This document shows, one piece after another, positions 1-64,000 of a stretch of DNA of 64,000 nt. The notes under the pieces are model-generated. The model was not told the origin of the DNA and did not search any database. It saw only the letters and a list, made by a program, of their open reading frames with translations. The DNA comes from a virus, in IMG/VR virus record IMGVR_UViG_3300027798_000020, positions 47,101 through 111,100 of that record; one strand, written 5' to 3'. How positions within the stretch are numbered: the first letter of the stretch is position 1; every line of letters begins with the position of its first letter. Position numbers and translations under genes: made by a program.

Positions 1-137
1 AATGGATTCAATCAATGAAAGATATATTAGAACATAACTATCAAATACTCAACCAACGAGAAACACAAGTTCCGGCTGCTCACGTAGAACTGTTTAACTA
101 TTACAATAACTACTTTAATATATGTATAACAGAATGA
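1..137 (+). CDS. 3' end of a hypothetical protein (truncated by window start)
   Basis: Open frame from nt 3 (WIQSMKDILEHNYQ...CITE) ending TGA at 135-137, overlapping the next ORF start. Confidence 0.55.
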   Translation, partial: WIQSMKDILEHNYQILNQRETQVPAAHVELFNYYNNYFNICITE

Positions 138-985
138 TTCCGACTATTGTGCCCGGAGCAAAGATTGTAATAGGCTTGGGTGATAGTTTTACACAGGGTG
201 TAGGCAGTTGGCCTAAAGAAGTTTGGGATCGATACAACGGTCAAATTGATACGCTGAAAATCCCATTAGAAATCTTTGATCAAATGTACGATAACAGTTG
301 GGTTCAACAGTTGTGCAACAATCATATGACAGATTGGACTCCAATTAACTTAGGATGTTTAGGCACTGGCAACAGAAGTGCAGTAAAGAATTTGTATCTA
401 CATCCTAAAATTAAATTTGAAAATGCTTCTAGCGGCGTTGTTATACTGATGCTTAGTGGCATGGAACGATTTGATTTTGTTAATAAAGATTTTCCAGAGC
501 ACAATCATTTTTATACTATGTGGCCAAACCCGTGGGATAAAAACTCTACAAATAAAAAATTATGGGAAGCATATGCTGAATCTTTATGGAGTGAAAAATT
601 TATCTGTGTAGAGACATTATTAAACATTCGAGAAGCAGAAATGTTTTGTAAGGCACACGGATTTCATTTAATTGTTGGCAGTGCATTTGACGTTAGAATA
701 ACTAAAGATTATTTTGTTAAACACCTAGGGAACAGTCATCTTGAGTTGATTAATTCAATCCCATGGGGATCATTTTGCCAACCGGGCGGGGTTAGAAGCT
801 TTATGGAGATGCTACTAATTATGGAAGGGCGTCCAGATTTGGTTGCAGGAGGATTTTATGATTATTGTCATAAGCTCAAAGGACCAACCGATTTTGTTAC
901 ACCCTGCGCCCACCCTAGCCAAAATGGCTACGCTGTAATGGCTAGCCAATTACACGAATATATCGTGTCCAAAAAGATAATTTAA
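122..985 (+). CDS. SGNH/GDSL hydrolase-like protein
   Basis: GDSFTQG block I, INLGCLGTGN block II and C-terminal HPSQNGY motif. Confidence 0.6.
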   Translation: MYNRMIPTIVPGAKIVIGLGDSFTQGVGSWPKEVWDRYNGQIDTLKIPLEIFDQMYDNSWVQQLCNNHMTDWTPINLGCLGTGNRSAVKNLYLHPKIKFENASSGVVILMLSGMERFDFVNKDFPEHNHFYTMWPNPWDKNSTNKKLWEAYAESLWSEKFICVETLLNIREAEMFCKAHGFHLIVGSAFDVRITKDYFVKHLGNSHLELINSIPWGSFCQPGGVRSFMEMLLIMEGRPDLVAGGFYDYCHKLKGPTDFVTPCAHPSQNGYAVMASQLHEYIVSKKII

Positions 986-988
986 GTA

Positions 989-1017
989 TTGACAGCACCC
1001 AAGTTTGGTGCTATAAT
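989..1017 (+). promoter_or_regulatory. sigma70-type early promoter
   Basis: TTGACA(989)-17 bp-TATAAT(1012) with extended TG; SD AGGAG before ATG 1049. Confidence 0.85.
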
Positions 1018-1048
1018 ATACATATCGTTAAACAAATAGGAGCTTGAA

Positions 1049-2254
1049 ATGGCGAAAACCGCAACCAAAACTCGTGTAACTAAAAAGCAAGTCATTGCCC
1101 ATCGTACTCGCGTAATCAAGGACACTAGTCCAACTTGGGAAGGTTGTGAGTCTTGGGACAGTGACAAGTTCCACAAGCACTTTCGAAACTCTATGGACTA
1201 CTATCGTCTCGAGTCCGAAATTAAAACTTACAAACCTGTAGTTGTACGTTGGATGGAAAGTGTCGGTTGCACTAAAGCAGACATTTCAGCATTTAAGAAA
1301 GTCAAAGACAGTCGTGTTGGCACTACTATGGGCGCAGTGGCGGCGTGTTTGAACCGAGGTATGCAAGCCCAACGTCCTGATTTTAATCAAGGTCGAGACA
1401 GTGCCGCTTGGTTGCGGGCAGAAATTGTCAAAGTAATCAATGACGGCAAAGACGATATTGACCCTGAGGTAGCTGCCGCCGAAAAAGAATCAGCTAAGGT
1501 AGACGTATACACTCCTACAATCCAAGAACGAGTACGAGACGCCGCGTATGCAATGACTGAAGAAATAGAAGATGCGTATCAAGCCTTCCAAGTTGATCCT
1601 GAAAACTTTGATCCTAAAGCATTTAAGATGCTTAACCTGCTTAAAGGAAAAGGTGCTAAGGCAGCTCATGCACGTATCATTCGTGACTTCTACGCTCGCG
1701 ACCTTGCAGAGTTAAATGAGTTGGCTAGTGGGGAGGCTGACGAGCAACTCAAAGAAGGTTACAAGCATCGTAGTCGTAAGCAGATTAAAAACTTTATTGC
1801 CTTCCTGCAAGAAATTGAATCAGCTTGCAATATGCTAATGCAAGAAGCCAAGGTCAATCGTGCTCCACGTAAGACCAAAGCAGTTAGCAAGGATAAACTT
1901 GTTGCTAAACTCAAGTACATGAAGACTAATGAGCCTTTGAAACTTGTAAGTGTCAGCCCTACTGACATTATTGGCGCTAGCGAACTGTGGATCTTTAACA
2001 CTAAGACTCGTAAATTAGGTCGGTATGTTGCGGCCGAGTTCAATACCCTAGGCGTTAAAGGCACTAGTATCACAGGGTTTGATGAGTTTAAAAGCGTACA
2101 AAAGACCCTGCGTAAGCCCGAAGAAAAGCTCAAAGAGTTTAAAGCGGCTAACAAAGTAGCTCTGCGTAAGTTCTTAGACGAAATCAACGCTACAGATACT
2201 AAAATGAACGGTCGTATTAACGAAGAAACTGTTCTACTTAAAGTATCAAGTTAA
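1049..2254 (+). CDS. Hypothetical phage protein, basic, early-expressed
   Basis: 401-aa ORF with consensus promoter and SD; no motif recognised. Confidence 0.8.
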   Translation: MAKTATKTRVTKKQVIAHRTRVIKDTSPTWEGCESWDSDKFHKHFRNSMDYYRLESEIKTYKPVVVRWMESVGCTKADISAFKKVKDSRVGTTMGAVAACLNRGMQAQRPDFNQGRDSAAWLRAEIVKVINDGKDDIDPEVAAAEKESAKVDVYTPTIQERVRDAAYAMTEEIEDAYQAFQVDPENFDPKAFKMLNLLKGKGAKAAHARIIRDFYARDLAELNELASGEADEQLKEGYKHRSRKQIKNFIAFLQEIESACNMLMQEAKVNRAPRKTKAVSKDKLVAKLKYMKTNEPLKLVSVSPTDIIGASELWIFNTKTRKLGRYVAAEFNTLGVKGTSITGFDEFKSVQKTLRKPEEKLKEFKAANKVALRKFLDEINATDTKMNGRINEETVLLKVSS

Positions 2255-2297
2255 CATGGTAAGCCATAGATAAATACTCGAAAGAGACTTTTTATCT

Positions 2298-3596
2298 ATG
2301 GCTAACTACACCGCAAACTCAGAAAATAATTTAGAAGGTCAGGGCCTTGAATGGACTGATGGCAAAACTTCTACCTCATTAATTTACAAAGTTGGAAATC
2401 GACTACACCTTAATGGTAGTTTAGACCTCGATGCATCTAAAGCATTTAAGATTAATAATGCAGATGTACTAACAGCTAAAGAGTTAGGGCCCGGAGTTAT
2501 CCGCAGTAGTCTTAGACAAGTAGGTAATTTACGATCATTAATTGTAAACGGCGATACAAACCTTGGTGAATTTGCTACATTCAACAGCGCACTCAATCGC
2601 TTAGGCATTAATACTGATCGCCCTAACGCTACCCTTTCCGTACTAGAAAACAACGTAGAAATCGCCTTAGGCGCACCCGTTGACGGTAGAGCACAAATTG
2701 GTACGTTTACTAATCACGATCTTGATCTAATAACAGATAACACTGCACGAGTAACAATCACAAGTGACGGTGAAGTTGTAATTGGGCACGAGCGGTTTAA
2801 CAACGGCATTTTACGAGTAAATGGTACAATATTTGCTAAAAATATTATTACCGACGATAAAGATGGTCGTGCTAATTCTGTTGTATTTTCACAGCCAGGC
2901 GATGTATCTGTGTTTGGTGTTGGGTTAGCGTGGAGAGCAAAAGATCTTACTCGTCAATTGATTTTAAGAAACGGTCCTGAAAGACTTTGGAGTTCAGAAA
3001 GTTTTGATCTAGGCGAAGGCAAGTCATACTATCTTAACGGAGAACTAGCAATATCACCGAGAGCAATTGGTCCTAATATTAGCCAGTCTAACCTAACTAC
3101 ATTGGGCACACTTGAGAATTTAAGTGTAGGCGGTGCGTCTAGATTCATGGGCGATATTAAAGCTGAATTTATGACGTTGAAGGCTGTAACTATAAACCAC
3201 GCCGGAATACTAACCGTTAACAATGACGGTATCAGAACATCAAAAGACTTTAAAGTAACAGTAGACGGCTTAGAAGACGTTAAGGTAGGCAGTCAAGAAA
3301 TTGTTATTGGACATAATCAAAATGTCAACAGGCCACTTAAACTATTTGGTAAAGTTTCAATTGGTGTTAACAGTCCAGATACATCTGTCGACTTAGAAGT
3401 GAAAGGGCCAGTTAGTTTAAATGGTAAGAAGTTTATTTCTGCTAGCGAGCATCCAAGTATTGGAATTTATACCAAAGGTGACGTTTGCTGGAATGCTGAA
3501 CCACACGATGGTAACTATGTAGGTTGGATCTGTGTAGTTTCGGGCAATCCCGGAACTTGGTTGCCATTTGGTGCAATTGGTCGCCACAATAGTTGA
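2298..3596 (+). CDS. Probable virion structural / tail fibre-like protein
   Basis: Late promoter GATAAATA at 2269-2276; beta-rich repeats (SSLRQVGNL, SNLTTLGTL, LGINTDRP); C-terminal KGDVCWNAEP...GWICVVSGNPGTW fibre-type motif. Confidence 0.6.
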   Translation: MANYTANSENNLEGQGLEWTDGKTSTSLIYKVGNRLHLNGSLDLDASKAFKINNADVLTAKELGPGVIRSSLRQVGNLRSLIVNGDTNLGEFATFNSALNRLGINTDRPNATLSVLENNVEIALGAPVDGRAQIGTFTNHDLDLITDNTARVTITSDGEVVIGHERFNNGILRVNGTIFAKNIITDDKDGRANSVVFSQPGDVSVFGVGLAWRAKDLTRQLILRNGPERLWSSESFDLGEGKSYYLNGELAISPRAIGPNISQSNLTTLGTLENLSVGGASRFMGDIKAEFMTLKAVTINHAGILTVNNDGIRTSKDFKVTVDGLEDVKVGSQEIVIGHNQNVNRPLKLFGKVSIGVNSPDTSVDLEVKGPVSLNGKKFISASEHPSIGIYTKGDVCWNAEPHDGNYVGWICVVSGNPGTWLPFGAIGRHNS

Positions 3597-3620
3597 CATT
3601 GTTCCTTAAGACTGTATAAT
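3593..3620 (+). promoter_or_regulatory. sigma70-type promoter for queD operon
   Basis: TTGACA(3593)-16 bp-TATAAT(3615). Confidence 0.75.
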
Positions 3621-3707
3621 TACATATAGCGGACTTTTAACGTCATTCATCCCGCTTTATAAACTCTGCATGTCGTCAAACTTGCTACCTTACAAAGGAG
3701 ACTAGAG

Positions 3708-4214
3708 ATGGCAAATCTACAACCCGTACAATACAAGTACACATCAACTAAAGAATATCACGACTCATTCCCATGCGCCTACAGGCAATGGCGAGCTGAT
3801 AGTCACTGTAATCTGATTCACGGTTACAGTTTTAACATGAAGTTCTACTTTGGAACTAACGACCTAGATGCTCGTAATTGGGCCGCTGACTACGGAGGTC
3901 TTAAAGAACTCAAAGGTATATTAGAAAGTCAATTTGATCATACCCTGTTAGTAGCAGAGGACGATCCCGAGTTAGACTTTTATAAGGAAATGGAAAAGCG
4001 TAAGTTGGCTAAACTTACTATTCTTCCTAGGCTAGGTTGCGAAGGCCTAGCTGATCAACTGTACAAGTATGTCAATGGTGTTTATATTCCAGACATGTGG
4101 GGCGACGGCGAAAGCAAACGTCTTTGGTGCTATCGCGTAGAAGTGCGTGAAACTCAAAGTAATATGGCCTATCGTGAAGGTCACCGTGAATGGAATGAAG
4201 ATTTATTTGCATAA
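3708..4214 (+). CDS. queD: 6-carboxytetrahydropterin synthase (PTPS/QueD, T-fold)
   Basis: HCNLIHGYSF motif, DYGGLKELK..LESQFDHTLL, GCEGLA, terminal VEVRET. Confidence 0.85.
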   Translation: MANLQPVQYKYTSTKEYHDSFPCAYRQWRADSHCNLIHGYSFNMKFYFGTNDLDARNWAADYGGLKELKGILESQFDHTLLVAEDDPELDFYKEMEKRKLAKLTILPRLGCEGLADQLYKYVNGVYIPDMWGDGESKRLWCYRVEVRETQSNMAYREGHREWNEDLFA

Positions 4215-4365
4215 ACTTTGGCGGATTTGGGCTAAAGCATTAGGAGAAAAATCAGGCAGTTCGGACGCGGAAGCGGACCGAATTGCTTGCATTAGGACGT
4301 TAATTGTGTTAACATACGTTATTACAAACTTTTTTATAATCGCAGGCGTTATAAGGCATTGGTAA
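4195..4365 (+). CDS. Small membrane protein
   Basis: LWRIWAKALGEK then one hydrophobic helix; coupled to neighbours; start chosen at internal ATG. Confidence 0.6.
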   Translation: MKIYLHKLWRIWAKALGEKSGSSDAEADRIACIRTLIVLTYVITNFFIIAGVIRHW

Positions 4366-4778
4366 TGACAATTGGATTTACTTGTTCAACTTTTGATTTG
4401 TTTCATGCAGGGCATATTATGATGCTTAAAGAAGCAAAAGAACAATGTGAATATCTAATTGTAGGGCTTCAGACAGACCCCACGCTAGACCGTGCTAGTA
4501 AAAATAAACCCGTACAGGGTGTATTTGAACGTTATGTACAGCTAAAAGCATGTGTATATGTCGATGAAGTTGTGGTATACGCTACAGAAAAAGAACTTAG
4601 AGACATACTGCTTTCTTATAAAATTGATGTAAGAATTTTAGGCGAAGAATATCAAGGCAAGGATTTCACAGGACATGACATTCCTATGAAATTTTATTTT
4701 AATCAACGTAGGCATAGCTTTTCAACATCCGAACTAAGACAACGGGTAATGGAAGCAGAGAGAAACAAAAATGGGTAA
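4365..4778 (+). CDS. Cytidylyltransferase (TagD/glycerol-3-phosphate CT-like)
   Basis: FDLFHAGH (HxGH), LIVGLQTD, YVDEV, RRHSFSTSELR. Confidence 0.85.
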   Translation: MTIGFTCSTFDLFHAGHIMMLKEAKEQCEYLIVGLQTDPTLDRASKNKPVQGVFERYVQLKACVYVDEVVVYATEKELRDILLSYKIDVRILGEEYQGKDFTGHDIPMKFYFNQRRHSFSTSELRQRVMEAERNKNG

Positions 4779-5793
4779 AATAGGCTTCGCATGTAAATGG
4801 ATCGATACACCTAATCAGATAAATGGTATTAAACCTACTGATGACTGTAAAAAGTACAACACTAGTTCAACTACTGTGGCATGGCTTAATCGACAATCTA
4901 AAGAAGTAGCTGAGACCAAACTATGGGATTTGATGAAACAAAACATCGAATCAACAAGATTACTTGTAGAAAAAGTAGGTACATTAGATGAATCTCTCCG
5001 AATGGTTCGTATTAGCAGTGACCTTCTTCCTGTGTACACCCAACGCGATTATAGCTATTTTTGGTGCTTATCAGACGTTCGTGCTTATGCGGAAAAGCAC
5101 TTTGCCCAGGTCGGCGCTTTGGCTCGCGCTCGTAACGTTCGTTTGTCATTTCATCCTGGTCAGTTTACTGTGCTGGCTAGCGATAATCCAGATATTGTAA
5201 ATAGAAGTATAGAGGAATTTGAATATCATGCAGATATGGCCAGGTGGATGGGATTCGGTAAGCAATTTCAGGACTTTAAAATTAATGTCCACATATCGGG
5301 TAGATGCGGCCCCGACGGTATCAAAGCAGTTATCCCAAGACTCAGCCCCGAAGCAAGAAACTGCATCACGATCGAAAACGACGAAAACTGTTGGGGCATC
5401 GAAAGTAGCATTGAGCTTGCCAAGCACTGCGCCCTCGTGCTTGACGTACACCATCACTGGGTCCGTACAGGAGACTATATTCAGCCAACCGACGATAGAG
5501 TTTTACGCATAATTGAAAGTTGGCGCGGTGTTCGACCTGTCATGCATTACTCTATTAGTCGTGAAGAATGGTTATCAGGACATTGCGACAACACTTTACC
5601 AGACTACGCAACTTTGTTAGAAGCTGGACATAAAAAACAAAAACTCAGAGCTCATTCAAACTTCTTTTGGAATAAGGCAGTAAATGAGTGGGCTCTAAGT
5701 TTTACAGAAACACACGATATCATGTGTGAATCTAAAGGCAAAAATATTGCAAGTTTTGCCTTGTATGAACAAGCTAAATTATTAGGCTTGTGA
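4771..5793 (+). CDS. uvsE: UV DNA damage endonuclease
   Basis: IGFACK, RISSD, RLSFHPGQF, INVH, IENDE, LDVHHH, MHYS, RAHS, MCESK motifs. Confidence 0.9.
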   Translation: MGKIGFACKWIDTPNQINGIKPTDDCKKYNTSSTTVAWLNRQSKEVAETKLWDLMKQNIESTRLLVEKVGTLDESLRMVRISSDLLPVYTQRDYSYFWCLSDVRAYAEKHFAQVGALARARNVRLSFHPGQFTVLASDNPDIVNRSIEEFEYHADMARWMGFGKQFQDFKINVHISGRCGPDGIKAVIPRLSPEARNCITIENDENCWGIESSIELAKHCALVLDVHHHWVRTGDYIQPTDDRVLRIIESWRGVRPVMHYSISREEWLSGHCDNTLPDYATLLEAGHKKQKLRAHSNFFWNKAVNEWALSFTETHDIMCESKGKNIASFALYEQAKLLGL

Positions 5794-6048
5794 TTTAGGT
5801 TTTCGAGGCGGTCTTTTAGCTCCAGTTGCTTTTTTGGCGGCTGGAGCTTTCTTTTTGGCTGCTGGCTTAGGCGCCGCTGCCGGAGCAATATCAGCATAGG
5901 CAACCGGTGTTAACTCTACAGTTGCTGGCTTAACATCCTCGTACTTAAAAGTTGTCTCAGCATTATTTGTAGCTTCTACTTTATACGGTACTTCTGGGGC
6001 TGCTTCTGGCTTTTTGCCTGTAAAGAATTCTGCAATTTTCTTGAACAT
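5782..6048 (-). CDS. Small protein with Lys/Ala/Pro-rich (histone H1-like) tail
   Basis: AAAPKPAAKKKAPAAKK tail; SD AAGGAGG and TATAAATA late promoter (6071-6078, minus strand) upstream. Confidence 0.7.
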   Translation of the reverse strand: MFKKIAEFFTGKKPEAAPEVPYKVEATNNAETTFKYEDVKPATVELTPVAYADIAPAAAPKPAAKKKAPAAKKATGAKRPPRKPKSQA

Positions 6049-6073
6049 TCTATGTTCCTCCTTGGAGTTTTAT

Positions 6074-6361
6074 TTATATATGGCTGATGTCAATTAGACT
6101 TGATGCAGGCAGATCCCATACCTTTTTACGATCCTTGCCACGCTTCTGAGCAAATCGTTTAGCATCACAATTTGAACACACATGAAAGTAATTGTTGCTC
6201 AATCGTTTAGAATCTATTTGCCCTTTATCTCGATTAAAGACTTCGCTACAACTATCACATCGAAAAACTACAATTGTTTTTTGTCGAGTATAGGTGTGCC
6301 CTAAACCTAATTTACTAGGTCTAGTATGTGTAGTCTGTTGATATTCTAAACGTAGGAACAT
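6074..6361 (-). CDS. Small Zn-binding protein (CxxC...CxxC)
   Basis: CDSC and CSNC pairs; start reassigned to ATG 6361, just after minus-strand TAAATA (6367-6372). Confidence 0.65.
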   Translation of the reverse strand: MFLRLEYQQTTHTRPSKLGLGHTYTRQKTIVVFRCDSCSEVFNRDKGQIDSKRLSNNYFHVCSNCDAKRFAQKRGKDRKKVWDLPASSLIDISHI

Positions 6362-6416
6362 ACAACTATTTACATTAAGGTTATAAAATACTATTGATAA
6401 ATATCTCATAGGACCT

Positions 6417-6743
6417 ATGATGATTACAATTTCACCGTCTGCTTCAGTAAAAATACAAGACATTTTGTCTGAAGAAAACAATCTTGAAGTAAGTTTAAGA
6501 GTGTATGTGCAAGGCGGCGGGTGTTCAGGATTCAGCTACGGATTTACGCTAGACGGCGAAAAAGGCGAAGATGACTTTGAAATACCCCTTGGAAGATGGA
6601 AAGTTTTAGTCGATTCCATGAGTTTACAATATCTGCAAGGTGCAGAAGTTGATTACATAGAGGAATTGTCAGGGTCACAATTTACAATTAAAAACCCAAA
6701 CGCAACAACAACTTGCGGGTGCGGATCAAGCTTCGGAGTTTAA
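6417..6743 (+). CDS. erpA: A-type Fe-S carrier (IscA/ErpA/HesB family)
   Basis: [15 protein letters not shown] and [14 protein letters not shown] signatures. Confidence 0.9.
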
Positions 6744-6746
6744 AAT

Positions 6747-9700
6747 ATGGCACGTCAAGAAATCGACATTGGTGTACAAGGTAATGATGGTACCGGTGAT
6801 AGTATTAGAGAATCGTTTAGAAAAGTTAATGAAAACTTTAACGAAATTTATGCTATATTTGGTGCTGGTGGTGCAATTAGTTTAACAAATTTATCAGATG
6901 CACAATCATTACGCTTTATAGACGGTGAAGGTTATGTAGCAGATTACGGTCAGAATCGTCTTATTATTTCTAAAACGGACGGCAGTGGCTTAGCAGCCAA
7001 AACACTGATTGCTGGCGAAGGTATCAGTATTGATGTGACTGACCCGGATAAGGTAACCATTACCAATGCCCTGTCAACAACAGCTAGCGATCCTGCTCCA
7101 AAACTTGGTGGACCGTTAAACTCAAATCAATTTCCAATTGGTAAGGTTCCAGATCCAAGTTCTGATCTAGTAGCATCTTTTAATGCGGTTCACGGACCTC
7201 GAGGAGTAACTACTACCCTAGACGAACTAGCAATTAGCAAAGGCTATGCAGATAGAAACTATGTAAAAAGCCAAGGCGGACTTATTGGTGATGCTCTCCG
7301 TGTTAGAGACGAACCATTAGTTCCCCAAATTGAAGAAGACGATTATGATCCAACCCTAACCAGCAACTATGTAGCTAATGAAACACTACCTCGTAAAAAT
7401 GTAGTGTTTAGGGGCGGTGACTCAATGACTGGGCCGCTGATCCTTAATGACCACCCAGGCGCTATTGCAGGCATTGGATCACCCAACGGAGCCGACGATT
7501 TACAGGCCGCAACCAAATATTATGTTGACAATTCAACATATTCTAGCGCCATTAACTTGTTTGTTACTACTAAAGGTGACGACACTCAGGCATTAACTCC
7601 AAGAGGCAAAGAAGGCCGTTTTTGGAATTATGCTTATAAATCTGTTGGGGCTGCCTGTTTGGCAGCTGAAGGATTAATTACAATCAGTCAAACAGAACCT
7701 GGTCCGTATCGTCAACGTATTGCCTACACACAAGGTCCTGATCAAACATTTTCACTTGTTACTAATGTAACACTAAGTGGTGGTAACAGTGGAGATACCG
7801 GATATGTTAATGCGTTTGACCTGTTGCGTGTTAATAAAGAATTTATTCAATACGAAACTATTGCCTACATCAACAACAAATACGTAAACACATTTACATT
7901 TGACAAAGCAAAGTGCAGTCGTGACGTTGGTCTAATGATCGATGCAGTTACCCTTGACCTAGTACTAGGTACAACTTATAATACTGTATTGGCTGCAACT
8001 AGATATTATGACGAATCCAGTTCTAAAGTATTAAGCGACCAATTAATTCAAACGGTCGACGCTATTAGATTTGTAAGAGACTCAATCTTAAATTTCTCGT
8101 ACAGTAATACTATTTTAAGCGCCTATATTGGAGATGTTATTGATGCGCTGTGTTTTGATGTTGTTTATCAAAGCAATTTTAGATCTATTAGAATGGCTGA
8201 GAAATTTCCAAGTGCAGAAACTGGCATTGAATTTGAACAGCTAATCGGAGTACTAACTGATCTAAAAGAAAGTATTTTAGGTCTAAGTCAAGTAGTTGCT
8301 GTACCAATTGCCGTTGATATTATCAATGATAATATTAATTTAATGATTGCACTAATCCAGGGCGACGAAGCGCCGACACCTACATTACCAAGTGTACTTG
8401 GAGTCACTAAAGGATCAAATTCAGATAGTCGAGAACTATTGCTTAACAATATTGATTTTATTCAGTCAGAAATTATTGCATTCTTAACTGCTGAATACCC
8501 GGGTCTACAATACAGTAAAGAGACTTGTAAGCGTGATGTACGTTTAATGATTGAAGCTGTTATCTATGATCTATTATACGGAAATAATACAACTGGTGTA
8601 AACGTTGCCAGCGTATACGCAGGCCAACGCTATTGGGTAGGAACACAGCGTCAGATTGCGGCACCTGAATTAGTACCAACATTGGCTGCTGTAGAATATA
8701 TCAACACGTTAGCACAGTCTATTGTACAAAATCAAACGCCGGCTGTGGTTTATCAAACCACTACCAAACAGTATAGAAATCAAACGTTTTCACGAGTAAG
8801 TGGTGTTGGTGCAGATGCAGTGGCCACAAGAACACGCATCACAGAACTGATAACAATTATCAAAGGTCTAGTAGAAGTTAACGTACCGCCGGCAATTGTT
8901 GAAGTTGATGTTAGCAACACCAGCGGCACATCAAGTGCGCTAAGAGGCGTTCGTACTGCAATTTTAGGTACCGGCGGTAATGCTAATAGAACTGCACTAC
9001 GGAATGCGGCAGTTGCCTATGTTAACGAAAATTATCCCGTAATTAACAATGCGCTGGCACTGCAAACGATCAACAGTAATTTCCAAATCATCATTGATCT
9101 ATTAGAAATTGGAATATCGTCAAGACCCGAAGTTACTTATATTAGTCCAGAAAGTTTAGGCGGTGGTGTAACTAGTGCTAGAGAGTTAATGTTAGAAAAT
9201 ATTTCTTTCATACAAGAAGAAACTATTGGTTGGATTAATACTAACTTTCCAGATTTAATCTATAATCAGAATACTTGCAAACGAGATTTAAAATACATTA
9301 TTGAAGCAGTTGCATATGATATTACCTACGGTGGTAACTCGGCTAGTGTATTTGCCGGTGAATTATATTGGATAAATGCAGTCTCACAAGTTGTTGGTCA
9401 GATAACACAGACCATAGAAGGTATTAACTATGCTCAACAAATTATTGGGCAAGTTATTTCAAACGTTAATATTTTGCAAAGTTATCAGTCGCCTCCGTTC
9501 CAAGTTCCACAATTTATTGATTTAGATTTAGAAGACGGGATCGATGCAACTGTAGAAATTAATAGTCTGTTTACAGCTATCAAAGATTTAATTGCAAGCG
9601 AAAGTCTTACTATCGACAGTCAATACCCTGCACTTGATACTGGTGATTACTCTGAAGCATATCTTGCTATTAGACAAACTATTCAAAATGAAAAATCAGT

Positions 9701-12700
9701 CATACAAGATGAGACTGTCAAATATCTTGATGTAACTTACAAAGGCGGCTTCAACTATGACGAAGCTATTTGTTTTAGAGACGTTGGTTTAATTATTGAA
9801 GCTATGGCCATTGACTTGGTCACAGATGGTACATATCAAACTATCAATGCTGGTACTAGTTACTATAGAAACACCAGCGCCAAGAGTATTGCCATTGGTA
9901 CACAGTATAAAGAAACACTAGACGGTATTGAGTATGCTAAAACTCTAGCAGTACAGGTGCTAAACAGAACAACTGCTTCAAGATATCAAAGCCTGTATAC
10001 TCAGACATTTAATATCAGCGGCACACTGCCAAGCTCACTATATGGCATGATCGGTGACCGTGGTGCACCAAGTCAAGGCGCTATTACTGATTTAACCTAC
10101 AATATGAATACCTTAATTGGTATTATTGTAAACGGTTTTGGTTCTGCACCAACTCCGTCATTCGGTACTGGGTTATGGACTGTAAGACACAGCAACGGTG
10201 GTAACAGTTATGTTGACCAAGGTAATCCAAACAACAACGACATTTTACCAGCCAAGGTATTAGTTGGAGTTAGTTCAGATGCGTTTGCTAATATTGTTAC
10301 TTACGCACCCGGCCTAAGCGACACTTCTGACACTATTACTTGTAGATTGACCAAACCTGCGTACTATCAAGTTGGTGAACAGATTGAGTTCGGTGAGAAG
10401 GTTAAAGATTTACAAATAGTAATTTTTGTTGAAGCTGGTATTTACTACGAAGATTATCCGATCAAACTGCCAACAAACTGTTCGATCAAGGGCGACGAGT
10501 TCCGTAGAACTATTATCCGTCCTAAGGATCGTATCAGTCAAAGTCCATGGCGCAAAGTATTATTCTATCGTGATGCAATTATCGATGCAATGCAGTTAGG
10601 GCCAATTGACACTTCAGTTGATTACAAGACCAATACTACAATTAATGTCAGTGCAACTAATGGAACGATTGTTGTAACATTAGGGTCTGGACAAGTGCCA
10701 AGTTCATGGATTGGTAGACTGTTAGTAGTTGACAGTACTGTTCCTGGACGACCAGAAGGCAAGGCAGTTATTGACTCTGTATCTGGCAACTTTATGAACT
10801 GTAGTGTTGTTTATCCGTTTGAAGTAGCAGGTATTAAACAACCAGTTGATTGGCATTTATATGCCACAACTAACTACGGTAGACATTATCTAGTTAATCC
10901 GTTAGACGTTAACTCAAGTCCAAAAAATAACAAAGAGATCGATATCTTCTTGTGTAACGATGCAACTCGTATTAATAATCTTACTATGCAAGGGCATGGT
11001 GGATTTGCCATGGTGCTTGACCCAGAAGGTCAAATTTTAACCAAGTCACCATACGGACAAGTGTGTTCAAGTTTCTCACAGTCAATCAACCGCAAGCGTT
11101 TTGCTGGTGGGCAGTACATTGACGGATTCGCAGGAAGATTGCGCGGAGCAATTAGTGCTGTTGCTAACAACGGCGGACAAATTACTATTACTGGAGCAGT
11201 TAACTCAGGTTTAGATGTAAGAGCTCCACAGCCTCCGTGTGCATTCTTTATATCAGGAACCCGCTATCAAATTAACGACATTGTTAGTTACAACTCAGCT
11301 ACTAGTTCAGTTACAGTGACAATGGATACTGCCACTCCATGGAACGGCGGATTTAACTTTAATGAAGCAAAGTGTTCAAGAGACGTTGGGTTAATTATTG
11401 ACGCAGTTACTTATGATCTTGTAACTGGATCAAACTATCAATCTATTAATGCTGGCCGCTCATACTTACGTTCATATTCTAGTCTAGTACGAGGTAACGT
11501 ACAACTTGCTAAAACTATACAGGCTTTAGAAGAAGTTACTAGCCAAGTAGTAGCATCTATCCCAGGTAATACTACAGCAATTGCAATACTTCAAGATCGT
11601 ATGCAACTTGTAATTGATATTTTAAGAGATGGTGCAAGTGCTATTCCAGAGCCGGTGTATCCCGCATTGTCATGGCAAACAACTCCATATACTAATGCTA
11701 GAGATATCTTGCTAGCCAACAAAGAGTTTATTGGGGAAGAAGTTGTTTCCTGGATTGGTGTTAACTTTAACGTTGCACAAATTCCTAACTACAGCGTTAA
11801 TACCTGCAGACGAGATGTCAAATATATTGTAGAAGCATTAGTACACGATATTATATACGGTGGCAACTCAATGTCCCAAGATGCGGGTCTTGCCTACTTC
11901 CGCGGAACTACTAGTTACATTCCAGGCGAAGAAGCTGTTACCATTGCTGCCTACAATTACATGAAGGGTATCCTAAACAGTATTGTTCAGAATAACCTAA
12001 TTACTAAATCAGCAGGCAATGATCTAACTCAAAATGTAAGTTTACCAGTGAGTAACTCCACTGTGGGTACTGCTGTTATTGCACTAGTTGATGTGCTAAA
12101 TGACATATTATCAGGCGGTACAACTAGTACCCCTTATCAATTCCCAAGTAACTTTACAGGTGTTAGTACAGTACTGACAACTGCTCGCGCAACAGTGTTA
12201 AGTGTAAAAACTACTATTGCCACTGACATTATTGTATTCTTAAGAGAAGGCCTTGGTACACTAATTAATATTGAGATGGGCGGTAACAAGTCCATGTTGG
12301 CCAACGACTTTGCCATGATCAACGACTTGGGCTATGGTATTGTTGCTAACAACGGTGGTGTAACTGAACAAGTTTCAACATTCTCATACTACTGTCATAC
12401 TCACTATTGGGCCAGCAACGGTGGACAAATTCGTTCAGTTGCAGGCTCTAACTCACATGGAACGTACGGTCTACGTGCTACAGGGTATGACGTAACTGAA
12501 TTACCAGACGAAGTAAACCTAGCAGACAACATGATTCAAGTTGCTCGTGTTTACAAGGAAGGGTTGTTTGTTAATGAAATGACTCCTACTATAGCTAAAC
12601 AATCGTTAGCAGTGTATATCACTGATTACGATTACGGTCCTCAGAATATTTCAGAGCTAGAAGTTGATCATTCTTTAGCTGGTTTTGGTGTTACCCGTTA

Positions 12701-15700
12701 TGAAGTTAATGCGGTTGAAAGAACTGCGGTAACTGTTAACGGTGTAAACATTTTAAAACTAAACTTGTCAACTGCTGGTAACAATGGTACTTCATCAGTT
12801 GGTTTAGTAACTGCACTATACAACGGTCAGTTAGTAACTATTCGTACATTACAGAATAACAAGTACTTGGGCATTGCTAACGTAAACCCAACTCGTCCAA
12901 GTACTGCGTTACAGTATACTGATAATCTAGCAGATATCTATCGTGTTATTACATATAACTTAACAGAAGGTACAGGAGAACTACTGCCGCAAAATCAAGC
13001 AGTACTGTCAACTGACACATCATTTCTTTACTTTAAGATTGTAGTTGATCCGGCTAAGATTGGCACAGTTGATTGGATTGAACCTACTAAGACTATGGGA
13101 TTCAATGTAGGAGACACTAGATTAGCTATCCTGTCTATTGCTAAACAAAATACCATTGACCAAATTAATAAAGGCACGTACATAACAGGCTGGAACGGCA
13201 GAATTCATCGCGTGGCACAGTACTATGGCATACCAGAAACTGTACTTACAGATTATAATCCTGTTGGTAGTACCGGAGTAACACTGAAAGTAACCAGTAC
13301 TACCGGCATACATGAAGGCATGGAAGTTAACGGTAACGGTTTTATTAGTAATCAAACTGTCGTTGCTGTGGTTAACTCTGTAACCTTAACTCTTAGCGGT
13401 GCTCCTGATAGCACACCTGGTGGAGGTTTATCTTTCGTCAGTTTACGACCTGCATATCTTGAGTTAGAAGAAACACCAATTTATAATATTGGTGGTACTG
13501 GTACTATTACTCCAGCATTGACATTTAATTCAATAACCGGAACTGGTTTAGAAACTAGATATATAACGTTTGATACACCTTGGCAGCTGACTCCCCAGAC
13601 TGTAGATAGTTACGTCAATGTATCTGGTCAAGGTAATAGTTTATACAACGGGCCAAAACAAGTAACTAAAATTATTTCTGAAACACTTGTTACAGTTGCT
13701 AGTACATCAAGCCTTGATGTTGGTATGATCATTACCGGCTCTACTGTTACTGGCAACGTTAACTTGACTGATATTGTTAGTTTAACACAATTTAAAGTTA
13801 GCCCAGCTATTTACTTGCCAGCAGGCACTAACATCACTGCTACTAAGGTAGCTACATTAGGCAGCGTTACTATTGTTAACGGCGGTAGTGGGTACTTAAC
13901 TCCACCTGTGATTACAATCAGTGGCGGTGGCGCAACTATTGATGCCCTAGTAACTTGTACAGTTGTTGGCGGCAGTATTGATACGGTAACTGTTGTTAAT
14001 CCGGGTTACAACTATACCAGCTTACCAAATTTATCTATTGAAGTTGCAGGAGACAACAACGCAGTATTAGTACCAGTTCTAACTGCAACATCAACTACTA
14101 ACGTAACTGCAACTGCTGGTGTAAACACATCTCAGATAACATTAGCATACAAGACAGACCCAAATACTAGTGGGACTATTTCTGCAACTACAGTAACTAC
14201 TAACTGGATCAATATTAGTACAACTACAAACTTGTATGTTGGCAATACTATTGTATTCAGCGGTACTGCGTTTGGTGGCATTACCGCAGCCACTACGTAT
14301 TACATCATTCAAGTAGGTACAGGTCAAATTAAAGTAAGTACCAGCAAAGGAGGGTCATCAATTACCCTAAGCACCGCAGTCGGTGCTATGACATTTGTTG
14401 CTAACAGCTTTAATTTTGGAACTAGTATTACTGCCACAGGATTTGGTTCACAGACTGGAACAGGTCCTTATTCAGTTACTCTAAACTTTGGATCAACAAC
14501 TGCGCCTGAGACTGGGCAGTATTACAAGGTAGAAGGAAATTCAAATCCGATATATAACGGATTCTTTAACTGTACTGCATCTACCACTACTAGCATTACA
14601 CTAACATATCCAAATAATCCAGGTGTGTATGGCTCAGGAACTACTCTTATTACTAAAGAATTGACCAAAGGTACAAACGTATCAACAGGTATTAGTAAGC
14701 CGTTTGGAAATATAGATGCTACTACAATTCGTTTAGGTTATGCGGCAGGAGCACAAGGACAAGTTACTACACGTATTAGTACTTGTCGTGCAACAGGGCA
14801 TGACTTCTTAGATATTGGTACTGGTGGTTACTCAACTACTAACTACCCATATCAAATTTATGGCAACCCTGCTATTAGCCGTAAGGGTGAAAACGAAACT
14901 TACGAAGAGGGTGTAGGTCGTGTGTTCTATGTAACCACTGACCAAAACGGTATCTTCCGTGTAGGTCGATTCTTTACAGTTGACCAAGGTACTGGTACAG
15001 TTACATTCTCAGCGTCAATTGCGTTGAGTAACTTGGACGGTATTGGTTTCAAACGTGGTGTTGTTGTAAGTGAATTCTCAACAGATGCTAGCTTTACAAA
15101 CAATGCTCCAGACGCTGTACCTGTTCAATCAGCCACACGTGGTTACATTGACAAGCGTTTAGGTTTAGATCACGGTGGTGCTCCAATTGCCGCAAGTAAT
15201 TTAGTTGGTCCAGGATACTTGGCATTGAACGGTGCGCTGGCAATGAAGGGCAACGTTAATGCTAATAACTACAAAGTTATTAATTTAGCTCCACCAACAG
15301 ATATAAATGATGCTACTCCAAAAGCATATGTAGATGCACAGGTTAGACTATACGATCAATTATCTGAATTATTAGATGTTGATGTTGGCACACCTATTGC
15401 TGGGGACTTGGCAGTCTTTGTAGGCGGTAGCAAAATTATGGTCAGTGCCACAACTGCCGGCGATTTAAGTGCTACCTTTACTAACAGTACTCCGACTACT
15501 TTAGCTGTACCTATTATTAGTTTATTAGCAGTTGATGTGACAACAATTACTGTAGTTAATGCTGCCGCATTCGGAACAGGGCCCGGCTATGTTAAAGTTA
15601 ACAACGAAGTATTTTACTATAGCTCAACAAACTACGGAGCAAACAGACTAGACGGTGTACAACGAATATCAACTACTACAGATACAAAGTTTGGTATTAA

Positions 15701-17195
15701 CACTGGAAACGCATCAGCAACACATATTGTTGGTAGTCCAGTTGTTGACCTAACTAACGCACAGATTAACTACCAAATTAATCCGGGTGTTATTGTCAAT
15801 GCTGACGTTAACGCGGCAGCTGGCATTGTACAAAGTAAATTATCAATGACGCTGGCTACAACTTCTGCCAGCGCACCAACAGGTACTGCCGCACAGAAAC
15901 AAGCTGCCAGTGGCGTAGCAAGTTTTGATAGTGCTAACTTTACTATCACAGACGGTTGGGTTGGAATCAAAGCAGGTGGTGTTGCTCTAGCAGAAATTAC
16001 TAATCTCGGTAATGGTTCTATACTTGGAAACTTTTCTGGCACTGCCAGTGCTCCAAGAGAAGAAACTGCACAAACTGTTTTAGATGCTGGATTTAATTTA
16101 AAATTTACCACTAACGTAGGCGTTGTAACATACGGCGGAACATCTGGTTCTGCTTCAATTACTACTATATCTACAGATGGTACTGCCAGTACAATTGCCA
16201 AATACGGCTCATCTGGTGAGTTTGATACTAAACAATTAAAAGTTGACGGATTTAAAGCCCTTGACGTTTCAGCAAATGCTTTAGAATTCTTTACTCCGGC
16301 AGGTTTTAAATTCCAAAGTGCAATTGGTTCTACAGGTAGTAATACCGTTACTACTGCATTAGGAACTTGGGACTTCAGTGGTGGCACATTAAAAGCCACT
16401 GCGTTTACTACAGGTGCTGCCGCAACTGCTGGTAGTATTACTGGACAGTGGGCAGTACAGTCAAGTAGCTTGGTTGACTTCTCTCTAGGCACATTAAAAT
16501 CAACTACATTAACTACAGGTGCTGCCGCAACTGCTGGTACTGTAACTGGTGCTTGGAGTTTAGGTGCTTCTAGTTCGTTTGATGCTACAGCAGGTACATT
16601 AAGAAGTTACAGTCTATCAACAGGGACTGTTAGTCAAGCTGGTACTATTACTGGTGCTTGGAGTTTAGGTTCTACTAGTAGTTTAACTACCGGCACAGGA
16701 TACATTGATGCTAGAAATGGAACGTTATATACTGCTTCTCTAAATGCAGGAAATGCAACAGCAACAGGTACTATTACAGGTAACTGGAGTACCAGCGGTA
16801 ATCTAGCAGCCACATACGGTGCTGACTTAGCTGAGTGGTATAGAGCTGATACAGAATACGAGGTAGGAACTGTCTTAATATTTGGTGGCTCTGCTGAAGT
16901 AACTGTATCTAATACCATTGCTGACACTAGATTAGCAGGTATTGTTTCTACAAATCCAGCATACATTATGAATGATGGCTTAGAAGGCACACGAGCATTA
17001 ATTGCACTTGCAGGGCGTGTTCCATGTAAAGTGCTAGGTAGAGTTAAAAAAGGTGATATGCTAACAACATCTGCAACTCCAGGCGTGGCAGTTAAAGCAT
17101 TAGATCCTAAGCTAGGTACTATCATTGGCAAGGCACTTGAGGATAAAGACTCTGGTGACATTGCTGTAATTGAAGTGGCCGTAGGAAAGGTGTAA
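6747..17195 (+). CDS. Giant virion structural protein (baseplate/tail appendage), 3482 aa
   Basis: N-terminal IDIGVQGNDGTGDSIRESFRKVNENF resembles the T4 gp9/gp10 N-terminus; six helical CxRD repeats; Thr/Gly-rich beta regions; C-terminal ADLAE...GRVPCKV autocleaving chaperone-like domain. Confidence 0.8.
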   Translation: MARQEIDIGVQGNDGTGDSIRESFRKVNENFNEIYAIFGAGGAISLTNLSDAQSLRFIDGEGYVADYGQNRLIISKTDGSGLAAKTLIAGEGISIDVTDPDKVTITNALSTTASDPAPKLGGPLNSNQFPIGKVPDPSSDLVASFNAVHGPRGVTTTLDELAISKGYADRNYVKSQGGLIGDALRVRDEPLVPQIEEDDYDPTLTSNYVANETLPRKNVVFRGGDSMTGPLILNDHPGAIAGIGSPNGADDLQAATKYYVDNSTYSSAINLFVTTKGDDTQALTPRGKEGRFWNYAYKSVGAACLAAEGLITISQTEPGPYRQRIAYTQGPDQTFSLVTNVTLSGGNSGDTGYVNAFDLLRVNKEFIQYETIAYINNKYVNTFTFDKAKCSRDVGLMIDAVTLDLVLGTTYNTVLAATRYYDESSSKVLSDQLIQTVDAIRFVRDSILNFSYSNTILSAYIGDVIDALCFDVVYQSNFRSIRMAEKFPSAETGIEFEQLIGVLTDLKESILGLSQVVAVPIAVDIINDNINLMIALIQGDEAPTPTLPSVLGVTKGSNSDSRELLLNNIDFIQSEIIAFLTAEYPGLQYSKETCKRDVRLMIEAVIYDLLYGNNTTGVNVASVYAGQRYWVGTQRQIAAPELVPTLAAVEYINTLAQSIVQNQTPAVVYQTTTKQYRNQTFSRVSGVGADAVATRTRITELITIIKGLVEVNVPPAIVEVDVSNTSGTSSALRGVRTAILGTGGNANRTALRNAAVAYVNENYPVINNALALQTINSNFQIIIDLLEIGISSRPEVTYISPESLGGGVTSARELMLENISFIQEETIGWINTNFPDLIYNQNTCKRDLKYIIEAVAYDITYGGNSASVFAGELYWINAVSQVVGQITQTIEGINYAQQIIGQVISNVNILQSYQSPPFQVPQFIDLDLEDGIDATVEINSLFTAIKDLIASESLTIDSQYPALDTGDYSEAYLAIRQTIQNEKSVIQDETVKYLDVTYKGGFNYDEAICFRDVGLIIEAMAIDLVTDGTYQTINAGTSYYRNTSAKSIAIGTQYKETLDGIEYAKTLAVQVLNRTTASRYQSLYTQTFNISGTLPSSLYGMIGDRGAPSQGAITDLTYNMNTLIGIIVNGFGSAPTPSFGTGLWTVRHSNGGNSYVDQGNPNNNDILPAKVLVGVSSDAFANIVTYAPGLSDTSDTITCRLTKPAYYQVGEQIEFGEKVKDLQIVIFVEAGIYYEDYPIKLPTNCSIKGDEFRRTIIRPKDRISQSPWRKVLFYRDAIIDAMQLGPIDTSVDYKTNTTINVSATNGTIVVTLGSGQVPSSWIGRLLVVDSTVPGRPEGKAVIDSVSGNFMNCSVVYPFEVAGIKQPVDWHLYATTNYGRHYLVNPLDVNSSPKNNKEIDIFLCNDATRINNLTMQGHGGFAMVLDPEGQILTKSPYGQVCSSFSQSINRKRFAGGQYIDGFAGRLRGAISAVANNGGQITITGAVNSGLDVRAPQPPCAFFISGTRYQINDIVSYNSATSSVTVTMDTATPWNGGFNFNEAKCSRDVGLIIDAVTYDLVTGSNYQSINAGRSYLRSYSSLVRGNVQLAKTIQALEEVTSQVVASIPGNTTAIAILQDRMQLVIDILRDGASAIPEPVYPALSWQTTPYTNARDILLANKEFIGEEVVSWIGVNFNVAQIPNYSVNTCRRDVKYIVEALVHDIIYGGNSMSQDAGLAYFRGTTSYIPGEEAVTIAAYNYMKGILNSIVQNNLITKSAGNDLTQNVSLPVSNSTVGTAVIALVDVLNDILSGGTTSTPYQFPSNFTGVSTVLTTARATVLSVKTTIATDIIVFLREGLGTLINIEMGGNKSMLANDFAMINDLGYGIVANNGGVTEQVSTFSYYCHTHYWASNGGQIRSVAGSNSHGTYGLRATGYDVTELPDEVNLADNMIQVARVYKEGLFVNEMTPTIAKQSLAVYITDYDYGPQNISELEVDHSLAGFGVTRYEVNAVERTAVTVNGVNILKLNLSTAGNNGTSSVGLVTALYNGQLVTIRTLQNNKYLGIANVNPTRPSTALQYTDNLADIYRVITYNLTEGTGELLPQNQAVLSTDTSFLYFKIVVDPAKIGTVDWIEPTKTMGFNVGDTRLAILSIAKQNTIDQINKGTYITGWNGRIHRVAQYYGIPETVLTDYNPVGSTGVTLKVTSTTGIHEGMEVNGNGFISNQTVVAVVNSVTLTLSGAPDSTPGGGLSFVSLRPAYLELEETPIYNIGGTGTITPALTFNSITGTGLETRYITFDTPWQLTPQTVDSYVNVSGQGNSLYNGPKQVTKIISETLVTVASTSSLDVGMIITGSTVTGNVNLTDIVSLTQFKVSPAIYLPAGTNITATKVATLGSVTIVNGGSGYLTPPVITISGGGATIDALVTCTVVGGSIDTVTVVNPGYNYTSLPNLSIEVAGDNNAVLVPVLTATSTTNVTATAGVNTSQITLAYKTDPNTSGTISATTVTTNWINISTTTNLYVGNTIVFSGTAFGGITAATTYYIIQVGTGQIKVSTSKGGSSITLSTAVGAMTFVANSFNFGTSITATGFGSQTGTGPYSVTLNFGSTTAPETGQYYKVEGNSNPIYNGFFNCTASTTTSITLTYPNNPGVYGSGTTLITKELTKGTNVSTGISKPFGNIDATTIRLGYAAGAQGQVTTRISTCRATGHDFLDIGTGGYSTTNYPYQIYGNPAISRKGENETYEEGVGRVFYVTTDQNGIFRVGRFFTVDQGTGTVTFSASIALSNLDGIGFKRGVVVSEFSTDASFTNNAPDAVPVQSATRGYIDKRLGLDHGGAPIAASNLVGPGYLALNGALAMKGNVNANNYKVINLAPPTDINDATPKAYVDAQVRLYDQLSELLDVDVGTPIAGDLAVFVGGSKIMVSATTAGDLSATFTNSTPTTLAVPIISLLAVDVTTITVVNAAAFGTGPGYVKVNNEVFYYSSTNYGANRLDGVQRISTTTDTKFGINTGNASATHIVGSPVVDLTNAQINYQINPGVIVNADVNAAAGIVQSKLSMTLATTSASAPTGTAAQKQAASGVASFDSANFTITDGWVGIKAGGVALAEITNLGNGSILGNFSGTASAPREETAQTVLDAGFNLKFTTNVGVVTYGGTSGSASITTISTDGTASTIAKYGSSGEFDTKQLKVDGFKALDVSANALEFFTPAGFKFQSAIGSTGSNTVTTALGTWDFSGGTLKATAFTTGAAATAGSITGQWAVQSSSLVDFSLGTLKSTTLTTGAAATAGTVTGAWSLGASSSFDATAGTLRSYSLSTGTVSQAGTITGAWSLGSTSSLTTGTGYIDARNGTLYTASLNAGNATATGTITGNWSTSGNLAATYGADLAEWYRADTEYEVGTVLIFGGSAEVTVSNTIADTRLAGIVSTNPAYIMNDGLEGTRALIALAGRVPCKVLGRVKKGDMLTTSATPGVAVKALDPKLGTIIGKALEDKDSGDIAVIEVAVGKV
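16369..16790 (+). repeat. Intragenic tandem ~105-bp (35-aa) repeats
   Basis: GTL....TTGAAATAG.(I/V)TG.W x4; identical 28-mer at 16407 and 16512; identical 21-mer at 16545 and 16650. Confidence 0.8.
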
Positions 17196-17196
17196 T

Positions 17197-17616
17197 ATGA
17201 GATACAAAGAATTTATTTTAACTGGATTGGGTCAACTTCCCAGTGTGGGAGATAGTTTTGATATTGAACTTGACAACATAGTATTAGAAACCGGAGTGGT
17301 TGGATTTGTTAGCGACGGCATTGTAGTAGAAATTGATGCAATTGGTCTTAGTCACTTATCGGGGTTTCAGCTTGACGAAGCAGAATACCAGGGGCGTAAT
17401 GTACCTTTAGGTAAAAAGATGGCAGGCGATGTAAAGAAATCAAAAGTGTATGTGCGCAAACCTAATGGCAATATTGTCAAAGTTAACTTTGGTGATAAAA
17501 CTATGCGTATTAAAAAGTCTAATCCTGCAAGACGCAAGAGTTTTAGAGCAAGACATAACTGCAAAAATCCAGGGCCACGTTGGAAGGCTAGATATTGGAG
17601 TTGCAGAAGTTGGTAA
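17197..17616 (+). CDS. Probable head-packaged protein with basic C-terminal module
   Basis: MRYKEFI leader; after LDE a basic module AEYQGR...VNFGD...RKSFRARHNC...ARYWSC of a kind seen in T4-like phages. Confidence 0.65.
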   Translation: MRYKEFILTGLGQLPSVGDSFDIELDNIVLETGVVGFVSDGIVVEIDAIGLSHLSGFQLDEAEYQGRNVPLGKKMAGDVKKSKVYVRKPNGNIVKVNFGDKTMRIKKSNPARRKSFRARHNCKNPGPRWKARYWSCRSW

Positions 17617-17637
17617 ATATAGAATAGGATTACATTT

Positions 17638-18174
17638 ATGGCATATCAATTACCCCCAGATCTCATACTAAACATTGGTGCGTATCCAAACGACGGCACC
17701 GGTGATGACTTGTATACCGCTTTTAGCAAAGTTAAAGATAGTTTTACTGCTGTTAGCGGTGCAGTTGATGCAATTTCTGGACAAAATGTTGGTGCAGGTG
17801 CTGGCATTTTTAAAGAAAGAGTCAATAATGTTTTAAAATTTAAGACTATTACGGGCACCGGAGTTACTATTACTACCACAGCAGACACTATTAATTTGTC
17901 TGCATTAACCGCCGTACAGTCAGATACTAGCCCAATGTTGGGTGGGAACCTTAATTTAAATTCTAAAAATATAACAGGAACTGGAAATATCAACATCAAT
18001 GGTAATATGACATTGACCAGTAGCATTACTGCTAGTAATGTGCAATCTTTAGTTTATGGTATTGACATACGAGCGTTACAAGCCCAGGTTGATTCAGGTG
18101 GCGGGGGCTCCGATGTAGATTTTGGGACATTCGTCCAACCCGCGCCTGGCGATCAGGATTTTGGAAACTTTTAA
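17638..18174 (+). CDS. Virion structural protein (gp9/gp10-like N-terminus)
   Basis: LNIGAYPNDGTGDDLYTAF; DTSPMLGGNLNLN; late promoter TAAATA at 17614. Confidence 0.7.
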   Translation: MAYQLPPDLILNIGAYPNDGTGDDLYTAFSKVKDSFTAVSGAVDAISGQNVGAGAGIFKERVNNVLKFKTITGTGVTITTTADTINLSALTAVQSDTSPMLGGNLNLNSKNITGTGNININGNMTLTSSITASNVQSLVYGIDIRALQAQVDSGGGGSDVDFGTFVQPAPGDQDFGNF

Positions 18175-18190
18175 GGATTAGGAGAAACAA

Positions 18191-21019
18191 ATGGCATTAC
18201 GTCTAAGAAGAGGATTAGAGGCGCTAAGAACAACTATTACACCAGCAGAAGGAGAAATAGTTTACACCACAGACAGTAAAAGATTGTATGTAGGTGACGG
18301 TCTCACTGCTGGTGGTAACGGTGTTAGTGCGCCTGTTACAAGTGTTAACAACAAAATTGGGGCTGTAAGTCTAATCAGTGATGATTTAGCAGAAGGAGTT
18401 ACTAACCAATTTTTTAGTGTTGACCGGGCGCAAGATGCGGCTTGGGAGTTATTTAACAATGCTTCACATTCAAATATCTCATTTACATATGACGATGTTC
18501 TTAACAAAATTGTAGCTGTTGCTTCTCCTACATTTACAGCTGAAGATGCCATTGACACTATTGCCAACGTACTAGTTAACAGTCCTCATACTGGTATTAC
18601 GTTTAGCCACATTGATAATTCTGATCAAATCAGTGCAACTGTTACATCCGCCGGTCAATCATTTAAAACAATATCAGTTAGTCCAACACTAACTGTTACG
18701 TTAACTAATCCAGGATCTAATTATAATAGTATTCCAGAAGTTACTGTTGCTGCCCCACCGCTTGGCGGAGTTCAAGCAGTTATTACTGCAACTATTGCAC
18801 CAACTTTTGTTGCTAACATTGAAGTCACTAACGGTGGTACTAATTATTCAGCAGGCACAATTGTTACTGCTTCTGGCAGTGGATCACAAAGAGCTACAGG
18901 ATATGTATACTTAGATCCAAACGGAGCAATTACTGAGATCGATGTTCGTGAGCCAGGTGCTGGTTTTAGAAACACTCCTATAACAACTATTGTTAAACCA
19001 ATAGATGCAACTGCAACTTATGTGTCAGGTGGATTAACGACTACTATTATTGTTAGCAGTGTTGTAAATACAATCCATCCAGGCATGGCCATTACCGGAA
19101 CTGGGTACACTAGCAATCAGAAAGTAGCATCAGTAAGTGGTACTACAATAACGCTAACGGCCGGAGCAACATCATTGCCATCCGGAACTCTTACTTTTAC
19201 TGACATAGGCTCAAATGCAGTGTGCGAAGCAGTACTGGCTGCAACTACTCTTGAAGATTTTAATGTAGTCAATAGCGGATCGGGATATATCTCAATACCT
19301 GCGGTAACTATTGACCCTCCGGTATCATACACATTTAACGCTGCCACCGATGTAAACACTGTAGCTAATTCTATAACTGTTCCTGTAAATTCATTTACTA
19401 CTGGTACACCAGTAATCTATACAGCAGTTGGTGGCGGTGCTGTTGGCGGACTAATGTCTGGATCAACATATTATATAATTAAGATTAACGGAAGTTCATT
19501 TAGGTTGGCCATGAGTGCTGGAAATGCACTTGATAGCATTGCACTTGATATTACTTCAACTAGCACTGGATCTCATACTATTCGAGGGCTTCAAGCAGTT
19601 GCCGTTGCTCTTCCGTCGTCTAACCTAGTAGCTGACAGTGCTGAAGACACACTAACGCTAGTAGCCGGCGGGGATATCATTCTCACTACTAACTTTAATA
19701 CCGATACTATTACTATTAGTAACAAAGATAAAGGCAAAGTGCTGTTTGGCGGAGTTAGTCAATTAGCATACTATTCTGAAACTGGTAATACGGTTGACGG
19801 TATAGGACCTACATTAACTTTTAGACAACCTACATCCGAAGGAAATGCAGACGGTGCGTTGCTGGTGCAAGGGCAAATTATATTTGAGAATCAAGTACCA
19901 AAGATTTATTCATCAAATGCTACATTAGCAATTGCTTCAACACAGCCACTTGGGTTTGTTGAAATTGGTGATAGAGACTACGGTGGGCGATTAGGTGTTA
20001 TACAGAACGCCTATATTCCTAGTAATGGCGCACAATTTAAAGTACAACAAGCTCACAGTATGATGGATGCTAATAACACTAGCTTCATTAGATCAAGGGG
20101 AACTATTGACGTACCATTAGCGGTACAAGCTGAAGACGAATCTGGTGATTTGTCATTCCAATCTTTTGATGGCACAACTTATATGACCCACGCGGTTATA
20201 AGTGCAGTAGTTGACGGAGCGTACACTCCTAACATGATGAAGATGCCTGGTAGACTTGATTTCTTCACAAGAAGTGCAACAGATACATCAGTTGGCAGAG
20301 CATTAAGATTAAAAGGTGATAAGACTGCTGAGTTTACTTCAACTGTTAGTGCAACAGGATTTATTGGAAGTGGTGCGCAACTTACTAATTTACCAGTTAG
20401 TTCTATTGTTGCCGGTGGGGGCATTAGCATAGTTGACAACGCCGGAGCAGTTACTATTACTGCTACAGGCAGTGATATACCTGATGTAGTAGTTGCTACT
20501 GGTTCATATGCTGATCCTACATGGATTACTAGCTTGTCAGAATCTAAAGTGTTGCCTAGTCAAGCTAGCAACAATGGAAAATTCTTAACTACCAACGGGC
20601 TAGTGTCAAGTTGGGCAGATTTTCCAGCAGGCGGTGGACTAGTTACTCGAGCAACTATTGCTGGAACAACTGCTAGTATTATGAACGGTGCAACAGGCAA
20701 CGTAAATATTACTGGATACAAGGGATACATGCTTTACAAGATACAAACTTCTGCGGCGGCGTGGGTAAGATTGTATGTTAGCGATGCGGCTAGAACTAGC
20801 GATGCCGCAAGAACAGAAGGTGTAGACCCATTGCCAGATGCTGGACTTATTGCAGAAGTAATTACTACAGGAGCACAGACTATTTTAATTACTCCCGGAG
20901 CAGTTGGATTTAACAACGAGTCTCCAGTAACTAACATAATTCCAGTAGCAGTAACAAACAAGAGTGGATCAACAGGCACTATAACAGTCACATTAACTGC
21001 TGTTCAATTAGAGGTTTAA
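18191..21019 (+). CDS. Tail fibre protein with Mtd-N-like N-terminal domain
   Basis: LRLRRG...PAEGEIVYTTDSKRLYVGDG; repeated (N/S)GGxxY..P.V units. Confidence 0.75.
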   Translation: MALRLRRGLEALRTTITPAEGEIVYTTDSKRLYVGDGLTAGGNGVSAPVTSVNNKIGAVSLISDDLAEGVTNQFFSVDRAQDAAWELFNNASHSNISFTYDDVLNKIVAVASPTFTAEDAIDTIANVLVNSPHTGITFSHIDNSDQISATVTSAGQSFKTISVSPTLTVTLTNPGSNYNSIPEVTVAAPPLGGVQAVITATIAPTFVANIEVTNGGTNYSAGTIVTASGSGSQRATGYVYLDPNGAITEIDVREPGAGFRNTPITTIVKPIDATATYVSGGLTTTIIVSSVVNTIHPGMAITGTGYTSNQKVASVSGTTITLTAGATSLPSGTLTFTDIGSNAVCEAVLAATTLEDFNVVNSGSGYISIPAVTIDPPVSYTFNAATDVNTVANSITVPVNSFTTGTPVIYTAVGGGAVGGLMSGSTYYIIKINGSSFRLAMSAGNALDSIALDITSTSTGSHTIRGLQAVAVALPSSNLVADSAEDTLTLVAGGDIILTTNFNTDTITISNKDKGKVLFGGVSQLAYYSETGNTVDGIGPTLTFRQPTSEGNADGALLVQGQIIFENQVPKIYSSNATLAIASTQPLGFVEIGDRDYGGRLGVIQNAYIPSNGAQFKVQQAHSMMDANNTSFIRSRGTIDVPLAVQAEDESGDLSFQSFDGTTYMTHAVISAVVDGAYTPNMMKMPGRLDFFTRSATDTSVGRALRLKGDKTAEFTSTVSATGFIGSGAQLTNLPVSSIVAGGGISIVDNAGAVTITATGSDIPDVVVATGSYADPTWITSLSESKVLPSQASNNGKFLTTNGLVSSWADFPAGGGLVTRATIAGTTASIMNGATGNVNITGYKGYMLYKIQTSAAAWVRLYVSDAARTSDAARTEGVDPLPDAGLIAEVITTGAQTILITPGAVGFNNESPVTNIIPVAVTNKSGSTGTITVTLTAVQLEV

Positions 21020-21020
21020 C

Positions 21021-23663
21021 ATGGCCAAACTAGTGTATGAGTATATTGTCACATTACACAATGTAGACGATTTAGATTCGTTCTATCAAGAAATGGCAGC
21101 GCCAGCTGATGGGATTCAAACATCTATTCCAGATAGGGAAGTTGAGTGTGCTGCCTTAAGACCTTTGAGTAGAAACACTCATTACATAATGACTGCCGAA
21201 GAAGCCAGTGTGTTAGAAAAAGATCCCAGAGTAAAATATATAGAACTTGCGCCTGCTGAAAGAGGTATCAGCGCAGGAACATTTGTAGATCAATCTAGTT
21301 TAAGTTGGAACAAGTCTGCAACTACGGCTGGCCTTCACAAAAACTGGGGTCTGTTAAGATGTACTAGAGAAACCAATGTGCCTAACTGGGGATCAGACGG
21401 GAGTAGTGCTACCGTCAGCGGTACTATAACACTTACTAGTACTGGTAAAAACGTTGACGTGGTTATATGTGACACAGGTTTGCCTACAGCAACTCATCCA
21501 GAATTTCAAAAGAACGCAGACGGTACCGGCGGCACTAGGATTGTAGATTACAATTGGTATCAACATAATCCCGAAGTAACAGGAGGCGCTCCAGGTACTT
21601 ATAATGTTGGGTTACTTGATCCTCACGGTATGCACGTAGCTGGCACGGTTGCAGGCAATACACAGGGCTGGGCCAGAGATGCCAACATCTATAGTCTCTA
21701 CTATGATACTGGTAACAGCGGTAACTTCAGCTTGGTGTTTGACTATATTCGTGCGTTCCACAGAAACAAACCAATTAATCCTGCCACTGGCAGACGTAAC
21801 CCAACTATTATCAACAACAGTTGGGGACAGAGTATTTTTCCAGGAGAGTGGTCATTTAATGACATAACTGCTGTTACCTACAGAGGAACACGTAATACGC
21901 CTGCAGGAACTCCAACAATTGTGTACACAGGGTTTAGCGGTGTGTGTTCTTCAAGTACAAAATTAGGAAATATTTTAAATTTAGAAAACGGTGGAAATAG
22001 AATTGTAACAACTTCAACTGTTAACAATTTAATTCTCAGCAAGCCTGAAACATGGGCTGTTGACAATGCTAACAATCAAGCATATCTAACTTCCTTTGAT
22101 AAACCTGCAGATACATATGACGTACAGGTACAAGGACCATGCACGGTTGATTTGATTAGTCAATTCTCTGGAGGTTCGCTTGTAGGTGATGGTATCACTA
22201 CTCTAGCAAATGCTATCGAAATATTATACAACGGTGTGAGGGTAGTACAATACGAAGACGGGCCTGTATCTGATACAGCCGAACCGGGTGACGATGTTTC
22301 TGTAGACATAAGTGAAACTAACGTAGCATTAGCAAACACAGGTACCTATACTATTAGATTCCATAACAGTGTAGTCGAAACTGGAGATGTCGGTGATCCA
22401 ATTTATGCAACTGCTATGAGCGTAAGAGCACGATCAGGCGCTAGTAGTGTTACAGTGTCATCAATATCAAGCAGTTTACTTGGAGCGGCATCATTGACTG
22501 CGTCAACAACTCCTACAGATATTGCAGGTAACACAACAAATCCTAACGATGATGCTTATTGGTTGTTGACTTTACCATTTAACATTAGTTTCTTAGGAAC
22601 TACTTATAATCAAATATATGTCAGCACTAATCACTATTTGACATTTGGCGGCGGATCTTTTGTATACAGTGGTATAAGTGAAAGTGTTCCAGCACTGCCA
22701 AAAATATCTGCTAGTGCCGCTGACAATTCAGTTCAACGAATATACTACGGAGTTGAAGGCACTGCACCTAATAGAACATTCCGTGTGCGTACAGAAGGCA
22801 ATGCGGCAACTAGTGGAACACTAGGAAGTCCTAACATGGTACACGAATGGACGTTTTATGAAGACGATCCAAGCAAGATAGATTTACAAACAGGCGTAAA
22901 CAATAGAAAGACTAGTTCAGGCGGTGGCGCATTTACTTCAGGTGAATTAAACACTTGGGGATTTATTGCAGGACAACGTATACCTGCTAGAGTAACAGCC
23001 TGTGACGAAGATATTATTGACGCAATGGAAGAAGGAATTATATTTGTTGGTGCGGCTGGAAATGGTAGGTGGAAACACGATGTACCAGGAGGCCTTGATT
23101 GGGACAACACATTTGAAATGAGCAATAGATATCCGGGTCAAATATTCTACTACATGCGAGGCACGAGTCCAACTGCTAATGATCTTGGTATGCCAAACAT
23201 ATGTGTTGGTGCGGTAGACGTATTAGCAGTTGACCAAAAGAGTTACTTTAGCGATTGTGGACCTGGTACTGATTTATATGCGCCAGGCACCCAAATTATT
23301 AGTGCAGTGCCTAGTGGTACTGCTGATCCAAGAAGTCCTACCCACTACCTTGCCAAGTATAGCGGAACTAGTATGGCTAGCCCGCAAGTATGCGGAGTTA
23401 TTGCTTGTGCATTGGAAACATATCCAAATATGAATCAATCAGCAGCCAAAGCCTATATTCTGTCAGTAGCTAAAACAAATCAGCTAACCGCTACTTCAGG
23501 AGGACCTGCTGATATTAGAGATCTTCAAGGCGGTGCAAATTTATATTTGTACTACAAAAAAGAGCGAGCTACAGTGGGAACTACGTTTCCTAAACAAACA
23601 ATTGGTATTAGACCTGTCACAGGGACTGCTTACCCAAGACCAAGACTACGTAGAAGAGGGTAA
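21021..23663 (+). CDS. Subtilisin-like serine protease (S8) with prodomain and inserted domains
   Basis: Catalytic motifs VVICDTG, HGMHVAGTVAG, AAGNG, SGTSMASPQV. Confidence 0.9.
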   Translation: MAKLVYEYIVTLHNVDDLDSFYQEMAAPADGIQTSIPDREVECAALRPLSRNTHYIMTAEEASVLEKDPRVKYIELAPAERGISAGTFVDQSSLSWNKSATTAGLHKNWGLLRCTRETNVPNWGSDGSSATVSGTITLTSTGKNVDVVICDTGLPTATHPEFQKNADGTGGTRIVDYNWYQHNPEVTGGAPGTYNVGLLDPHGMHVAGTVAGNTQGWARDANIYSLYYDTGNSGNFSLVFDYIRAFHRNKPINPATGRRNPTIINNSWGQSIFPGEWSFNDITAVTYRGTRNTPAGTPTIVYTGFSGVCSSSTKLGNILNLENGGNRIVTTSTVNNLILSKPETWAVDNANNQAYLTSFDKPADTYDVQVQGPCTVDLISQFSGGSLVGDGITTLANAIEILYNGVRVVQYEDGPVSDTAEPGDDVSVDISETNVALANTGTYTIRFHNSVVETGDVGDPIYATAMSVRARSGASSVTVSSISSSLLGAASLTASTTPTDIAGNTTNPNDDAYWLLTLPFNISFLGTTYNQIYVSTNHYLTFGGGSFVYSGISESVPALPKISASAADNSVQRIYYGVEGTAPNRTFRVRTEGNAATSGTLGSPNMVHEWTFYEDDPSKIDLQTGVNNRKTSSGGGAFTSGELNTWGFIAGQRIPARVTACDEDIIDAMEEGIIFVGAAGNGRWKHDVPGGLDWDNTFEMSNRYPGQIFYYMRGTSPTANDLGMPNICVGAVDVLAVDQKSYFSDCGPGTDLYAPGTQIISAVPSGTADPRSPTHYLAKYSGTSMASPQVCGVIACALETYPNMNQSAAKAYILSVAKTNQLTATSGGPADIRDLQGGANLYLYYKKERATVGTTFPKQTIGIRPVTGTAYPRPRLRRRG

Positions 23664-23665
23664 TT

Positions 23666-26509
23666 ATGCTCGATATTTGGACACAATCTTCAGGTTACAA
23701 TTTTGGAACGTTTCAAGAACGATTTCAGATTAATTTGCCGTTACCTGTAACTAATGTCCCAGGTAACACTAATTTTAAAGTTATATCGGGGGCATTGCCC
23801 CCTGGTCTACGAATTGAAGGACAGTTTATTATTGGAACTCCTGGAGAAGTTCCTCGAGACACAAGTTACGCATTTTGTATTAGGGCTAGTCATAGCAGTG
23901 GAATAGCCGATAGAACATTTAATATGATTGTGCAAGGCCCTGACGAGCCAAGGTTTATTACTCCAGCAGGTCAATTAAGAATTGGTGAGAACGAACAGCT
24001 ATATGTATTAGACAGTTCATTTGTAGATTTTCAAATAGGTGCGATTGACACTGATACTGTTACTGGACAACAATTAAGTTTCTTTATTGCCAGCGAAGAA
24101 GGCGAACTACCTCCGGGGCTATTATTAACACAAACTGGTAGAATAACTGGGTTTGTGCAACCAGCACTATCAATTAAAGTTGCAGACGGCGACGGAAGTT
24201 TTGACAACAGCTACTATGATAATGTTGCATACGACTTTGGCTATCGTCCAACCAACGGCTACGACAGTTATATATACGATCTTGTATTTTATGATTTTGC
24301 TCTACCTAGTAAACCTCCTAAAAAATTAAATCGTAACTATGAGTTTATTGCTACTATTAGTGACGGTGATTCTGTTACTAAAAGAAAATTTAAAATATTT
24401 GTAGTCGGCGATGACTATTTCCGTGCAGACAATGTAGGGTTCCCAGTTAATAGCGGATTATTTACTGCGGATGCACAGTACTTAAGACAACCAATATGGA
24501 CTACTCCTGCTTACTTAGGGACTCGACGAGCAAACAATTATGTGAGTTTTATACTTGATACTTACGAAGCACTAACTTCGGGAATAGTTATCTATAGTAT
24601 GACCGACGAAGAGATTACAAAATTGCCGCCTGGAATGCAATTTGACCCGACTACATCTGAAGTGTTTGGTTCTATCCCATATCAACCGGCTGTTACTAAA
24701 CGATATAGTTGGACTATTGTTGCCACACGTTACGGAACAAATGAAGATGTTGTTGTCACTGAAAGAACTTTCTATGTAGATGTTATTGGAGAGATTGACA
24801 GTGTTATTAATTGGCAAACTAATAGTGATCTTGGTATTATAGATGCAAACTTTGTATCAACTTTAAAAATTCAAGCTACTAGTACAGTTCAAGATGCTAT
24901 TGTAGTATATACTGTAGAACGCGGTGAGCTACCTGTTATTGTTGAAATTAATCCAAATACATCAAATACCGTTGCGGCGGGATGCGCAGACGCTAATTTT
25001 AATACTACATTGACATTAGGTCCACTACTAAACGGAAAAAACAGTTATACAAATGGTAACAAGAGTCTAACATGGAACGGATTTATTTGGACTTACAGAA
25101 TTACTGGTGAGGACGAATATTATAAAAGTGTACAAAACGTACAGTATCCGTGGCAGATTACAGAGTGGACATCTGAATTAGGAGCCCTAGAACCTGCACC
25201 ATCATTTACTCAATTAGGCGGATTAGCTAACGACGGCACTATTGCCACACTGACGTTCCCAGAACAATTTGAACCGCCATTCAAAGTTGGTGCTATGATT
25301 AAAGTTGAGAAAATGAGTGTGCCGGCATACAATGGAGTGTACTCTGTTTTAAGTTGTACCACAACAAATGTAACGTATAAAAACACTACTCGGTTACCAG
25401 CACTGGCAGGGACAATTAGTAATAATAATGGCGGGTTCCCTCCGGGACTAGTGTTAGACTTAGGTGGTGAAGTTGTTGGAAAAGTTAATCAATACGGCAC
25501 TGCTGACACACCTGGATTAATTACCTTTGATAATAACTCGTTTAGTATCGATCAACAGGCTACTACTATTGACCGGTCTTATAGTTTTATAGTTAAAGCT
25601 AGAGATCAGTTTGGATTCAGTGCGGCGTCTAAGGCATTTACACTGTTAGTACAAACACCAAACAACAAACTATACAGTAATATATCGGTTGCTCCCTTGC
25701 TTAAAATTAATCAACGAAAACTATGGAAGGATTTTATCACTGACAGCACAGTGTTTACTCCTGAAAATATCTATAGACCAAACGATACTAATTTTGGCGT
25801 ACAGCGCGATCTTAAAATGTTAATCTATGCAGGCATTGAAACTACAGAAGCAGGCGCATATGTAGGAGCAATTGGACTAAATCACAAAAAGAAAACATTT
25901 AGATTTGGCGAAATTAAGAAAGCAGTTGCAGTAATTCCAGGAACAAACACACAAGTATACGAAGTAGTATATGTAGAAATGTTAGATCCACTTGAACCAA
26001 ATAAGAAAGTTTTACCTCAACGATTAACTGCTATAGGTCGACAAAACATTACATTAACTACAGATAATACTGTAAACTTCTGGGACGCTGGTGAAAACAT
26101 TCCAAGTTTAAATCAAGATAGAGCATACAAAGAACGTCCAGACCCCATAGTTACTATTGACAGTCAAGGATATCTAGCTAGCGATCCTAACCCATCTACG
26201 TATTTTCCTAACAGTGTTACTAATTGGAAACGACGAATACGTACTGTTGGGTCAACAGAAAGAAATTATCTGCCATTATGGATGCGTAGTATTCAGCCAG
26301 GCGGAAAGCAGGAATTAGATTTTCAACTAGCTTTACCTATTTGCTATTGCAAAATAGGGGGTGCAGATGACATAATTTTAAACATTAAATACAGCGAATT
26401 TGATTTTAAAACTTTAGAATATACTATAGATCGATATCTAATAGATTCTATAGAAGACTATACACGAGATAAATATCTTGTATTCAGAAACGATAGGATA
26501 ACAATATGA
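23666..26509 (+). CDS. Structural protein with putative Ig-like (He_PIG-type) repeats
   Basis: Repeated G.LPPGL.L...G.I.G.P motifs; located in tail/baseplate block. Confidence 0.7.
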   Translation: MLDIWTQSSGYNFGTFQERFQINLPLPVTNVPGNTNFKVISGALPPGLRIEGQFIIGTPGEVPRDTSYAFCIRASHSSGIADRTFNMIVQGPDEPRFITPAGQLRIGENEQLYVLDSSFVDFQIGAIDTDTVTGQQLSFFIASEEGELPPGLLLTQTGRITGFVQPALSIKVADGDGSFDNSYYDNVAYDFGYRPTNGYDSYIYDLVFYDFALPSKPPKKLNRNYEFIATISDGDSVTKRKFKIFVVGDDYFRADNVGFPVNSGLFTADAQYLRQPIWTTPAYLGTRRANNYVSFILDTYEALTSGIVIYSMTDEEITKLPPGMQFDPTTSEVFGSIPYQPAVTKRYSWTIVATRYGTNEDVVVTERTFYVDVIGEIDSVINWQTNSDLGIIDANFVSTLKIQATSTVQDAIVVYTVERGELPVIVEINPNTSNTVAAGCADANFNTTLTLGPLLNGKNSYTNGNKSLTWNGFIWTYRITGEDEYYKSVQNVQYPWQITEWTSELGALEPAPSFTQLGGLANDGTIATLTFPEQFEPPFKVGAMIKVEKMSVPAYNGVYSVLSCTTTNVTYKNTTRLPALAGTISNNNGGFPPGLVLDLGGEVVGKVNQYGTADTPGLITFDNNSFSIDQQATTIDRSYSFIVKARDQFGFSAASKAFTLLVQTPNNKLYSNISVAPLLKINQRKLWKDFITDSTVFTPENIYRPNDTNFGVQRDLKMLIYAGIETTEAGAYVGAIGLNHKKKTFRFGEIKKAVAVIPGTNTQVYEVVYVEMLDPLEPNKKVLPQRLTAIGRQNITLTTDNTVNFWDAGENIPSLNQDRAYKERPDPIVTIDSQGYLASDPNPSTYFPNSVTNWKRRIRTVGSTERNYLPLWMRSIQPGGKQELDFQLALPICYCKIGGADDIILNIKYSEFDFKTLEYTIDRYLIDSIEDYTRDKYLVFRNDRITI

Positions 26510-27069
26510 GCACTTTAAACTATGCAGCCATTGACGAAACATACCCAGTTGCAGGGCAAGATAATAACAGTCAAGGATTTAGAGGCAACTTTGCCGCAAT
26601 TAAGTCTTCGATTGCCCAAGCAGAAACTGACATTACTGCACTAGAGACAAATACTGCTAAAAAGAATGCTAGTAACGATTTTAACGGAAATACTGTTGCC
26701 AATGCAGTTTATAACAAGTTCTACGGAGCAACGTATCCGCTAGGTGTTATTAGTGCGCCGCAAAATATTAATTTAAATAACGGTCCTTTACAGTATGTTA
26801 CCTTAGGTGCTGATACAACACTAACGTTTCAAAATTGGCCCGCAACTGGAAAATTTGCACAGGTGCGTGTACACATGATCGGTGACGGCAATGCTATTAG
26901 AACTCCAACACTTGCCACTGAAGCAGGCGGATTAATTGTATATGATCAAGAAATCATTGATGATCCAGATATTCTTAAATTACCTACTAATCAAAAGAAT
27001 AAAGTAATTGATGTGTGGACGTATAACGGTGGCGCAAAAGTTTTTATTAAGTTAGTTGGAACATTCTAA
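26506..27069 (+). CDS. Probable virion structural protein
   Basis: IDETYPVAGQDNNSQGFRGNF then a coiled coil; TAAATA at 26470. Confidence 0.6.
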   Translation: MSTLNYAAIDETYPVAGQDNNSQGFRGNFAAIKSSIAQAETDITALETNTAKKNASNDFNGNTVANAVYNKFYGATYPLGVISAPQNINLNNGPLQYVTLGADTTLTFQNWPATGKFAQVRVHMIGDGNAIRTPTLATEAGGLIVYDQEIIDDPDILKLPTNQKNKVIDVWTYNGGAKVFIKLVGTF

Positions 27070-27299
27070 TGCACCCATTTGCCAGTGACCTATCGCAACT
27101 AAAGGATGGTGAATTGGAAGCTAAGGTGCATGAGTTAACTAGAAAATACTTTATCACCTACAATCCCGAAGTTCGTTCTCAAATAGTATTGTTTTTAGAA
27201 ACTTACAAAGAAGAGATACGAGTTCGGCAAGCCAAATTATGGCAATCACAACAGGCGCAAGTCAGTAATGGACTTGACAAATTAATCAAAGTCAACTAA
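27069..27299 (+). CDS. Hypothetical protein
   Basis: Coupled 76-aa helical ORF. Confidence 0.65.
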   Translation: MHPFASDLSQLKDGELEAKVHELTRKYFITYNPEVRSQIVLFLETYKEEIRVRQAKLWQSQQAQVSNGLDKLIKVN

Positions 27300-27302
27300 A
27301 AT
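27274..27302 (+). promoter_or_regulatory. sigma70 promoter, probably producing a leaderless mRNA
   Basis: TTGACA(27274)-17 bp-TAAAAT(27297); ATG begins 7 nt after the -10 box; no SD. Confidence 0.65.
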
Positions 27303-27308
27303 GTTGAC

Positions 27309-27821
27309 ATGCGATTAGACAAATATTCCAACCCAGTTTTTAGCGAGCAGGATCTTTTTGAAGCCATATACTCTGGCTTTGAGTTTAATCCGGCAGACAC
27401 ATTATTAGTAGACACTCGCTCCGACGATCTAAAAAATTTAGAAACACAACTAGGTTTTAAATTTTTAGAAACGTATAACACCAATTTTGAAATTACAGAC
27501 TACGATGCGGCATGCCAAAGTAATTGGAATATGCCTAATGAATATAAAACACTAGATATTGAAGCATGGATATGGGAACAATGTCCGCCTTGGGACCCAG
27601 AACATACTAGAGTTAAAGAAGAGTTGGAAGCGTACAAAGCAAGAAATATGCTAGATTTACTGCGGTGGCTTAAATATTTTGTAGATACTTGCTCAAAAGA
27701 AAAAATAGTGTGGGGTATAGGACGGGGGTCAAGCGTGGCTAGTTATGTACTATTCCTAATTGGGGTTCACAAAGTAAACAGTATAAAATATAATTTAGAC
27801 TGGCAGGAATTCTTGAGATAA
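27309..27821 (+). CDS. Stand-alone DNA polymerase III alpha (DnaE) NTPase-domain-like protein
   Basis: RVKEEL...WGIGRGSSVASYVLFLIGVHKVNSIKYNL..EFL matches the DnaE GPGRGSAAGSLVAY.LGIT.VDP..Y.L.FERFL pattern; only 170 aa. Confidence 0.75.
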   Translation: MRLDKYSNPVFSEQDLFEAIYSGFEFNPADTLLVDTRSDDLKNLETQLGFKFLETYNTNFEITDYDAACQSNWNMPNEYKTLDIEAWIWEQCPPWDPEHTRVKEELEAYKARNMLDLLRWLKYFVDTCSKEKIVWGIGRGSSVASYVLFLIGVHKVNSIKYNLDWQEFLR

Positions 27822-27848
27822 GTACTATTATAATCCTAGGAGATTAAT

Positions 27849-28142
27849 ATGGCAATGAAAGAACAACAAAGAGCGGTCTATCGCTCAATGCAGGGTAAAG
27901 AAGTTGATATGAGCAAATTGGCTCTGCAAAACGAAATGACAGTTGCAGTCGGTAATGTGCGAGTAAACGCCCGTGGCGACGAACTAGGTCCTGGTGGTAA
28001 AATCGTTCGTAAACGTGAAGACATTCTTAAAGAGTATCATCAAGATCACCCACAGTCTGTACCAGACGAAGTATCTGTTAGAAAACAAGTAATTGACAAA
28101 CAGGTTGCTGTTAAAGATATGGATTTAGAAGGTGACGAATGA
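27849..28142 (+). CDS. Hypothetical phage protein
   Basis: SD AGGAG; YRSMQGKEVDM...AVGNVRVNARGDELGPGG. Confidence 0.7.
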   Translation: MAMKEQQRAVYRSMQGKEVDMSKLALQNEMTVAVGNVRVNARGDELGPGGKIVRKREDILKEYHQDHPQSVPDEVSVRKQVIDKQVAVKDMDLEGDE

Positions 28143-28483
28143 ACGCTGTAAAAGGTAAAATTATTCCTCTTCGTGATAACGTGCTAATTGCCGATATGAA
28201 CTTTGATGAACAGAAGACTACTTCAGGTATTATCATTAGAAGCGATAACGGCAAAACTGAAGGCATTAAACCTAGATGGGGTCAAGTTTGGGCTATTGGT
28301 CCTGAACAGGAAGATGTTAAAGTAGGTGATTGGATTTGTGTTGAACACGGTCGATGGACACGGGGTATCAAAGTTGAAAATCCAGACGGTACTGAGATTA
28401 CTGTTCGAATGGTTGATAACGGCTGTATTATGCTACAGTCCGATGAGCGTCCTACTGATGTAGATATTAGAGACGGTATTTAA
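28139..28483 (+). CDS. groES: Co-chaperonin GroES-like
   Basis: IIPLRDNVL, EQKTTSGIII mobile loop, GQVWAIGP, VKVGD. Confidence 0.85.
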   Translation: MNAVKGKIIPLRDNVLIADMNFDEQKTTSGIIIRSDNGKTEGIKPRWGQVWAIGPEQEDVKVGDWICVEHGRWTRGIKVENPDGTEITVRMVDNGCIMLQSDERPTDVDIRDGI

Positions 28484-28496
28484 ATATTTTAATTGA

Positions 28497-28761
<265 letters not shown>

Positions 28762-28765
<4 letters not shown>

Positions 28766-28905
28766 CCTGTCAAACATGCAAGAAGGAATATTCTGCATTA
28801 TGTAACTATAATCAAGGCAGATGTCCTCATCATCCACCATATATAAATTCACATTCACTGAGATTTTATAATCTAATACAAACAATTAAAGGCTGGTTTA
28901 AATGA
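28762..28905 (+). CDS. Small Cys/His-rich protein (not in ORF track)
   Basis: GTG start, 47 aa MTCQTCKKEYSALCNYNQGRCPHH...; overlaps both neighbours by 4 nt; SD AAGGAG. Confidence 0.55.
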
Positions 28906-29816
28906 AAGAACTTTGGACAGAAAAATACAGACCGGATACACTAGACGGATATGTATTTGCAGACGACCTACAAAAAGGTCAAATTGAAAACTGGATTAAA
29001 GAAGGATCAATTCCTCATTTGATGTTTAGCGGAAATGCAGGTGTTGGTAAAACTACATTGGCTAAAATTTTAATTAACAAACTTGAAATACAAGATACCG
29101 ATGTACTGTATGCTAACGGTTCAAAGGAAGGTCGTAAGATCGAGTGGGTTGATAAACTAATTGGTTTTTGTCAAACAATGCCGTTTGGTGATGTTAAAAT
29201 TGTGTTGATTGACGAGGCAGACTATCTTAACGCACAGTCTGTACAGCCCGCACTACGCAATCTTATGGAGGAGTACAGTCACAGTGTACGATTTATTCTT
29301 ACCTGTAACTATCCTAATAAAATTATTCCACCGTTACATAGTCGATGCCAACGTCTGCATATTGAAAAAACAGACTTAACTGAGTTTACTGCTCGTGTTG
29401 CTATGATCCTTGTAACTGAAAATATCGAATTTGATCTTGACACGTTAGACACCTATGTAAAAGGAACCTATCCGGACTTGCGCAAGTGTATTAATAACTT
29501 GCAAATGAATAGTTTAAACGCTAAACTTGAAAAACCTGAGTCTGTAGATAACAGCAGTGACTATCGAATTGCTATGGTTGACCTATTTAAGAATGGAAAG
29601 ATTAGCGAAGCTCGTAAACTAATTTGTGGTCAGGCTCGACCAGAAGAAATGGAGGAAATTTATCGGTGGTTGTACGATAATATTGAATTGTTTGGCAACG
29701 AGAGCCAACAAGATAAGGCTGTGCTAATCATCAAAGACGGATTAGTTAACCATAGCTTAGTTGCAGATGCTGAAATTAACCTAGCCGCAACATTAATTAG
29801 ACTGAGTCATTTATAA
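28902..29816 (+). CDS. Clamp loader AAA+ subunit (T4 gp44/RFC small-like)
   Basis: LWTEKYRP, GNAGVGKTT, LIDEADYL, FILTCN, LHSRC. Confidence 0.92.
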   Translation: MKELWTEKYRPDTLDGYVFADDLQKGQIENWIKEGSIPHLMFSGNAGVGKTTLAKILINKLEIQDTDVLYANGSKEGRKIEWVDKLIGFCQTMPFGDVKIVLIDEADYLNAQSVQPALRNLMEEYSHSVRFILTCNYPNKIIPPLHSRCQRLHIEKTDLTEFTARVAMILVTENIEFDLDTLDTYVKGTYPDLRKCINNLQMNSLNAKLEKPESVDNSSDYRIAMVDLFKNGKISEARKLICGQARPEEMEEIYRWLYDNIELFGNESQQDKAVLIIKDGLVNHSLVADAEINLAATLIRLSHL

Positions 29817-29845
29817 AAATAGGGGCGCAATGCCCCTATTTCATT
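29815..29845. terminator. Bidirectional intrinsic terminator
   Basis: AAATAGGGGC-gcaat-GCCCCTATTT between convergent genes. Confidence 0.8.
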
Positions 29846-30564
29846 TAGTCTCCATAAACCGCTAACACCTCCTTTACGGCATTATGGCGTTCGATCTCTT
29901 TGGCAGTAAATTCAACAATATCAATATGTTTTAGTTTGCTGAAGTTTTGCATTAGTTGGCAAAATTCTGATAAACCGTTGTTATCAAGCCGGTCTGCTTG
30001 ATTCAAGTCTCCAGTTACAACCATTTTAGAGTGTTCCCCTAGTCTGGTTAACAGCATTTTCATTTGATTCTGAGTGGCATTTTGCATTTCATCTGCTATA
30101 ACGTAAGCGTTCTTAAATGTGCGTCCACGCATATAAGCTAACGGACTGATCTCAATTACACCTTCTTCTAGCATTTTGGCAATGTCTTTTGCTTGGTAGT
30201 ATTCTCCTAATACGTCAAAAATTGGTCTTGTCCACGGCGCCATCTTTTCATTTAGCGTTCCTGGTAAGAATCCAAGGTCTTCATCTACACTAACGGCGGG
30301 TCTTGTAACTATGAGTTTGTCGACAATACCTTCCTGAAATAGTTTGATGCCTACTTGCACCGCTAGCATAGTCTTGCCCGTTCCTGCTGGGCCAACTGCA
30401 AAAACAATACTTTTACTATCGTCTTGAAGTTTATCTAGATATACTTGTTGCGTGGAATTACGTGCATACAGGCTGACTCGCTGTTTCTTCTGTGGAAGAT
30501 ATGTATCGAAATCTATCACATTCACGTTTGAAGTAAAACGTTTTTTCACTCGGTTTTTACTCAT
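29845..30564 (-). CDS. phoH: PhoH-like ATPase
   Basis: GPAGTGKT, GFLPG, YMRGRTF, DEMQN, TRLG, GDLNQ, RH motifs. Confidence 0.93.
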   Translation of the reverse strand: MSKNRVKKRFTSNVNVIDFDTYLPQKKQRVSLYARNSTQQVYLDKLQDDSKSIVFAVGPAGTGKTMLAVQVGIKLFQEGIVDKLIVTRPAVSVDEDLGFLPGTLNEKMAPWTRPIFDVLGEYYQAKDIAKMLEEGVIEISPLAYMRGRTFKNAYVIADEMQNATQNQMKMLLTRLGEHSKMVVTGDLNQADRLDNNGLSEFCQLMQNFSKLKHIDIVEFTAKEIERHNAVKEVLAVYGD

Positions 30565-30722
30565 TGTTTTTCGTCTCCTACTTTAGGGAAAAATAGGACA
30601 CTGTAGTGACCGCCCGATAACTACAGAGGTCCTACACTATTATTTACAGTTTTATACTAAAATCATTCAGTTATACTATAAAAACACATCGGATAAATAT
30701 TAGATATAAAAGAGCCATTACT

Positions 30723-31301
30723 ATGCAAGACATACTAGACGTTATAAAAAACGTAAAAGACGTTTACGAAAACAACACTAATCTAGGAGTTTTAAAAGAC
30801 TTTGAACGTGTGTTAGACGAAGTGGATTTATACGTATATAAAAACTGGGAAGACGGTGAATTAGCCGTAGGGCCAAAGGTTGACCGTCACTGGATCACTT
30901 GCGGATTCATGTGGGATAAAGATCACATGCCAGACCCTGACGGGGGTAAAAGACTAGTTGAATTAGGATGTAAAATTACATTTGAAAAAACAAACCTAAT
31001 AGAACCTAGAAAGATAAAAAGCCCAGATGATTTTAGACCAGGTACTAAAAAAGGTAAATTAGATCATACTCCTGTATGGCTGGTTACAATTCGAATGCCT
31101 AAGAAACTAGCCTTTGACATTTATAAAGGCTATATGAATAAGATGAAGGGTGAGGACGAAATATCTGGCATTACTAAACAAGGCACAACTACTCCTATGG
31201 ATGCCGGTGCAACTAAAGAAGCGGCAGGTGCCGCCCAAGGGGGTGCCGCTCCAACTGCTCCAGGTGCATCAGCACCAGCACCAACCGCTCCAGCGGTATA
31301 A
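30723..31301 (+). CDS. Late-expressed hypothetical phage protein
   Basis: GATAAATA at 30692; LKDFERVLDE.DLYVY.NW.DGEL; Ala/Pro tail. Confidence 0.7.
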   Translation: MQDILDVIKNVKDVYENNTNLGVLKDFERVLDEVDLYVYKNWEDGELAVGPKVDRHWITCGFMWDKDHMPDPDGGKRLVELGCKITFEKTNLIEPRKIKSPDDFRPGTKKGKLDHTPVWLVTIRMPKKLAFDIYKGYMNKMKGEDEISGITKQGTTTPMDAGATKEAAGAAQGGAAPTAPGASAPAPTAPAV

Positions 31302-31310
31302 GGATAAGAC

Positions 31311-32030
31311 ATGGCGCTAAGAGCTAACGACTTAAAAGACCTAGTTAAAGATATTTTTGAAATTGATAATTTTAAAAGTAAATTAGGTGACGACAACGAA
31401 ATAGTAGTTCTCAGTTTTACTGTAGACTACAAAGACCCGGCTGATGACTTAGAACATTTCTTTGAAATGGGGTATGAGTTTGTATTAGATGCAGATGTAA
31501 CAGCCGGTGAGATGGACGACGGACGTTACAAAGTGTTTGTTGAACTTGAAAGAGGCAGACATGTTGCCAAACAAATATTTGAACTAGTTGAAGGATTGAA
31601 AAAACTTTCAGGGTTAGATCGCATAAAGTTTAGATACTACAAAAGTTTCAAGAGCTACGAAGCAACTGAAGATAACTTAGATCTCATTGTGCCTAAAGAC
31701 GGCAACTCTTATAAAATTGCTACAGATCAAAATCAATTGAATAACTTTAGTACGTTTTTTGGAAATAGTTTTGCTGACGAGATTTCAATTGCTGAAGATA
31801 AAATATCATTTGTTAGAGATAAGAATCATATTGCCGCGTTTAATATTTTAGAATGCGGCATAACTAAAGAAGTTTATAATTCAATTAGCGGCCCTATTAT
31901 GTTAGAAAGCAAAGACATTGCCGAGGTTTTATTTTTAACTAAGTGTATTGGTAACTATAACATCACCAAGGTTGGTGATAAATTTATTTTTGAAAACAGC
32001 GGATATGCTGTAGCTTTGGAGAAAGTATAA
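31311..32030 (+). CDS. Hypothetical phage protein
   Basis: 239-aa ORF coupled to the endolysin. Confidence 0.7.
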   Translation: MALRANDLKDLVKDIFEIDNFKSKLGDDNEIVVLSFTVDYKDPADDLEHFFEMGYEFVLDADVTAGEMDDGRYKVFVELERGRHVAKQIFELVEGLKKLSGLDRIKFRYYKSFKSYEATEDNLDLIVPKDGNSYKIATDQNQLNNFSTFFGNSFADEISIAEDKISFVRDKNHIAAFNILECGITKEVYNSISGPIMLESKDIAEVLFLTKCIGNYNITKVGDKFIFENSGYAVALEKV

Positions 32031-32659
32031 TGTCAGGATTTGATTTCGATTTTACTAAACAACAACTTGCAGAAATTATCAAAGGAAACTCCTATATTGA
32101 TAATTGGTATCATGCTCTAAGTGAGATTTTACCAGAGTATGAAATTAATACTAAACCAAGGGTTGCCGCGTTTTTAGCCCAATGCGCTCATGAAAGTGGC
32201 GGATTTAAATTCTTAAAAGAGAATCTAAACTACAAAGCCGCTAGTCTACGTAAAGTATTTCCTAAATATTTCCCAGACGATGCAACCGCTGCCGCTTATG
32301 CTAATAAGCCGCAAATGATTGCCAACAGAGTCTATGCTAATCGCATGGGCAACGGTGACGAGGCCAGTGGTGACGGTTGGCAATTTTGTGGACGTGGACT
32401 TATTCAATTAACTGGTAAGAACAACTATACATTTTTTGCAGCCAGTTTAGGTATTCCACTAGACGAAGCATCAGAATATTTAGAAACGTTTGAAGGTGCT
32501 ATTCAATCGGGTTGCTTCTTCTGGGAGCAAAACAAACTTAACCAGTGGGCAGATGCAGGTGATATCTTAACATTGACTAAACGCATCAACGGTGGTACTA
32601 TCGGTCTAGAAGATCGTATTAAGCATTACAATCACGCACTTCACGTTCTAGGACATTAA
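32030..32659 (+). CDS. Endolysin, glycoside hydrolase family 19
   Basis: AAFLAQCAHESGG, ENLNY, GRGLIQLTG..NY, TKRINGG..GL.DR. Confidence 0.92.
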   Translation: MSGFDFDFTKQQLAEIIKGNSYIDNWYHALSEILPEYEINTKPRVAAFLAQCAHESGGFKFLKENLNYKAASLRKVFPKYFPDDATAAAYANKPQMIANRVYANRMGNGDEASGDGWQFCGRGLIQLTGKNNYTFFAASLGIPLDEASEYLETFEGAIQSGCFFWEQNKLNQWADAGDILTLTKRINGGTIGLEDRIKHYNHALHVLGH

Positions 32660-32660
32660 T

Positions 32661-33149
32661 ATGTCACAGATTACATGGATGATCGGTCTAATACCTGATG
32701 CAGTACTAAATTGGGCATACTGGGCTATAATTATTGCTGGTGTTACTGGTGTACTTGCTGGATGGTTAGGCAAGTGGATTCCATTCTACGGAAACTACGT
32801 AAAGATTCTACAACCTGTAGGTATTGTATTACTAGTGCTAGGCGTATGGTTGCGTGGTGGCTACGATACAGAAATGGCTTGGCGGACAAAGGTTGCTGAA
32901 GCTGAAGCACGAGTTGCAGTTGCTGAACAGAAGTCACAAGAAACCAATACAGTTATACAAGAAAAAGTAGTAGAAAAGACCAAAGTTATCAAAGGCAAGA
33001 CTGAGTACATTACACAATATCTTGACCGTGAAGTTGTAAAGAAAGAAGAGATCATCAAGTACATAGAACAATGCCCTGTGCCTAAAGAGATCATTGACAT
33101 ACACAATCAAGCCGCAGAGATGAACAAGGCAGCGGAGGGTAAGAAATGA
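32661..33149 (+). CDS. Inner-membrane spanin (Rz-like)
   Basis: N-terminal TM helices plus coiled coil; follows endolysin and overlaps a lipoprotein gene. Confidence 0.7.
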   Translation: MSQITWMIGLIPDAVLNWAYWAIIIAGVTGVLAGWLGKWIPFYGNYVKILQPVGIVLLVLGVWLRGGYDTEMAWRTKVAEAEARVAVAEQKSQETNTVIQEKVVEKTKVIKGKTEYITQYLDREVVKKEEIIKYIEQCPVPKEIIDIHNQAAEMNKAAEGKK

Positions 33150-33412
33150 AATACATTATTTTAGGTCTTGCTATAGTTCTAACTGCCTGTTCTACACCTG
33201 TTCCAGTTAGCCAACGATTCCCCGATGTTCCTAAAGCATTGGTAGAACGATGCGAAAGTCTTAGAAAAGTAGAAGGTGACAAGGTTGCTATCACAGAGAT
33301 GTTAAAAGTAGTTGTACAAAACTACGGCATGTACTACGAATGTGCGGCAAAAGTTGACGGGTGGAATGACTGGTATCAGGAACAAAAACGCATTTACGAG
33401 AGTGTAAAATGA
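33146..33412 (+). CDS. Outer-membrane spanin lipoprotein (Rz1-like)
   Basis: Lipobox LTAC, Pro-rich segment, two further Cys. Confidence 0.75.
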   Translation: MKYIILGLAIVLTACSTPVPVSQRFPDVPKALVERCESLRKVEGDKVAITEMLKVVVQNYGMYYECAAKVDGWNDWYQEQKRIYESVK

Positions 33413-33636
33413 AAATTGCCGTTGTTATTATAGCCGTAATGCTATCGGGTTGTGCTGTTATGTCTAATCCAGAGGTTGAAAAATCTGTATCTAGAGATAA
33501 AACAATGGAGCAGATGGCAAAAGCGGCATTAATCAACGATATGTTGCACAGTCCAGATGCTCATGTAAGGGCAAAGGGAGCCTCTATTGCAGAAAAGTTT
33601 TTAACGGAACCTAAACGAAACTTATTTGGATTTTAA
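33409..33636 (+). CDS. Small lipoprotein
   Basis: Signal peptide with lipobox LSGC. Confidence 0.65.
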   Translation: MKIAVVIIAVMLSGCAVMSNPEVEKSVSRDKTMEQMAKAALINDMLHSPDAHVRAKGASIAEKFLTEPKRNLFGF

Positions 33637-33660
33637 TTGCAACAAAAGATAATTTAAAAT

Positions 33661-35211
33661 ATGGCAAATATAGTAATATGTGCAGGTATAACATTTTCAA
33701 CTGCTCATATGAGACCAGTTGGAGCTTTTCAATTAGCAAATGTTCTTAGACGAGCAGGATACACAGTTCAAGTAATTGATTGTTGGCCGTGGATTGCCGA
33801 CATGGGGGTGGAGGTAGTTAAAAGAGTATTAGAACACTTTGTAAACGAGGATACCTTGTGGGTTGGATTCAGTTCAACTTGGCTTACTAAAATTAAACAA
33901 CCAAAGTCAACTATTGGTTCAATATACAGTGATCTCGACAAATTAATTGAAAATACATATATCTTTGACCCAGAAGAATTAAACAATCTTAAAAGTCATT
34001 TAAAAACTCGAAGCCCTAATTGTAAATTTGTGCTAGGAGGAGGTAGAGCTACATTAGGAAGAACTGGCAAGGTTCCGCCATTTATTGATTGTTTTATTGA
34101 AGGGTATGCTGACACTACTGTGTTAGAATGGACCAAATATTGCCAAGGTAAAAATCCGTTCTTGCCTGTAACTAAGAACGCAGACGGGTCGATTAGCCTT
34201 ACTCATGATCACAAGGCTAGTAGCTTTGACTACAACAACCATAAATTTAATTGGCATGATAACGATATGGTTGGTCAAGGCGAAGCACTGCCTATGGAAA
34301 TTGCCCGAGGATGCATTTTTAGTTGTGCATTTTGTGCATACCCATTAAATGGTCGAAAGAAATTAGATTATCTTAAAGACCCAATTATTATACGTCAACA
34401 GCTAGAAGAAAACTACGAAAAATTTGGTACTACTCATTATTGGTTTCTAGATGACACCTTTAACGACAGTATAGATAAATTAAAAATTCTTAATCAATCA
34501 GTATTTTCAAAATTACCGTTTAAGGTTAATTTCTCTGCATTTATGCGACTTGATTTAATAAATGCACATCCAGAATCTATTGACTTGTTAAGCGAGATGG
34601 GGTGCGGTGGAATAAGTTTTGGAATCGAATCGTTGAACTATGAATCAGTAAAGGCCATAGGCAAAGGCATATCTAGGGATAAAATTTTTAATACCTTAAC
34701 AAAAATTAAAGAAAAAATGCCCAATGCCATTGTTGACTCTCAGTTTATTTTAGGGTTACCGTACGAAACACGGGAGACTGCCGAGGATTGGCTTAAAGAA
34801 ATTGAACATCCGGATTACCCGTTACATAATATTAAAATTCATACGTTGACTATGAATACCGTGTCAGGATACGAAAATATTTGGTTAAGTCATTTTGAAA
34901 AAAATCCAGAAAAGTACGGTTATACGTTTCCTACAGAAAATAAGACCTATTGGGTCAACAACATGAATTTCAGTAGAAAAGAAGCGTTTGAAATAATAAA
35001 AATGCATCAGAATTTTATCGATACTAAAAACGGACACGGTGGCGAGGGGTGGTTAGGCTATGCAGGAATTAGAAATATGGGGGTTTCTGAGGAAACTGTT
35101 AAAGAACTGTATAGTATGCATAGATTATATAGAATTCCGCGAGTAAATGAGATTAGACGACAGTTTACAAGTACATATATCCAAAATTTGTTAAAATTGG
35201 ATCCACAATAA
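33661..35211 (+). CDS. Cobalamin-binding radical SAM protein
   Basis: B12-binding-like N-terminus (LANVLRRAGYTVQVID, VGFSST, VLGGG); EIARGCIFSCAFC; DDTFND; FGIES. Confidence 0.85.
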   Translation: MANIVICAGITFSTAHMRPVGAFQLANVLRRAGYTVQVIDCWPWIADMGVEVVKRVLEHFVNEDTLWVGFSSTWLTKIKQPKSTIGSIYSDLDKLIENTYIFDPEELNNLKSHLKTRSPNCKFVLGGGRATLGRTGKVPPFIDCFIEGYADTTVLEWTKYCQGKNPFLPVTKNADGSISLTHDHKASSFDYNNHKFNWHDNDMVGQGEALPMEIARGCIFSCAFCAYPLNGRKKLDYLKDPIIIRQQLEENYEKFGTTHYWFLDDTFNDSIDKLKILNQSVFSKLPFKVNFSAFMRLDLINAHPESIDLLSEMGCGGISFGIESLNYESVKAIGKGISRDKIFNTLTKIKEKMPNAIVDSQFILGLPYETRETAEDWLKEIEHPDYPLHNIKIHTLTMNTVSGYENIWLSHFEKNPEKYGYTFPTENKTYWVNNMNFSRKEAFEIIKMHQNFIDTKNGHGGEGWLGYAGIRNMGVSEETVKELYSMHRLYRIPRVNEIRRQFTSTYIQNLLKLDPQ

Positions 35212-35241
35212 ATACTAGTATATTAAGTAGGAGCGAAGTAA

Positions 35242-35805
35242 ATGGCATTAATTGATTCAGTATTAAATTTAGTAAACAAACAACCTAAAGATCCGGACGC
35301 ACCAAAGCCTCCAGTGGGATCAAGATCAGAGCGTGAAGCCAAGCTAAAAGACAAAGCAGGTATGGTTATTTCCGTATTTGCTCTATTACTAGCAGTTAAC
35401 AGTTGGTACGGTGGTAAGTTAAGTTCAACAGTTCTTAACAATACACTAGGTGCTAACAACACATGGGCACAGTATCAAGCCAAAGCAGGTCGTGGCGTTA
35501 GCTACGAGATTGCGGCTAAGACAGCAAGCGATCCAAAAATTAAAGCAGAGTTCATGGCAGAGAAAGAACGCATGGATGATGACAAGAAAGAACTTGCTGT
35601 TAAAGCAAAAGCAATGGAAGCAGAGCGTGAAGTGGCTAAAAAATCTAGTCCTTGGATTGCATATGCTAATACAGCATATCAGTTAGCAATCGTTGTGCTA
35701 TCGGCAAGTATTCTTGCAGTTAGCATGGGCATGTTCTGGGGTAGTTTTGTTGTTGCAGGATTTGGAATATTATTAAGTCTCAACGGCTTATACCTTTGGT
35801 TCTAA
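35242..35805 (+). CDS. Membrane protein (DUF4337-like)
   Basis: TM - WAQYQAK coiled coil - two TMs; TAAATA at 35209. Confidence 0.65.
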   Translation: MALIDSVLNLVNKQPKDPDAPKPPVGSRSEREAKLKDKAGMVISVFALLLAVNSWYGGKLSSTVLNNTLGANNTWAQYQAKAGRGVSYEIAAKTASDPKIKAEFMAEKERMDDDKKELAVKAKAMEAEREVAKKSSPWIAYANTAYQLAIVVLSASILAVSMGMFWGSFVVAGFGILLSLNGLYLWF

Positions 35806-35815
35806 GGAGAACACT

Positions 35816-35932
35816 ATGTTAGATATTTTATTATGGGTAGCAGTAGGAGCATTTGTAGGATGGAATTTTCCTCAGCCTTTCTGGGCTAAAGCAATGCAGG
35901 AAAAAATTCAAACAATGATTGCCAAAAAGTAA
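35816..35932 (+). CDS. Small membrane peptide (not in ORF track)
   Basis: SD AAGGAG; MLDILLWVAVGAFVGWNFPQPFWAK..., 38 aa. Confidence 0.6.
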   Translation: MLDILLWVAVGAFVGWNFPQPFWAKAMQEKIQTMIAKK

Positions 35933-35952
35933 TCAACAAATAGGAGCGGGAA

Positions 35953-36492
35953 ATGAGCGAAGAAGTTAAAAGCGAAAGCGAAAAGAAAAAAGAAGATTGG
36001 ATGAATTCAAAATGGCGTCCAATGATGGGTTGGATGTACATGTTGGTCTGTACCATGGACATGGTTATATTTCCAATCTTATGGAGTTTATTACAAACTA
36101 CAACAGGCACACAAATTACACAATGGAATCCACTAACCCTACAAGGTGCTGGTTTATTCCATATTGCAATGGGTGCGGTATTAGGTATTGCGGCGTTTGG
36201 TCGTACACAAGAAAAATTAGGCGGAGCAAATAATGGCGGAGCACAATTACCATCGAGCGGGTTTACAGCACCTAGCGCACCTCAATCAGGATTTGGTGCA
36301 CCGACGGGGGGCTTTGGTTCTACAGCACCAAACAGCTTTGGCGGAGGCGGGTTTGGAAGCGCACCTCCAGCACCGTCAACAAGTTTTACACCAGCACCCA
36401 GTTGGGGTACAACACCAGTTGCGTCAGCAAAACCAATGACTAGTAGCACAGGTAAACCGATGCCTATGCAACCAGATCAACCAGAACTATAA
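35953..36492 (+). CDS. Holin (3TM/GTA holin-like)
   Basis: WRPMMGW...FPILW...LGIAAFGRTQEK; low-complexity G/P/S tail. Confidence 0.75.
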   Translation: MSEEVKSESEKKKEDWMNSKWRPMMGWMYMLVCTMDMVIFPILWSLLQTTTGTQITQWNPLTLQGAGLFHIAMGAVLGIAAFGRTQEKLGGANNGGAQLPSSGFTAPSAPQSGFGAPTGGFGSTAPNSFGGGGFGSAPPAPSTSFTPAPSWGTTPVASAKPMTSSTGKPMPMQPDQPEL

Positions 36493-36503
36493 AGGAAAAC
36501 AAA

Positions 36504-36734
36504 ATGAAACATTTAATTTTTGTAGCAGGTCTAGCATTAGCTCTAGCATTCCCTGCACAGGCAGCAGAAGAAAAAAAAGCAGAAACTGTAAAAGTATGCG
36601 TTGACATTCAAGGTAAAGATGGCAAACCAGTAATAGATCCAAAAACTAAGAAACCTAAGCAAGATTGCAAAGAAGTTAAGAAACACAAAAAGCACGAAGG
36701 CACAGCAGTTCCGGAAGACAAAAAGAAGAAATAA
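36504..36734 (+). CDS. Small secreted basic protein
   Basis: Signal peptide ending AQA; two Cys; Lys-rich. Confidence 0.65.
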   Translation: MKHLIFVAGLALALAFPAQAAEEKKAETVKVCVDIQGKDGKPVIDPKTKKPKQDCKEVKKHKKHEGTAVPEDKKKK

Positions 36735-36746
36735 ACCATTCAAACA

Positions 36747-36801
36747 TTGACAGGTTCGGTCTAAGATAGTATAATTACTGTATTAGACTGGACCTATTTT
36801 T
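36747..36801 (+). promoter_or_regulatory. sigma70 promoter overlapping a long hairpin plus U-tract (likely terminator)
   Basis: TTGACA(36747)-17 bp-TATAAT(36770); AGGTTCGGTCTAAGATAGTA/TACTGTATTAGACTGGACCT stem followed by ATTTTT. Confidence 0.7.
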
Positions 36802-36807
36802 ACGACT

Positions 36808-37665
36808 ATGACAGACTTATATAAAACTTTAGGAATTGACCCAACTGCTAGTCAGGACGAAATTAAGCAGGCTTATCGAAGCTTGGCTATGAAACATCAT
36901 CCTGACCGAAATGGAGGCAACGATTCTAAATTTAAAGATATTCAAGGTGCGTATGCTACCCTAAGCGATCAACAAAAACGAGCTGAATACGATCAAATGC
37001 GCAATGGCGGAGGTAGTCAATTTAGATTTACTTCTAGTGAGGGGTTTGATCCGTTTGGGGATATGTTTGGAGGGGTTCCTCCGTTTGGGGGACAGCATCC
37101 GTTTGGAGATATATTTGGAAGGCAACGAGTTAGAAAAAATCGCGATTTAAATATACAATGTCAAATATCTCTATTAGATAGCTACGTTGGTAAACAATTG
37201 GAAGCCAGCTACCAATTGCCTAGTGGTCGATTACAAAGTGTTATTATTAATGTACCTCCCGGTATTGAACACGGTGCAACTATTAGATATCAAGGATTAG
37301 GTGATGATAGCCATCCTCAGTTGCAAAGAGGAGATTTAAATGTTACAATACTAGTAATGCAAGATCCCAAGTTTAGGCGTGAAGGGAACGATTTATATAC
37401 CCATTTAGATATAAGTCCAATTGAAGCAATGATTGGTTGTAGAAAATCAGTTGTATCTATAAACGGACAACATATAGCTATAGACGTTAGACCTGGGGTT
37501 GAAACTGGTGTTGAATATGCTGTGTTAGGTCACGGTTTTGCAAACGTTAACAACGCTATGCGTGGGCGATTGGTTGCTGAAATTAGAATTAAAACACCAG
37601 AGATAACAGATCCGGCACTGATTGAAAAATTAAAATTAATCGATCACGAAATTAATCATAGATAA
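36808..37665 (+). CDS. dnaJ: DnaJ-class co-chaperone (CbpA-like, no Zn finger)
   Basis: J domain with HPD, G/F-rich linker, C-terminal GDL...F.R.GNDL. Confidence 0.9.
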   Translation: MTDLYKTLGIDPTASQDEIKQAYRSLAMKHHPDRNGGNDSKFKDIQGAYATLSDQQKRAEYDQMRNGGGSQFRFTSSEGFDPFGDMFGGVPPFGGQHPFGDIFGRQRVRKNRDLNIQCQISLLDSYVGKQLEASYQLPSGRLQSVIINVPPGIEHGATIRYQGLGDDSHPQLQRGDLNVTILVMQDPKFRREGNDLYTHLDISPIEAMIGCRKSVVSINGQHIAIDVRPGVETGVEYAVLGHGFANVNNAMRGRLVAEIRIKTPEITDPALIEKLKLIDHEINHR

Positions 37666-37674
37666 AGGAAATAT

Positions 37675-39936
37675 ATGGTAGAACCAAGCGACAGTCTCCA
37701 AGCAGTTTTTGAAAAAGCTATCGAAAGTGCAAGACAACAAAGACATGAATATTTAACAATAGAACACTTGTTGTTTGCTATGCTATGCGAAGAGTCATTT
37801 GCTAACTGCCTACAAGGCTACGGAAGTGATCCTGATTATATTAAAAAGAATCTTGAGCACTACCTAAAGAATAAATGTGCAGAAATCACAGTAGAAGATG
37901 TTGTAGTTAAGCCAAAGAAAACTCAATCAGTTGAACGGGTACTTAATCGTGCATTTACTCAGGTGCTGTTTAACGGCAGGCAGCGGATTGAGCCTGCAGA
38001 TGTATTCCTATCAATTATTGGTGAGAAACGCTCTTGGGCATACTTTTATATCCAACAAGCAGGCATCGATAAAGATAAATTTGCAGATTATCTAAACAAC
38101 GTATCTGAATCACCAGAGGAAGAAGAGCTGCCAGACCAAGTTGGAACTAAAGCTCTTAAAGCGTTTACTACCAATCTTAATGATGCAGTTAAGAAGGGAG
38201 CAGTTGATCCGGTAATTGGACGCATTGACGAGCTAGAAAATATTGCTCTAGCATTAGGTCGTCGTAGTAAAAACAACGTTATCCTAGTTGGTGATCCAGG
38301 TGTTGGTAAAACTGCCATTGCAGAAGGCCTTGCTTACAATATTGTCAAAGGTGCAGTTCCGGACTTTCTAAAAGATTATACTGTCTTTAACTTAGATATT
38401 AGTGCAATGCTTGCAGGTAGTAAGTATCGTGGAGATTTTGAAGAGCGTTTTAAAGCAGTGCTTAAAGGTCTTAGTAAGAAAGGTAAGACTGTGTTGTTTA
38501 TCGATGAAGCACATATGATTAGTGGTGCAGGTTCAGCAAGCAACTCAGCAAACGACCTTGCCAATATGATGAAGCCTGCACTAAGCAAAGGCAATATCAA
38601 AGTAGTTGCATCAACTACATGGGAAGAGTATCGCAAGCACTTTGAGAAAGATCGTGCGCTAATGCGAAGATTCCAACGTATTACTGTTGATGAGCCAACT
38701 ACAGAAGTTACCTTACAGATTCTTAAAGGTATTAAAAAATACTATGAGACACATCACAATGTTAAGATTAAAGACGAAGCGTTGCAAATTGCAATTAAGT
38801 TAAGTGTACGATATCAGGCAGATAAGAAATTACCTGATAAAGCAATTGACCTTATTGACTGTGCATGTTCTAGATTTAATTTAAAGCTAGCCGATGAACG
38901 AGTAGTTGGTGCTAAAGAAATTGAATACGAGTTGTCAAAGATGATTCAAATTCCAGAAGAAGTAGTAGCGGAACAGGAAAGTGACGGGCTTGTTACGTTA
39001 CAAACTCGTCTACAGGATGAAGTGTTTGGTCAAGATCTTGCAGTGCAAGAAGTAGTTGATAAGATCGTAGTAGCCAGAGCCGGATTAAAACCTGACAACA
39101 AACCAGTTGGGTCGTTTGTGTTTATGGGACCAACTGGTTGTGGTAAGACTGAAACTGCCAAGTCACTTGCAAAACACTTAGGAGTTAAGTTACTACGATT
39201 TGATATGTCAGAATATCAAGAGAAGCATAGTATCTCTAAGCTGATCGGTAGTCCTCCGGGATATGTCGGATTTGAAGAAAATGCCGGACAACTAATTACA
39301 CAGATTCAAGAAAACCCAAATGCTGTGTTATTATTTGACGAAGTTGAAAAATCACATCCAGATGTAACAACTGTACTCTTACAAATGATGGATAACGGTT
39401 TTATTACTGGATCAAACGGAAAGCAAGCAGACTGTAGGAATTTACTATTAATCCTTACTACAAATGCTGGCGCTCAAAGTGCTGAAAAGAATAACATCGG
39501 TTTTGGTAAGCAAGAAAAAGAATATGCCGATACTGATCTTAAAAAGTTCTTTACGCCAGAGTTCCGTAATCGTTTAGACGGTATTATTACTTTTAACAAA
39601 CTTGAAAAATCTACTATGACTAAGATCGTTACTAAGTTTATCGATGAACTTAAGGAACAGGTCAAAGAAAAGGGCGTTCGTATCAAGATTGATAAAGATG
39701 CAGTTGAGTGGTTGATTGACAAAGGATTTGATAGCAAGATGGGAGCTCGTCCATTACAGCGTGTGATTGACAAAGAGATTAAACGCGACCTTGCTAAAAT
39801 GATGTTGTTTGGAGATTTAAAACTTGGCGGATGGTTAACTATTACTATAGCAGACGACAAGTTATTCCTATCATCTAGAGGTAAGACTCCAAAAATTCCG
39901 TTGATATCAACGACTGTTTTAGAAAATGCTGACTAA
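37675..39936 (+). CDS. clpA: ATP-dependent Clp protease ATPase subunit ClpA
   Basis: Clp-N domain, two AAA+ modules (GDPGVGKT, GPTGCGKT), IGF ClpP-docking loop, MGARPL. Confidence 0.92.
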   Translation: MVEPSDSLQAVFEKAIESARQQRHEYLTIEHLLFAMLCEESFANCLQGYGSDPDYIKKNLEHYLKNKCAEITVEDVVVKPKKTQSVERVLNRAFTQVLFNGRQRIEPADVFLSIIGEKRSWAYFYIQQAGIDKDKFADYLNNVSESPEEEELPDQVGTKALKAFTTNLNDAVKKGAVDPVIGRIDELENIALALGRRSKNNVILVGDPGVGKTAIAEGLAYNIVKGAVPDFLKDYTVFNLDISAMLAGSKYRGDFEERFKAVLKGLSKKGKTVLFIDEAHMISGAGSASNSANDLANMMKPALSKGNIKVVASTTWEEYRKHFEKDRALMRRFQRITVDEPTTEVTLQILKGIKKYYETHHNVKIKDEALQIAIKLSVRYQADKKLPDKAIDLIDCACSRFNLKLADERVVGAKEIEYELSKMIQIPEEVVAEQESDGLVTLQTRLQDEVFGQDLAVQEVVDKIVVARAGLKPDNKPVGSFVFMGPTGCGKTETAKSLAKHLGVKLLRFDMSEYQEKHSISKLIGSPPGYVGFEENAGQLITQIQENPNAVLLFDEVEKSHPDVTTVLLQMMDNGFITGSNGKQADCRNLLLILTTNAGAQSAEKNNIGFGKQEKEYADTDLKKFFTPEFRNRLDGIITFNKLEKSTMTKIVTKFIDELKEQVKEKGVRIKIDKDAVEWLIDKGFDSKMGARPLQRVIDKEIKRDLAKMMLFGDLKLGGWLTITIADDKLFLSSRGKTPKIPLISTTVLENAD

Positions 39937-40540
39937 AGAAACTAGACGTCTATTTCAAGGACAATACCAGTACAAGGCAGTACTGGTATGTCCGGCGGCG
40001 GGCTGGTTTAGAGGTAGAAATGTCAGTGAAGCGTTAGATAAGATAAAAGAAAACGGTATTGGTGCTCATAAAAATCCGTTTAATAAAGTTAAAACCCCAG
40101 AAGATTTTGACTATTGCATGAAACTGGCCAAGACTATTTTAAAAATGTCAAATTTTAATATTAGAGTTGAAAGCCCGTTTATAAGTTTCTATACAAACAA
40201 TCGTCAAGATATTGATCTATTAACTAAATTAGATACCGAAAGAGTGAAATATATTAGTATTCCTTCTGGTACTGTTGAAATGAATACTATTATAATGCCT
40301 AAAATTGACTTTGATTTTAGAGTTACCTTAGGAAAAAGTAATAAACCACAAGATAGCTTTGTAGAGTGGGCCGATGCTAACAGTAAGATTAAACTAACTA
40401 AAGGCTGTAAGAGTCAGTTGCTTAGATCAGTAAGCTGGGGCGGGAGCTATTTTTACGTTAAAGGCGAAAAACAGCTACTAATGGCTAAAATGATGCTGGG
40501 TGGCAGCATTAACAAAGTAGAAACTATTGTTAAAAAATAG
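39926..40540 (+). CDS. Hypothetical protein
   Basis: 204-aa ORF overlapping the clpA end. Confidence 0.7.
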   Translation: MLTKETRRLFQGQYQYKAVLVCPAAGWFRGRNVSEALDKIKENGIGAHKNPFNKVKTPEDFDYCMKLAKTILKMSNFNIRVESPFISFYTNNRQDIDLLTKLDTERVKYISIPSGTVEMNTIIMPKIDFDFRVTLGKSNKPQDSFVEWADANSKIKLTKGCKSQLLRSVSWGGSYFYVKGEKQLLMAKMMLGGSINKVETIVKK

Positions 40541-40610
40541 TTTGGTCGTAGATTTTATCCTAAGATAAATACACTAAGACATTGTCTTTGTGCAATTACG
40601 GGCTTATAAC

Positions 40611-40964
40611 ATGCGAATTAACGAACTAGTAGAAAATATTGATTTAGATCTACACTTTAATAATAAAAAACAGGAAGATACAGGCTTTGACATAGCTGAA
40701 GATCTGTTGTTTTATATGCAAAACAACGACGATGTGTATCGTCGGCATGTTTATCCCCAGGTAATCAAGCATAAAGCCGCTATGAAAACTGGCAAGGCTA
40801 ACCGTAGCCTATTCAGCAATGCTACTCTCGAAGCTTACAAAGCATATTCAGCAGAGTTTCCAATTAAAAAACTACCATCTAAATTACCTAAAGATGTTCA
40901 AGAAAAAGTTTGCTTAGAACTTTATAAGAAGTGTACTGAAGAATTTAGTACCGGTAAAAAATAA
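40611..40964 (+). CDS. Late protein with capsid-targeting-like leader
   Basis: TAAATA at 40566; starts MRINELVE. Confidence 0.65.
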   Translation: MRINELVENIDLDLHFNNKKQEDTGFDIAEDLLFYMQNNDDVYRRHVYPQVIKHKAAMKTGKANRSLFSNATLEAYKAYSAEFPIKKLPSKLPKDVQEKVCLELYKKCTEEFSTGKK

Positions 40965-42196
40965 TGCTACTTAGAGAACTATTTGCTTTTACAGAAGCTA
41001 AAAAACAAACTGCTATCGATGACGATAGCATGGATCGATACGGACGTCCGTTTAATCATCCAGAGCATTTTGTTTTTTTTAAGGGACAGCGTGGCACACT
41101 AGAGCAATTAAATAATTTTAAAGAAATTATTGAAGAAAAACCAGGTAAGACATCACTAAGGCGTAAGTGGGATGGTAATCCTCAAGTTTATTGGGGTAGA
41201 GAAGTTAAAAACGGCCCGTTAATCTTAGTAGGTCATAACCAATGGTCTCGAGGTGTTAAAGCAGAAAGTCCTAAAGAGATTGTTGACTTTATTGTTAATC
41301 AAAGTGGCACAGCCAAGACTGCTGATGAAGTTGCTAAACGTAATCAGTTTGCACAGAACTTTGCCAACCTTTATCCTTTATTTGATGCGGCAACACCTAA
41401 AGACTTTGTAGGATTTGTTTATGCCGATGCACTATACGGTGTTGACCCATTACTAAACAAGAGTCTTGATGACGGTGGTGCAGACTACCCCAAGGGGATT
41501 TATACTTTCTGTCCTAATCCAAGATCCAATACTTGCTATCATGTAGATGCAGGCAGTGAATTAGGTAACAGGATTGCACAAGCCAAGGTAATGGTAGTAG
41601 GGCACGGTTATTTCTCAACGTTTGGTATGAATGATGCCTCTCAAGAACCACTTGATGATTTTGATATGTTTAATCAAAGTCCAGGATTAATCGTTCAAGG
41701 TCCTATCTATACAGAAACTGCACCTGAAGTAGATCAATCTGTATTAGAAGAAGTTAACCAAGCTATAGAATATGCAGAACAATACGGTGCAACTATTGAT
41801 AATTTCTTAGGGTCATTACCTGATCCAGATAAGAATGGAATTTTTTACCCATTCTTTAATCAAATGAGCAGAGAACATGCTAAGGGGCAACGAAACTTTT
41901 CTGATCTTGCTGGACACGATTTTACAGAATGGATGAAAAAGAAAGGTGTTAGTGCCGCTAAACAAAAACATATTGTTGATATGGTACAAGAGCACCCCGG
42001 CGGATTAGACGCTATCTTTTTTCTAATTAAAGAAATAAGAGATATTAAAGATGCAATAGATGCATCAGTTAAATCGCAACCTCGTCGAGAGATATGGGAC
42101 ACTAACGGTGAAGGACATGTACGTTATCCACAGAAGCATCATAAATTTGGTGCAGTTAAGTATGTTCCAACTACTTGGGTTCCTGCAGGAAATTAA
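40964..42196 (+). CDS. Ligase-like nucleotidyltransferase (KxDG; DUF6267-like)
   Basis: KWDG motif I, C-terminal GEGHV and VKYV resembling motifs IV/V; leader MLLRELFAFTE. Confidence 0.55.
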   Translation: MLLRELFAFTEAKKQTAIDDDSMDRYGRPFNHPEHFVFFKGQRGTLEQLNNFKEIIEEKPGKTSLRRKWDGNPQVYWGREVKNGPLILVGHNQWSRGVKAESPKEIVDFIVNQSGTAKTADEVAKRNQFAQNFANLYPLFDAATPKDFVGFVYADALYGVDPLLNKSLDDGGADYPKGIYTFCPNPRSNTCYHVDAGSELGNRIAQAKVMVVGHGYFSTFGMNDASQEPLDDFDMFNQSPGLIVQGPIYTETAPEVDQSVLEEVNQAIEYAEQYGATIDNFLGSLPDPDKNGIFYPFFNQMSREHAKGQRNFSDLAGHDFTEWMKKKGVSAAKQKHIVDMVQEHPGGLDAIFFLIKEIRDIKDAIDASVKSQPRREIWDTNGEGHVRYPQKHHKFGAVKYVPTTWVPAGN

Positions 42197-42198
42197 TC

Positions 42199-43473
42199 AT
42201 GAAATTAAGAGAATTTTTTACAATAGAAGCAAGTTTAGCATTAGGAAAATTTGGTGCTAGGACTGTCGACGATGTTGTAAAAAGCAGTGACGATATTGCA
42301 AAGACAGGAACTACTACACAGTCAGTTGGACAGAAAGTAGGGACAAAAATTGCGGCTGGTACAAAGGTTCAGGCAAAATCAAAAGAAAAAGAAACTGATC
42401 AAGAAGTTGCTATAATATTTGGACGGTTTAATCCACCACACGTTGGCCACAAAGAAGCATGGATCAAAGCATCTGAAAGTCCTGTTTGGTATTTAGGAAC
42501 TAATCAAGCAACTGTCGGTCCAAGCGACCCGTTGCCATATGAAGTTAAAGTTGAATGCATTAAGACAATTTGGTCGGGCACTGAAGGACATATAGTGCCA
42601 GAGCAGACGTGGTGGACATTAGCCACTTACGTTTATAAAAAACACGGCCCAGTGACATTGGTCGTTGTTACAGACGAACAAGATGCAAAAGTGTTTGTAC
42701 CAGGATTGCAGAAATCAAATGGCGTACAAGGGCCGCACGGTTTTTATAACTTTAAAAAAATTGAGTGGAGAAAAGCTGATAGAATTTCCTCAGCTACTGA
42801 TCTTAGGGCCGCAGTACTAGAAGGCAATAGGAAAAAATTCACTCAGGCTGCAGGCGTAAGTAGTGAAACTCCGGTAATGGGTAAACCATTCTTTGATGTT
42901 GTAGCCAAATATCTATTGCCTTACAAAGATCAAATATTAGCTTCAATGGCTAGAAAAGCCGCTAAAGCTGTTAAGAAGAACGAAGATGCAGCCGGTGTAG
43001 GCATTATTACCAAACAAAATACCACAGTAGATGTTGATGCATCTACACCATACAAGAATTTAAAAGCATTTGGTCTAGTAAAAGAAACACTTGACGAAAT
43101 AGAACAAGCCATGATGGCTGAAGCAAAACAAGCTAAAATATCAAAGCGACAAAGTCAGTCGAGTCGAGGTATAAGCATCTACGGTGACGAAGAAAAAGCC
43201 AACAGTGATTATGTAGCATTCAAGTTAGGTCAAGCTATGGCTAGCACTGACGGCAAAACTGTTCCTGACATTGATGCTAAGAGTTGGTATGGAAAAAAGA
43301 AAACTGTGCATCCATATACAGAAGTTGAAAATGAAATGTTTAAAAAGGCCGCTAAGGCAGTGGGTGCTTCTTACACTGATCTAAATAACGGCGATATGGA
43401 AAGTAAAGAGTTAGATAGTACTAATACAGTAAGTCCGATCCCAACACGTAAGACTAACCAATACGGTGTGTAA
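42199..43473 (+). CDS. HxGH nucleotidyltransferase (cytidylyl/NMN-adenylyltransferase-like) with extra modules
   Basis: IIFGRFNPPHVGH, DPLPYEVK, ISSATDLR; leader MKLREFFTIE. Confidence 0.75.
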   Translation: MKLREFFTIEASLALGKFGARTVDDVVKSSDDIAKTGTTTQSVGQKVGTKIAAGTKVQAKSKEKETDQEVAIIFGRFNPPHVGHKEAWIKASESPVWYLGTNQATVGPSDPLPYEVKVECIKTIWSGTEGHIVPEQTWWTLATYVYKKHGPVTLVVVTDEQDAKVFVPGLQKSNGVQGPHGFYNFKKIEWRKADRISSATDLRAAVLEGNRKKFTQAAGVSSETPVMGKPFFDVVAKYLLPYKDQILASMARKAAKAVKKNEDAAGVGIITKQNTTVDVDASTPYKNLKAFGLVKETLDEIEQAMMAEAKQAKISKRQSQSSRGISIYGDEEKANSDYVAFKLGQAMASTDGKTVPDIDAKSWYGKKKTVHPYTEVENEMFKKAAKAVGASYTDLNNGDMESKELDSTNTVSPIPTRKTNQYGV

Positions 43474-43712
43474 TGAACGAATTAGATCAAATTAAAAAGT
43501 TAGCAGGGATAAACGAGTTTAAAGGATATTTAAACTATAGCCCTGTTGATCCGTTTGGTGGGAGTAATATCAGCCTTACTGGAAACGAAAAAGGCGAACT
43601 AATGAAACAACATAATATCAAACCCGGAACTCCAGAGTGGTTCCAGCTTTGGTTTAGTTTGCCAAAGCTAACTGGAGAGAAACCAGTGGGTGAAGGAATA
43701 AGGACAAAATAA
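43473..43712 (+). CDS. Small phage protein
   Basis: MNELDQIKKLAGINE leader; NIKPGTPEWFQLWFSLP. Confidence 0.7.
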   Translation: MNELDQIKKLAGINEFKGYLNYSPVDPFGGSNISLTGNEKGELMKQHNIKPGTPEWFQLWFSLPKLTGEKPVGEGIRTK

Positions 43713-44233
43713 TGAAGGTCATACAAATTTTATCAGAAGTGTATGGTCGTAATCCAGACACAATGAGTCCCGGTGATTACGATCGTTACCAGCAAAATCA
43801 AATGGATTCTGAAAGACGTAATTTTAAACGTGGTGAAATGGAACATGAATTAGGTCACGAAGATGATCCCGACTTTGAAAGAAAACTACGTCAGCAACAA
43901 AAGAACAAAGACCGCGGCCCTTGGTACTTACGTGTTAACGGAAAGATACTAAAAAGCCAAGGCGAACCTAAGACGTTTGAATGGAAAAAAGGTGCTAATA
44001 ACTATGCCCTGGCAATAATCAAAAATAAACCTGAATTACAAGGTAAGATTATGCTTACCAAACGCCCGCAAGACGACGAAACAGTGGTAGAGATTGCCTC
44101 TAGCGGTGCAACAACTGCCGGTGATATGTCGGTCGGAGCAGTACATAAGAATCAAAGCCCTAAGATGCAAACGCCCACAGATAACGCCGTAGACGGCGAT
44201 AATCTACTGACCGGCGGCAGCATCAAACGCTAA
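43712..44233 (+). CDS. Modular hypothetical protein (probable internal head protein)
   Basis: MKVIQILSE leader; coupled to upstream ORF. Confidence 0.65.
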   Translation: MKVIQILSEVYGRNPDTMSPGDYDRYQQNQMDSERRNFKRGEMEHELGHEDDPDFERKLRQQQKNKDRGPWYLRVNGKILKSQGEPKTFEWKKGANNYALAIIKNKPELQGKIMLTKRPQDDETVVEIASSGATTAGDMSVGAVHKNQSPKMQTPTDNAVDGDNLLTGGSIKR

Positions 44234-44258
44234 ATATAAGACTACGGAGTTTTTTACC

Positions 44259-45533
44259 ATGCAAGATATGAACGAACCACAATCAGCAATGCCAACAGAT
44301 CATGAAGGCGCAATGGCCAAGGCTGATCTATACAAACTAGCAAATTATAGCTATAAGCTGTTTAAAATGTTAGATGGAGACCAACAATTAGAAGGTTGGG
44401 TCCAAGCTAAGATTACTAAAGCGGCCGATTACATTGCGTCTGTGTATCACTACATGGAATACGAGATGAAATTTAGCGAATACGGAGAACAGTTAGAAAC
44501 TGCCGACGTATACTCTGAAAGTCAACGAGTTGAACTGCGTAACAAGCTGATGGAAGCTAAAGACAAGATTAAACAGTTAAAGCAGAAGCAAGCTGAAAAA
44601 ATGTCTAAGAAAGATGTTAAAGAAGAAAAAGAAGAAAAGTCGTCAACTGGTGGTAAGATTGATCGTAGTAAAAAAGGTGTTACCAAGCATACACAAAATC
44701 CAAATCGTTTTAGCGATGAGCCGCATACAGAACCAAAGTCACAAGCCAAGTCACAATCAGCTGCCGATAAAGCAAGTGACAAGGCTGCTGACAAAGCAGA
44801 AGAAAAAGAAGGCAAGAACTGGGAAAAGCGTTTTGGTAAAGATTCCGTAACTCGTGTTAAAGACGGCCAAAAAGTTAAAGAAGCACTTGATCCTGTAGGT
44901 AAAGAAGACGACGACGTAGACAATGACGGTCAAAAGAATACCAAGTCTGACAAGTATATCAAAACAAAACGTGCCGCTGTAAGTAAAGCAGTAGCTAAAA
45001 ATGTTAAAGAAGCTGCCGATGAAAAATGTAACCATACTGCCAAAGGCAAAAAATGCCCAGTGCATGGTTTGAAAGAATGTGGCGGCATGTCTGAAGCTTC
45101 CAAGCCAGACTTCTTAGACGTAAACAAAAACAAAAACAAAAAAGAACCAATGAAGCAGGCTATTGCTGACACAAAGAAAGGCACTGCACCGAAGAAAGGT
45201 GTAAATCCTTTTGCTAAAAAAGATTCTCCAGTTAAAAAAGCTGTTGCTAAAGCAAAAGCCAAAATGGAAGGTTCTATTCAAGGCGGTGTATGGGTAAGCA
45301 GTCCCGACAAAGGTGTTCCTCCCCCACAAGACGTAGACGGCGGAAGCGTTGCCCCTGCAAAGAAAGCTAAAAGCCCTTTCCCAAGCCGTAATGATCCAAA
45401 GAAGGCAGCAGGTGCGGCTGCTACTAAACCTGGCACGGCTAATCCAGCAATGCCAAGTCGTAACAAAGAAACAGTAAAAGAATCTGCAGATTTGTTTCGT
45501 ATGAAGCAATTAATGACTCGCTTAAACGGATAA
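44259..45533 (+). CDS. Highly charged modular protein (probable internal head/core protein)
   Basis: TAAATA at 44231; LEGWVQAKITKAADY domain; modules separated by VKE/MSE/MEG. Confidence 0.65.
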   Translation: MQDMNEPQSAMPTDHEGAMAKADLYKLANYSYKLFKMLDGDQQLEGWVQAKITKAADYIASVYHYMEYEMKFSEYGEQLETADVYSESQRVELRNKLMEAKDKIKQLKQKQAEKMSKKDVKEEKEEKSSTGGKIDRSKKGVTKHTQNPNRFSDEPHTEPKSQAKSQSAADKASDKAADKAEEKEGKNWEKRFGKDSVTRVKDGQKVKEALDPVGKEDDDVDNDGQKNTKSDKYIKTKRAAVSKAVAKNVKEAADEKCNHTAKGKKCPVHGLKECGGMSEASKPDFLDVNKNKNKKEPMKQAIADTKKGTAPKKGVNPFAKKDSPVKKAVAKAKAKMEGSIQGGVWVSSPDKGVPPPQDVDGGSVAPAKKAKSPFPSRNDPKKAAGAAATKPGTANPAMPSRNKETVKESADLFRMKQLMTRLNG

Positions 45534-45537
45534 TTAT

Positions 45538-46590
45538 ATGGACATGAAGAAACTTCTACAGACCTTAGACAGCTCTTCTAAAAAGGCTGCAGAAGGGTCC
45601 AGCGACATGAAAAAACTTCTTCAGGTGGTTACCGAAGGTAAGAATCCTAAGACTAATAGATTGTCACAGGCAGAAAATATAGTGTATATGAATACACCTA
45701 AACCAAAGCCAGTTGATCTAAACGAAACTCCTAGTCTGTTTAAAACTTATCTAAAGCTAGTTGAAGAAGAAGACATTAATCAAGAAGACAACTTAAGACT
45801 AAAATTGTCTGAACACTTGTCCGAAGTAAAAAGTACTCCTGCACCAAAGCCACCTAACTTTGTAGCCAAACACGCTATGAAAACAACCAGCGGTGCTGGC
45901 GCACACACAAATAAAAAGCGAGCTGAAAAGCAAGGCGATGTCAAACACAAGAAACAGGCAGTTCCTGTAGATGAAAACTTATTGACAATGGAAAGTCAAA
46001 GTGTGTTAGAAGGCAGCGCACACGGATATAATGTTACTAAATTTTATAGAAAATTTAGAGACCAGAGTAAAATTACTAGGTGGTTAAAGAAAGAAGCGGG
46101 CCTGCCAAAAGAAACAAAGCTGTACTTTGATGATGCTGATCTAGTGTTAGGCAGTGATACTATTGTGCCATATGCTCTAGTTGATGAAACTTTAAAATTT
46201 AACGATTTACTAACTGCACTAGTTAAAGTAACAGGTGGCACAGCAAAACAAAAAGTAGACGGTGTGTATAGATCGCAAGGTGTAGATGAAAACTTATCCC
46301 CGCCAGATGGAGCAACTGCTCCGCCACCAAAAGGCAAAGATGGTCAGTATCCTATTGTAACATCTGGACCACACAAAGGTAAAAGATGGAGCCCACAAAC
46401 TCCGGGCCCTACAAATCCAGCGTTCAAAGAAGGTGTAGCAGGCCCACAGCACTGCTGGCCTGGGCACAGAAAAGTTGGCACCCAACCTGGTACTGGCAAG
46501 AACGCAGGTAAGCGTGTAAACGACTGCGAGAAGATTAAAAAAGAAAGCGTTAAGCCTAAAACAACACCAGTGAACGAAGGCGACGAGTAA
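45538..46590 (+). CDS. Modular polyprotein-like protein (probable internal head protein)
   Basis: Duplicated DMKKLLQ leader; modules bounded by VDE/LEG/KEG; CWPGH...NDC module. Confidence 0.65.
   Translation: MDMKKLLQTLDSSSKKAAEGSSDMKKLLQVVTEGKNPKTNRLSQAENIVYMNTPKPKPVDLNETPSLFKTYLKLVEEEDINQEDNLRLKLSEHLSEVKSTPAPKPPNFVAKHAMKTTSGAGAHTNKKRAEKQGDVKHKKQAVPVDENLLTMESQSVLEGSAHGYNVTKFYRKFRDQSKITRWLKKEAGLPKETKLYFDDADLVLGSDTIVPYALVDETLKFNDLLTALVKVTGGTAKQKVDGVYRSQGVDENLSPPDGATAPPPKGKDGQYPIVTSGPHKGKRWSPQTPGPTNPAFKEGVAGPQHCWPGHRKVGTQPGTGKNAGKRVNDCEKIKKESVKPKTTPVNEGDE
45966..46297 (+). repeat. 17-bp perfect direct repeat flanking an in-frame module (315-bp period)
   Basis: TGTAGATGAAAACTTAT at 45966-45982 and 46281-46297. 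Confidence 0.85.
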
Positions 46591-46591
46591 C

Positions 46592-47029
46592 ATGGAAGAT
46601 TTAAAGCAGTCAATGAAAGTAGCTATGGCTAGCACCTTTGTGTTTTACATGAAAGCACACTACTTTCATTTCAATGTTGAAGGTATATTCTTTAAACAGT
46701 TCCATGATTTATTTGGTGCTATATACGAAGAAGTATACGGCAGCATTGATCAGTTTGGTGAAGAAATTCGCGCACTAGGATCTTATACACCAATGAGCAT
46801 TGGCAGATTTCAGGAACTTAGTGTTATTGACGAACCACCCGGTGTAGTCAGTGCTGAAGAAATGGTTAACGAACTTATGCAAGACAACGCCAAATTGATT
46901 GAACTACTTAATCAAGTATTTGGTCTTGCAGATTCAACTAATGAACAAGGATTAGCTGATTTTATAGCTGGTCGTTTAGACTCACATAAAAAACATGCTT
47001 GGATGCTTAGAGCAACTAGCAAAGGATAA
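46592..47029 (+). CDS. dps: Dps / ferritin-like DNA protection protein
   Basis: HYFHFNVEG..F...H..F...YEE....D..GE; HKKHAWMLRA. Confidence 0.9.
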   Translation: MEDLKQSMKVAMASTFVFYMKAHYFHFNVEGIFFKQFHDLFGAIYEEVYGSIDQFGEEIRALGSYTPMSIGRFQELSVIDEPPGVVSAEEMVNELMQDNAKLIELLNQVFGLADSTNEQGLADFIAGRLDSHKKHAWMLRATSKG

Positions 47030-47032
47030 ATC

Positions 47033-48844
47033 ATGGACATAAAAAATATTATTGCAAGACTACGACAAATCAACGAAGCGTTGAGTTTGCAAGATGTGCA
47101 GGCAGCTGAAAAGCAGGCAATGGATGCGGCAGCGGCAAAGAAAAAATCAGGTGGATGGGGTGGATTTACTACTCTTGATCCAGTAACTGCCGGTAACGAT
47201 GCATTAGCGGCGTTGGCTGCAAAAAGTGGTTTGCCTGGACTGATGAACAGCAAAGGTGAATTTGTTGTTGCGCAAGGTGATGCAGAGTTTCATTCTAAGC
47301 CAAATAGTCCAAGAACAGCACCTCCTAACAGAGATGACACACTAGCATTACAAAAGCTAGGGTTGATTCCGGGCAATGCACAAGGTCCAAGTGGATTAGC
47401 AAACATGCTGACTAGAGGTGATGCTGAAAGAGAATTTCAAGCTAGTAAAACCGACTCTGCTAGAACTGGCGCAACTAACACTAGCAATGAATTTATAAAG
47501 AGACGCCTGGGTCAGCTTAAGAATCTAGTGGCTAGAATTAGATCAAAAGGTGCGGCAGCAGGTGGAGCAACACCCGGTGCTCCTGCGCAATCAGGTAAGT
47601 CTGTAATGAAGCCGCCAACTCAGGCCCAAACTCAAGGGTGGGATGTTCCGGGAGTTAACATAGTTAAAGAATCAATACATAGTTCACTATCAAATATATT
47701 AAAAGAAGAATTTGGATACGATCTAAGTGAAAAGGTAACCTTAGGCACTGGACCTGTTGTCCAACAAGACATAGGTAACGGTATAACTATCAATGCTGGT
47801 CAATACCAAAAAGAAGTAGCATTAATTAGAAAGATCATGGCTGAACTTGCAGATATTGATGATCCAGAAGTTATTGCCGCGTTACAAGATGCACAAGCCG
47901 CATTAGACGAATTAGCAAAAGGTTCCTCTGCAGGTGGTTCGGGCAGTGCAGGTGACAAAGAAAAAGATCGTGCTAGAATGAAAGAGCTTGTGGCTCTTAC
48001 TAAGAAGCCTCCAGTTAGTGATACTGACATGGAAGAATCAACTCAACCAAAATCATTAAGTGAAAGCATGGGTGCTATTAGAAATAAACTTCTGTTATTA
48101 GAAGCACCGTTGCCTGTTCCAGCAGGCGCAGGTCGTAACGCTATTGCTACACGCCCCAATTTACCTGCAAAACGTCCCGGTGCTGCCGACGATGTTATTG
48201 ATGTTGATGCTAGAGTAATTCCTAACAAATCGGGAATGAGTATGGGGCAAAAAGTTGCCATCGGTACCGGTGCTGTAGGTGCAGGGACTGCAGGTGTTAC
48301 TGCTCTCAACGGAGAAAAACCAGCTCGTGATCCAAACGGAGCATATCGTGGAGATAGAACTGACGTAAAACCTACTACTCCGGCCCGTGATCCAAACGGA
48401 GCATATCGTGGAGATAGAACTGACGTAAAACCTACTGCGGCTACAGGACCAACAACTGCGGCGCCAGCAGATGCGCCAGCACAGTCAGGTAAAGCCGCGG
48501 GTGCTGGTAGTGATTACACTATCGTTAAGGGTGACAATCTTACAAAGATCAGTAAAAAGTTTGGCGTAAGCATCCAAGACATTATGAAAGCCAATCCTTA
48601 CATTAAAGATCCAAACTTGATTTATGCAGGTAAGACTTTGAAAATTCCAGGTGGGGCAGCTGATCAAGGCGGCACTACTTCTGGAAGTGTTGGCGGTGGC
48701 AAAACTAATCTTACAAAATGGTATGCTAGCGAAATGGCAGAACTAGAGACACTTATCGGCAAGTATGCTAACGACCCAGAGATGGCTGACGATGTTAAAA
48801 CGGCAAAAGCTCAGTTAGACGCACTTAAAGCTACTGGACAATAA
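47033..48844 (+). CDS. LysM-domain modular protein
   Basis: YTIVKGDNLTKISKKFGVS...NPYIKDPNLIYAGKTLKIP; MDIKNIIARLRQINE leader. Confidence 0.8.
   Translation: MDIKNIIARLRQINEALSLQDVQAAEKQAMDAAAAKKKSGGWGGFTTLDPVTAGNDALAALAAKSGLPGLMNSKGEFVVAQGDAEFHSKPNSPRTAPPNRDDTLALQKLGLIPGNAQGPSGLANMLTRGDAEREFQASKTDSARTGATNTSNEFIKRRLGQLKNLVARIRSKGAAAGGATPGAPAQSGKSVMKPPTQAQTQGWDVPGVNIVKESIHSSLSNILKEEFGYDLSEKVTLGTGPVVQQDIGNGITINAGQYQKEVALIRKIMAELADIDDPEVIAALQDAQAALDELAKGSSAGGSGSAGDKEKDRARMKELVALTKKPPVSDTDMEESTQPKSLSESMGAIRNKLLLLEAPLPVPAGAGRNAIATRPNLPAKRPGAADDVIDVDARVIPNKSGMSMGQKVAIGTGAVGAGTAGVTALNGEKPARDPNGAYRGDRTDVKPTTPARDPNGAYRGDRTDVKPTAATGPTTAAPADAPAQSGKAAGAGSDYTIVKGDNLTKISKKFGVSIQDIMKANPYIKDPNLIYAGKTLKIPGGAADQGGTTSGSVGGGKTNLTKWYASEMAELETLIGKYANDPEMADDVKTAKAQLDALKATGQ
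48326..48436 (+). repeat. Tandem duplication, 51 bp identical, 60-bp period
   Basis: CGTGATCCAAACGG...CCTACT at 48326 and 48386 (RDPNGAYRGDRTDVKPT x2). Confidence 0.9.
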
Positions 48845-48858
48845 TTTTATCCACTCCT

Positions 48859-48889
48859 AAAATGGCAGACTAAGTCTGCCATTTTTTTT
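48859..48889 (+). terminator. Intrinsic terminator
   Basis: AAAATGGCAGAC-taa-GTCTGCCATTTT followed by T-run. Confidence 0.9.
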
Positions 48890-48899
48890 GATTTAGCTA

Positions 48900-48928
48900 T
48901 TGACTATGCAGTATAACTAGTGTATACT
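48900..48928 (+). promoter_or_regulatory. sigma70 promoter
   Basis: TTGACT-17 bp-TATACT; SD AAGGAG before ATG 48950. Confidence 0.75.
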
Positions 48929-48949
48929 ACATCTATCAAGGAGATTACT

Positions 48950-49207
48950 ATGTCAGGTCGTTCCTACGGAGCAGAAGAAAAAGCCAAACTTGAAAGACTT
49001 ATTGCAGAAGGCAGTACAGTACTTCGAGAAATTGAAGATCTATCAGAAGGTCTAAAAGAAACTGTTAAAGCAGTAGCAGAAGAATTACAACTAAAACCAA
49101 GTATTATTAATCGTGCAATTAAAATTGCGCATAAAGGTAATTGGTCTGATCACAATGCAGACTGGGCAGAAATTGAAGCAATCTTAGATATTACTAAGCG
49201 GATCTAA
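48950..49207 (+). CDS. T4 DsbA-like dsDNA-binding protein
   Basis: Small helical protein LKETVKAVAEELQLKPSIINRAIKIAHK next to the polymerase. Confidence 0.55.
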   Translation: MSGRSYGAEEKAKLERLIAEGSTVLREIEDLSEGLKETVKAVAEELQLKPSIINRAIKIAHKGNWSDHNADWAEIEAILDITKRI

Positions 49208-49500
49208 TGACTCATTTTTTGTCAAACGTTTTTAAATGGGCTAAAACAGATTTTAATGAGTGGCCAACTCGATTTGTTTTAGAAATTACTGCATGGTTTA
49301 TGAGTCTCGGGTGTTCGCTAGTACTCGCGGCAGGTGCTACTGATCCGTTGTTTATTTGGCTCTATCCAATCTTTATACTTCAATGTGCAATATTTGGATG
49401 GGCGGCATGGACTCGCAAAAGTACAGGCATGGTAGCTAACTATCTATTGTTAGTCACTATTGATTGTATCGGCTATGTTAGACTAATAAATAATATATGA
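49207..49500 (+). CDS. Small membrane protein (3 TM)
   Basis: Three hydrophobic segments. Confidence 0.7.
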   Translation: MTHFLSNVFKWAKTDFNEWPTRFVLEITAWFMSLGCSLVLAAGATDPLFIWLYPIFILQCAIFGWAAWTRKSTGMVANYLLLVTIDCIGYVRLINNI

Positions 49501-49504
49501 GTAA

Positions 49505-49563
49505 GGTTTGATCAGCCACAAATGATCACATTGGTATTTGCAAGCCTAAAATTGCATAGGAGA
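49505..49563 (+). promoter_or_regulatory. Twin hairpin/pseudoknot leader of the DNA polymerase gene (candidate translational operator)
   Basis: TGATCA-GCCACAAA-TGATCA and TGCAA-GCCTAAAA-TTGCA, each preceded by GGT, abutting SD AGGAG. Confidence 0.6.
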
Positions 49564-49568
49564 AAAAT

Positions 49569-52235
49569 TTGAGTTATGTAGACGCATGGTTCAACCGTGA
49601 TGAAGATGTCATCAAGATTGTTGAACGAAATAAGAAAGGTGAGCGGGAGTACAAAGACTATCCTGTTAAACACACTTTCTACTATAAAGACCCTAAGGGC
49701 AAACATCAATCAATTTACGGAGATCCACTTAGCAGGATTGTCTGTAAGAACACTAAAGAACTACGCAAAGAACAAGCTATCAATTCAGGTAAGCAATTAT
49801 TTGAAGCTGATATCAATCCTATCTTTGTATGTTTAAGTGAACACTATCTAAATCAAGATGCTCCAAAACTAAACGTGGCGTTTTGGGATATTGAGGTGGA
49901 CTTTGATCCAGAACGTGGCTATGCATCACCAGATGATGCGTTTATGCCAATTACTGCCATCGCTGTCCACCTACAATGGTTAGATACCCTTGTATGTTTA
50001 GCTGTGCCTCCTAAGACTATGACAATGGAGCAGGCCAAAGAAGCCGTTGCTGAATTTCCTAATACATATCTATTTGCAAAAGAATCAGAGATGTTAGACA
50101 TGTTCTTGGATTTAATTCAAGATGCTGACATTCTAAGCGGTTGGAACAGTGAAGGCTTTGATATGCCCTATACTGTAAATCGTATTACTAAAGCATTAAG
50201 CAAAGAAGATACACGTAGACTGTGTTTGTTTAACCAATTTCCAAAAAGACGAGAATACGAAAAGTTTGGACGAGATTCTGTAACCTTTGACCTGTTAGGG
50301 CGGGTACACTTAGATAGTCTTGAATTGTATCGCAAGTACACATATGAAGAGAGACATAGTTATCGATTGGATGCTATTGCAGAATATGAACTTGATGAGC
50401 GTAAGACTCCGTATGAGGGGTCGTTAGATCAACTTTATAATCATGACTTTAAAAAGTTTATTGAATATAACAGACAAGATACGGCACTGCTAGACAAACT
50501 AGATAAAAAGTTAAAGTTTATTGACCTTGCCAACACACTGGCACACGAATGTACTGTGTTACTACAGACTACAATGGGTGCTGTGGCTGTAACCGAACAG
50601 GCTATCATTAACGAAGCACACCGCAGAGGTTTCCAAGTTCCTAACAGAACTAAAATGGACGAACGAGAAGACAGTCAAGCGGCTGGTGCGTATGTTGCCT
50701 ATCCTAAAGAAGGCATTCACGATTGGATTGGATCACTAGACATTAACAGTCTGTACCCAAGTGCCATTCGTGCGCTTAACATGGGACCGGAAACTATTAT
50801 TGGCCAGTTACGCCCAACTATGACAGATGAATACATTCAGGCGCACCTTGCCAAAGGCAAATCGTTTGCGGCTGCGTGGGAAGGTATGTTTGGCTCATTA
50901 GAGTACACTGCGGTCATGAATGAAGAAATTGGAACAGAGATTGCCATTGATTGGCAAGATGGTTCTAGTGACAATCTAAGTGCAGCCGAAGTATATAAAT
51001 TAATTTTCGACAGTCATCAACCTTGGGTATTAAGTGCCAATGGAACTATCTTTACCTACGAGAAAGAAGGTATTATTCCTGGTTTGTTAAAACGTTGGTA
51101 TGCTGAACGTAAAGAGATGCAGGCCAAACTAAAAGAATGTATTGCGGCAGGAAACAAAGTAGAAGAAGAATACTGGGACAAGCGACAACTAGTTAAGAAG
51201 ATTAACTTGAATAGTTTGTACGGTGCTATTTTGAATCCAGGATGCAGATTCTTTGATAACAGAATTGGCCAATCAACAACATTAACCGGACGTGCTATTG
51301 CCAAACATATGGCTAGTAAGGTAAACGAAATTGTAACAGGCGAATTTAATCATATAGGCAAAGCTATTATCTACGGTGATACTGATTCGTGTTACTTTAG
51401 TGCATATAAGACATTAGAAAATGAAATTAATGCAGGGCAATTGCCATGGACCAAAGAAAGTGTAGTTCAACTATACGACCAAATCGGTGAAGAAGTTAAC
51501 TCAACATTCCCACAGTTTATGTTAGATGCGTTCCATTGCCCGAAAGCACGTGGTGAAGTTATTAAGGCAGGGCGAGAAATTGTTGCCAGCAAAGGCCTGT
51601 TTATTACTAAGAAACGTTATGCAGTCCTTTACTATGATAAAGAAGGAAAACGTACAGATGTAGATGGCAAGCCAGGCAAGATCAAAGCTATGGGCCTTGA
51701 CCTAAAGCGTAGTGATACTCCAGAATTTATTCAAAACTTTTTAAGTGATGTTCTTGAGAAGGTCTTAACTGGCGCTACTGAAGAAGATGTACTTAATCAC
51801 ATTAGTGAATTTAGATTAAAATTCAAAAGCAGACCTGGTTGGGAAAAAGGCAGTCCAAAACGTGCTAACAAGATTACTGAGTATCAAGAAAAAGAACGCA
51901 AAGCTGGAAAAGCAAACATGCCAGGACACGTTCGTGCCAGTATTAATTGGAATACGTTAAAAAGAATGATGGGAGACAAATACTCAATGGGTATTACTGA
52001 TGGGGCTAAGGTTATTGTATGTAAACTTAAACAAAATCCTATTGGCTTTACATCTGTTGCGTATCCAGTTGACGAGCTGAGGTTGCCGCAATGGTTTAAA
52101 GATTTGCCATTTGATCATGCAGAAATGGAACAGACTATTATAGATAATAAGTTGTCCAACTTGATCGGAGTTCTTCATTGGGATGTTACTAGCACTGAAG
52201 AAAAAAATACCTTTAACAGTTTATTCGAGTTTTAA
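49569..52235 (+). CDS. Family B DNA polymerase (T4 gp43-like)
   Basis: Exo DIEV, GWNSEGFD, YN..D; pol DINSLYPS, KKINLNSLYG, YGDTDS, KKRY; TTG start with SD. Confidence 0.95.
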   Translation: MSYVDAWFNRDEDVIKIVERNKKGEREYKDYPVKHTFYYKDPKGKHQSIYGDPLSRIVCKNTKELRKEQAINSGKQLFEADINPIFVCLSEHYLNQDAPKLNVAFWDIEVDFDPERGYASPDDAFMPITAIAVHLQWLDTLVCLAVPPKTMTMEQAKEAVAEFPNTYLFAKESEMLDMFLDLIQDADILSGWNSEGFDMPYTVNRITKALSKEDTRRLCLFNQFPKRREYEKFGRDSVTFDLLGRVHLDSLELYRKYTYEERHSYRLDAIAEYELDERKTPYEGSLDQLYNHDFKKFIEYNRQDTALLDKLDKKLKFIDLANTLAHECTVLLQTTMGAVAVTEQAIINEAHRRGFQVPNRTKMDEREDSQAAGAYVAYPKEGIHDWIGSLDINSLYPSAIRALNMGPETIIGQLRPTMTDEYIQAHLAKGKSFAAAWEGMFGSLEYTAVMNEEIGTEIAIDWQDGSSDNLSAAEVYKLIFDSHQPWVLSANGTIFTYEKEGIIPGLLKRWYAERKEMQAKLKECIAAGNKVEEEYWDKRQLVKKINLNSLYGAILNPGCRFFDNRIGQSTTLTGRAIAKHMASKVNEIVTGEFNHIGKAIIYGDTDSCYFSAYKTLENEINAGQLPWTKESVVQLYDQIGEEVNSTFPQFMLDAFHCPKARGEVIKAGREIVASKGLFITKKRYAVLYYDKEGKRTDVDGKPGKIKAMGLDLKRSDTPEFIQNFLSDVLEKVLTGATEEDVLNHISEFRLKFKSRPGWEKGSPKRANKITEYQEKERKAGKANMPGHVRASINWNTLKRMMGDKYSMGITDGAKVIVCKLKQNPIGFTSVAYPVDELRLPQWFKDLPFDHAEMEQTIIDNKLSNLIGVLHWDVTSTEEKNTFNSLFEF

Positions 52236-52236
52236 T

Positions 52237-53010
52237 ATGAAAATAATTATTGCAGGTTACGGATTTGTTGGCAAGGCGGTCACTAATGCTATTAAAACAA
52301 AACATGAAATAGTAATAGTGGATCCAGTGTGCAGTGAAAATACAATTAAAGATCATCACGATGCAGATGGTATTATTGTTTGCGTATCTACACCTAATAC
52401 AGATGGCGGGTTTTGTGACCCATCAAATATTATTAATGTACTGGATCAAGTACCTGTGTTTATGCCAATTCTAATAAAAAGCACAGTAAGTCCGGGCGTA
52501 GTAGATGTTATAACAGAAATGTTTACTGACCATAGTATAGTGTATAGTCCAGAATTTTTACGTGCTCGTAGTGCCAATATTGATTTTTTAAATCAAAAAT
52601 ACGTTATCCTCGGTGGGGAAGATCCTGAATGTTTTTGGCAGGAACTATTTTTAGGCACACTGCCAAATTGTAAAATAGCGTTCAATTGTACCGCTAAAGA
52701 ATCAATGTTAATAAAATATTCTGTGAATAGTTTTTTAGCACTGAAGACCAGCTTCTTTAATCAGATATATGATATCTGCCAAAAGGAAGATTTAAATTTT
52801 GATGCTGTTAGACACCTGATTAGTCAGGATCAACGGATAGGTAGTGATCACACTATGGTGCCTGGACCAGATGGAATGCGAGGATGGGGAGGGCATTGTT
52901 TCCCTAAAGATACAGATGCATTTACGTATTGGGCAGACCAAATTGGGGAATCGGCTACACTTGTTAAAACGGCAATAGAATATAACAAAAAAGTAAGAAA
53001 AACCTCTTGA
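52237..53010 (+). CDS. UDP-glucose/GDP-mannose dehydrogenase family protein (short form)
   Basis: GYGFVG, CVSTP, IKSTV.PG, SPEFL, K...NSFLA, GWGGHCFPKD. Confidence 0.85.
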   Translation: MKIIIAGYGFVGKAVTNAIKTKHEIVIVDPVCSENTIKDHHDADGIIVCVSTPNTDGGFCDPSNIINVLDQVPVFMPILIKSTVSPGVVDVITEMFTDHSIVYSPEFLRARSANIDFLNQKYVILGGEDPECFWQELFLGTLPNCKIAFNCTAKESMLIKYSVNSFLALKTSFFNQIYDICQKEDLNFDAVRHLISQDQRIGSDHTMVPGPDGMRGWGGHCFPKDTDAFTYWADQIGESATLVKTAIEYNKKVRKTS

Positions 53011-53035
53011 CTTTTACCACAAACCTAAATATAAT
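53007..53035 (+). promoter_or_regulatory. Overlapping sigma70 and late promoters
   Basis: TTGACT-17 bp-TATAAT with TAAATA at 53026. Confidence 0.7.
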
Positions 53036-53055
53036 AGATAAACATGGAGAATCAT

Positions 53056-53787
53056 ATGAAAGATATTTTACAAGACCTAGTTGCACACACGCATAGTCTA
53101 GGATTTTTACCGCTAGTTAAAATTAGCGGAAGTGACTCGGATACAGTAATCGAGTCAATGGCAGAGGATCGGTCTGTTGTAGTTAACGCTAAAACCCACA
53201 CCGCAGTTCCTGCATTTGAAGGTACATTTGGTATGCCTAACTTGGATAAACTCAGTATTCATTTAAGATGTCCTGAATACAAAGAGGGTGCAGAAATTGA
53301 TGTTGTCAGACAGAATAGAAACGGTGACGATATTCCTACAGGTATCCACTTTAAAAACAAAGAAGGGGACTTTGTTAATGACTATAGATTTATGAACTCA
53401 GAAATCATTAACGAAAAACTTAAGACTGTAAAGTTTAAAGGTGCCAAGTGGGATATTGAATTTCAACCTAACGTGTCTAGTATTCAAAGATTGAAGTTCC
53501 AGGCACAAGCACACAGTGAAGAGCCAGTATTCCAAGTAACTACTAAAGGTGATGACCTAGTGTTTAGCTTTGGTGATGCCAGCACACACGCAGGTAGCTT
53601 TACCTTCCAAGCAGGGGTTACAGGCAAGCTAAAACAAACATGGTCATGGCCAGTCCAACAGGTTATGAGTATTCTTAATCTAGACGGTGACAAGACTATG
53701 CGTATTGCAGATGTTGGTGCATTGCAAATTACAGTCGACAGCGGCATGGCTGAATACAACTATACACTACCAGCTCAAAGCAAATAA
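53056..53787 (+). CDS. Probable sliding clamp (gp45/PCNA-like)
   Basis: About 243 aa, alternating alpha/beta pattern, FGMPNL..L and terminal Y.Y.LPA; near polymerase, clamp loader in window; weak motif evidence. Confidence 0.5.
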   Translation: MKDILQDLVAHTHSLGFLPLVKISGSDSDTVIESMAEDRSVVVNAKTHTAVPAFEGTFGMPNLDKLSIHLRCPEYKEGAEIDVVRQNRNGDDIPTGIHFKNKEGDFVNDYRFMNSEIINEKLKTVKFKGAKWDIEFQPNVSSIQRLKFQAQAHSEEPVFQVTTKGDDLVFSFGDASTHAGSFTFQAGVTGKLKQTWSWPVQQVMSILNLDGDKTMRIADVGALQITVDSGMAEYNYTLPAQSK

Positions 53788-55487
53788 TGAATAAAAACTT
53801 AACAGCTACTCAACACGACTATGCTGTGTTTTTGCCAGCAACTTCAGGATTCTATGCTACATTTATCGGCAAGCAACGGCACGGAAATTATGTAGATCCT
53901 GCACGTATTCCTAGCGTGTGGGGTGCTGGTATGGAAAGTCTAAACTATTTAGAACCTGAAAAGGGAGAATTCTACTATAAGTGGTGTCTCTATTCAGCAG
54001 GTCACGCTAACTTAGATCTTACTAAGAAAGACGATAGTGAAGATATGTTCCGTAATAGAGACCGTAGTACAAGTTGGGTACTAGGCGACTCAGGCGGATT
54101 CCAGATTGGTAAAGGTGTTTGGGAAGGTGAGTGGCGAGATCCAACTGGGCCAGAAGTAAAGGCTATGATGGCTGAAGCTGTTGCCAAAGGTATTGAACTA
54201 GTACCAGTCATTGACCCCACTGGTAATCATGCTATGGATAAGAAAGGCAACCTTAAATACACTAAGGTTGATCATGTAAAGCAGTATCAAGCAAGACTAG
54301 ATGCGGCTCATAAAAAGCGTACACAGGTATTAACCTGGATGGATACACTTATGGATTACGGCATGGTGCTTGATATTCCTGCGTGGGTTGAACGTAGTCC
54401 TGTTGGGCGTAAAGCTACGGGGATCGAATCATATGATCAAGCTGTAGAAGCAACCAAATACAACAACGAGTATTGGATCAAACATCGCACTGGTGCTTGT
54501 AAGTTCTTAAATGTTCTGCAAGGTGAAACACACAAACAAGCCGATGATTGGTATAGTAAGATGAAAGACTTTTGCGATCCTAAAGTCTACGGCGACAAGG
54601 CGTTCAACGGCTGGGCTATGGGTGGGCAGAATATGTGTGACATCCATTTGGTATTAAAAAGATTAGTAGCATTGAAGTTTGACGGACTCCTTGAAAAGGG
54701 TCATCAAGACTGGATGCACTTCCTGGGCACCTCTAAGTTAGAGTGGGCAACTTTATTAACTGATATTCAACGAGCAGTGAGAAAATACCATAATGAAAAC
54801 TTTACCATATCTTTTGACTGCGCCTCACCGTTTCTGGCAACAGCAAACGGACAAATCTACATCCAAACTGAACTCGAAGATAGAACAAAATGGGTCTATC
54901 GCATGGTGCCATCTGCTGATGACAAAAAGTACGCAACAGACACAAGACTGTTCAAAGACGCAGTCATCCAAGACAGAGTTTTTGCAAACTTTGAATCAAG
55001 TCCCCTTATCGATCAGTGCCAAATAAAAGATGTTTGTATATACAATCCGGGCGACCTAAATAAGATTGGTAAGGAAGGCAGGACGTCATGGGATTCGTTT
55101 AGCTATGCTATTCAAATGGGTCATAACGTATATGCTCACTTGAACGCTGTTCAACGTGCTAATCAAGCATACGATAACGGCAAGGTTCCGGCTATGCTAG
55201 TACAAGAAAAGTTCGATCGTGTCTATTTTAGAGATGTAGTTGATGCCATTTTCTCTACACCTAATCGTGCAGATGCAGAATTGATCATTGAGTCGTTTGA
55301 TAAATTTTGGCAGTCTATTATTGGCACACGTGGTGCTACTGGTAAGAAAACAGTTAACGCGGCAACACAATTTGCCAATCTGTTTGACTTTGAAGAAGAA
55401 ACCACTGTACAATTAGAGCACTCCGAAGAATTTAGTGAAGAAGAAGAACAATTATTAGACCAGCTAGAATTACAGGTAAAAGAATGA
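53787..55487 (+). CDS. dpdA: TGT-superfamily DNA 7-deazaguanine transglycosylase (DpdA-like)
   Basis: TGT signature DSGGFQ, plus MVLDIP, NVLQG, GWAMGG, HFLG, SFDCAS; queD and folE in window. Confidence 0.75.
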   Translation: MNKNLTATQHDYAVFLPATSGFYATFIGKQRHGNYVDPARIPSVWGAGMESLNYLEPEKGEFYYKWCLYSAGHANLDLTKKDDSEDMFRNRDRSTSWVLGDSGGFQIGKGVWEGEWRDPTGPEVKAMMAEAVAKGIELVPVIDPTGNHAMDKKGNLKYTKVDHVKQYQARLDAAHKKRTQVLTWMDTLMDYGMVLDIPAWVERSPVGRKATGIESYDQAVEATKYNNEYWIKHRTGACKFLNVLQGETHKQADDWYSKMKDFCDPKVYGDKAFNGWAMGGQNMCDIHLVLKRLVALKFDGLLEKGHQDWMHFLGTSKLEWATLLTDIQRAVRKYHNENFTISFDCASPFLATANGQIYIQTELEDRTKWVYRMVPSADDKKYATDTRLFKDAVIQDRVFANFESSPLIDQCQIKDVCIYNPGDLNKIGKEGRTSWDSFSYAIQMGHNVYAHLNAVQRANQAYDNGKVPAMLVQEKFDRVYFRDVVDAIFSTPNRADAELIIESFDKFWQSIIGTRGATGKKTVNAATQFANLFDFEEETTVQLEHSEEFSEEEEQLLDQLELQVKE

Positions 55488-55744
55488 CACTCCCCGACGA
55501 AAGATATCGTGCAGTAAAAATGGCTCGCCAGTTTTTGCAAGAACTAATGGATCCGCAAAAGACTCCTAAGGTTCCTGCAATTATACGCAGTCAAGCTAGA
55601 GGTGTATTACGCCACTATCCCAGTGATTGGGATATGATGCAGGTCTGTGAAGCTAGTCCACATATATTTCAAACACAAATGGAAGATGTTACTAGATTAT
55701 TTAGGCGGTACGAGCAAGCAAAGGACAAAAAAGATGAAGCGTAA
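55484..55744 (+). CDS. Small phage protein
   Basis: MTLPDERYRAV...RHYP motif; coupled. Confidence 0.7.
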   Translation: MTLPDERYRAVKMARQFLQELMDPQKTPKVPAIIRSQARGVLRHYPSDWDMMQVCEASPHIFQTQMEDVTRLFRRYEQAKDKKDEA

Positions 55745-56252
55745 TTACAATGATGGAGTTACTACGGGAGTAAACTTTTTTGTTGGCACTGAAATTGAAC
55801 ATACTCCTGCGTTTGGAAAATTAAGTTTGTTTGTTGTAGGAGTACACCCTTGCAATGCTATAGAAGAATTCTTTAAAGATAAAGAATGTAAGCATATTTT
55901 CTTTGGTGCTAATCATAGTTTTAATCCACGGACCTATGAAGAACACAAAGCATGGGAAGAAATGATCTTTTATTTCCTTAAAAAAGGTGTTCTATGCTCC
56001 TTAGATATTCCGTTTAATCAAATTGAAGAATTTCACGAAAGCGGTTATTGTGAGTATGATAACTTTATTCCGCAAATACGTGTGCCAATTCCATATATTA
56101 AATTATGGAACTATAATACAATGCTTAAAATTGATGACAAGGATTTTAAAGCAACAAACCCAGGTGTGTGGTCCCACAGTCTGCACTCACTTATGGATCG
56201 TAAAAACTTCACAGACTGGTCACAATATAACAATGACGAGATTGTACAATGA
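55734..56252 (+). CDS. Hypothetical protein in deazaguanine locus
   Basis: Start at ATG 55734 overlapping upstream ORF; FFVGTEIEHTPAFG..SLFVVG, HIFFGAN. Confidence 0.65.
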   Translation: MKRNYNDGVTTGVNFFVGTEIEHTPAFGKLSLFVVGVHPCNAIEEFFKDKECKHIFFGANHSFNPRTYEEHKAWEEMIFYFLKKGVLCSLDIPFNQIEEFHESGYCEYDNFIPQIRVPIPYIKLWNYNTMLKIDDKDFKATNPGVWSHSLHSLMDRKNFTDWSQYNNDEIVQ

Positions 56253-56671
56253 TAGTTGGTAAAATAGAAAATTTAAATCCTATGATTATTAAACAAGATA
56301 TCCGCCCTAACAAAATGATTTGGGTTACCTTTCAGAAAGAAGGTATGCACAAATATCCAGCCGCACTTACAGATCCAGCACTTGCTACAGGTGATGAGTA
56401 CGATGTAAGTTTTCTAGGATATCCGCATCGTCACATCTTCCACTTTAAAGTTTGGATTTCCGTAGAACATTCAGACCGGGCGATTGAATTTATTCAATTT
56501 AAACGCTGGTTAGAAAATCTGTATAGTCAAGGAACACTCCAGTTAGACTATAAATCCTGTGAGATGATGGCAGAAGATTTGTATGAACAGATTGCCGCAA
56601 AACACCCAGGACGAGAAGTTTGGATCGAAGTGTCAGAAGACGGCGAAAATGGTGCTCTAATTAAGTTCTAA
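56249..56671 (+). CDS. dpdL: QueD-like T-fold protein, probable CDG decarboxylase DpdL
   Basis: LGYPHRHIF fits the LxxxHRHxF motif I recall for DpdL; SCEMMA and VSEDGENG T-fold features; a separate canonical QueD exists. Confidence 0.6.
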   Translation: MIVGKIENLNPMIIKQDIRPNKMIWVTFQKEGMHKYPAALTDPALATGDEYDVSFLGYPHRHIFHFKVWISVEHSDRAIEFIQFKRWLENLYSQGTLQLDYKSCEMMAEDLYEQIAAKHPGREVWIEVSEDGENGALIKF

Positions 56672-56672
56672 T

Positions 56673-56981
56673 ATGTCTAAGCCTTTGCCCCGAACTACTA
56701 TTCGCCAGATGCCACCTCCTCATTCTAAGAACAAGTTTAAATATTGTTTTGAGATGTCGCACTATGGTGGAGAGCAACGGGCAGAGTTAGAAGCGTGGTG
56801 CTTGGCAGATCCAGAAAATCGCCGTTGGGGCAATATGGGCTATGTTGAGTGTAATCTTGATAGTGATGCTATTGAGTTTATTACCACTTGGGGTATCAAC
56901 TGGCGGCATAAGACTCAAAACATTGAGCGAGAAGTTAAATCAGAACTGGGTTATAGTAGAGTAGGATTGGGGAATGTGTAA
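56673..56981 (+). CDS. Hypothetical protein (cassette cargo)
   Basis: 102-aa coupled ORF. Confidence 0.6.
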   Translation: MSKPLPRTTIRQMPPPHSKNKFKYCFEMSHYGGEQRAELEAWCLADPENRRWGNMGYVECNLDSDAIEFITTWGINWRHKTQNIEREVKSELGYSRVGLGNV

Positions 56982-57226
56982 TGTGGAATCTGTTTAAGCG
57001 ATTACCGCCAGAACCAATAACTAACAGATACAAGACATTGGACTGGTCTCAAGTGACTACACTGGAAGAAGTTATCTACATACTCAGTAAAATGCGTCTT
57101 ACTAAAAATATTATGATTGACGAAGATTGTTGGAATGATCCTAAAATCAAAAACTTGCTTGGTAAAGATATTACTGAAACAACCTATATTGGATTTGAAA
57201 AAACTACAAAGGTTTACAAAGAATGA
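56981..57226 (+). CDS. Hypothetical protein (cassette cargo)
   Basis: 81-aa coupled ORF. Confidence 0.6.
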   Translation: MWNLFKRLPPEPITNRYKTLDWSQVTTLEEVIYILSKMRLTKNIMIDEDCWNDPKIKNLLGKDITETTYIGFEKTTKVYKE

Positions 57227-57450
57227 AAAAGATACCTATGTTGGAAAAGTTTGCCGCACAGAGTCTTGTGCCATATGATGGAGAACTCGTCTTCAGTAAA
57301 GAAAAGTTCGCCGAGTTGATTGTAAAGGAATGTTTAGGATGTTGCGAACAAGTTATCAGTGATCCTGTTCCCGAATCAGTTGATACTTGGTTGAATGGTG
57401 GCACACAATGTATGGCGGAGATTAAACAACATTTCGGAGTTGAAGAATGA
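57223..57450 (+). CDS. Small phage protein (EKFAELIVKEC...HFGVE type)
   Basis: Motif recurrent in small phage ORFs; coupled. Confidence 0.65.
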   Translation: MKKIPMLEKFAAQSLVPYDGELVFSKEKFAELIVKECLGCCEQVISDPVPESVDTWLNGGTQCMAEIKQHFGVEE

Positions 57451-57650
57451 ACGAATATTTTAAACAACAAATAGACGGTGGTGCTACTGATCAGTTTTTC
57501 TATGTTATTGAAAATAACGGCAAAGTAAGCATTGAACGCTATCGCGGCACATTAGACACACTCTCAGTTAATAATTTAGAGTTTGTAAGAATGTCAAAAT
57601 CTACACCAGTTTTTCGACCTGTTGAAGTTGAAGAAGTTTTTCCAAAGTAA
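57447..57650 (+). CDS. Hypothetical protein (cassette cargo)
   Basis: 67-aa coupled ORF overlapping the HNH 3' end. Confidence 0.5.
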   Translation: MNEYFKQQIDGGATDQFFYVIENNGKVSIERYRGTLDTLSVNNLEFVRMSKSTPVFRPVEVEEVFPK

Positions 57651-58197
57651 TGGAACATTTATTATACTTTGTGCGATTGGAATGCCGTGAAATCATTTGA
57701 AGATTTGAATAATGCCCGATTAATTCGGGCGGCACATTATTTAGGAAACCTTGATGTTTGCTATATTTGTGATCCAACTCGTATTCAGTTCCCCGCGGTA
57801 GCCCTAAAGGATTAATTTTATCATTATGATATATCCAACTATCTCTTGTAATTCTATCAACAATGTTTTCGTATGCTTCCCAGAGAGGACGCTGTTCGAT
57901 AGGAATGGTAGATTTAGCCTTGGAAATATTGTGTCCTTTTTGTCTACGCCAATTAGCATCAGTATGAAGTTCTTTGAGACTGGCATTTCCTCGTTCGCTC
58001 ATAGTTTTCATATGTTTGATTCTATCCGCTTTACTCATTCGTGCCTGTCGAGAGGCTTCGGCCTTCTTAGCGTGGCCCGGACATTGGGTAATTTTTTCAA
58101 CGCAACGCATCTGTTTGGAGTTCACACTTATGTAGAAGGCTTGACTTCCGCACAAAAAACAAGTATAATTAACATTAGTGGTAGTCAGTATAGGCAT
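57601..58197 (-). CDS. HNH-type homing endonuclease
   Basis: ELDHKYS...NLQMISRHSNRTK nuclease motif; N-terminal CxxC...C...C Zn region and basic linker; own late promoter TATAAATA (58220-58227, minus strand). Confidence 0.7.
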   Translation of the reverse strand: MPILTTTNVNYTCFLCGSQAFYISVNSKQMRCVEKITQCPGHAKKAEASRQARMSKADRIKHMKTMSERGNASLKELHTDANWRRQKGHNISKAKSTIPIEQRPLWEAYENIVDRITRDSWIYHNDKINPLGLPRGTEYELDHKYSKHQGFLNNVPPELIGHYSNLQMISRHSNRTKYNKCSITLEKLLQLQQVEKLV

Positions 58198-58230
58198 AAC
58201 TTATCTCTCTATCATTGTTTATTTATACAA

Positions 58231-58302
58231 AAGTATCCAGGCCGTGAGGTTTGGATTGAGGTCTCCGAAGACGGAGAAAATGGTTCATTTATCAAATATT
58301 AA
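58231..58302 (+). pseudogene. Orphaned 3' end of dpdL
   Basis: KYPGREVWIEVSEDGENGSFIKY* versus KHPGREVWIEVSEDGENGALIKF* (19/23 identical); no start or SD of its own. Confidence 0.85.
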
Positions 58303-58315
58303 TTAAGGACAGTAT

Positions 58316-58558
58316 ATGAAACCGGAAGTTGTTAAAATTTTTAACGATCTCGAAAACCTGCTAAATTTTTGCAGATTCGAACTCCTTCCATACAACCCGG
58401 CAGATCTCTATAATAGAGAAAGCCACGTATGGCGTTCATTTGAAAATAGCCGCAGACCTAAGCGTCCATGGAATGGCGAAAAGAAGCCCTGGACCGGTGA
58501 ACGTAAACCGTACCTAGGAAATAAGCCTAGATTTAATAACTCAAGACACGATGCTTAA
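58316..58558 (+). CDS. Small hypothetical protein
   Basis: SD AAGGA; IFNDLE.L..FCR...YNPADLY; basic tail with K(R/K)PW.GE repeats. Confidence 0.7.
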   Translation: MKPEVVKIFNDLENLLNFCRFELLPYNPADLYNRESHVWRSFENSRRPKRPWNGEKKPWTGERKPYLGNKPRFNNSRHDA

Positions 58559-59655
58559 TGAACGTATTTTTAGTTGATTTAGAAGCAGTTGAAACCAGGT
58601 ATACGGCGCAGTGGAAGCGCCATGTACCTACTTTACTTAAAAAGGCAGGACACAATGTTCAAGTTCTATGTGGGCCTACAGACATTCCTACAGCAACTAC
58701 TCCGGGTGCGTTCCTTAATTTTGGCGGTACCAACATTTATAAATCAGCACAAGTGGAGCAGATGGGTCGTCTATTTTGCGACGGAGCCGTTCATCCCGGT
58801 GATCACTTTATTTTTACTGATGCTTGGCACCCGGGTATCATTAACCTAAAGTATATGAGTGAATTGCTGGGCATTCCAGTAGTCACTCACGGCTTATGGC
58901 ATGCTGGTAGTTATGATCCGCAAGACTTTTTAGGACGTCTTGTAGGTAATAAGCCTTGGGTTAGACATGCTGAGAAGAGTTTCTTTCACGCATTTGATCA
59001 TAACTACTTTGCTACAGATTTCCATATCAAGTTGTTCTATACAAATTTACTAAATGATTATCCTACAGAAAATCCTTGGTATAGTGAACACTTAGAAGAA
59101 ATCCTAAATGGTGAAGATCCTAGATTTGTACGTACTGGCTGGCCTATGGAGTATATGCAGGATACATTGTTAATGTATAAAAACATGCCCAAGCGTGATC
59201 TTATTCTTTTCCCGCATCGTATCGCTCCAGAAAAACAAGTTGACATATTCCGTGATCTAAAAGAACACTTACCACAATATGAATTTGTTGTTTGTCAGGA
59301 TCAGCAACTTACAAAGAACGAGTATCATAATTTGTTAGGCGAGGCTAAACTAGTGTTCAGTGCTAACTTACAAGAAACACTTGGCATCAGTTGGTACGAA
59401 GGTGCCGTAGTAGATGCTATCCCTATGGTGCCAGATCGCCTAAGCTATAGCGAGATGGCATTTGATACATTTAAGTATCCTAGTGAATGGACTGAAAGTT
59501 TTGAAGCATACGAAATGTTTAGACCTGCTATATGTTATAAAATAACTCAATACATGGAAAACTATGCTTCTTTCTTGCCGCAAATAAGAAAACAAAAGGA
59601 TGCACTACATGAACAATTCTTCAGCGCAACCAAGCTACTCAATAACATTAGATGA
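58558..59655 (+). CDS. GT-B glycosyltransferase (GT4-like)
   Basis: FPHRIAPEKQ and ETLGISWYE (E-x7-E) donor-binding motifs; LSYSEM. Confidence 0.75.
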   Translation: MNVFLVDLEAVETRYTAQWKRHVPTLLKKAGHNVQVLCGPTDIPTATTPGAFLNFGGTNIYKSAQVEQMGRLFCDGAVHPGDHFIFTDAWHPGIINLKYMSELLGIPVVTHGLWHAGSYDPQDFLGRLVGNKPWVRHAEKSFFHAFDHNYFATDFHIKLFYTNLLNDYPTENPWYSEHLEEILNGEDPRFVRTGWPMEYMQDTLLMYKNMPKRDLILFPHRIAPEKQVDIFRDLKEHLPQYEFVVCQDQQLTKNEYHNLLGEAKLVFSANLQETLGISWYEGAVVDAIPMVPDRLSYSEMAFDTFKYPSEWTESFEAYEMFRPAICYKITQYMENYASFLPQIRKQKDALHEQFFSATKLLNNIR

Positions 59656-60013
59656 TTCCGGTGAGTTCTCATCTCAGAATGTATCTACTATGGTTGCATC
59701 AGATACAATTACTCTAAGCAATACCGGAGGTACTTATTTTTATAACACCGGTGCTGGTATAGGTGGTGTAGGTGCAACTGGTAGTTTTACTATAACAAAC
59801 GGTGGCGCAGTGTCTGGTACTATTAATACAGTAACACTCGATAGTTCACCGTATTACTGGAGTGACGAAGAATGGGTCAATTCATTTCCGCAATGGACAA
59901 GAATTCAAGAAATGTGCGAGCAGTATCCTGGATTGAAAATTGCATTTGAAAAGTTTAAAACTACTTATAAACTTGTGAAAGACGATTATGATAATCCAAC
60001 AGATAAAAAATAA
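59609..60013 (+). CDS. Hypothetical protein (T/G/S-rich N-terminus, CEQYPGL helix)
   Basis: Overlapping, coupled ORF; start uncertain. Confidence 0.55.
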   Translation: MNNSSAQPSYSITLDDSGEFSSQNVSTMVASDTITLSNTGGTYFYNTGAGIGGVGATGSFTITNGGAVSGTINTVTLDSSPYYWSDEEWVNSFPQWTRIQEMCEQYPGLKIAFEKFKTTYKLVKDDYDNPTDKK

Positions 60014-60467
60014 ATTCTTTTCTTTTTTAGAAAAGCATGATCGAAAAAGGATCATTATGGATCGAGTTGATAATCAACCCTATCTAGAAAGATATTATCT
60101 TTTTCTAAAAGATAGAAAAACGTTCCCGTTTAATGTATTTTTACATAAATTTTTAAAAGGTGATCCGGATGATATACACGATCATCCATGGCCGTATGCC
60201 ACATTGATTTTAAAAGGTGGTTATTATGAATGGACTCCTAACTTTGATTCAACTGGAGTCAAGATCAGTGAGACACGGCATTGGCGCAGGCCTGGTCATT
60301 TTCGTATTTGCAGTCCTAATAGCTATCATCGCATTGAGCTTAAAGCCGGTGTAACTGCATGGACCTTGTTTATGCCTGGTCCACAAAAACGAGAATGGGG
60401 ATTTCTTGTTGATAATAAATGGATTCACAATGACAGCTACTTACAAGAACGTAAACTCCGCGGTTAG
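59988..60467 (+). CDS. Cupin-fold protein
   Basis: HDHPW....ILKGGYYE...HRIEL...WTLF. Confidence 0.7.
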   Translation: MIIQQIKNKFFSFLEKHDRKRIIMDRVDNQPYLERYYLFLKDRKTFPFNVFLHKFLKGDPDDIHDHPWPYATLILKGGYYEWTPNFDSTGVKISETRHWRRPGHFRICSPNSYHRIELKAGVTAWTLFMPGPQKREWGFLVDNKWIHNDSYLQERKLRG

Positions 60468-60834
60468 TCCAGGATACGGAGCAATACCTTTAGTAAACTA
60501 TACTACTAACACTACGAACGGACAGTTTTTAACATCTACTGGTAGTAACGGTACTTCTTATTCTAATATTTGGGCTAATGGCACTGTCAATACCAATCCT
60601 GCATTAACTGTTAAACAAACCAATCCGCCAGAATTAGAAGTTACAGGTCGAATGGTTATTAACGGTAGAGATTTAGAAGAACGGTTAACCACAATCGAAA
60701 AAGTCTTGCAAATTCCCGAAAGAGATGTTAAACTAGAGGCTAAGCACCCAAAGCTAAAGAAATTGTATGACGAATACATTGCGGCATTGGGAAAATACAG
60801 AACATTTGAAACAATTAAAGGCGACGATGACTGA
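60430..60834 (+). CDS. Hypothetical protein
   Basis: T/N-rich N-terminus; LEERL..IE..L, LEAKHPKLKKLYDEY. Confidence 0.6.
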   Translation: MTATYKNVNSAVSPGYGAIPLVNYTTNTTNGQFLTSTGSNGTSYSNIWANGTVNTNPALTVKQTNPPELEVTGRMVINGRDLEERLTTIEKVLQIPERDVKLEAKHPKLKKLYDEYIAALGKYRTFETIKGDDD

Positions 60835-61081
60835 AGACAAAAAACTCAAAGTCGAATTTGCGCCAGGATGTTTTGATCATTTTGATGGCACTCAAGAAGA
60901 GCTTGATCAAATGATTAAAGACATTATGGACATGTTTGAGAACAAAAGTAAAGAAGAGCTCGAAGCTATGTCGACTCAAATTACTGCTGAAGATCTTGAC
61001 ACTCTCGATGAAGATGTGCAACAACAAATTGTTCGATCTTTGTCAGAAGATAATAGCACTACCAAAAGGAACATTCAATGA
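60827..61081 (+). CDS. Small acidic protein
   Basis: KVEFAPGCFD.FDGTQEELD. Confidence 0.65.
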   Translation: MTEDKKLKVEFAPGCFDHFDGTQEELDQMIKDIMDMFENKSKEELEAMSTQITAEDLDTLDEDVQQQIVRSLSEDNSTTKRNIQ

Positions 61082-61575
61082 ACAAGCGTTTAATAAAATT
61101 TAAAGAATTTAAATTGCTTGTTTTAAACATGTGTTCTACTATTCAACGTACTGGTTGGAAACCTGACTACATTGTAGGTATTAGTCGTGGTGGGTTATTG
61201 CCTGCTGTAATGATTAGTCAATATTTTAACATCCCTATGAAGCCGCTACAGGTTAGTCTTCGAGATAACATTGAAACTGTTAGCGATCTAGGAATGGCTG
61301 AAGATGCATATAATAATAAAAACATTCTCATTGTTGACGATATTAATGACCAAGGAACTACTTTAAACTGGATTATGAAAGACTGGCCAAGCGGTTGCTT
61401 TCCCGACGATCCTAAATGGGAAGGTGTCTGGGGTAATAATGTTAGGTTTGCTGTAGTCGTTGATAATCTTAGTAGTAAGTGCAATGTCGGAATGAATTAC
61501 TGGGGCATGGAAGTTAATAAAGCTGAGAAAGATGTTTGGATTGAATTTCCATACGAGGAATGGTGGGTTAAATGA
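61078..61575 (+). CDS. Type I phosphoribosyltransferase (xanthine/guanine PRT-like)
   Basis: IVGISRGGLLPA; PRPP loop ILIVDDINDQGTTL; WIEFPYE. Confidence 0.85.
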   Translation: MNKRLIKFKEFKLLVLNMCSTIQRTGWKPDYIVGISRGGLLPAVMISQYFNIPMKPLQVSLRDNIETVSDLGMAEDAYNNKNILIVDDINDQGTTLNWIMKDWPSGCFPDDPKWEGVWGNNVRFAVVVDNLSSKCNVGMNYWGMEVNKAEKDVWIEFPYEEWWVK

Positions 61576-61733
61576 CTAAAGATGAAATCTTACAAAGAAT
61601 ATCGCAAGTAAATGCAGACCTAGAAAAAGTAAAAGACATGCCTACTAACGCAGATCGTCATAGCGAATCGTTAAGAATGTATAGAGAATACTTACTAGAA
61701 CAACTTGCTGAGATTAAAGATGACCAACCTTGA
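61572..61733 (+). CDS. Small coiled-coil protein (not in ORF track)
   Basis: 53 aa MTKDEILQRISQVNADL...YREYLLEQL, overlapping both neighbours. Confidence 0.55.
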   Translation: MTKDEILQRISQVNADLEKVKDMPTNADRHSESLRMYREYLLEQLAEIKDDQP

Positions 61734-62094
61734 AAGGGCCTTAGATGAAAATCGAGCACCGTGGACTGAAATTGAATTCCGATCAAAAGACTTTTGGGTG
61801 TTTAGAGACGCATATCCAGTTACCCCCGGGCATTTGCTATTTGTGCCTACCGAAGAGCAAAGTGTTAATCTCTGGGAGTGCTTCAAAGCCGCATATAAAT
61901 TCGGGTTTGAAGGCGTTGAACTTGGACGGTGGGAAGCGTTCAACATCGGACAAAATGTTGGCGAGGCTGCTGGTCAAACAGTAATGTACCCACATGTACA
62001 TATGATTCCGCGACGCAAAGGAGATATGGATGACCCAAGAGGCGGTGTTAGACACGTTATCCCAGAAAAGGGTAATTACCGTAAAGAAGTTTAG
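61720..62094 (+). CDS. HIT family nucleotide hydrolase
   Basis: DAYPVTPGHLLFVP, NIGQNVGEAAGQTV, PHVHMIPR (first His of the triad replaced). Confidence 0.85.
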   Translation: MTNLERALDENRAPWTEIEFRSKDFWVFRDAYPVTPGHLLFVPTEEQSVNLWECFKAAYKFGFEGVELGRWEAFNIGQNVGEAAGQTVMYPHVHMIPRRKGDMDDPRGGVRHVIPEKGNYRKEV

Positions 62095-62287
62095 TTATTG
62101 TGTTCGAGTAGATTGGCACAATCAAGGAACATCGTGGTGGAATGAAACATGTGCCATGGTATTGGAAGTGTTTGGTTTACCCGGTGATAGGTTTGTCTAT
62201 CACCCATTTGAAGACTTTATGGAGTTTCATTTTAAAAATGAAAAAGACGAGCAGTTATGCCGCATACTATTAAGTGAACGACTATGA
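62030..62287 (+). CDS. Hypothetical protein
   Basis: WNETCA...EVFGLPGDRF...M.F.F; start uncertain. Confidence 0.55.
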   Translation: MTQEAVLDTLSQKRVITVKKFSYCVRVDWHNQGTSWWNETCAMVLEVFGLPGDRFVYHPFEDFMEFHFKNEKDEQLCRILLSERL

Positions 62288-62850
62288 CAGTGGTATTTAA
62301 TAACGGCTTTGAAACTTTTGAAGAATACGATTTTAGTTCGGTTATAACTTCTGACGATCACAATAGTGCAAAGTCACAAATTAGAGAATTTATTGATCAA
62401 GGTAGATATTTTAAAAATTCACCAAAGTATCAAACAGAAGTTAATTTGTTTGGAATCCAAGATCCTACTTGGTTAAAATTTAGAATGAGTTTTATCTTTA
62501 GTTGTTTTATGTATCTTGGAAAAGAAGTTCCAATTAAACAACTAATGGCTTGGAGTTTTATGACTTCAAACACTATTCAAGAAGATCGGGAAAGGCTCTG
62601 GCATACTCATCAATACGGTGAGGAGCGCACACTAAGTGGTGTGTACTATTTGCACATTCCTGATGATGTTGCAGACAAAACAGAATGTGGTACAGAATTT
62701 GCCTATAATGGCGTAGAAAATCTTGAAAGATTTAAATCTGTACCAAAAGATTTTACTTGGATTGTTTACCCTGGTAAAGTGTATCATAGGCCCATGATAC
62801 CACAATCAACTCAAGATCGATTTGTAATTGCAGCCGATCTTATTTTTTAA
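62284..62850 (+). CDS. 2OG-Fe(II) oxygenase-like (DSBH) protein
   Basis: WHTH, LSGVYYL, GTEF, YPG..YH, R.VIA motifs. Confidence 0.65.
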   Translation: MTVVFNNGFETFEEYDFSSVITSDDHNSAKSQIREFIDQGRYFKNSPKYQTEVNLFGIQDPTWLKFRMSFIFSCFMYLGKEVPIKQLMAWSFMTSNTIQEDRERLWHTHQYGEERTLSGVYYLHIPDDVADKTECGTEFAYNGVENLERFKSVPKDFTWIVYPGKVYHRPMIPQSTQDRFVIAADLIF

Positions 62851-62860
62851 GGAGAAATAC

Positions 62861-63082
62861 ATGAACGTATTAAATGAAGTTGTTAAAGAAAGCGAAGGAT
62901 TCCGTCTTCGTGTTAAAAGTTGGAAATGTGTTAGACCAGAAGATTATAATTCTGTAGAGTTTATACAGGAGAGTTTGAACAATGGCGAGGTTGTAGACAG
63001 CCAAACTTATAATTTCTTCATGACCAACGATGATGTCAAATCACTTTGCCAAATCTTAAACAAAATTCCCGATAATGTTTGA
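62861..63082 (+). CDS. Hypothetical protein
   Basis: SD AAGGAG before ATG 62861. Confidence 0.65.
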   Translation: MNVLNEVVKESEGFRLRVKSWKCVRPEDYNSVEFIQESLNNGEVVDSQTYNFFMTNDDVKSLCQILNKIPDNV

Positions 63083-63093
63083 GCAGAGAAAAC

Positions 63094-63123
63094 TTGACCT
63101 TGACCTAAATAAACCTATATACT
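63094..63123 (+). promoter_or_regulatory. Overlapping sigma70 and late promoters for folE
   Basis: TTGACC(63094)-18 bp-TATACT(63118); TAAATA at 63106. Confidence 0.55.
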
Positions 63124-63162
63124 ACTAGTATATGTCATCCACGACACTAACTCGGAGAATAA

Positions 63163-63882
63163 ATGTCAGAACTACATTATAAAGAAGAAGACGGACGACC
63201 TCTTAGCCAGGTTATCCGCAACAGGCTCAAACAAAATAACAAACGTTTCTGGGCTGGCGACAATATCAGCGAATACATTAGCGATGTTGAAAAAGATTCT
63301 TTAATCAACGAAGCAACAACAGCATTTGAACAAGTATTAGACACCCTGTTGATTGATCGAGAAACTGATCCTAACAGCAAAGGTACAGCAAGACGTCTTG
63401 CTAAAATGTACTTTAATGAAATAATGGCAGGAAGATATGAACCAGCACCAGACGCAACCGCGTTTCCAAATGACTCGACAGACCGTTATCAAGGTATGTT
63501 GGTTGTTCGTAGTGAGCTTCGCAGTATGTGTAGCCATCATCACCAACCCGTTGCTGGCGTTGCTTATATTGGTATTATTGCGGCTGAGAAACTCATCGGA
63601 CTTAGCAAGTATACAAGGATCGCTCAGTGGTGTGCCCGTAGAGGTACTCTCCAGGAGGAACTTTGTAATGACATTGCTAGGGAAATCCAAAAAGCAACCA
63701 ACTCAGAAAACGTAGCAGTATACATTCAAGCCACACACGGCTGTTGTGAAAACCGTGGTATTATGGCACACTCTAGTCTAACACAGACTACAGTACTTAA
63801 AGGCGCATTTAAAGATGATCAGGGTACAAAGAAAGAATTCTTTGACAATATCAAAATGCAACAAGAGTTTGCCCCACGTTAA
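63163..63882 (+). CDS. folE: GTP cyclohydrolase I
   Basis: SMCSHHHQP, IGLSKYTRI, LQEEL, HGCCENRG, EFF. Confidence 0.93.
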   Translation: MSELHYKEEDGRPLSQVIRNRLKQNNKRFWAGDNISEYISDVEKDSLINEATTAFEQVLDTLLIDRETDPNSKGTARRLAKMYFNEIMAGRYEPAPDATAFPNDSTDRYQGMLVVRSELRSMCSHHHQPVAGVAYIGIIAAEKLIGLSKYTRIAQWCARRGTLQEELCNDIAREIQKATNSENVAVYIQATHGCCENRGIMAHSSLTQTTVLKGAFKDDQGTKKEFFDNIKMQQEFAPR

Positions 63883-63891
63883 GGAAAAATT

Positions 63892-64000
63892 ATGAGCCAA
63901 GTATATGTAATTAAACCACTTGAAAAGAAAAGCATTGTCTATCATGTAGAAATGTTTAGAGAAAATGCAGACGGTAGCATTAGTTCTTTTACCATTGACG
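63892..64000 (+). CDS. 5' part of a hypothetical protein (truncated by window end)
   Basis: SD AAGGA; MSQVYVIKPLEKKSIVY... open to the end. Confidence 0.6.
   Translation, partial: MSQVYVIKPLEKKSIVYHVEMFRENADGSISSFTID

Follow-up and report, generated by a model that had tools for sequence, protein, structure and literature searches.

A polymerase-like peptide in the tail of a divergent DpdA-like phage protein and its possible docking on the sliding clamp

The 566-residue product of the third gene after a family-B DNA polymerase gene carries, in its tail, a peptide that closely resembles the C-terminal end of that polymerase, and this likeness is real and not a product of chance. The best reading, which we hold to be probable although no binding has been modelled or measured, is that a divergent DpdA of a giant phage is tethered to the phage's sliding clamp and exchanges bases in a replication-coupled manner. 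An earlier note on the window (the whole stretch of viral DNA analysed, 64,000 nucleotides) had proposed this from the sequence alone; the proposal is supported, and neither of the two computational results that could have refuted it, the fold of the clamp and the conservation of the motif, does so.

The polymerase, the clamp and a TGT-fold protein

The genes and segments concerned are as follows:

49569..52235, plus strand, family-B DNA polymerase of the T4/RB69 gp43 type, 888 aa (Pfam, phrog_262 and PDB match)
52212..52232, plus strand, FNSLFEF, presumed clamp-interaction peptide at the polymerase C-terminus (direct reading)
52237..53010, plus strand, short gene resembling UDP-glucose/GDP-mannose dehydrogenases, after the polymerase gene and before that of the clamp (phrog_9148; in Pfam, the central and N-terminal domains of UDPG_MGDP_dh)
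53056..53787, plus strand, sliding clamp protomer with a PCNA/gp45-type two-domain fold, 243 aa (predicted structure)
53787..55487, plus strand, divergent DpdA-like transglycosylase of TGT fold, 566 aa, its start overlapping the clamp stop (fold and context)
28902..29816, plus strand, clamp loader subunit (phrog_168 'clamp loader of DNA polymerase', E 1e-81; contig 76002-76904)

In profile searches the polymerase matched Pfam DNA_pol_B together with an exonuclease domain, and phrog_262 (E 8e-201), and its top PDB sequence match was RB69 gp43 (E 1e-58, residues 24-834). It ends in NTFNSLFEF followed by the stop codon, exactly where the earlier note had placed it. A role for FNSLFEF in clamp interaction is presumed by analogy with T4, in which the gp43 peptide 892-SLDFLF-897 occupies a pocket of gp45 (PMC12746103); the tails of gp43, gp55 and gp33 can be swapped and are functional from an internal position too (PMC2988020). 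Both papers agree with the premise that C-terminal hydrophobic peptides of T4/RB69 proteins bind gp45. The dehydrogenase-like gene lies outside the proposed mechanism.

The suspected clamp gave no match in sequence-level searches. Its AF2 model (pLDDT 93.8, pTM 0.90) returned PCNA for all of the best 50 Foldseek matches (E about 1e-10, TM 0.65-0.70), and VIA aligned 225 of its 243 residues to a PCNA-type clamp (Z 18.6, rmsd 3.1 A). Judged by this model the upstream protein is indeed a PCNA-fold clamp; only single chains were folded, and the closed trimeric ring is inferred. The start at 53056 (MKDIL...), and not the first ATG at 53044, is the one that had been assumed and is kept. A clamp loader and the gp43-type polymerase are present in the same genome, the polymerase two genes upstream of the clamp. 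The TAATG coupling is found at 53785-53789, where the clamp stop and the next ATG overlap, and in 60 of 164 loci no more than 100 nt separate the clamp stop from the transglycosylase gene start (no more than 5 nt in 41). Given the shared peptide and this overlap, a link between DNA modification and replication is probable, with binding only inferred.

The model of the 566-residue protein (pLDDT 91.7) gave only TGTs among its best 50 Foldseek matches in the PDB (E about 1e-6). VIA comparisons, which took in archaeosine and bacterial TGT, aligned about 300 residues (1iq8: Z 19.1, rmsd 4.8 A, 297 residues; 2ash: Z 19.0, rmsd 4.4 A, 303 residues), and the model qualifies as a TGT-type (beta/alpha)8 barrel. 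The nearest viral structures in BFVD were DpdA2 and other phage DpdAs, with DpdA2 of Vibrio phage nt-1 matching at E 1e-9 and TM 0.43-0.50. Using hhalign, ACP17 gp123 was recovered with 96% probability (E 3e-9, 177 columns) and phiST DpdA3 with 83%, while BLAST between the protein and DpdA2 of nt-1 or ACP17 found nothing even at E 10. The protein is a distant relative whose placing in the DpdA2 subfamily can be no more than tentative.

Across an alignment of 72 diverse family sequences, D101, S102, G104, D196, H311 and D344 are invariant. The active-site Asp residues of TGT and DpdA serve as general acid/base in the DSGGF loop, as base-recognising residue and as nucleophile (PMC10164549). D101 lies within GDSGGFQ with F at +4, as do Asp95 and Phe99 of Salmonella DpdA (PMC10164549), and in the hhalign alignment the invariant segments fall on those of ACP17 gp123 that contain DSGG, D-x-P and S-x-D. 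The invariant Asp residues were matched to those of TGT by order and motif, without a residue-level structural alignment. The structural Zn site CxCx2C...H, which is a conserved feature of TGT and bacterial DpdA (PMC10164549), is absent from the family alignment, which has no invariant or nearly invariant Cys, a single Cys at 50% consensus and no CxCxxC. Pfam, PHROG, NCBIfam and PDB sequence searches gave no TGT or DpdA match for the protein, none of the 72 members matched a TGT profile, and the family profile found no TGT in the PDB. The DpdA-like identity suggested earlier thus stands on fold, the invariant Asp triad and gene context, and finds no backing in a sequence profile or a Zn site. 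'DpdA' is here a fold and context assignment; base exchange on DNA is inferred, with no activity data.

The tail peptide and its conservation

The tail of the protein comprises three segments:

55320..55436, plus strand, low-confidence linker, about residues 512-550, holding the motif (AF2 pLDDT)
55371..55391, plus strand, FANLFDF (F529-F535), polymerase-like peptide in the transglycosylase tail (direct reading)
55437..55484, plus strand, acidic C-terminal helix, residues 551-565 (AF2 helix, pLDDT about 82)

The earlier placing of FANLFDF between the catalytic body and an acidic tail is exact. Over residues 511-550 the model has a pLDDT of 48-51 in 10-residue blocks, with 514-520 and 536-548 below 50, and among homologues the linker varies in sequence and length, its flanks not being homologous. 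Some relatives have the motif in an internal position with an acidic tail behind it, and others have it at the extreme C-terminus; many lineages have an acidic helix, which is missing where the motif is terminal. The tail peptide behaves as a mobile short linear motif in a disordered region.

Taken on this contig alone the match is weak evidence: the 242 ORFs of the 111-kb contig contain F..[LM]F[DEG] 6 times. The match between FANLFDF and FNSLFEF gains its significance from conservation across related loci. In related IMG/VR loci the motif is found in 158/158 complete polymerase tails and, despite diverging flanks, in 146/146 complete tails of the 566-residue homologues (136 fit the regular expression and 10 have Y for the first F), so that conservation in orthologues, a point on which the proposal could have failed, is borne out. 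Of 92 full-length representatives (clusters at 50% identity), 22 have F..[LMF]F within their final 75 residues, compared with 5 of 475 windows from the body (Fisher p 2e-14); shuffled tails average 3.3 and reach 9 at most. Just 15 of 4253 other ORFs, encoding neither the polymerase nor the 566-residue protein, end in such a peptide.

The peptide of the transglycosylase also changes with the phage's own polymerase tail in many lineages. Jumbo-phage lineages have one form, [TN]-F-x-x-L-F-[DE], common to both proteins; one clade has LFSF in polymerase and transglycosylase alike, and four loci have FF in both. The polymerase of Vibrio 2.275.O has DLFDW and its transglycosylase homologue DLFGW, and the corresponding pair in PA5oct is DSLFGW and NSLFDV. 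In the T4-like, DpdA2-bearing phages ACP17, Moby, X1 and BUCT-ZZ01, both proteins have the form SL[DE]xLF.

The tether is not universal, as exceptions exist. No clear motif was seen in about half of the distant representatives (30-45% identity), the peptide is absent from the DpdA2 tail of nt-1, pf16 has only a degenerate motif and Phosso only a weak one. In nt-1 DNA about 0.1% of G is modified (PMC6884629), and this phage, with no peptide and low modification, was counted as support; any link between the motif and the level of modification rests on single phages.

The 7-deazaguanine genes and competing explanations

Two genes downstream point to 7-deazaguanine synthesis:

56249..56671, plus strand, DpdL-like QueD relative, predicted 7-carboxy-7-deazaguanine decarboxylase (LxxxHRHxF replacing CxxxHGH)
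63163..63882, plus strand, GTP cyclohydrolase I (FolE), first step of 7-deazaguanine synthesis (Pfam GTP_cyclohydroI, E 4e-40)

The DpdL signature is taken from PMC10516641, and tblastn related the gene to the DpdL genes of ACP17 (55%, 1e-34), phiST (35%, 2e-11) and PA5oct (61%). Since a DpdL gene is present, the inserted base is probably 7-deazaguanine itself. The homologues in PA5oct and Vibrio 2.275.O adjoin QueE, QueC, QueF-like, YhhQ and FolE genes. PA5oct DNA resists several restriction enzymes, and a modified G was suspected by the authors (PMC12191111). Genes for a phosphoribosyltransferase and a HIT hydrolase also lie near FolE.

The peptide could dock on another replisome partner, such as the single-strand-binding protein, helicase-primase, clamp loader or polymerase body, and recruit the enzyme to the fork without the clamp. 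In Phosso the gene adjoins those for primase and helicase and is 175 kb away from that of the clamp, and the acidic tail resembles the acidic contact tails of replisome proteins (PMC12746103, T7 discussion). We consider such a partner unlikely, however, as the polymerase is gp43-like and the same terminal peptide binds the clamp in T4/RB69 (PMC12746103, PMC2988020), the gene just upstream is usually that of the clamp, often with an overlap, and each of the two peptide forms goes with its own clamp lineage, the jumbo-phage form with PCNA-like clamps and the other with T4-like ones.

It is also conceivable, if quite improbable, that the TGT-fold enzyme acts on another substrate (tRNA or a free nucleotide or base), that 7-deazaguanine enters DNA otherwise, for example as a nucleotide via the polymerase, and that the tail has another replisome role. 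Activity data, a Zn site and a profile match are all lacking, the phosphoribosyltransferase and HIT hydrolase could handle bases or nucleotides, and the dpdA-plus-dpdL pairs of ACP17 and phiST gave no modified DNA in E. coli (PMC10516641). Nevertheless, all known 7-deazaguanine phages encode a DpdA-family protein, the presumed inserter (PMC10516641), the Asp triad is invariant with DpdA2 and other phage DpdAs as the nearest viral structures, and a tail aimed at a DNA-bound clamp suits a DNA substrate.

Very little favours an intramolecular role, in which the peptide would pack with the acidic helix on the DNA-binding face as an autoinhibitor, or mediate oligomerisation, its likeness to the polymerase being convergent. 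Although a short helix is predicted at 525-532, followed by the acidic helix of no known function, the peptide is modelled with low confidence and unpacked against the body, it persists as the last residues once the acidic tail is lost, and its lineage-by-lineage tracking of the polymerase tail would be left unexplained. A chance likeness of two short hydrophobic peptides, for which the six occurrences of the loose pattern on one contig and an exported lipoprotein also ending in NLFGF might be cited, is scarcely credible and already contradicted by conservation (146/146 and 158/158 tails, p 2e-14, 15/4253 other ORFs) and by recurrence of the motif in unrelated DpdA2-bearing T4-like phages.

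Known clamp clients and the proposed mechanism

For the preferred reading, a clamp-tethered DpdA, binding of the peptide to the clamp is inferred by analogy with T4/RB69. Like the gp45 clients gp43, gp55 and gp33, the protein carries a short hydrophobic-acidic peptide on a flexible, poorly conserved linker (PMC2988020, PMC12746103), and one peptide is common to the polymerase and non-polymerase proteins of one phage. Unlike them, the putative client is a DNA base-exchange enzyme and not a polymerase or transcription factor, its jumbo-phage form of the peptide differs from S-L-D-F-L-F, and its binding is only inferred; the clamp, unlike gp45, matches PCNA in a fold search and nothing by sequence.

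The nearest precedent for a clamp-bound phage DNA-modifying enzyme is T4 alpha-GT, which binds gp45 (Sommer et al. 2004, as cited and confirmed in PMC13216743). Both are DNA-hypermodifying enzymes paired with the clamp of their own phage, the contact being inferred here, and modification is proposed to proceed alongside replication. The two differ in fold and in chemistry, base exchange as against sugar transfer to hmC, and no polymerase-like terminal peptide is reported for alpha-GT. The contact with gp45 was not the main determinant of the share of modification in T4 (PMC13216743), a result that counts against the importance of a tether.

The protein shares with viral DpdA1 to DpdA4 the TGT-type TIM barrel, the invariant Asp and the FolE/QueD/QueE/DpdL context (PMC6884629, PMC10516641), and DpdA2 of Vibrio phage nt-1 and Acidovorax phage ACP17 is the closest. 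It differs from them in its greater size (566 aa, with about 60 residues inserted behind the DSGGFQ loop), in having no BLAST or HMM link and no Zn site, and in its polymerase-like peptide tail. In the literature searched, viral DpdA families are described as post-replicative and a replisome link goes unmentioned; no paper tying DpdA to a clamp was found, and the earlier note had known of none.

Among eukaryotic DNA-modifying enzymes, DNMT1 and UNG2 are tethered to PCNA by PIP boxes. They too are base-flipping modifiers brought to new DNA by a clamp peptide in a disordered region (binding is inferred here). The enzymes are unrelated, the motif grammar there is Qxx[LIM]xx[FY][FY], and their biology is maintenance and repair, whereas the phage enzyme would serve anti-restriction hypermodification.

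We propose that the 566-residue protein, structurally nearest to the DpdA2 group, belongs to the DpdA-type DNA-guanine transglycosylases as a very divergent member and would put, most likely, a 7-deazaguanine base into phage DNA by base exchange; both the exchange on DNA and the identity of the base are inferences. The disordered linker after its folded body bears a hydrophobic-acidic peptide like the end of the phage's own T4-type polymerase, and this peptide would dock on the PCNA-like clamp encoded immediately upstream with overlap. The phage clamp loader would put clamps at primer ends, and these, staying on the freshly copied duplex, would retain the transglycosylase on new phage DNA. Tethering may raise the local enzyme concentration and permit scanning along DNA, and the inferred outcome for density and selectivity is dense modification confined to replicating phage DNA.

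A wider reading can be offered only tentatively. Bacterial DpdA requires the DpdB ATPase. In a similar way the loaded clamp may be the missing cofactor, needed on duplex DNA, of a large class of phage DpdAs; the extension to clamp-encoding myoviruses and jumbo phages, in parallel to bacterial DpdA/DpdB, is equally speculative. If true, it would account for the near-complete replacement of guanine in some phages, for modification being limited to phage DNA and for the unsuccessful rebuilding of the ACP17 pathway in E. coli, and the clamp would act in these phages as a 'toolbelt' for homing nucleases and for further DNA-modifying enzymes, the neighbouring glycosyltransferases among them.

Gene order and identity of the two unrecognised proteins

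The window covers the final 64 kb of a viral contig 111 kb in length that is estimated to represent ~31% of a genome, and the relatives of this contig are jumbo phages of the PA5oct, Vibrio 2.275.O, Phosso and Atu_ph07/121Q kind. The genes relevant to the analysis are the following.

Genes of the polymerase-transglycosylase region and associated genes (window coordinates; strand where assigned)
28902-29816, clamp loader subunit (phrog_168, E 1e-81)
49569-52235, + strand, PolB of the T4/RB69 gp43 type
52237-53010, + strand, short UDP-glucose-dehydrogenase-like gene
53056-53787, + strand, 243-aa protein, predicted clamp
53787-55487, + strand, 566-aa protein, predicted transglycosylase
55484-55744, + strand, small BPSL0761-family ORF (NCBIfam E 9e-18), its start overlapping the transglycosylase stop
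55647-56252, + strand, 201-aa ORF without known function, following closely after the transglycosylase gene
56249-56671, + strand, 140-aa QueD relative, DpdL-like, with the LxxxHRHxF signature
63163-63882, FolE

The best PDB match of the polymerase is RB69 gp43 (E 1e-58). A single 3482-aa ORF occupies 6747-17195 of the window, and in PA5oct the polymerase gene (608-5834 of its locus, L001) consists of two CDSs interrupted by a Hef-like homing endonuclease gene.

The identity of the 566-aa and 243-aa proteins was resolved solely by fold prediction and not by sequence searches. For the 566-aa protein, nothing was found in Pfam, PHROGs, NCBIfam or PDB phmmer searches, nor for its family when a 72-sequence profile was run against PDB or the 72 members were each scanned with Pfam. 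Its AF2 model (pLDDT 91.7) detected tRNA-guanine transglycosylases (TGT) throughout the top 50 PDB structures, with Z ~19 over ~300 aligned residues for archaeosine and bacterial TGT, and the named matches in BFVD were phage DpdAs (Vibrio phage nt-1 DpdA2 at E 1e-9, phiST DpdA3 weakly). Using hhalign, the family was related to ACP17 gp123, a BLAST relative of nt-1 DpdA2 (PMC6884629), with 96% probability and to phiST DpdA3 with 83%, while no direct BLAST link could be found to phiST DpdA3 or to Campylobacter or Flavobacterium phages. On alignment of 72 diverse members, D101 (within GDSGGFQ), D196, H311 and D344 were found to be invariant, an order that matches the acid/base Asp, base-binding Asp, His and nucleophile Asp of the DpdA/TGT active site (PMC10164549), and the zinc site CxCx2C...H was absent. 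The family comprises >7,500 clusters in metagenomes; neighbourhoods of its distant representatives were taken from the related-loci search, and P0284 and P0298, each queried singly, gave no IMG/VR matches.

The surrounding genes are in keeping with 7-deazaguanine chemistry. The transglycosylase homologue of PA5oct and Vibrio 2.275.O has the clamp gene on one side and, on the other, either QueE or QueF-like, YhhQ, QueC and FolE. In the 140-aa QueD relative, CxxxHGH is replaced by LxxxHRHxF, the signature of DpdL, a predicted CDG decarboxylase (PMC10516641); the protein matches the DpdL genes of ACP17 and phiST, and DpdL-like homologues were found in PA5oct, Phosso, ACP17 and phiST. This signature implies that plain 7-deazaguanine may be the base that is inserted. 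Considering the fold, the DpdA matches and this gene context, we therefore interpret the 566-aa protein as a divergent DpdA whose nearest group is DpdA2, base exchange itself being inferred.

Two other features of this neighbourhood may be mentioned. The C-terminal half of the 201-aa ORF matches ACP17 gp122 (BLASTP E 3e-10), which is encoded directly upstream of ACP17 DpdA2, and the two may represent a conserved partner of these transglycosylases. Just upstream of FolE (61078-62850) are a phosphoribosyltransferase, a HIT-family hydrolase and a weak 2OG-Fe(II) oxygenase-like ORF; the phosphoribosyltransferase could salvage the guanine freed by base exchange, or could be a sign of a nucleotide-level route.

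The 243-aa protein was not recognised by any sequence search. An earlier note had called it a putative sliding clamp, its gene translationally coupled (TAATG) to that of the transglycosylase. The clamp stop and the transglycosylase start do overlap as TAATG, and the model, built from an alignment of 55 sequences (38-83% identity, mostly from IMG/VR loci), has a PCNA fold with pLDDT 93.8 and pTM 0.90. All top 50 Foldseek hits were PCNA (E ~1e-10, TM 0.65-0.70, full length), and a second structural aligner gave Z 18.6 and 3.1 A over 225/243 residues. On the basis of its predicted structure, the protein is a clamp. Its homologue in PA5oct carries the annotation 'structural protein', derived from virion mass spectrometry.

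A peptide common to polymerase and transglycosylase

The earlier note had further pointed to the heptapeptide FNSLFEF with which the polymerase ends (52212-52232) and to a similar FANLFDF in the transglycosylase; both positions are exact, the latter spanning residues 529-535 (55371-55391). In the AF2 model, this second peptide is part of a segment with pLDDT ~50 (residues 512-550) that connects the body to an acidic C-terminal helix. Conservation in orthologues, on which the idea depended, was found to be complete in related loci, with the motif present in 146/146 complete transglycosylase tails as well as 158/158 polymerase tails, and such endings in only 15/4253 other ORFs. The linker around the peptide cannot be aligned among homologues; nonetheless, none of them lacks a [FY]-x-x-[LF]-F-[DE] peptide, which behaves as a short linear motif. 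Close relatives alternate between two tail architectures. In one (as here; 55437-55484), the motif is internal and an acidic amphipathic helix comes after it; in the other, the linker differs and the motif is terminal.

Amongst 92 distant representatives (30-57% identity), the strict pattern occurs within the last 75 residues in 22, as against 5/475 body windows (p 2e-14). With a looser definition, ~45% of the tails are positive, and the distant family therefore carries the motif widely but not throughout.

The peptide also tracks the cognate polymerase tail. LFSF is common to both proteins in one clade (~37% identity), the Vibrio 2.275.O polymerase ends in DLFDW and its transglycosylase in DLFGW, PA5oct has DSLFGW and NSLFDV respectively, and FF replaces LF in both proteins at four loci, which are close relatives. 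The T4-like form SL[DE]xLF is found in both the polymerase and DpdA2 of the T4-like phages ACP17, Moby, X1 and BUCT-ZZ01 (the ACP17 pair being DDLFE and DELFE), where DpdA2 is barely related to the 566-aa protein. Exceptions include nt-1, without the motif, pf16, where it is degenerate, and Phosso, where it is weak. Among the DpdA3 phages with complete G replacement, phiST was the only one examined, and its DpdA3 gene lacks the peptide. An ORF beside phiST DpdA3 appears DnaE-like by eye.

The clamp as probable partner

The terminal SLDFLF of T4 polymerase occupies a hydrophobic pocket of gp45 (PMC12746103), and the similar hydrophobic-acidic tails of gp43, gp55 and gp33 can replace one another, are borne on variable flexible linkers and function even when internal (PMC2988020). 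Given that the polymerase is homologous to gp43 and that in related loci the transglycosylase gene usually follows the clamp gene (within 100 nt in 60/164 and within 5 nt in 41/164), the clamp is the likely partner of the peptide. Binding is inferred, with neither binding data nor a model of the complex, and the main alternative is that both proteins share another replisome component as partner. With the clamp as partner, the enzyme would be brought to clamps loaded on new phage DNA, and modification would thereby be coupled to synthesis in space and time. The proposal of the earlier note is thus supported at the computational level, and we regard the full mechanism, a clamp-tethered, replication-coupled base exchange, as reasonably probable. 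A conceptual precedent is T4 alpha-glucosyltransferase, which binds gp45, although this contact is not the main determinant of the modification share (PMC13216743). Clamp docking by a polymerase-like peptide is a well-known mechanism; the new element is the client, a predicted DNA base-exchange enzyme, whose binding remains an inference.

7-deazaguanine hypermodification shields phage DNA from restriction and CRISPR nucleases. Full-text literature searches revealed no paper connecting DpdA or deazaguanine with a clamp, and the insertion has been described as post-replicative (PMC10516641). Expression of ACP17 dpdA and dpdL in E. coli yielded no dDG (PMC10516641); the ACP17 DpdA2 tail terminates in a polymerase-type peptide, which suggests the clamp tether as a reason for this failed reconstitution. 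PA5oct DNA resists several restriction enzymes, and a QueE and a QueD-like gene but no transglycosylase have been named in this phage (PMC12191111); the 566-aa family likely includes the modifying enzyme of the PA5oct group. In nt-1, the phage with a tail-less DpdA2, only ~0.1% of G is modified (PMC6884629). As single cases, the data for ACP17, PA5oct and nt-1 fit the hypothesis.

Further candidate clients and implications

In Synechococcus phage BUCT-ZZ01, a 447-aa protein encoded just upstream of DpdA2 (L177:1165-2508) matches glycosyltransferase group 1 weakly (E 3e-5, under the Pfam cut-off). Since its SLEDFF-type end resembles those of the polymerase and DpdA2 of that phage, this protein may be another DNA-modifying enzyme that docks on the clamp. 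In two related loci (L023:7601-8008 and L017:9621-10046), the transglycosylase gene is closely followed by a gene for a small HNH endonuclease with a polymerase-type end (NFNNLFELV and NFNDFFELV, respectively), and these may be homing nucleases using the clamp. Proteins of 171-183 aa with FNLLFE- or FDNLFE-type tails in three others (L072:12430-12942, L165:15244-15802, L143:14551-15099) are candidates for further clients; the two scanned against Pfam (L072 and L143) had no match, and the L165 protein is near-identical to that of L072. A 75-aa ORF at 33409-33636 with a conserved NLFGF ending has a lipoprotein signal peptide with Cys; it is therefore exported and was rejected as a clamp client.

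The DpdA family named here had not been recognised before, and its environmental members number in the thousands. The clamp tether provides a concrete, testable mechanism that bears on very high replacement levels and on host-DNA avoidance, and co-expression of the clamp and the clamp loader may be required to produce DNA modified in this way, whether in vitro or in E. coli.

Follow-up and report, generated by a model that had tools for sequence, protein, structure and literature searches.

The locus analysed here is supported as a QueC-less, DpdL-type 7-deazaguanine module, and we estimate at roughly 55% the probability of the whole explanation, in which the module would swap the guanine of DNA for 7-deazaguanine and a built-in glycosyltransferase (GT) would glycosylate the new base. 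The analysed window covers the final 64 kb of an IMG/VR contig, 111 kb long, that belongs to an uncultured giant phage with a genome of approximately 350 kb. All the genes of the run described in the initial annotation were recovered on the + strand, with positions equal or close to those first assigned to them, and queD lies far upstream of the module as had been claimed. The features are as follows.

3708..4214, + strand, QueD / 6-carboxytetrahydropterin synthase family (PF01242, 1.1e-13; QueD HMM, 2.5e-78; own-genome search)
52183..53010, + strand, nucleotide-sugar dehydrogenase fragment with the N-terminal and central domains and no C-terminal domain
53787..55487, + strand, divergent DpdA-like enzyme of the TGT superfamily, 566 aa (motifs, Foldseek, hhalign)
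55734..56252, + strand, conserved 172-aa protein travelling with the module (64/85 diverse loci)
56249..56671, + strand, DpdL, a QueD-like T-fold protein and proposed CDG decarboxylase (motif; phrog_17812, 1.8e-33)
56672..58228, no strand assigned, private insertion cassette, with four small ORFs on the + strand and one HNH-like gene on the reverse strand
57601..58197, - strand, HNH-like homing endonuclease, by motif only (ELDHKYS, SRHSNRTKYNK)
58229..58302, + strand, what remains of the original 3' end of dpdL
58316..58558, + strand, small basic protein of pI 9.8, its gene conserved between those of DpdL and the GT (69/85 diverse loci)
58558..59655, + strand, GT4-like GT-B glycosyltransferase of the retaining type (AF2, Foldseek/VIA, EX7E)
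59988..60467, + strand, cupin-like protein (phrog_4786 at 1.8e-37, its sole support)
61078..61575, + strand, type I purine phosphoribosyltransferase (PRTase), XGPRT-like (PF00156, 1e-12)
61705..62094, + strand, accessory HIT-family nucleotide hydrolase or transferase (PF01230, 1.9e-8; 34/85 loci)
62284..62850, + strand, weakly matched 2OG-Fe(II) oxygenase-like protein (PF13759, 18.8 bits, under the cut-off of 27)
63163..63882, + strand, FolE (GTP cyclohydrolase I; PF01227, 4e-40)

The gene content is that of a DpdL system: FolE, QueD and DpdA are encoded on the contig, QueE in its relatives, and no true QueC was detected. The observation that queE and queC are not in the window holds for the entire 111 kb contig, but QueE does not seem to be missing from the phage, as relatives encode it directly beyond the position where the contig ends, including relatives that are 98% and 94% complete. 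In these two, a true QueC was not found, and all that matched QueC were partial PP-loop stretches, about 60 aa long. The dDG system of Cellulophaga phage phiST consists of FolE, QueD, QueE, DpdL and DpdA3 (PMC10516641). Both sets thus hold FolE, QueD, QueE, an LxxxHRHxF DpdL and an inserter of the TGT superfamily, with no QueC, whereas phiST has a short DpdA3, a genome without any GT and plain dDG in its DNA, and the window set adds the GT4-like enzyme and the conserved 172-aa protein and has the 566-aa divergent form of DpdA. The identity of the T-fold protein as DpdL, suspected from its LxxxHRHxF motif, was confirmed by the motif LGYPHRHIF and the PHROG match, together with an HMM match at 3e-64 and 34.9% identity to phiST DpdL (CGPG_00067; 88% of the query, E 2e-11, tblastn); its probable start codon is the Met at 56315. 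The family is defined by LxxxHRHxF replacing the CxxxHGH of QueD, and DpdL is a paralogue of PTPS/QueD without their catalytic Cys, while its CDG decarboxylase activity is only a proposal for which a heterologous test failed (PMC10516641).

The DpdA-like protein had no sequence match in Pfam, PHROG, NCBIfam or PDB, also when a profile was used as the query. Across 17 homologues, its motifs GDSGGFQ (D101) and SFDCASP (D344) do not vary, and DSGGFQ/FDCASP align with their equivalents in the DpdA of ACP17, X1 and BCSR5, with which hhalign gave a probability of 87% (E 4e-6) in what is a profile-profile match only. The AF2 model (pLDDT 79) predicts a TIM-barrel transglycosylase fold, as every one of the best 50 Foldseek PDB matches was a tRNA-guanine transglycosylase (lowest E 2e-7; target TM about 0.45-0.5), and the predicted role of the protein is guanine exchange in DNA. 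A homologue in Vibrio phage 2.275.O adjoins queF, queC and folE. The 172-aa protein, for which no match was obtained in Pfam, PDB or Atlas, is homologous to ACP17 gp122, sited between FolE and DpdA.

For the GT, the assignment to the GT-B glycosyltransferases was borne out by the fold (AF2 model with pLDDT 95.9; VIA Z 25) and by the donor-site motifs. The model is predicted to have the two Rossmann domains of GT-B, and its closest structures are BshA, MshA, sucrose-phosphate synthase and glycogen synthase (Z 23-26; Foldseek, VIA), with a VIA Z of 25.6 over 316 aligned residues (rmsd 3.4) for sucrose-phosphate synthase and of 25.1 for BshA. The EX7E motif is ETLGISWYE at 273-281 (E273-E281); E281 is invariant, and E273, R221 and K226 are kept in 90% or more of 56 homologues, R221 and K226 being putative basic residues for the donor diphosphate. 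PF00534 (Glycos_transf_1) matches 35 of the 56 family members (best E 3e-8), and the window GT itself has no Pfam match. With fold and catalytic motifs intact, the enzyme is working-looking as far as sequence and model can indicate. BshA and MshA, its best structural matches (Z 24-25), belong to the pairs BshA/BshB and MshA/MshB of a GT4 GlcNAc transferase and a PIG-L deacetylase, and in BCSR5 and X1 the cluster likewise pairs the GT with a PIG-L-like deacetylase. The differences are that identity to BshA/MshA is about 10%, that their acceptors are malate or inositol phosphate and that the window has no deacetylase.

Between dpdL and the GT gene, the insertion cassette is missing from all 10 aligned relatives and its ORFs had no homologue across 80 related loci; the HNH-like gene has no Pfam match. 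The remnant that follows shares 91-95% identity with the 3' end of dpdL in the relatives, unlike the copy of this end within the gene, which is recoded. When the cassette is removed, the order is dpdL, an 80-aa ORF and the GT gene, in agreement with the earlier view that the GT lies two genes after dpdL.

Linkage of the GT to dpdA/dpdL in other genomes, on which the initial annotation had made its idea depend, was found. In the metagenomic IMG/VR loci, most of which belong to a single large clade (4 clusters at 50% identity), the GT adjoins DpdL or DpdA in 76 of 85 diverse loci of this clade, and DpdL is present in 76/85 with a median GT-DpdL gap of 242 bp. The GT was also beside DpdL/DpdA in seven cultured lineages (PA5oct, Phosso, ACP17, X1/BUDD, BCSR5 and BUCT-ZZ01, besides this clade), with the following gene orders.

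PA5oct: DpdA-GT-DpdL-x-SDR-PRT-QueE
ACP17: FolE-gp122-DpdA-GT-DpdL-QueE
Phosso: DpdL-GT-x-FolE
X1: GT-DpdA-DpdL-QueE
BCSR5: deacetylase-x-GT-DpdA
BUCT-ZZ01: DpdA-DpdL-GT

The Pseudomonas jumbo phage PA5oct (gp168-gp162) resembles the window in its DpdA-like protein (30-32% identical), GT (38%) and DpdL (gp166, 61%) and in a PRTase homologue (gp163) followed by QueE, and differs in having DpdA, GT and DpdL in that order and an SDR epimerase/dehydratase (gp164) within the cluster; an identification of its modified base was not found in the searched literature. Sugar-handling genes are thus seen in the clusters of other lineages, BUCT-ZZ01 having a second GT. Whole-record HMM searches, in which positive controls gave matches, detected no GT in phiST, MA9V-3, D479, RHph_I1_18, Ahp1, Bakedbeans or the DpdL-less Vibrio 2.275.O. 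The GT set forms a subset of the DpdL set, and in the DpdL tree the DpdLs with and without GT interleave. Because the GT was not found without DpdL, yet DpdL occurs without the GT (phiST), the GT looks like an optional add-on acting downstream of DpdL, and its belonging to the deazaguanine module is supported.

DNA glucosyltransferases are frequent in T4-like phages, and a more distant GT homologue in the Xanthomonas phage PhiXhv-12 sits in a set of GlmS, a BshB-like deacetylase and GT without DpdL, as could be expected if the GT targeted hydroxymethyl-pyrimidine DNA, host envelope sugars or protein and its proximity to DpdL reflected only a shared early nucleotide-metabolism region. We consider this very unlikely, as the adjacency persists where the gene order is rearranged, with two types of DpdA and in hosts of four phyla, cultured phages have the GT family only together with DpdL, and the 2OG-like gene is rare. 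Neither the 98% and 94% complete relatives nor ACP17 have a homologue of the ThyA / dCMP-hydroxymethylase family (PF00303), and T4-type hmC glucosylation was rejected as no hmC supply enzyme was found in them. The T4 alpha- and beta-glucosyltransferases are similar in mode, being phage GT-B enzymes that sugar a modified DNA base and evade nucleases, but they are unrelated in sequence to the window GT, which matches GT4 enzymes in structure instead and has a purine analogue as its predicted acceptor.

Several neighbouring genes seem to fall outside the core of the module. The cupin gene occurs in 48/85 loci and in 0 cultured lineages, being a frequent neighbour inside this clade only, and neither it nor the HIT and 2OG-like genes are core. 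The 2OG-like gene (PHROG 81 match at 3.9e-6) is present in only 4/85 diverse and 7/80 close loci and is not part of the module, and the suggested elaboration by cupin and oxygenase, or a second linked modification, is therefore unsupported. The nucleotide-sugar dehydrogenase fragment (PF00984, 4e-22; PF03721; TIGR03026, 1e-40, profile positions 70-296 of 413), found in 40/80 close and 14/85 diverse loci, is possibly a sugar-donor accessory outside the core. The PRTase scored 48 bits against PF00156 (cut-off 26.3), and its best NCBIfam name, xanthine PRTase, was below its cut-off; the BUCT-ZZ01 cluster also holds an XGPRT.

Cyanobacteria produce biopterin glucoside, and FolE, the PTPS/QueD paralogue DpdL and the GT might together build a pterin glycoside, with the GT unrelated to DNA; UDP-glucose:tetrahydrobiopterin glucosyltransferase is indeed among the structural matches of the GT (Z 20.6). 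However, it comes about 49th, amid generic GT4 folds, the catalytic Cys is missing from DpdL, the GT is equally tightly linked to DpdA and QueE, neither of which is used in pterin glycoside synthesis, and the DpdL of phiST accompanies dDG in DNA, making this the least likely of the explanations.

From the observed gene identities, intact catalytic motifs and linkage, we infer the reaction order, acceptor, sugar and product of the glycosylated deazaguanine pathway. FolE, QueD and QueE would convert GTP to 7-carboxy-7-deazaguanine, from which DpdL would produce 7-deazaguanine, following the proposal for phiST. The TGT-fold DpdA-like enzyme would swap this base for guanine in DNA, and the GT4-like enzyme would move a sugar from a nucleotide sugar to the deazaguanine, most likely already in DNA, while the XGPRT-like enzyme may salvage the freed guanine. 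The sugar-bearing deazaguanine would shield G-containing sites against host nucleases, and the DNA of PA5oct is resistant to enzymes with G in their recognition sites (PMC12191111).

The GT could also act before DpdA, on the free base or a precursor, in which case the base would be inserted with its sugar, or the sugar would serve as a temporary handle, leaving plain dDG in the DNA. The acidic GT family (median pI 5.7) and the small-molecule GT4 enzymes among its nearest structures (BshA, MshA, sucrose-phosphate synthase, tetrahydrobiopterin glucosyltransferase) fit a free-base acceptor as well as DNA, the PRTase and the HIT nucleotide enzyme share the cluster, and ACP17 dpdL and dpdA alone yielded no dDG in E. 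coli (PMC10516641). The same two genes of phiST were likewise unsuccessful in E. coli, and the ACP17 failure is therefore not a specific pointer to the GT. In addition, phiST turns every G into dDG without a GT, which is thus unnecessary for making or inserting DG, and Vibrio 2.275.O pairs the same 566-aa DpdA type with QueC/QueF and no GT, suggesting that this DpdA handles small bases. Action before insertion is in our view unlikely. One difficulty for glycosylation in DNA is chemical, as plain 7-deazaguanine presents neither a hydroxyl nor an exocyclic amine to the major groove, and the sugar linkage would need to be a C-glycoside or at N2 or O6, unless the DpdL product is not DG; we know of no retaining GT4 enzyme that uses a carbon nucleophile. 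Mannosyl- and galactosyl-queuosine in vertebrate tRNA carry a sugar on a 7-deazaguanine derivative, but this is RNA, and the sugar is on the cyclopentenediol side chain, a group out of reach here, where QueC and the enzymes that follow it are lacking. As the initial annotation had supposed, no description of a sugar-bearing deazaguanine in DNA was found in the searched literature.

Tentatively, and at somewhat less than an even chance, the abundant giant phages of aquatic habitats together with PA5oct, ACP17, X1, BCSR5, BUCT-ZZ01 and Phosso would carry a sugar-bearing 7-deazaguanine in place of guanine, possibly a C7 C-glycoside with a lineage-specific sugar that may be a hexosamine, a uronic acid or a deoxy sugar. 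Such a base may account for the modified G of PA5oct and for the missing product of ACP17 dpdL and dpdA alone in E. coli, and the prediction is checkable in already cultured phages. To our knowledge, every DNA glycosylation described in phages is on a pyrimidine, and the deazaguanines known from DNA all bear small groups. If the prediction is true, the base would be the first known case of a glycosylated purine analogue in any DNA, uniting DNA glycosylation and deazaguanines in a new class of DNA base, and it would be relevant to restriction, to type IV and END-type nucleases and DNA glycosylase defences, to the sequencing of environmental phage DNA and to the PA5oct-like phages studied for therapy.

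The module forms a co-oriented block on the plus strand beside a family B DNA polymerase and a sliding-clamp-like gene, and all the genes listed in the initial annotation were found in the window. FolE, the type I phosphoribosyltransferase (PRTase) and the HIT protein score above the Pfam cut-offs, the 2OG-like protein scores under its cut-off, and the cupin is identified by a PHROG match alone. The genes on which the argument turns are as follows.

3708-4214: QueD
53787-55487, plus strand: DpdA-like protein of 566 aa, of the tRNA-guanine transglycosylase (TGT) superfamily
56249-56671, plus strand: DpdL, a QueD-like T-fold protein proposed to decarboxylate 7-carboxy-7-deazaguanine (CDG)
58558-59655, plus strand: GT, a GT4-like glycosyltransferase of the GT-B fold, 365 aa

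Cultured phages that differ widely in kind and host have the GT family next to DpdL or DpdA, as the gene orders below indicate. The GT is gp167 in PA5oct and gp124 in ACP17.

Gene order around the GT in cultured phage lineages (x, other gene)
PA5oct group: DpdA-GT-DpdL-x-SDR-PRTase-QueE
ACP17: QueD-x-FolE-gp122-DpdA-GT-DpdL-QueE
Phosso: DpdL-GT-x-FolE ... QueE
X1 / BUDD: FolE ... GT-DpdA-DpdL-QueE
BCSR5: DpdL ... deacetylase-x-GT-DpdA-x-QueE
BUCT-ZZ01: QueE-XGPRT-x-QueD-FolE-GT2-DpdA-DpdL-GT

Among 85 diverse IMG/VR loci carrying the GT family, DpdL was present in 76, in most cases some 240 bp ahead of the GT, and most of the loci without it were truncated at the locus edge. Whole-record HMM searches, in which the positive controls matched, found no GT in the DpdL-bearing phages phiST, MA9V-3, D479, RHph_I1_18, Ahp1 and Bakedbeans, and a search of the same kind found none in Vibrio phage 2.275.O, where the 566-aa DpdA occurs alongside QueC and QueF, DpdL being absent. 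Among the phages examined the GT thus occurs only where DpdL does, whereas DpdL also occurs without the GT. In the DpdL tree GT-plus and GT-minus phages interleave, with four changes needed, which is no better than with shuffled labels. This suggests that the GT may be an optional add-on repeatedly gained or lost and not the mark of a separate DpdL subfamily, a point we make tentatively since the tree is small and the DpdL protein short.

The GT itself has no Pfam match, and a phmmer search against the PDB gave no useful one, but Glycos_transf_1 is matched by 35 of 56 diverse homologues. An AF2 model from the homologue alignment (pLDDT 95.9) was placed by Foldseek and VIA-align among the retaining GT-B enzymes of the GT4/GT5 kind, close to sucrose-phosphate synthase (Z 25.6), BshA (Z 25.1) and MshA (Z 23.8), and also to glycogen synthase. 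Because of these fold matches and the conserved EX7E motif (E273-E281) and basic pair R221/K226, the protein appears to be an active nucleotide-sugar transferase; no special likeness to the DNA glucosyltransferases of T4 was seen. When four distant GT representatives were each scanned as single proteins, viral loci among the results were few or absent.

Several clusters hold further genes of sugar metabolism. PA5oct gp164 is a fragment of an NAD-dependent epimerase/dehydratase, BUCT-ZZ01 has a second glycosyltransferase in its cluster, and a PIG-L-like deacetylase with an APHVDDE motif (Pfam score under the cut-off) lies beside the GT in BCSR5 and X1; no such deacetylase was found in the clade of the window phage. 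In the window, a 275-aa fragment of a nucleotide-sugar dehydrogenase of the UDP-glucose dehydrogenase family, without the C-terminal domain, sits at 52183-53010, with the DNA polymerase on one side and the clamp-like gene on the other; about half of the close relatives have it. Taken together, these genes suggest that a sugar is indeed transferred, and that its identity varies from lineage to lineage. The 228-kb Xanthomonas phage PhiXhv-12 carries GlmS, a BshB-like (PIG-L) deacetylase and a distant GT homologue as a trio (L198:4669-7903); tblastn with DpdL found no match in this phage, and the trio may serve a different, glucosamine-type modification.

The 566-aa ORF has no sequence match in Pfam, PHROG, NCBIfam or the PDB, and sequence and profile searches of the PDB with it recovered no TGT, the link to that family coming from fold and profile-profile comparison. 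Its GDSGGFQ and SFDCASP correspond to both catalytic-aspartate motifs of the tRNA-guanine transglycosylases and are unchanged across 17 homologues; when its profile was compared with that of DpdA from ACP17, X1 and BCSR5, these motifs aligned (87% probability, E 4e-6), and the top Foldseek matches of an AF2 model (pLDDT 79) were TGT structures only. In Vibrio phage 2.275.O the homologue adjoins queF, a preQ transporter, queC and folE. On these grounds we accept the protein as a predicted divergent DpdA-like enzyme. Two unrelated-looking DpdA types accompany the GT, the 566-aa type and that of ACP17. Within the clade the DpdA-like proteins have two forms (53787-55487 and L052:5669-7213), 35-41% identical to each other, and the neighbouring DpdL and GT are 80-85% identical; the inserting enzyme was either swapped or has evolved much faster.

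DpdL of the window reads LGYPHRHIF, in agreement with the signature LxxxHRHxF defined for this protein (PMC10516641), and is homologous to DpdL of phiST, a phage whose natural DNA has dDG throughout. No QueE was found on the 111-kb contig, and its three radical SAM genes were rejected as QueE, being large B12-type or other enzymes. Relatives have QueE some 5 kb downstream from the GT; in a relative with the gene order of the window it is calculated to lie roughly 1.2 kb past FolE, and the window contig ends 118 bases after FolE. In near-complete relatives QueC matches were only partial, to PP-loop proteins, and a 305-aa PP-loop protein of the 111-kb contig was rejected because its match (23 bits) spans only the first ~60 residues of QueC. 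FolE, QueD and QueE with no QueC fit the DpdL signature, for which this same gene set has been described (PMC10516641). Two large radical SAM proteins have 516 aa (33661-35211, with a B12-binding-like N-terminus) and 541 aa (G000:C1:24844-26469), the latter gene being followed by that of the 305-aa PP-loop ATPase (G000:C1:26450-27367; locus L008). Elsewhere DpdL is the C-terminal portion of larger proteins, with 383 aa in Vibrio phage Bakedbeans (L190:8212-9363) and 293 aa in Chryseobacterium phage MA9V-3 (L193:8464-9345); the N-terminal parts have no Pfam match, and that of MA9V-3 may be a second degenerate T-fold. In the GT-less Rhizobium phage RHph_I1_18 the gene right after DpdL encodes an Appr-1-p processing (macro domain) protein (L100:10435-11259).

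The stretch 56672-58228, missing from every relative, contains an HNH-like gene on the reverse strand together with four orphan ORFs. The final ~24 codons of dpdL are present twice: the start-less downstream copy (58229-58302) is the original 3' end, 91-95% identical to that of relatives, and the in-gene copy (56598-56671) is synonymously recoded and completes dpdL. Judged from the sequence, the duplication was left behind by a homing cassette carrying a replacement end of its own. In Vibrio phage D479, too, a homing endonuclease lies directly beside DpdL.

Genes accompanying the GT family (n = 85 diverse loci)
DpdL: 76/85
Small basic ORF: 69/85
FolE: 69/85
DpdA: 65/85
172-aa protein: 64/85
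PRTase: 53/85
Cupin: 48/85
HIT: 34/85
2OG-like: 4/85

The 172-aa protein is homologous to ACP17 gp122, placed between FolE and DpdA, and could be the unknown additional enzyme to which PMC10516641 refers; it has no match in Pfam, the PDB or the ESM Atlas. Its equation with the gene that precedes the GT in BCSR5 and X1 was too weak to keep (hhalign 44% probability, hmmsearch E 0.22). A PRTase is also found in PA5oct and BUCT-ZZ01 and could plausibly recycle the released guanine.

The source record has 111,100 bases (the window being 47101-111100) and a CheckV completeness of 31%, which gives a phage genome of roughly 350 kb; relatives with larger contigs have 353 kb (98% complete) and 345 kb (94% complete). 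A megablast of the 10 kb region found no match among cultured phages. The gene at 53044-53787, which in several lineages immediately precedes the DpdA-like gene, is homologous to PA5oct gp170, annotated as a structural protein; in Phosso the homologue bears the annotation sliding clamp beta subunit.

Since the phages with the GT form a subset of those with DpdL, and the same DpdA types occur with small bases elsewhere, we favour a GT that works after DpdL, and probably on the base once inserted. A live rival to this order is action on the free base, because plain 7-deazaguanine presents no evident acceptor atom to the major groove, the GT family consists of acidic proteins and its structural neighbours act on small molecules. 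Formation of a pterin glycoside, or an unrelated target of the GT, are weaker readings. Glucosylation of the hmC type was rejected as no ThyA-fold enzyme was found in the near-complete relatives or in ACP17, and a TET-like reading on account of the rarity of the 2OG-like gene. Literature searches on DpdA/DpdL, deazaguanine, glycosyltransferase, PA5oct and MIJ3 found no account of DNA with a sugar-bearing deazaguanine. The DNA of PA5oct is resistant to enzymes with G in their sites, and QueE and a PTPS were noted in this phage, the modified base not being named (PMC12191111). In the favoured order, CDG would be made first, DpdL would convert it to 7-deazaguanine, DpdA would insert this base and the GT would then glycosylate it in the DNA.
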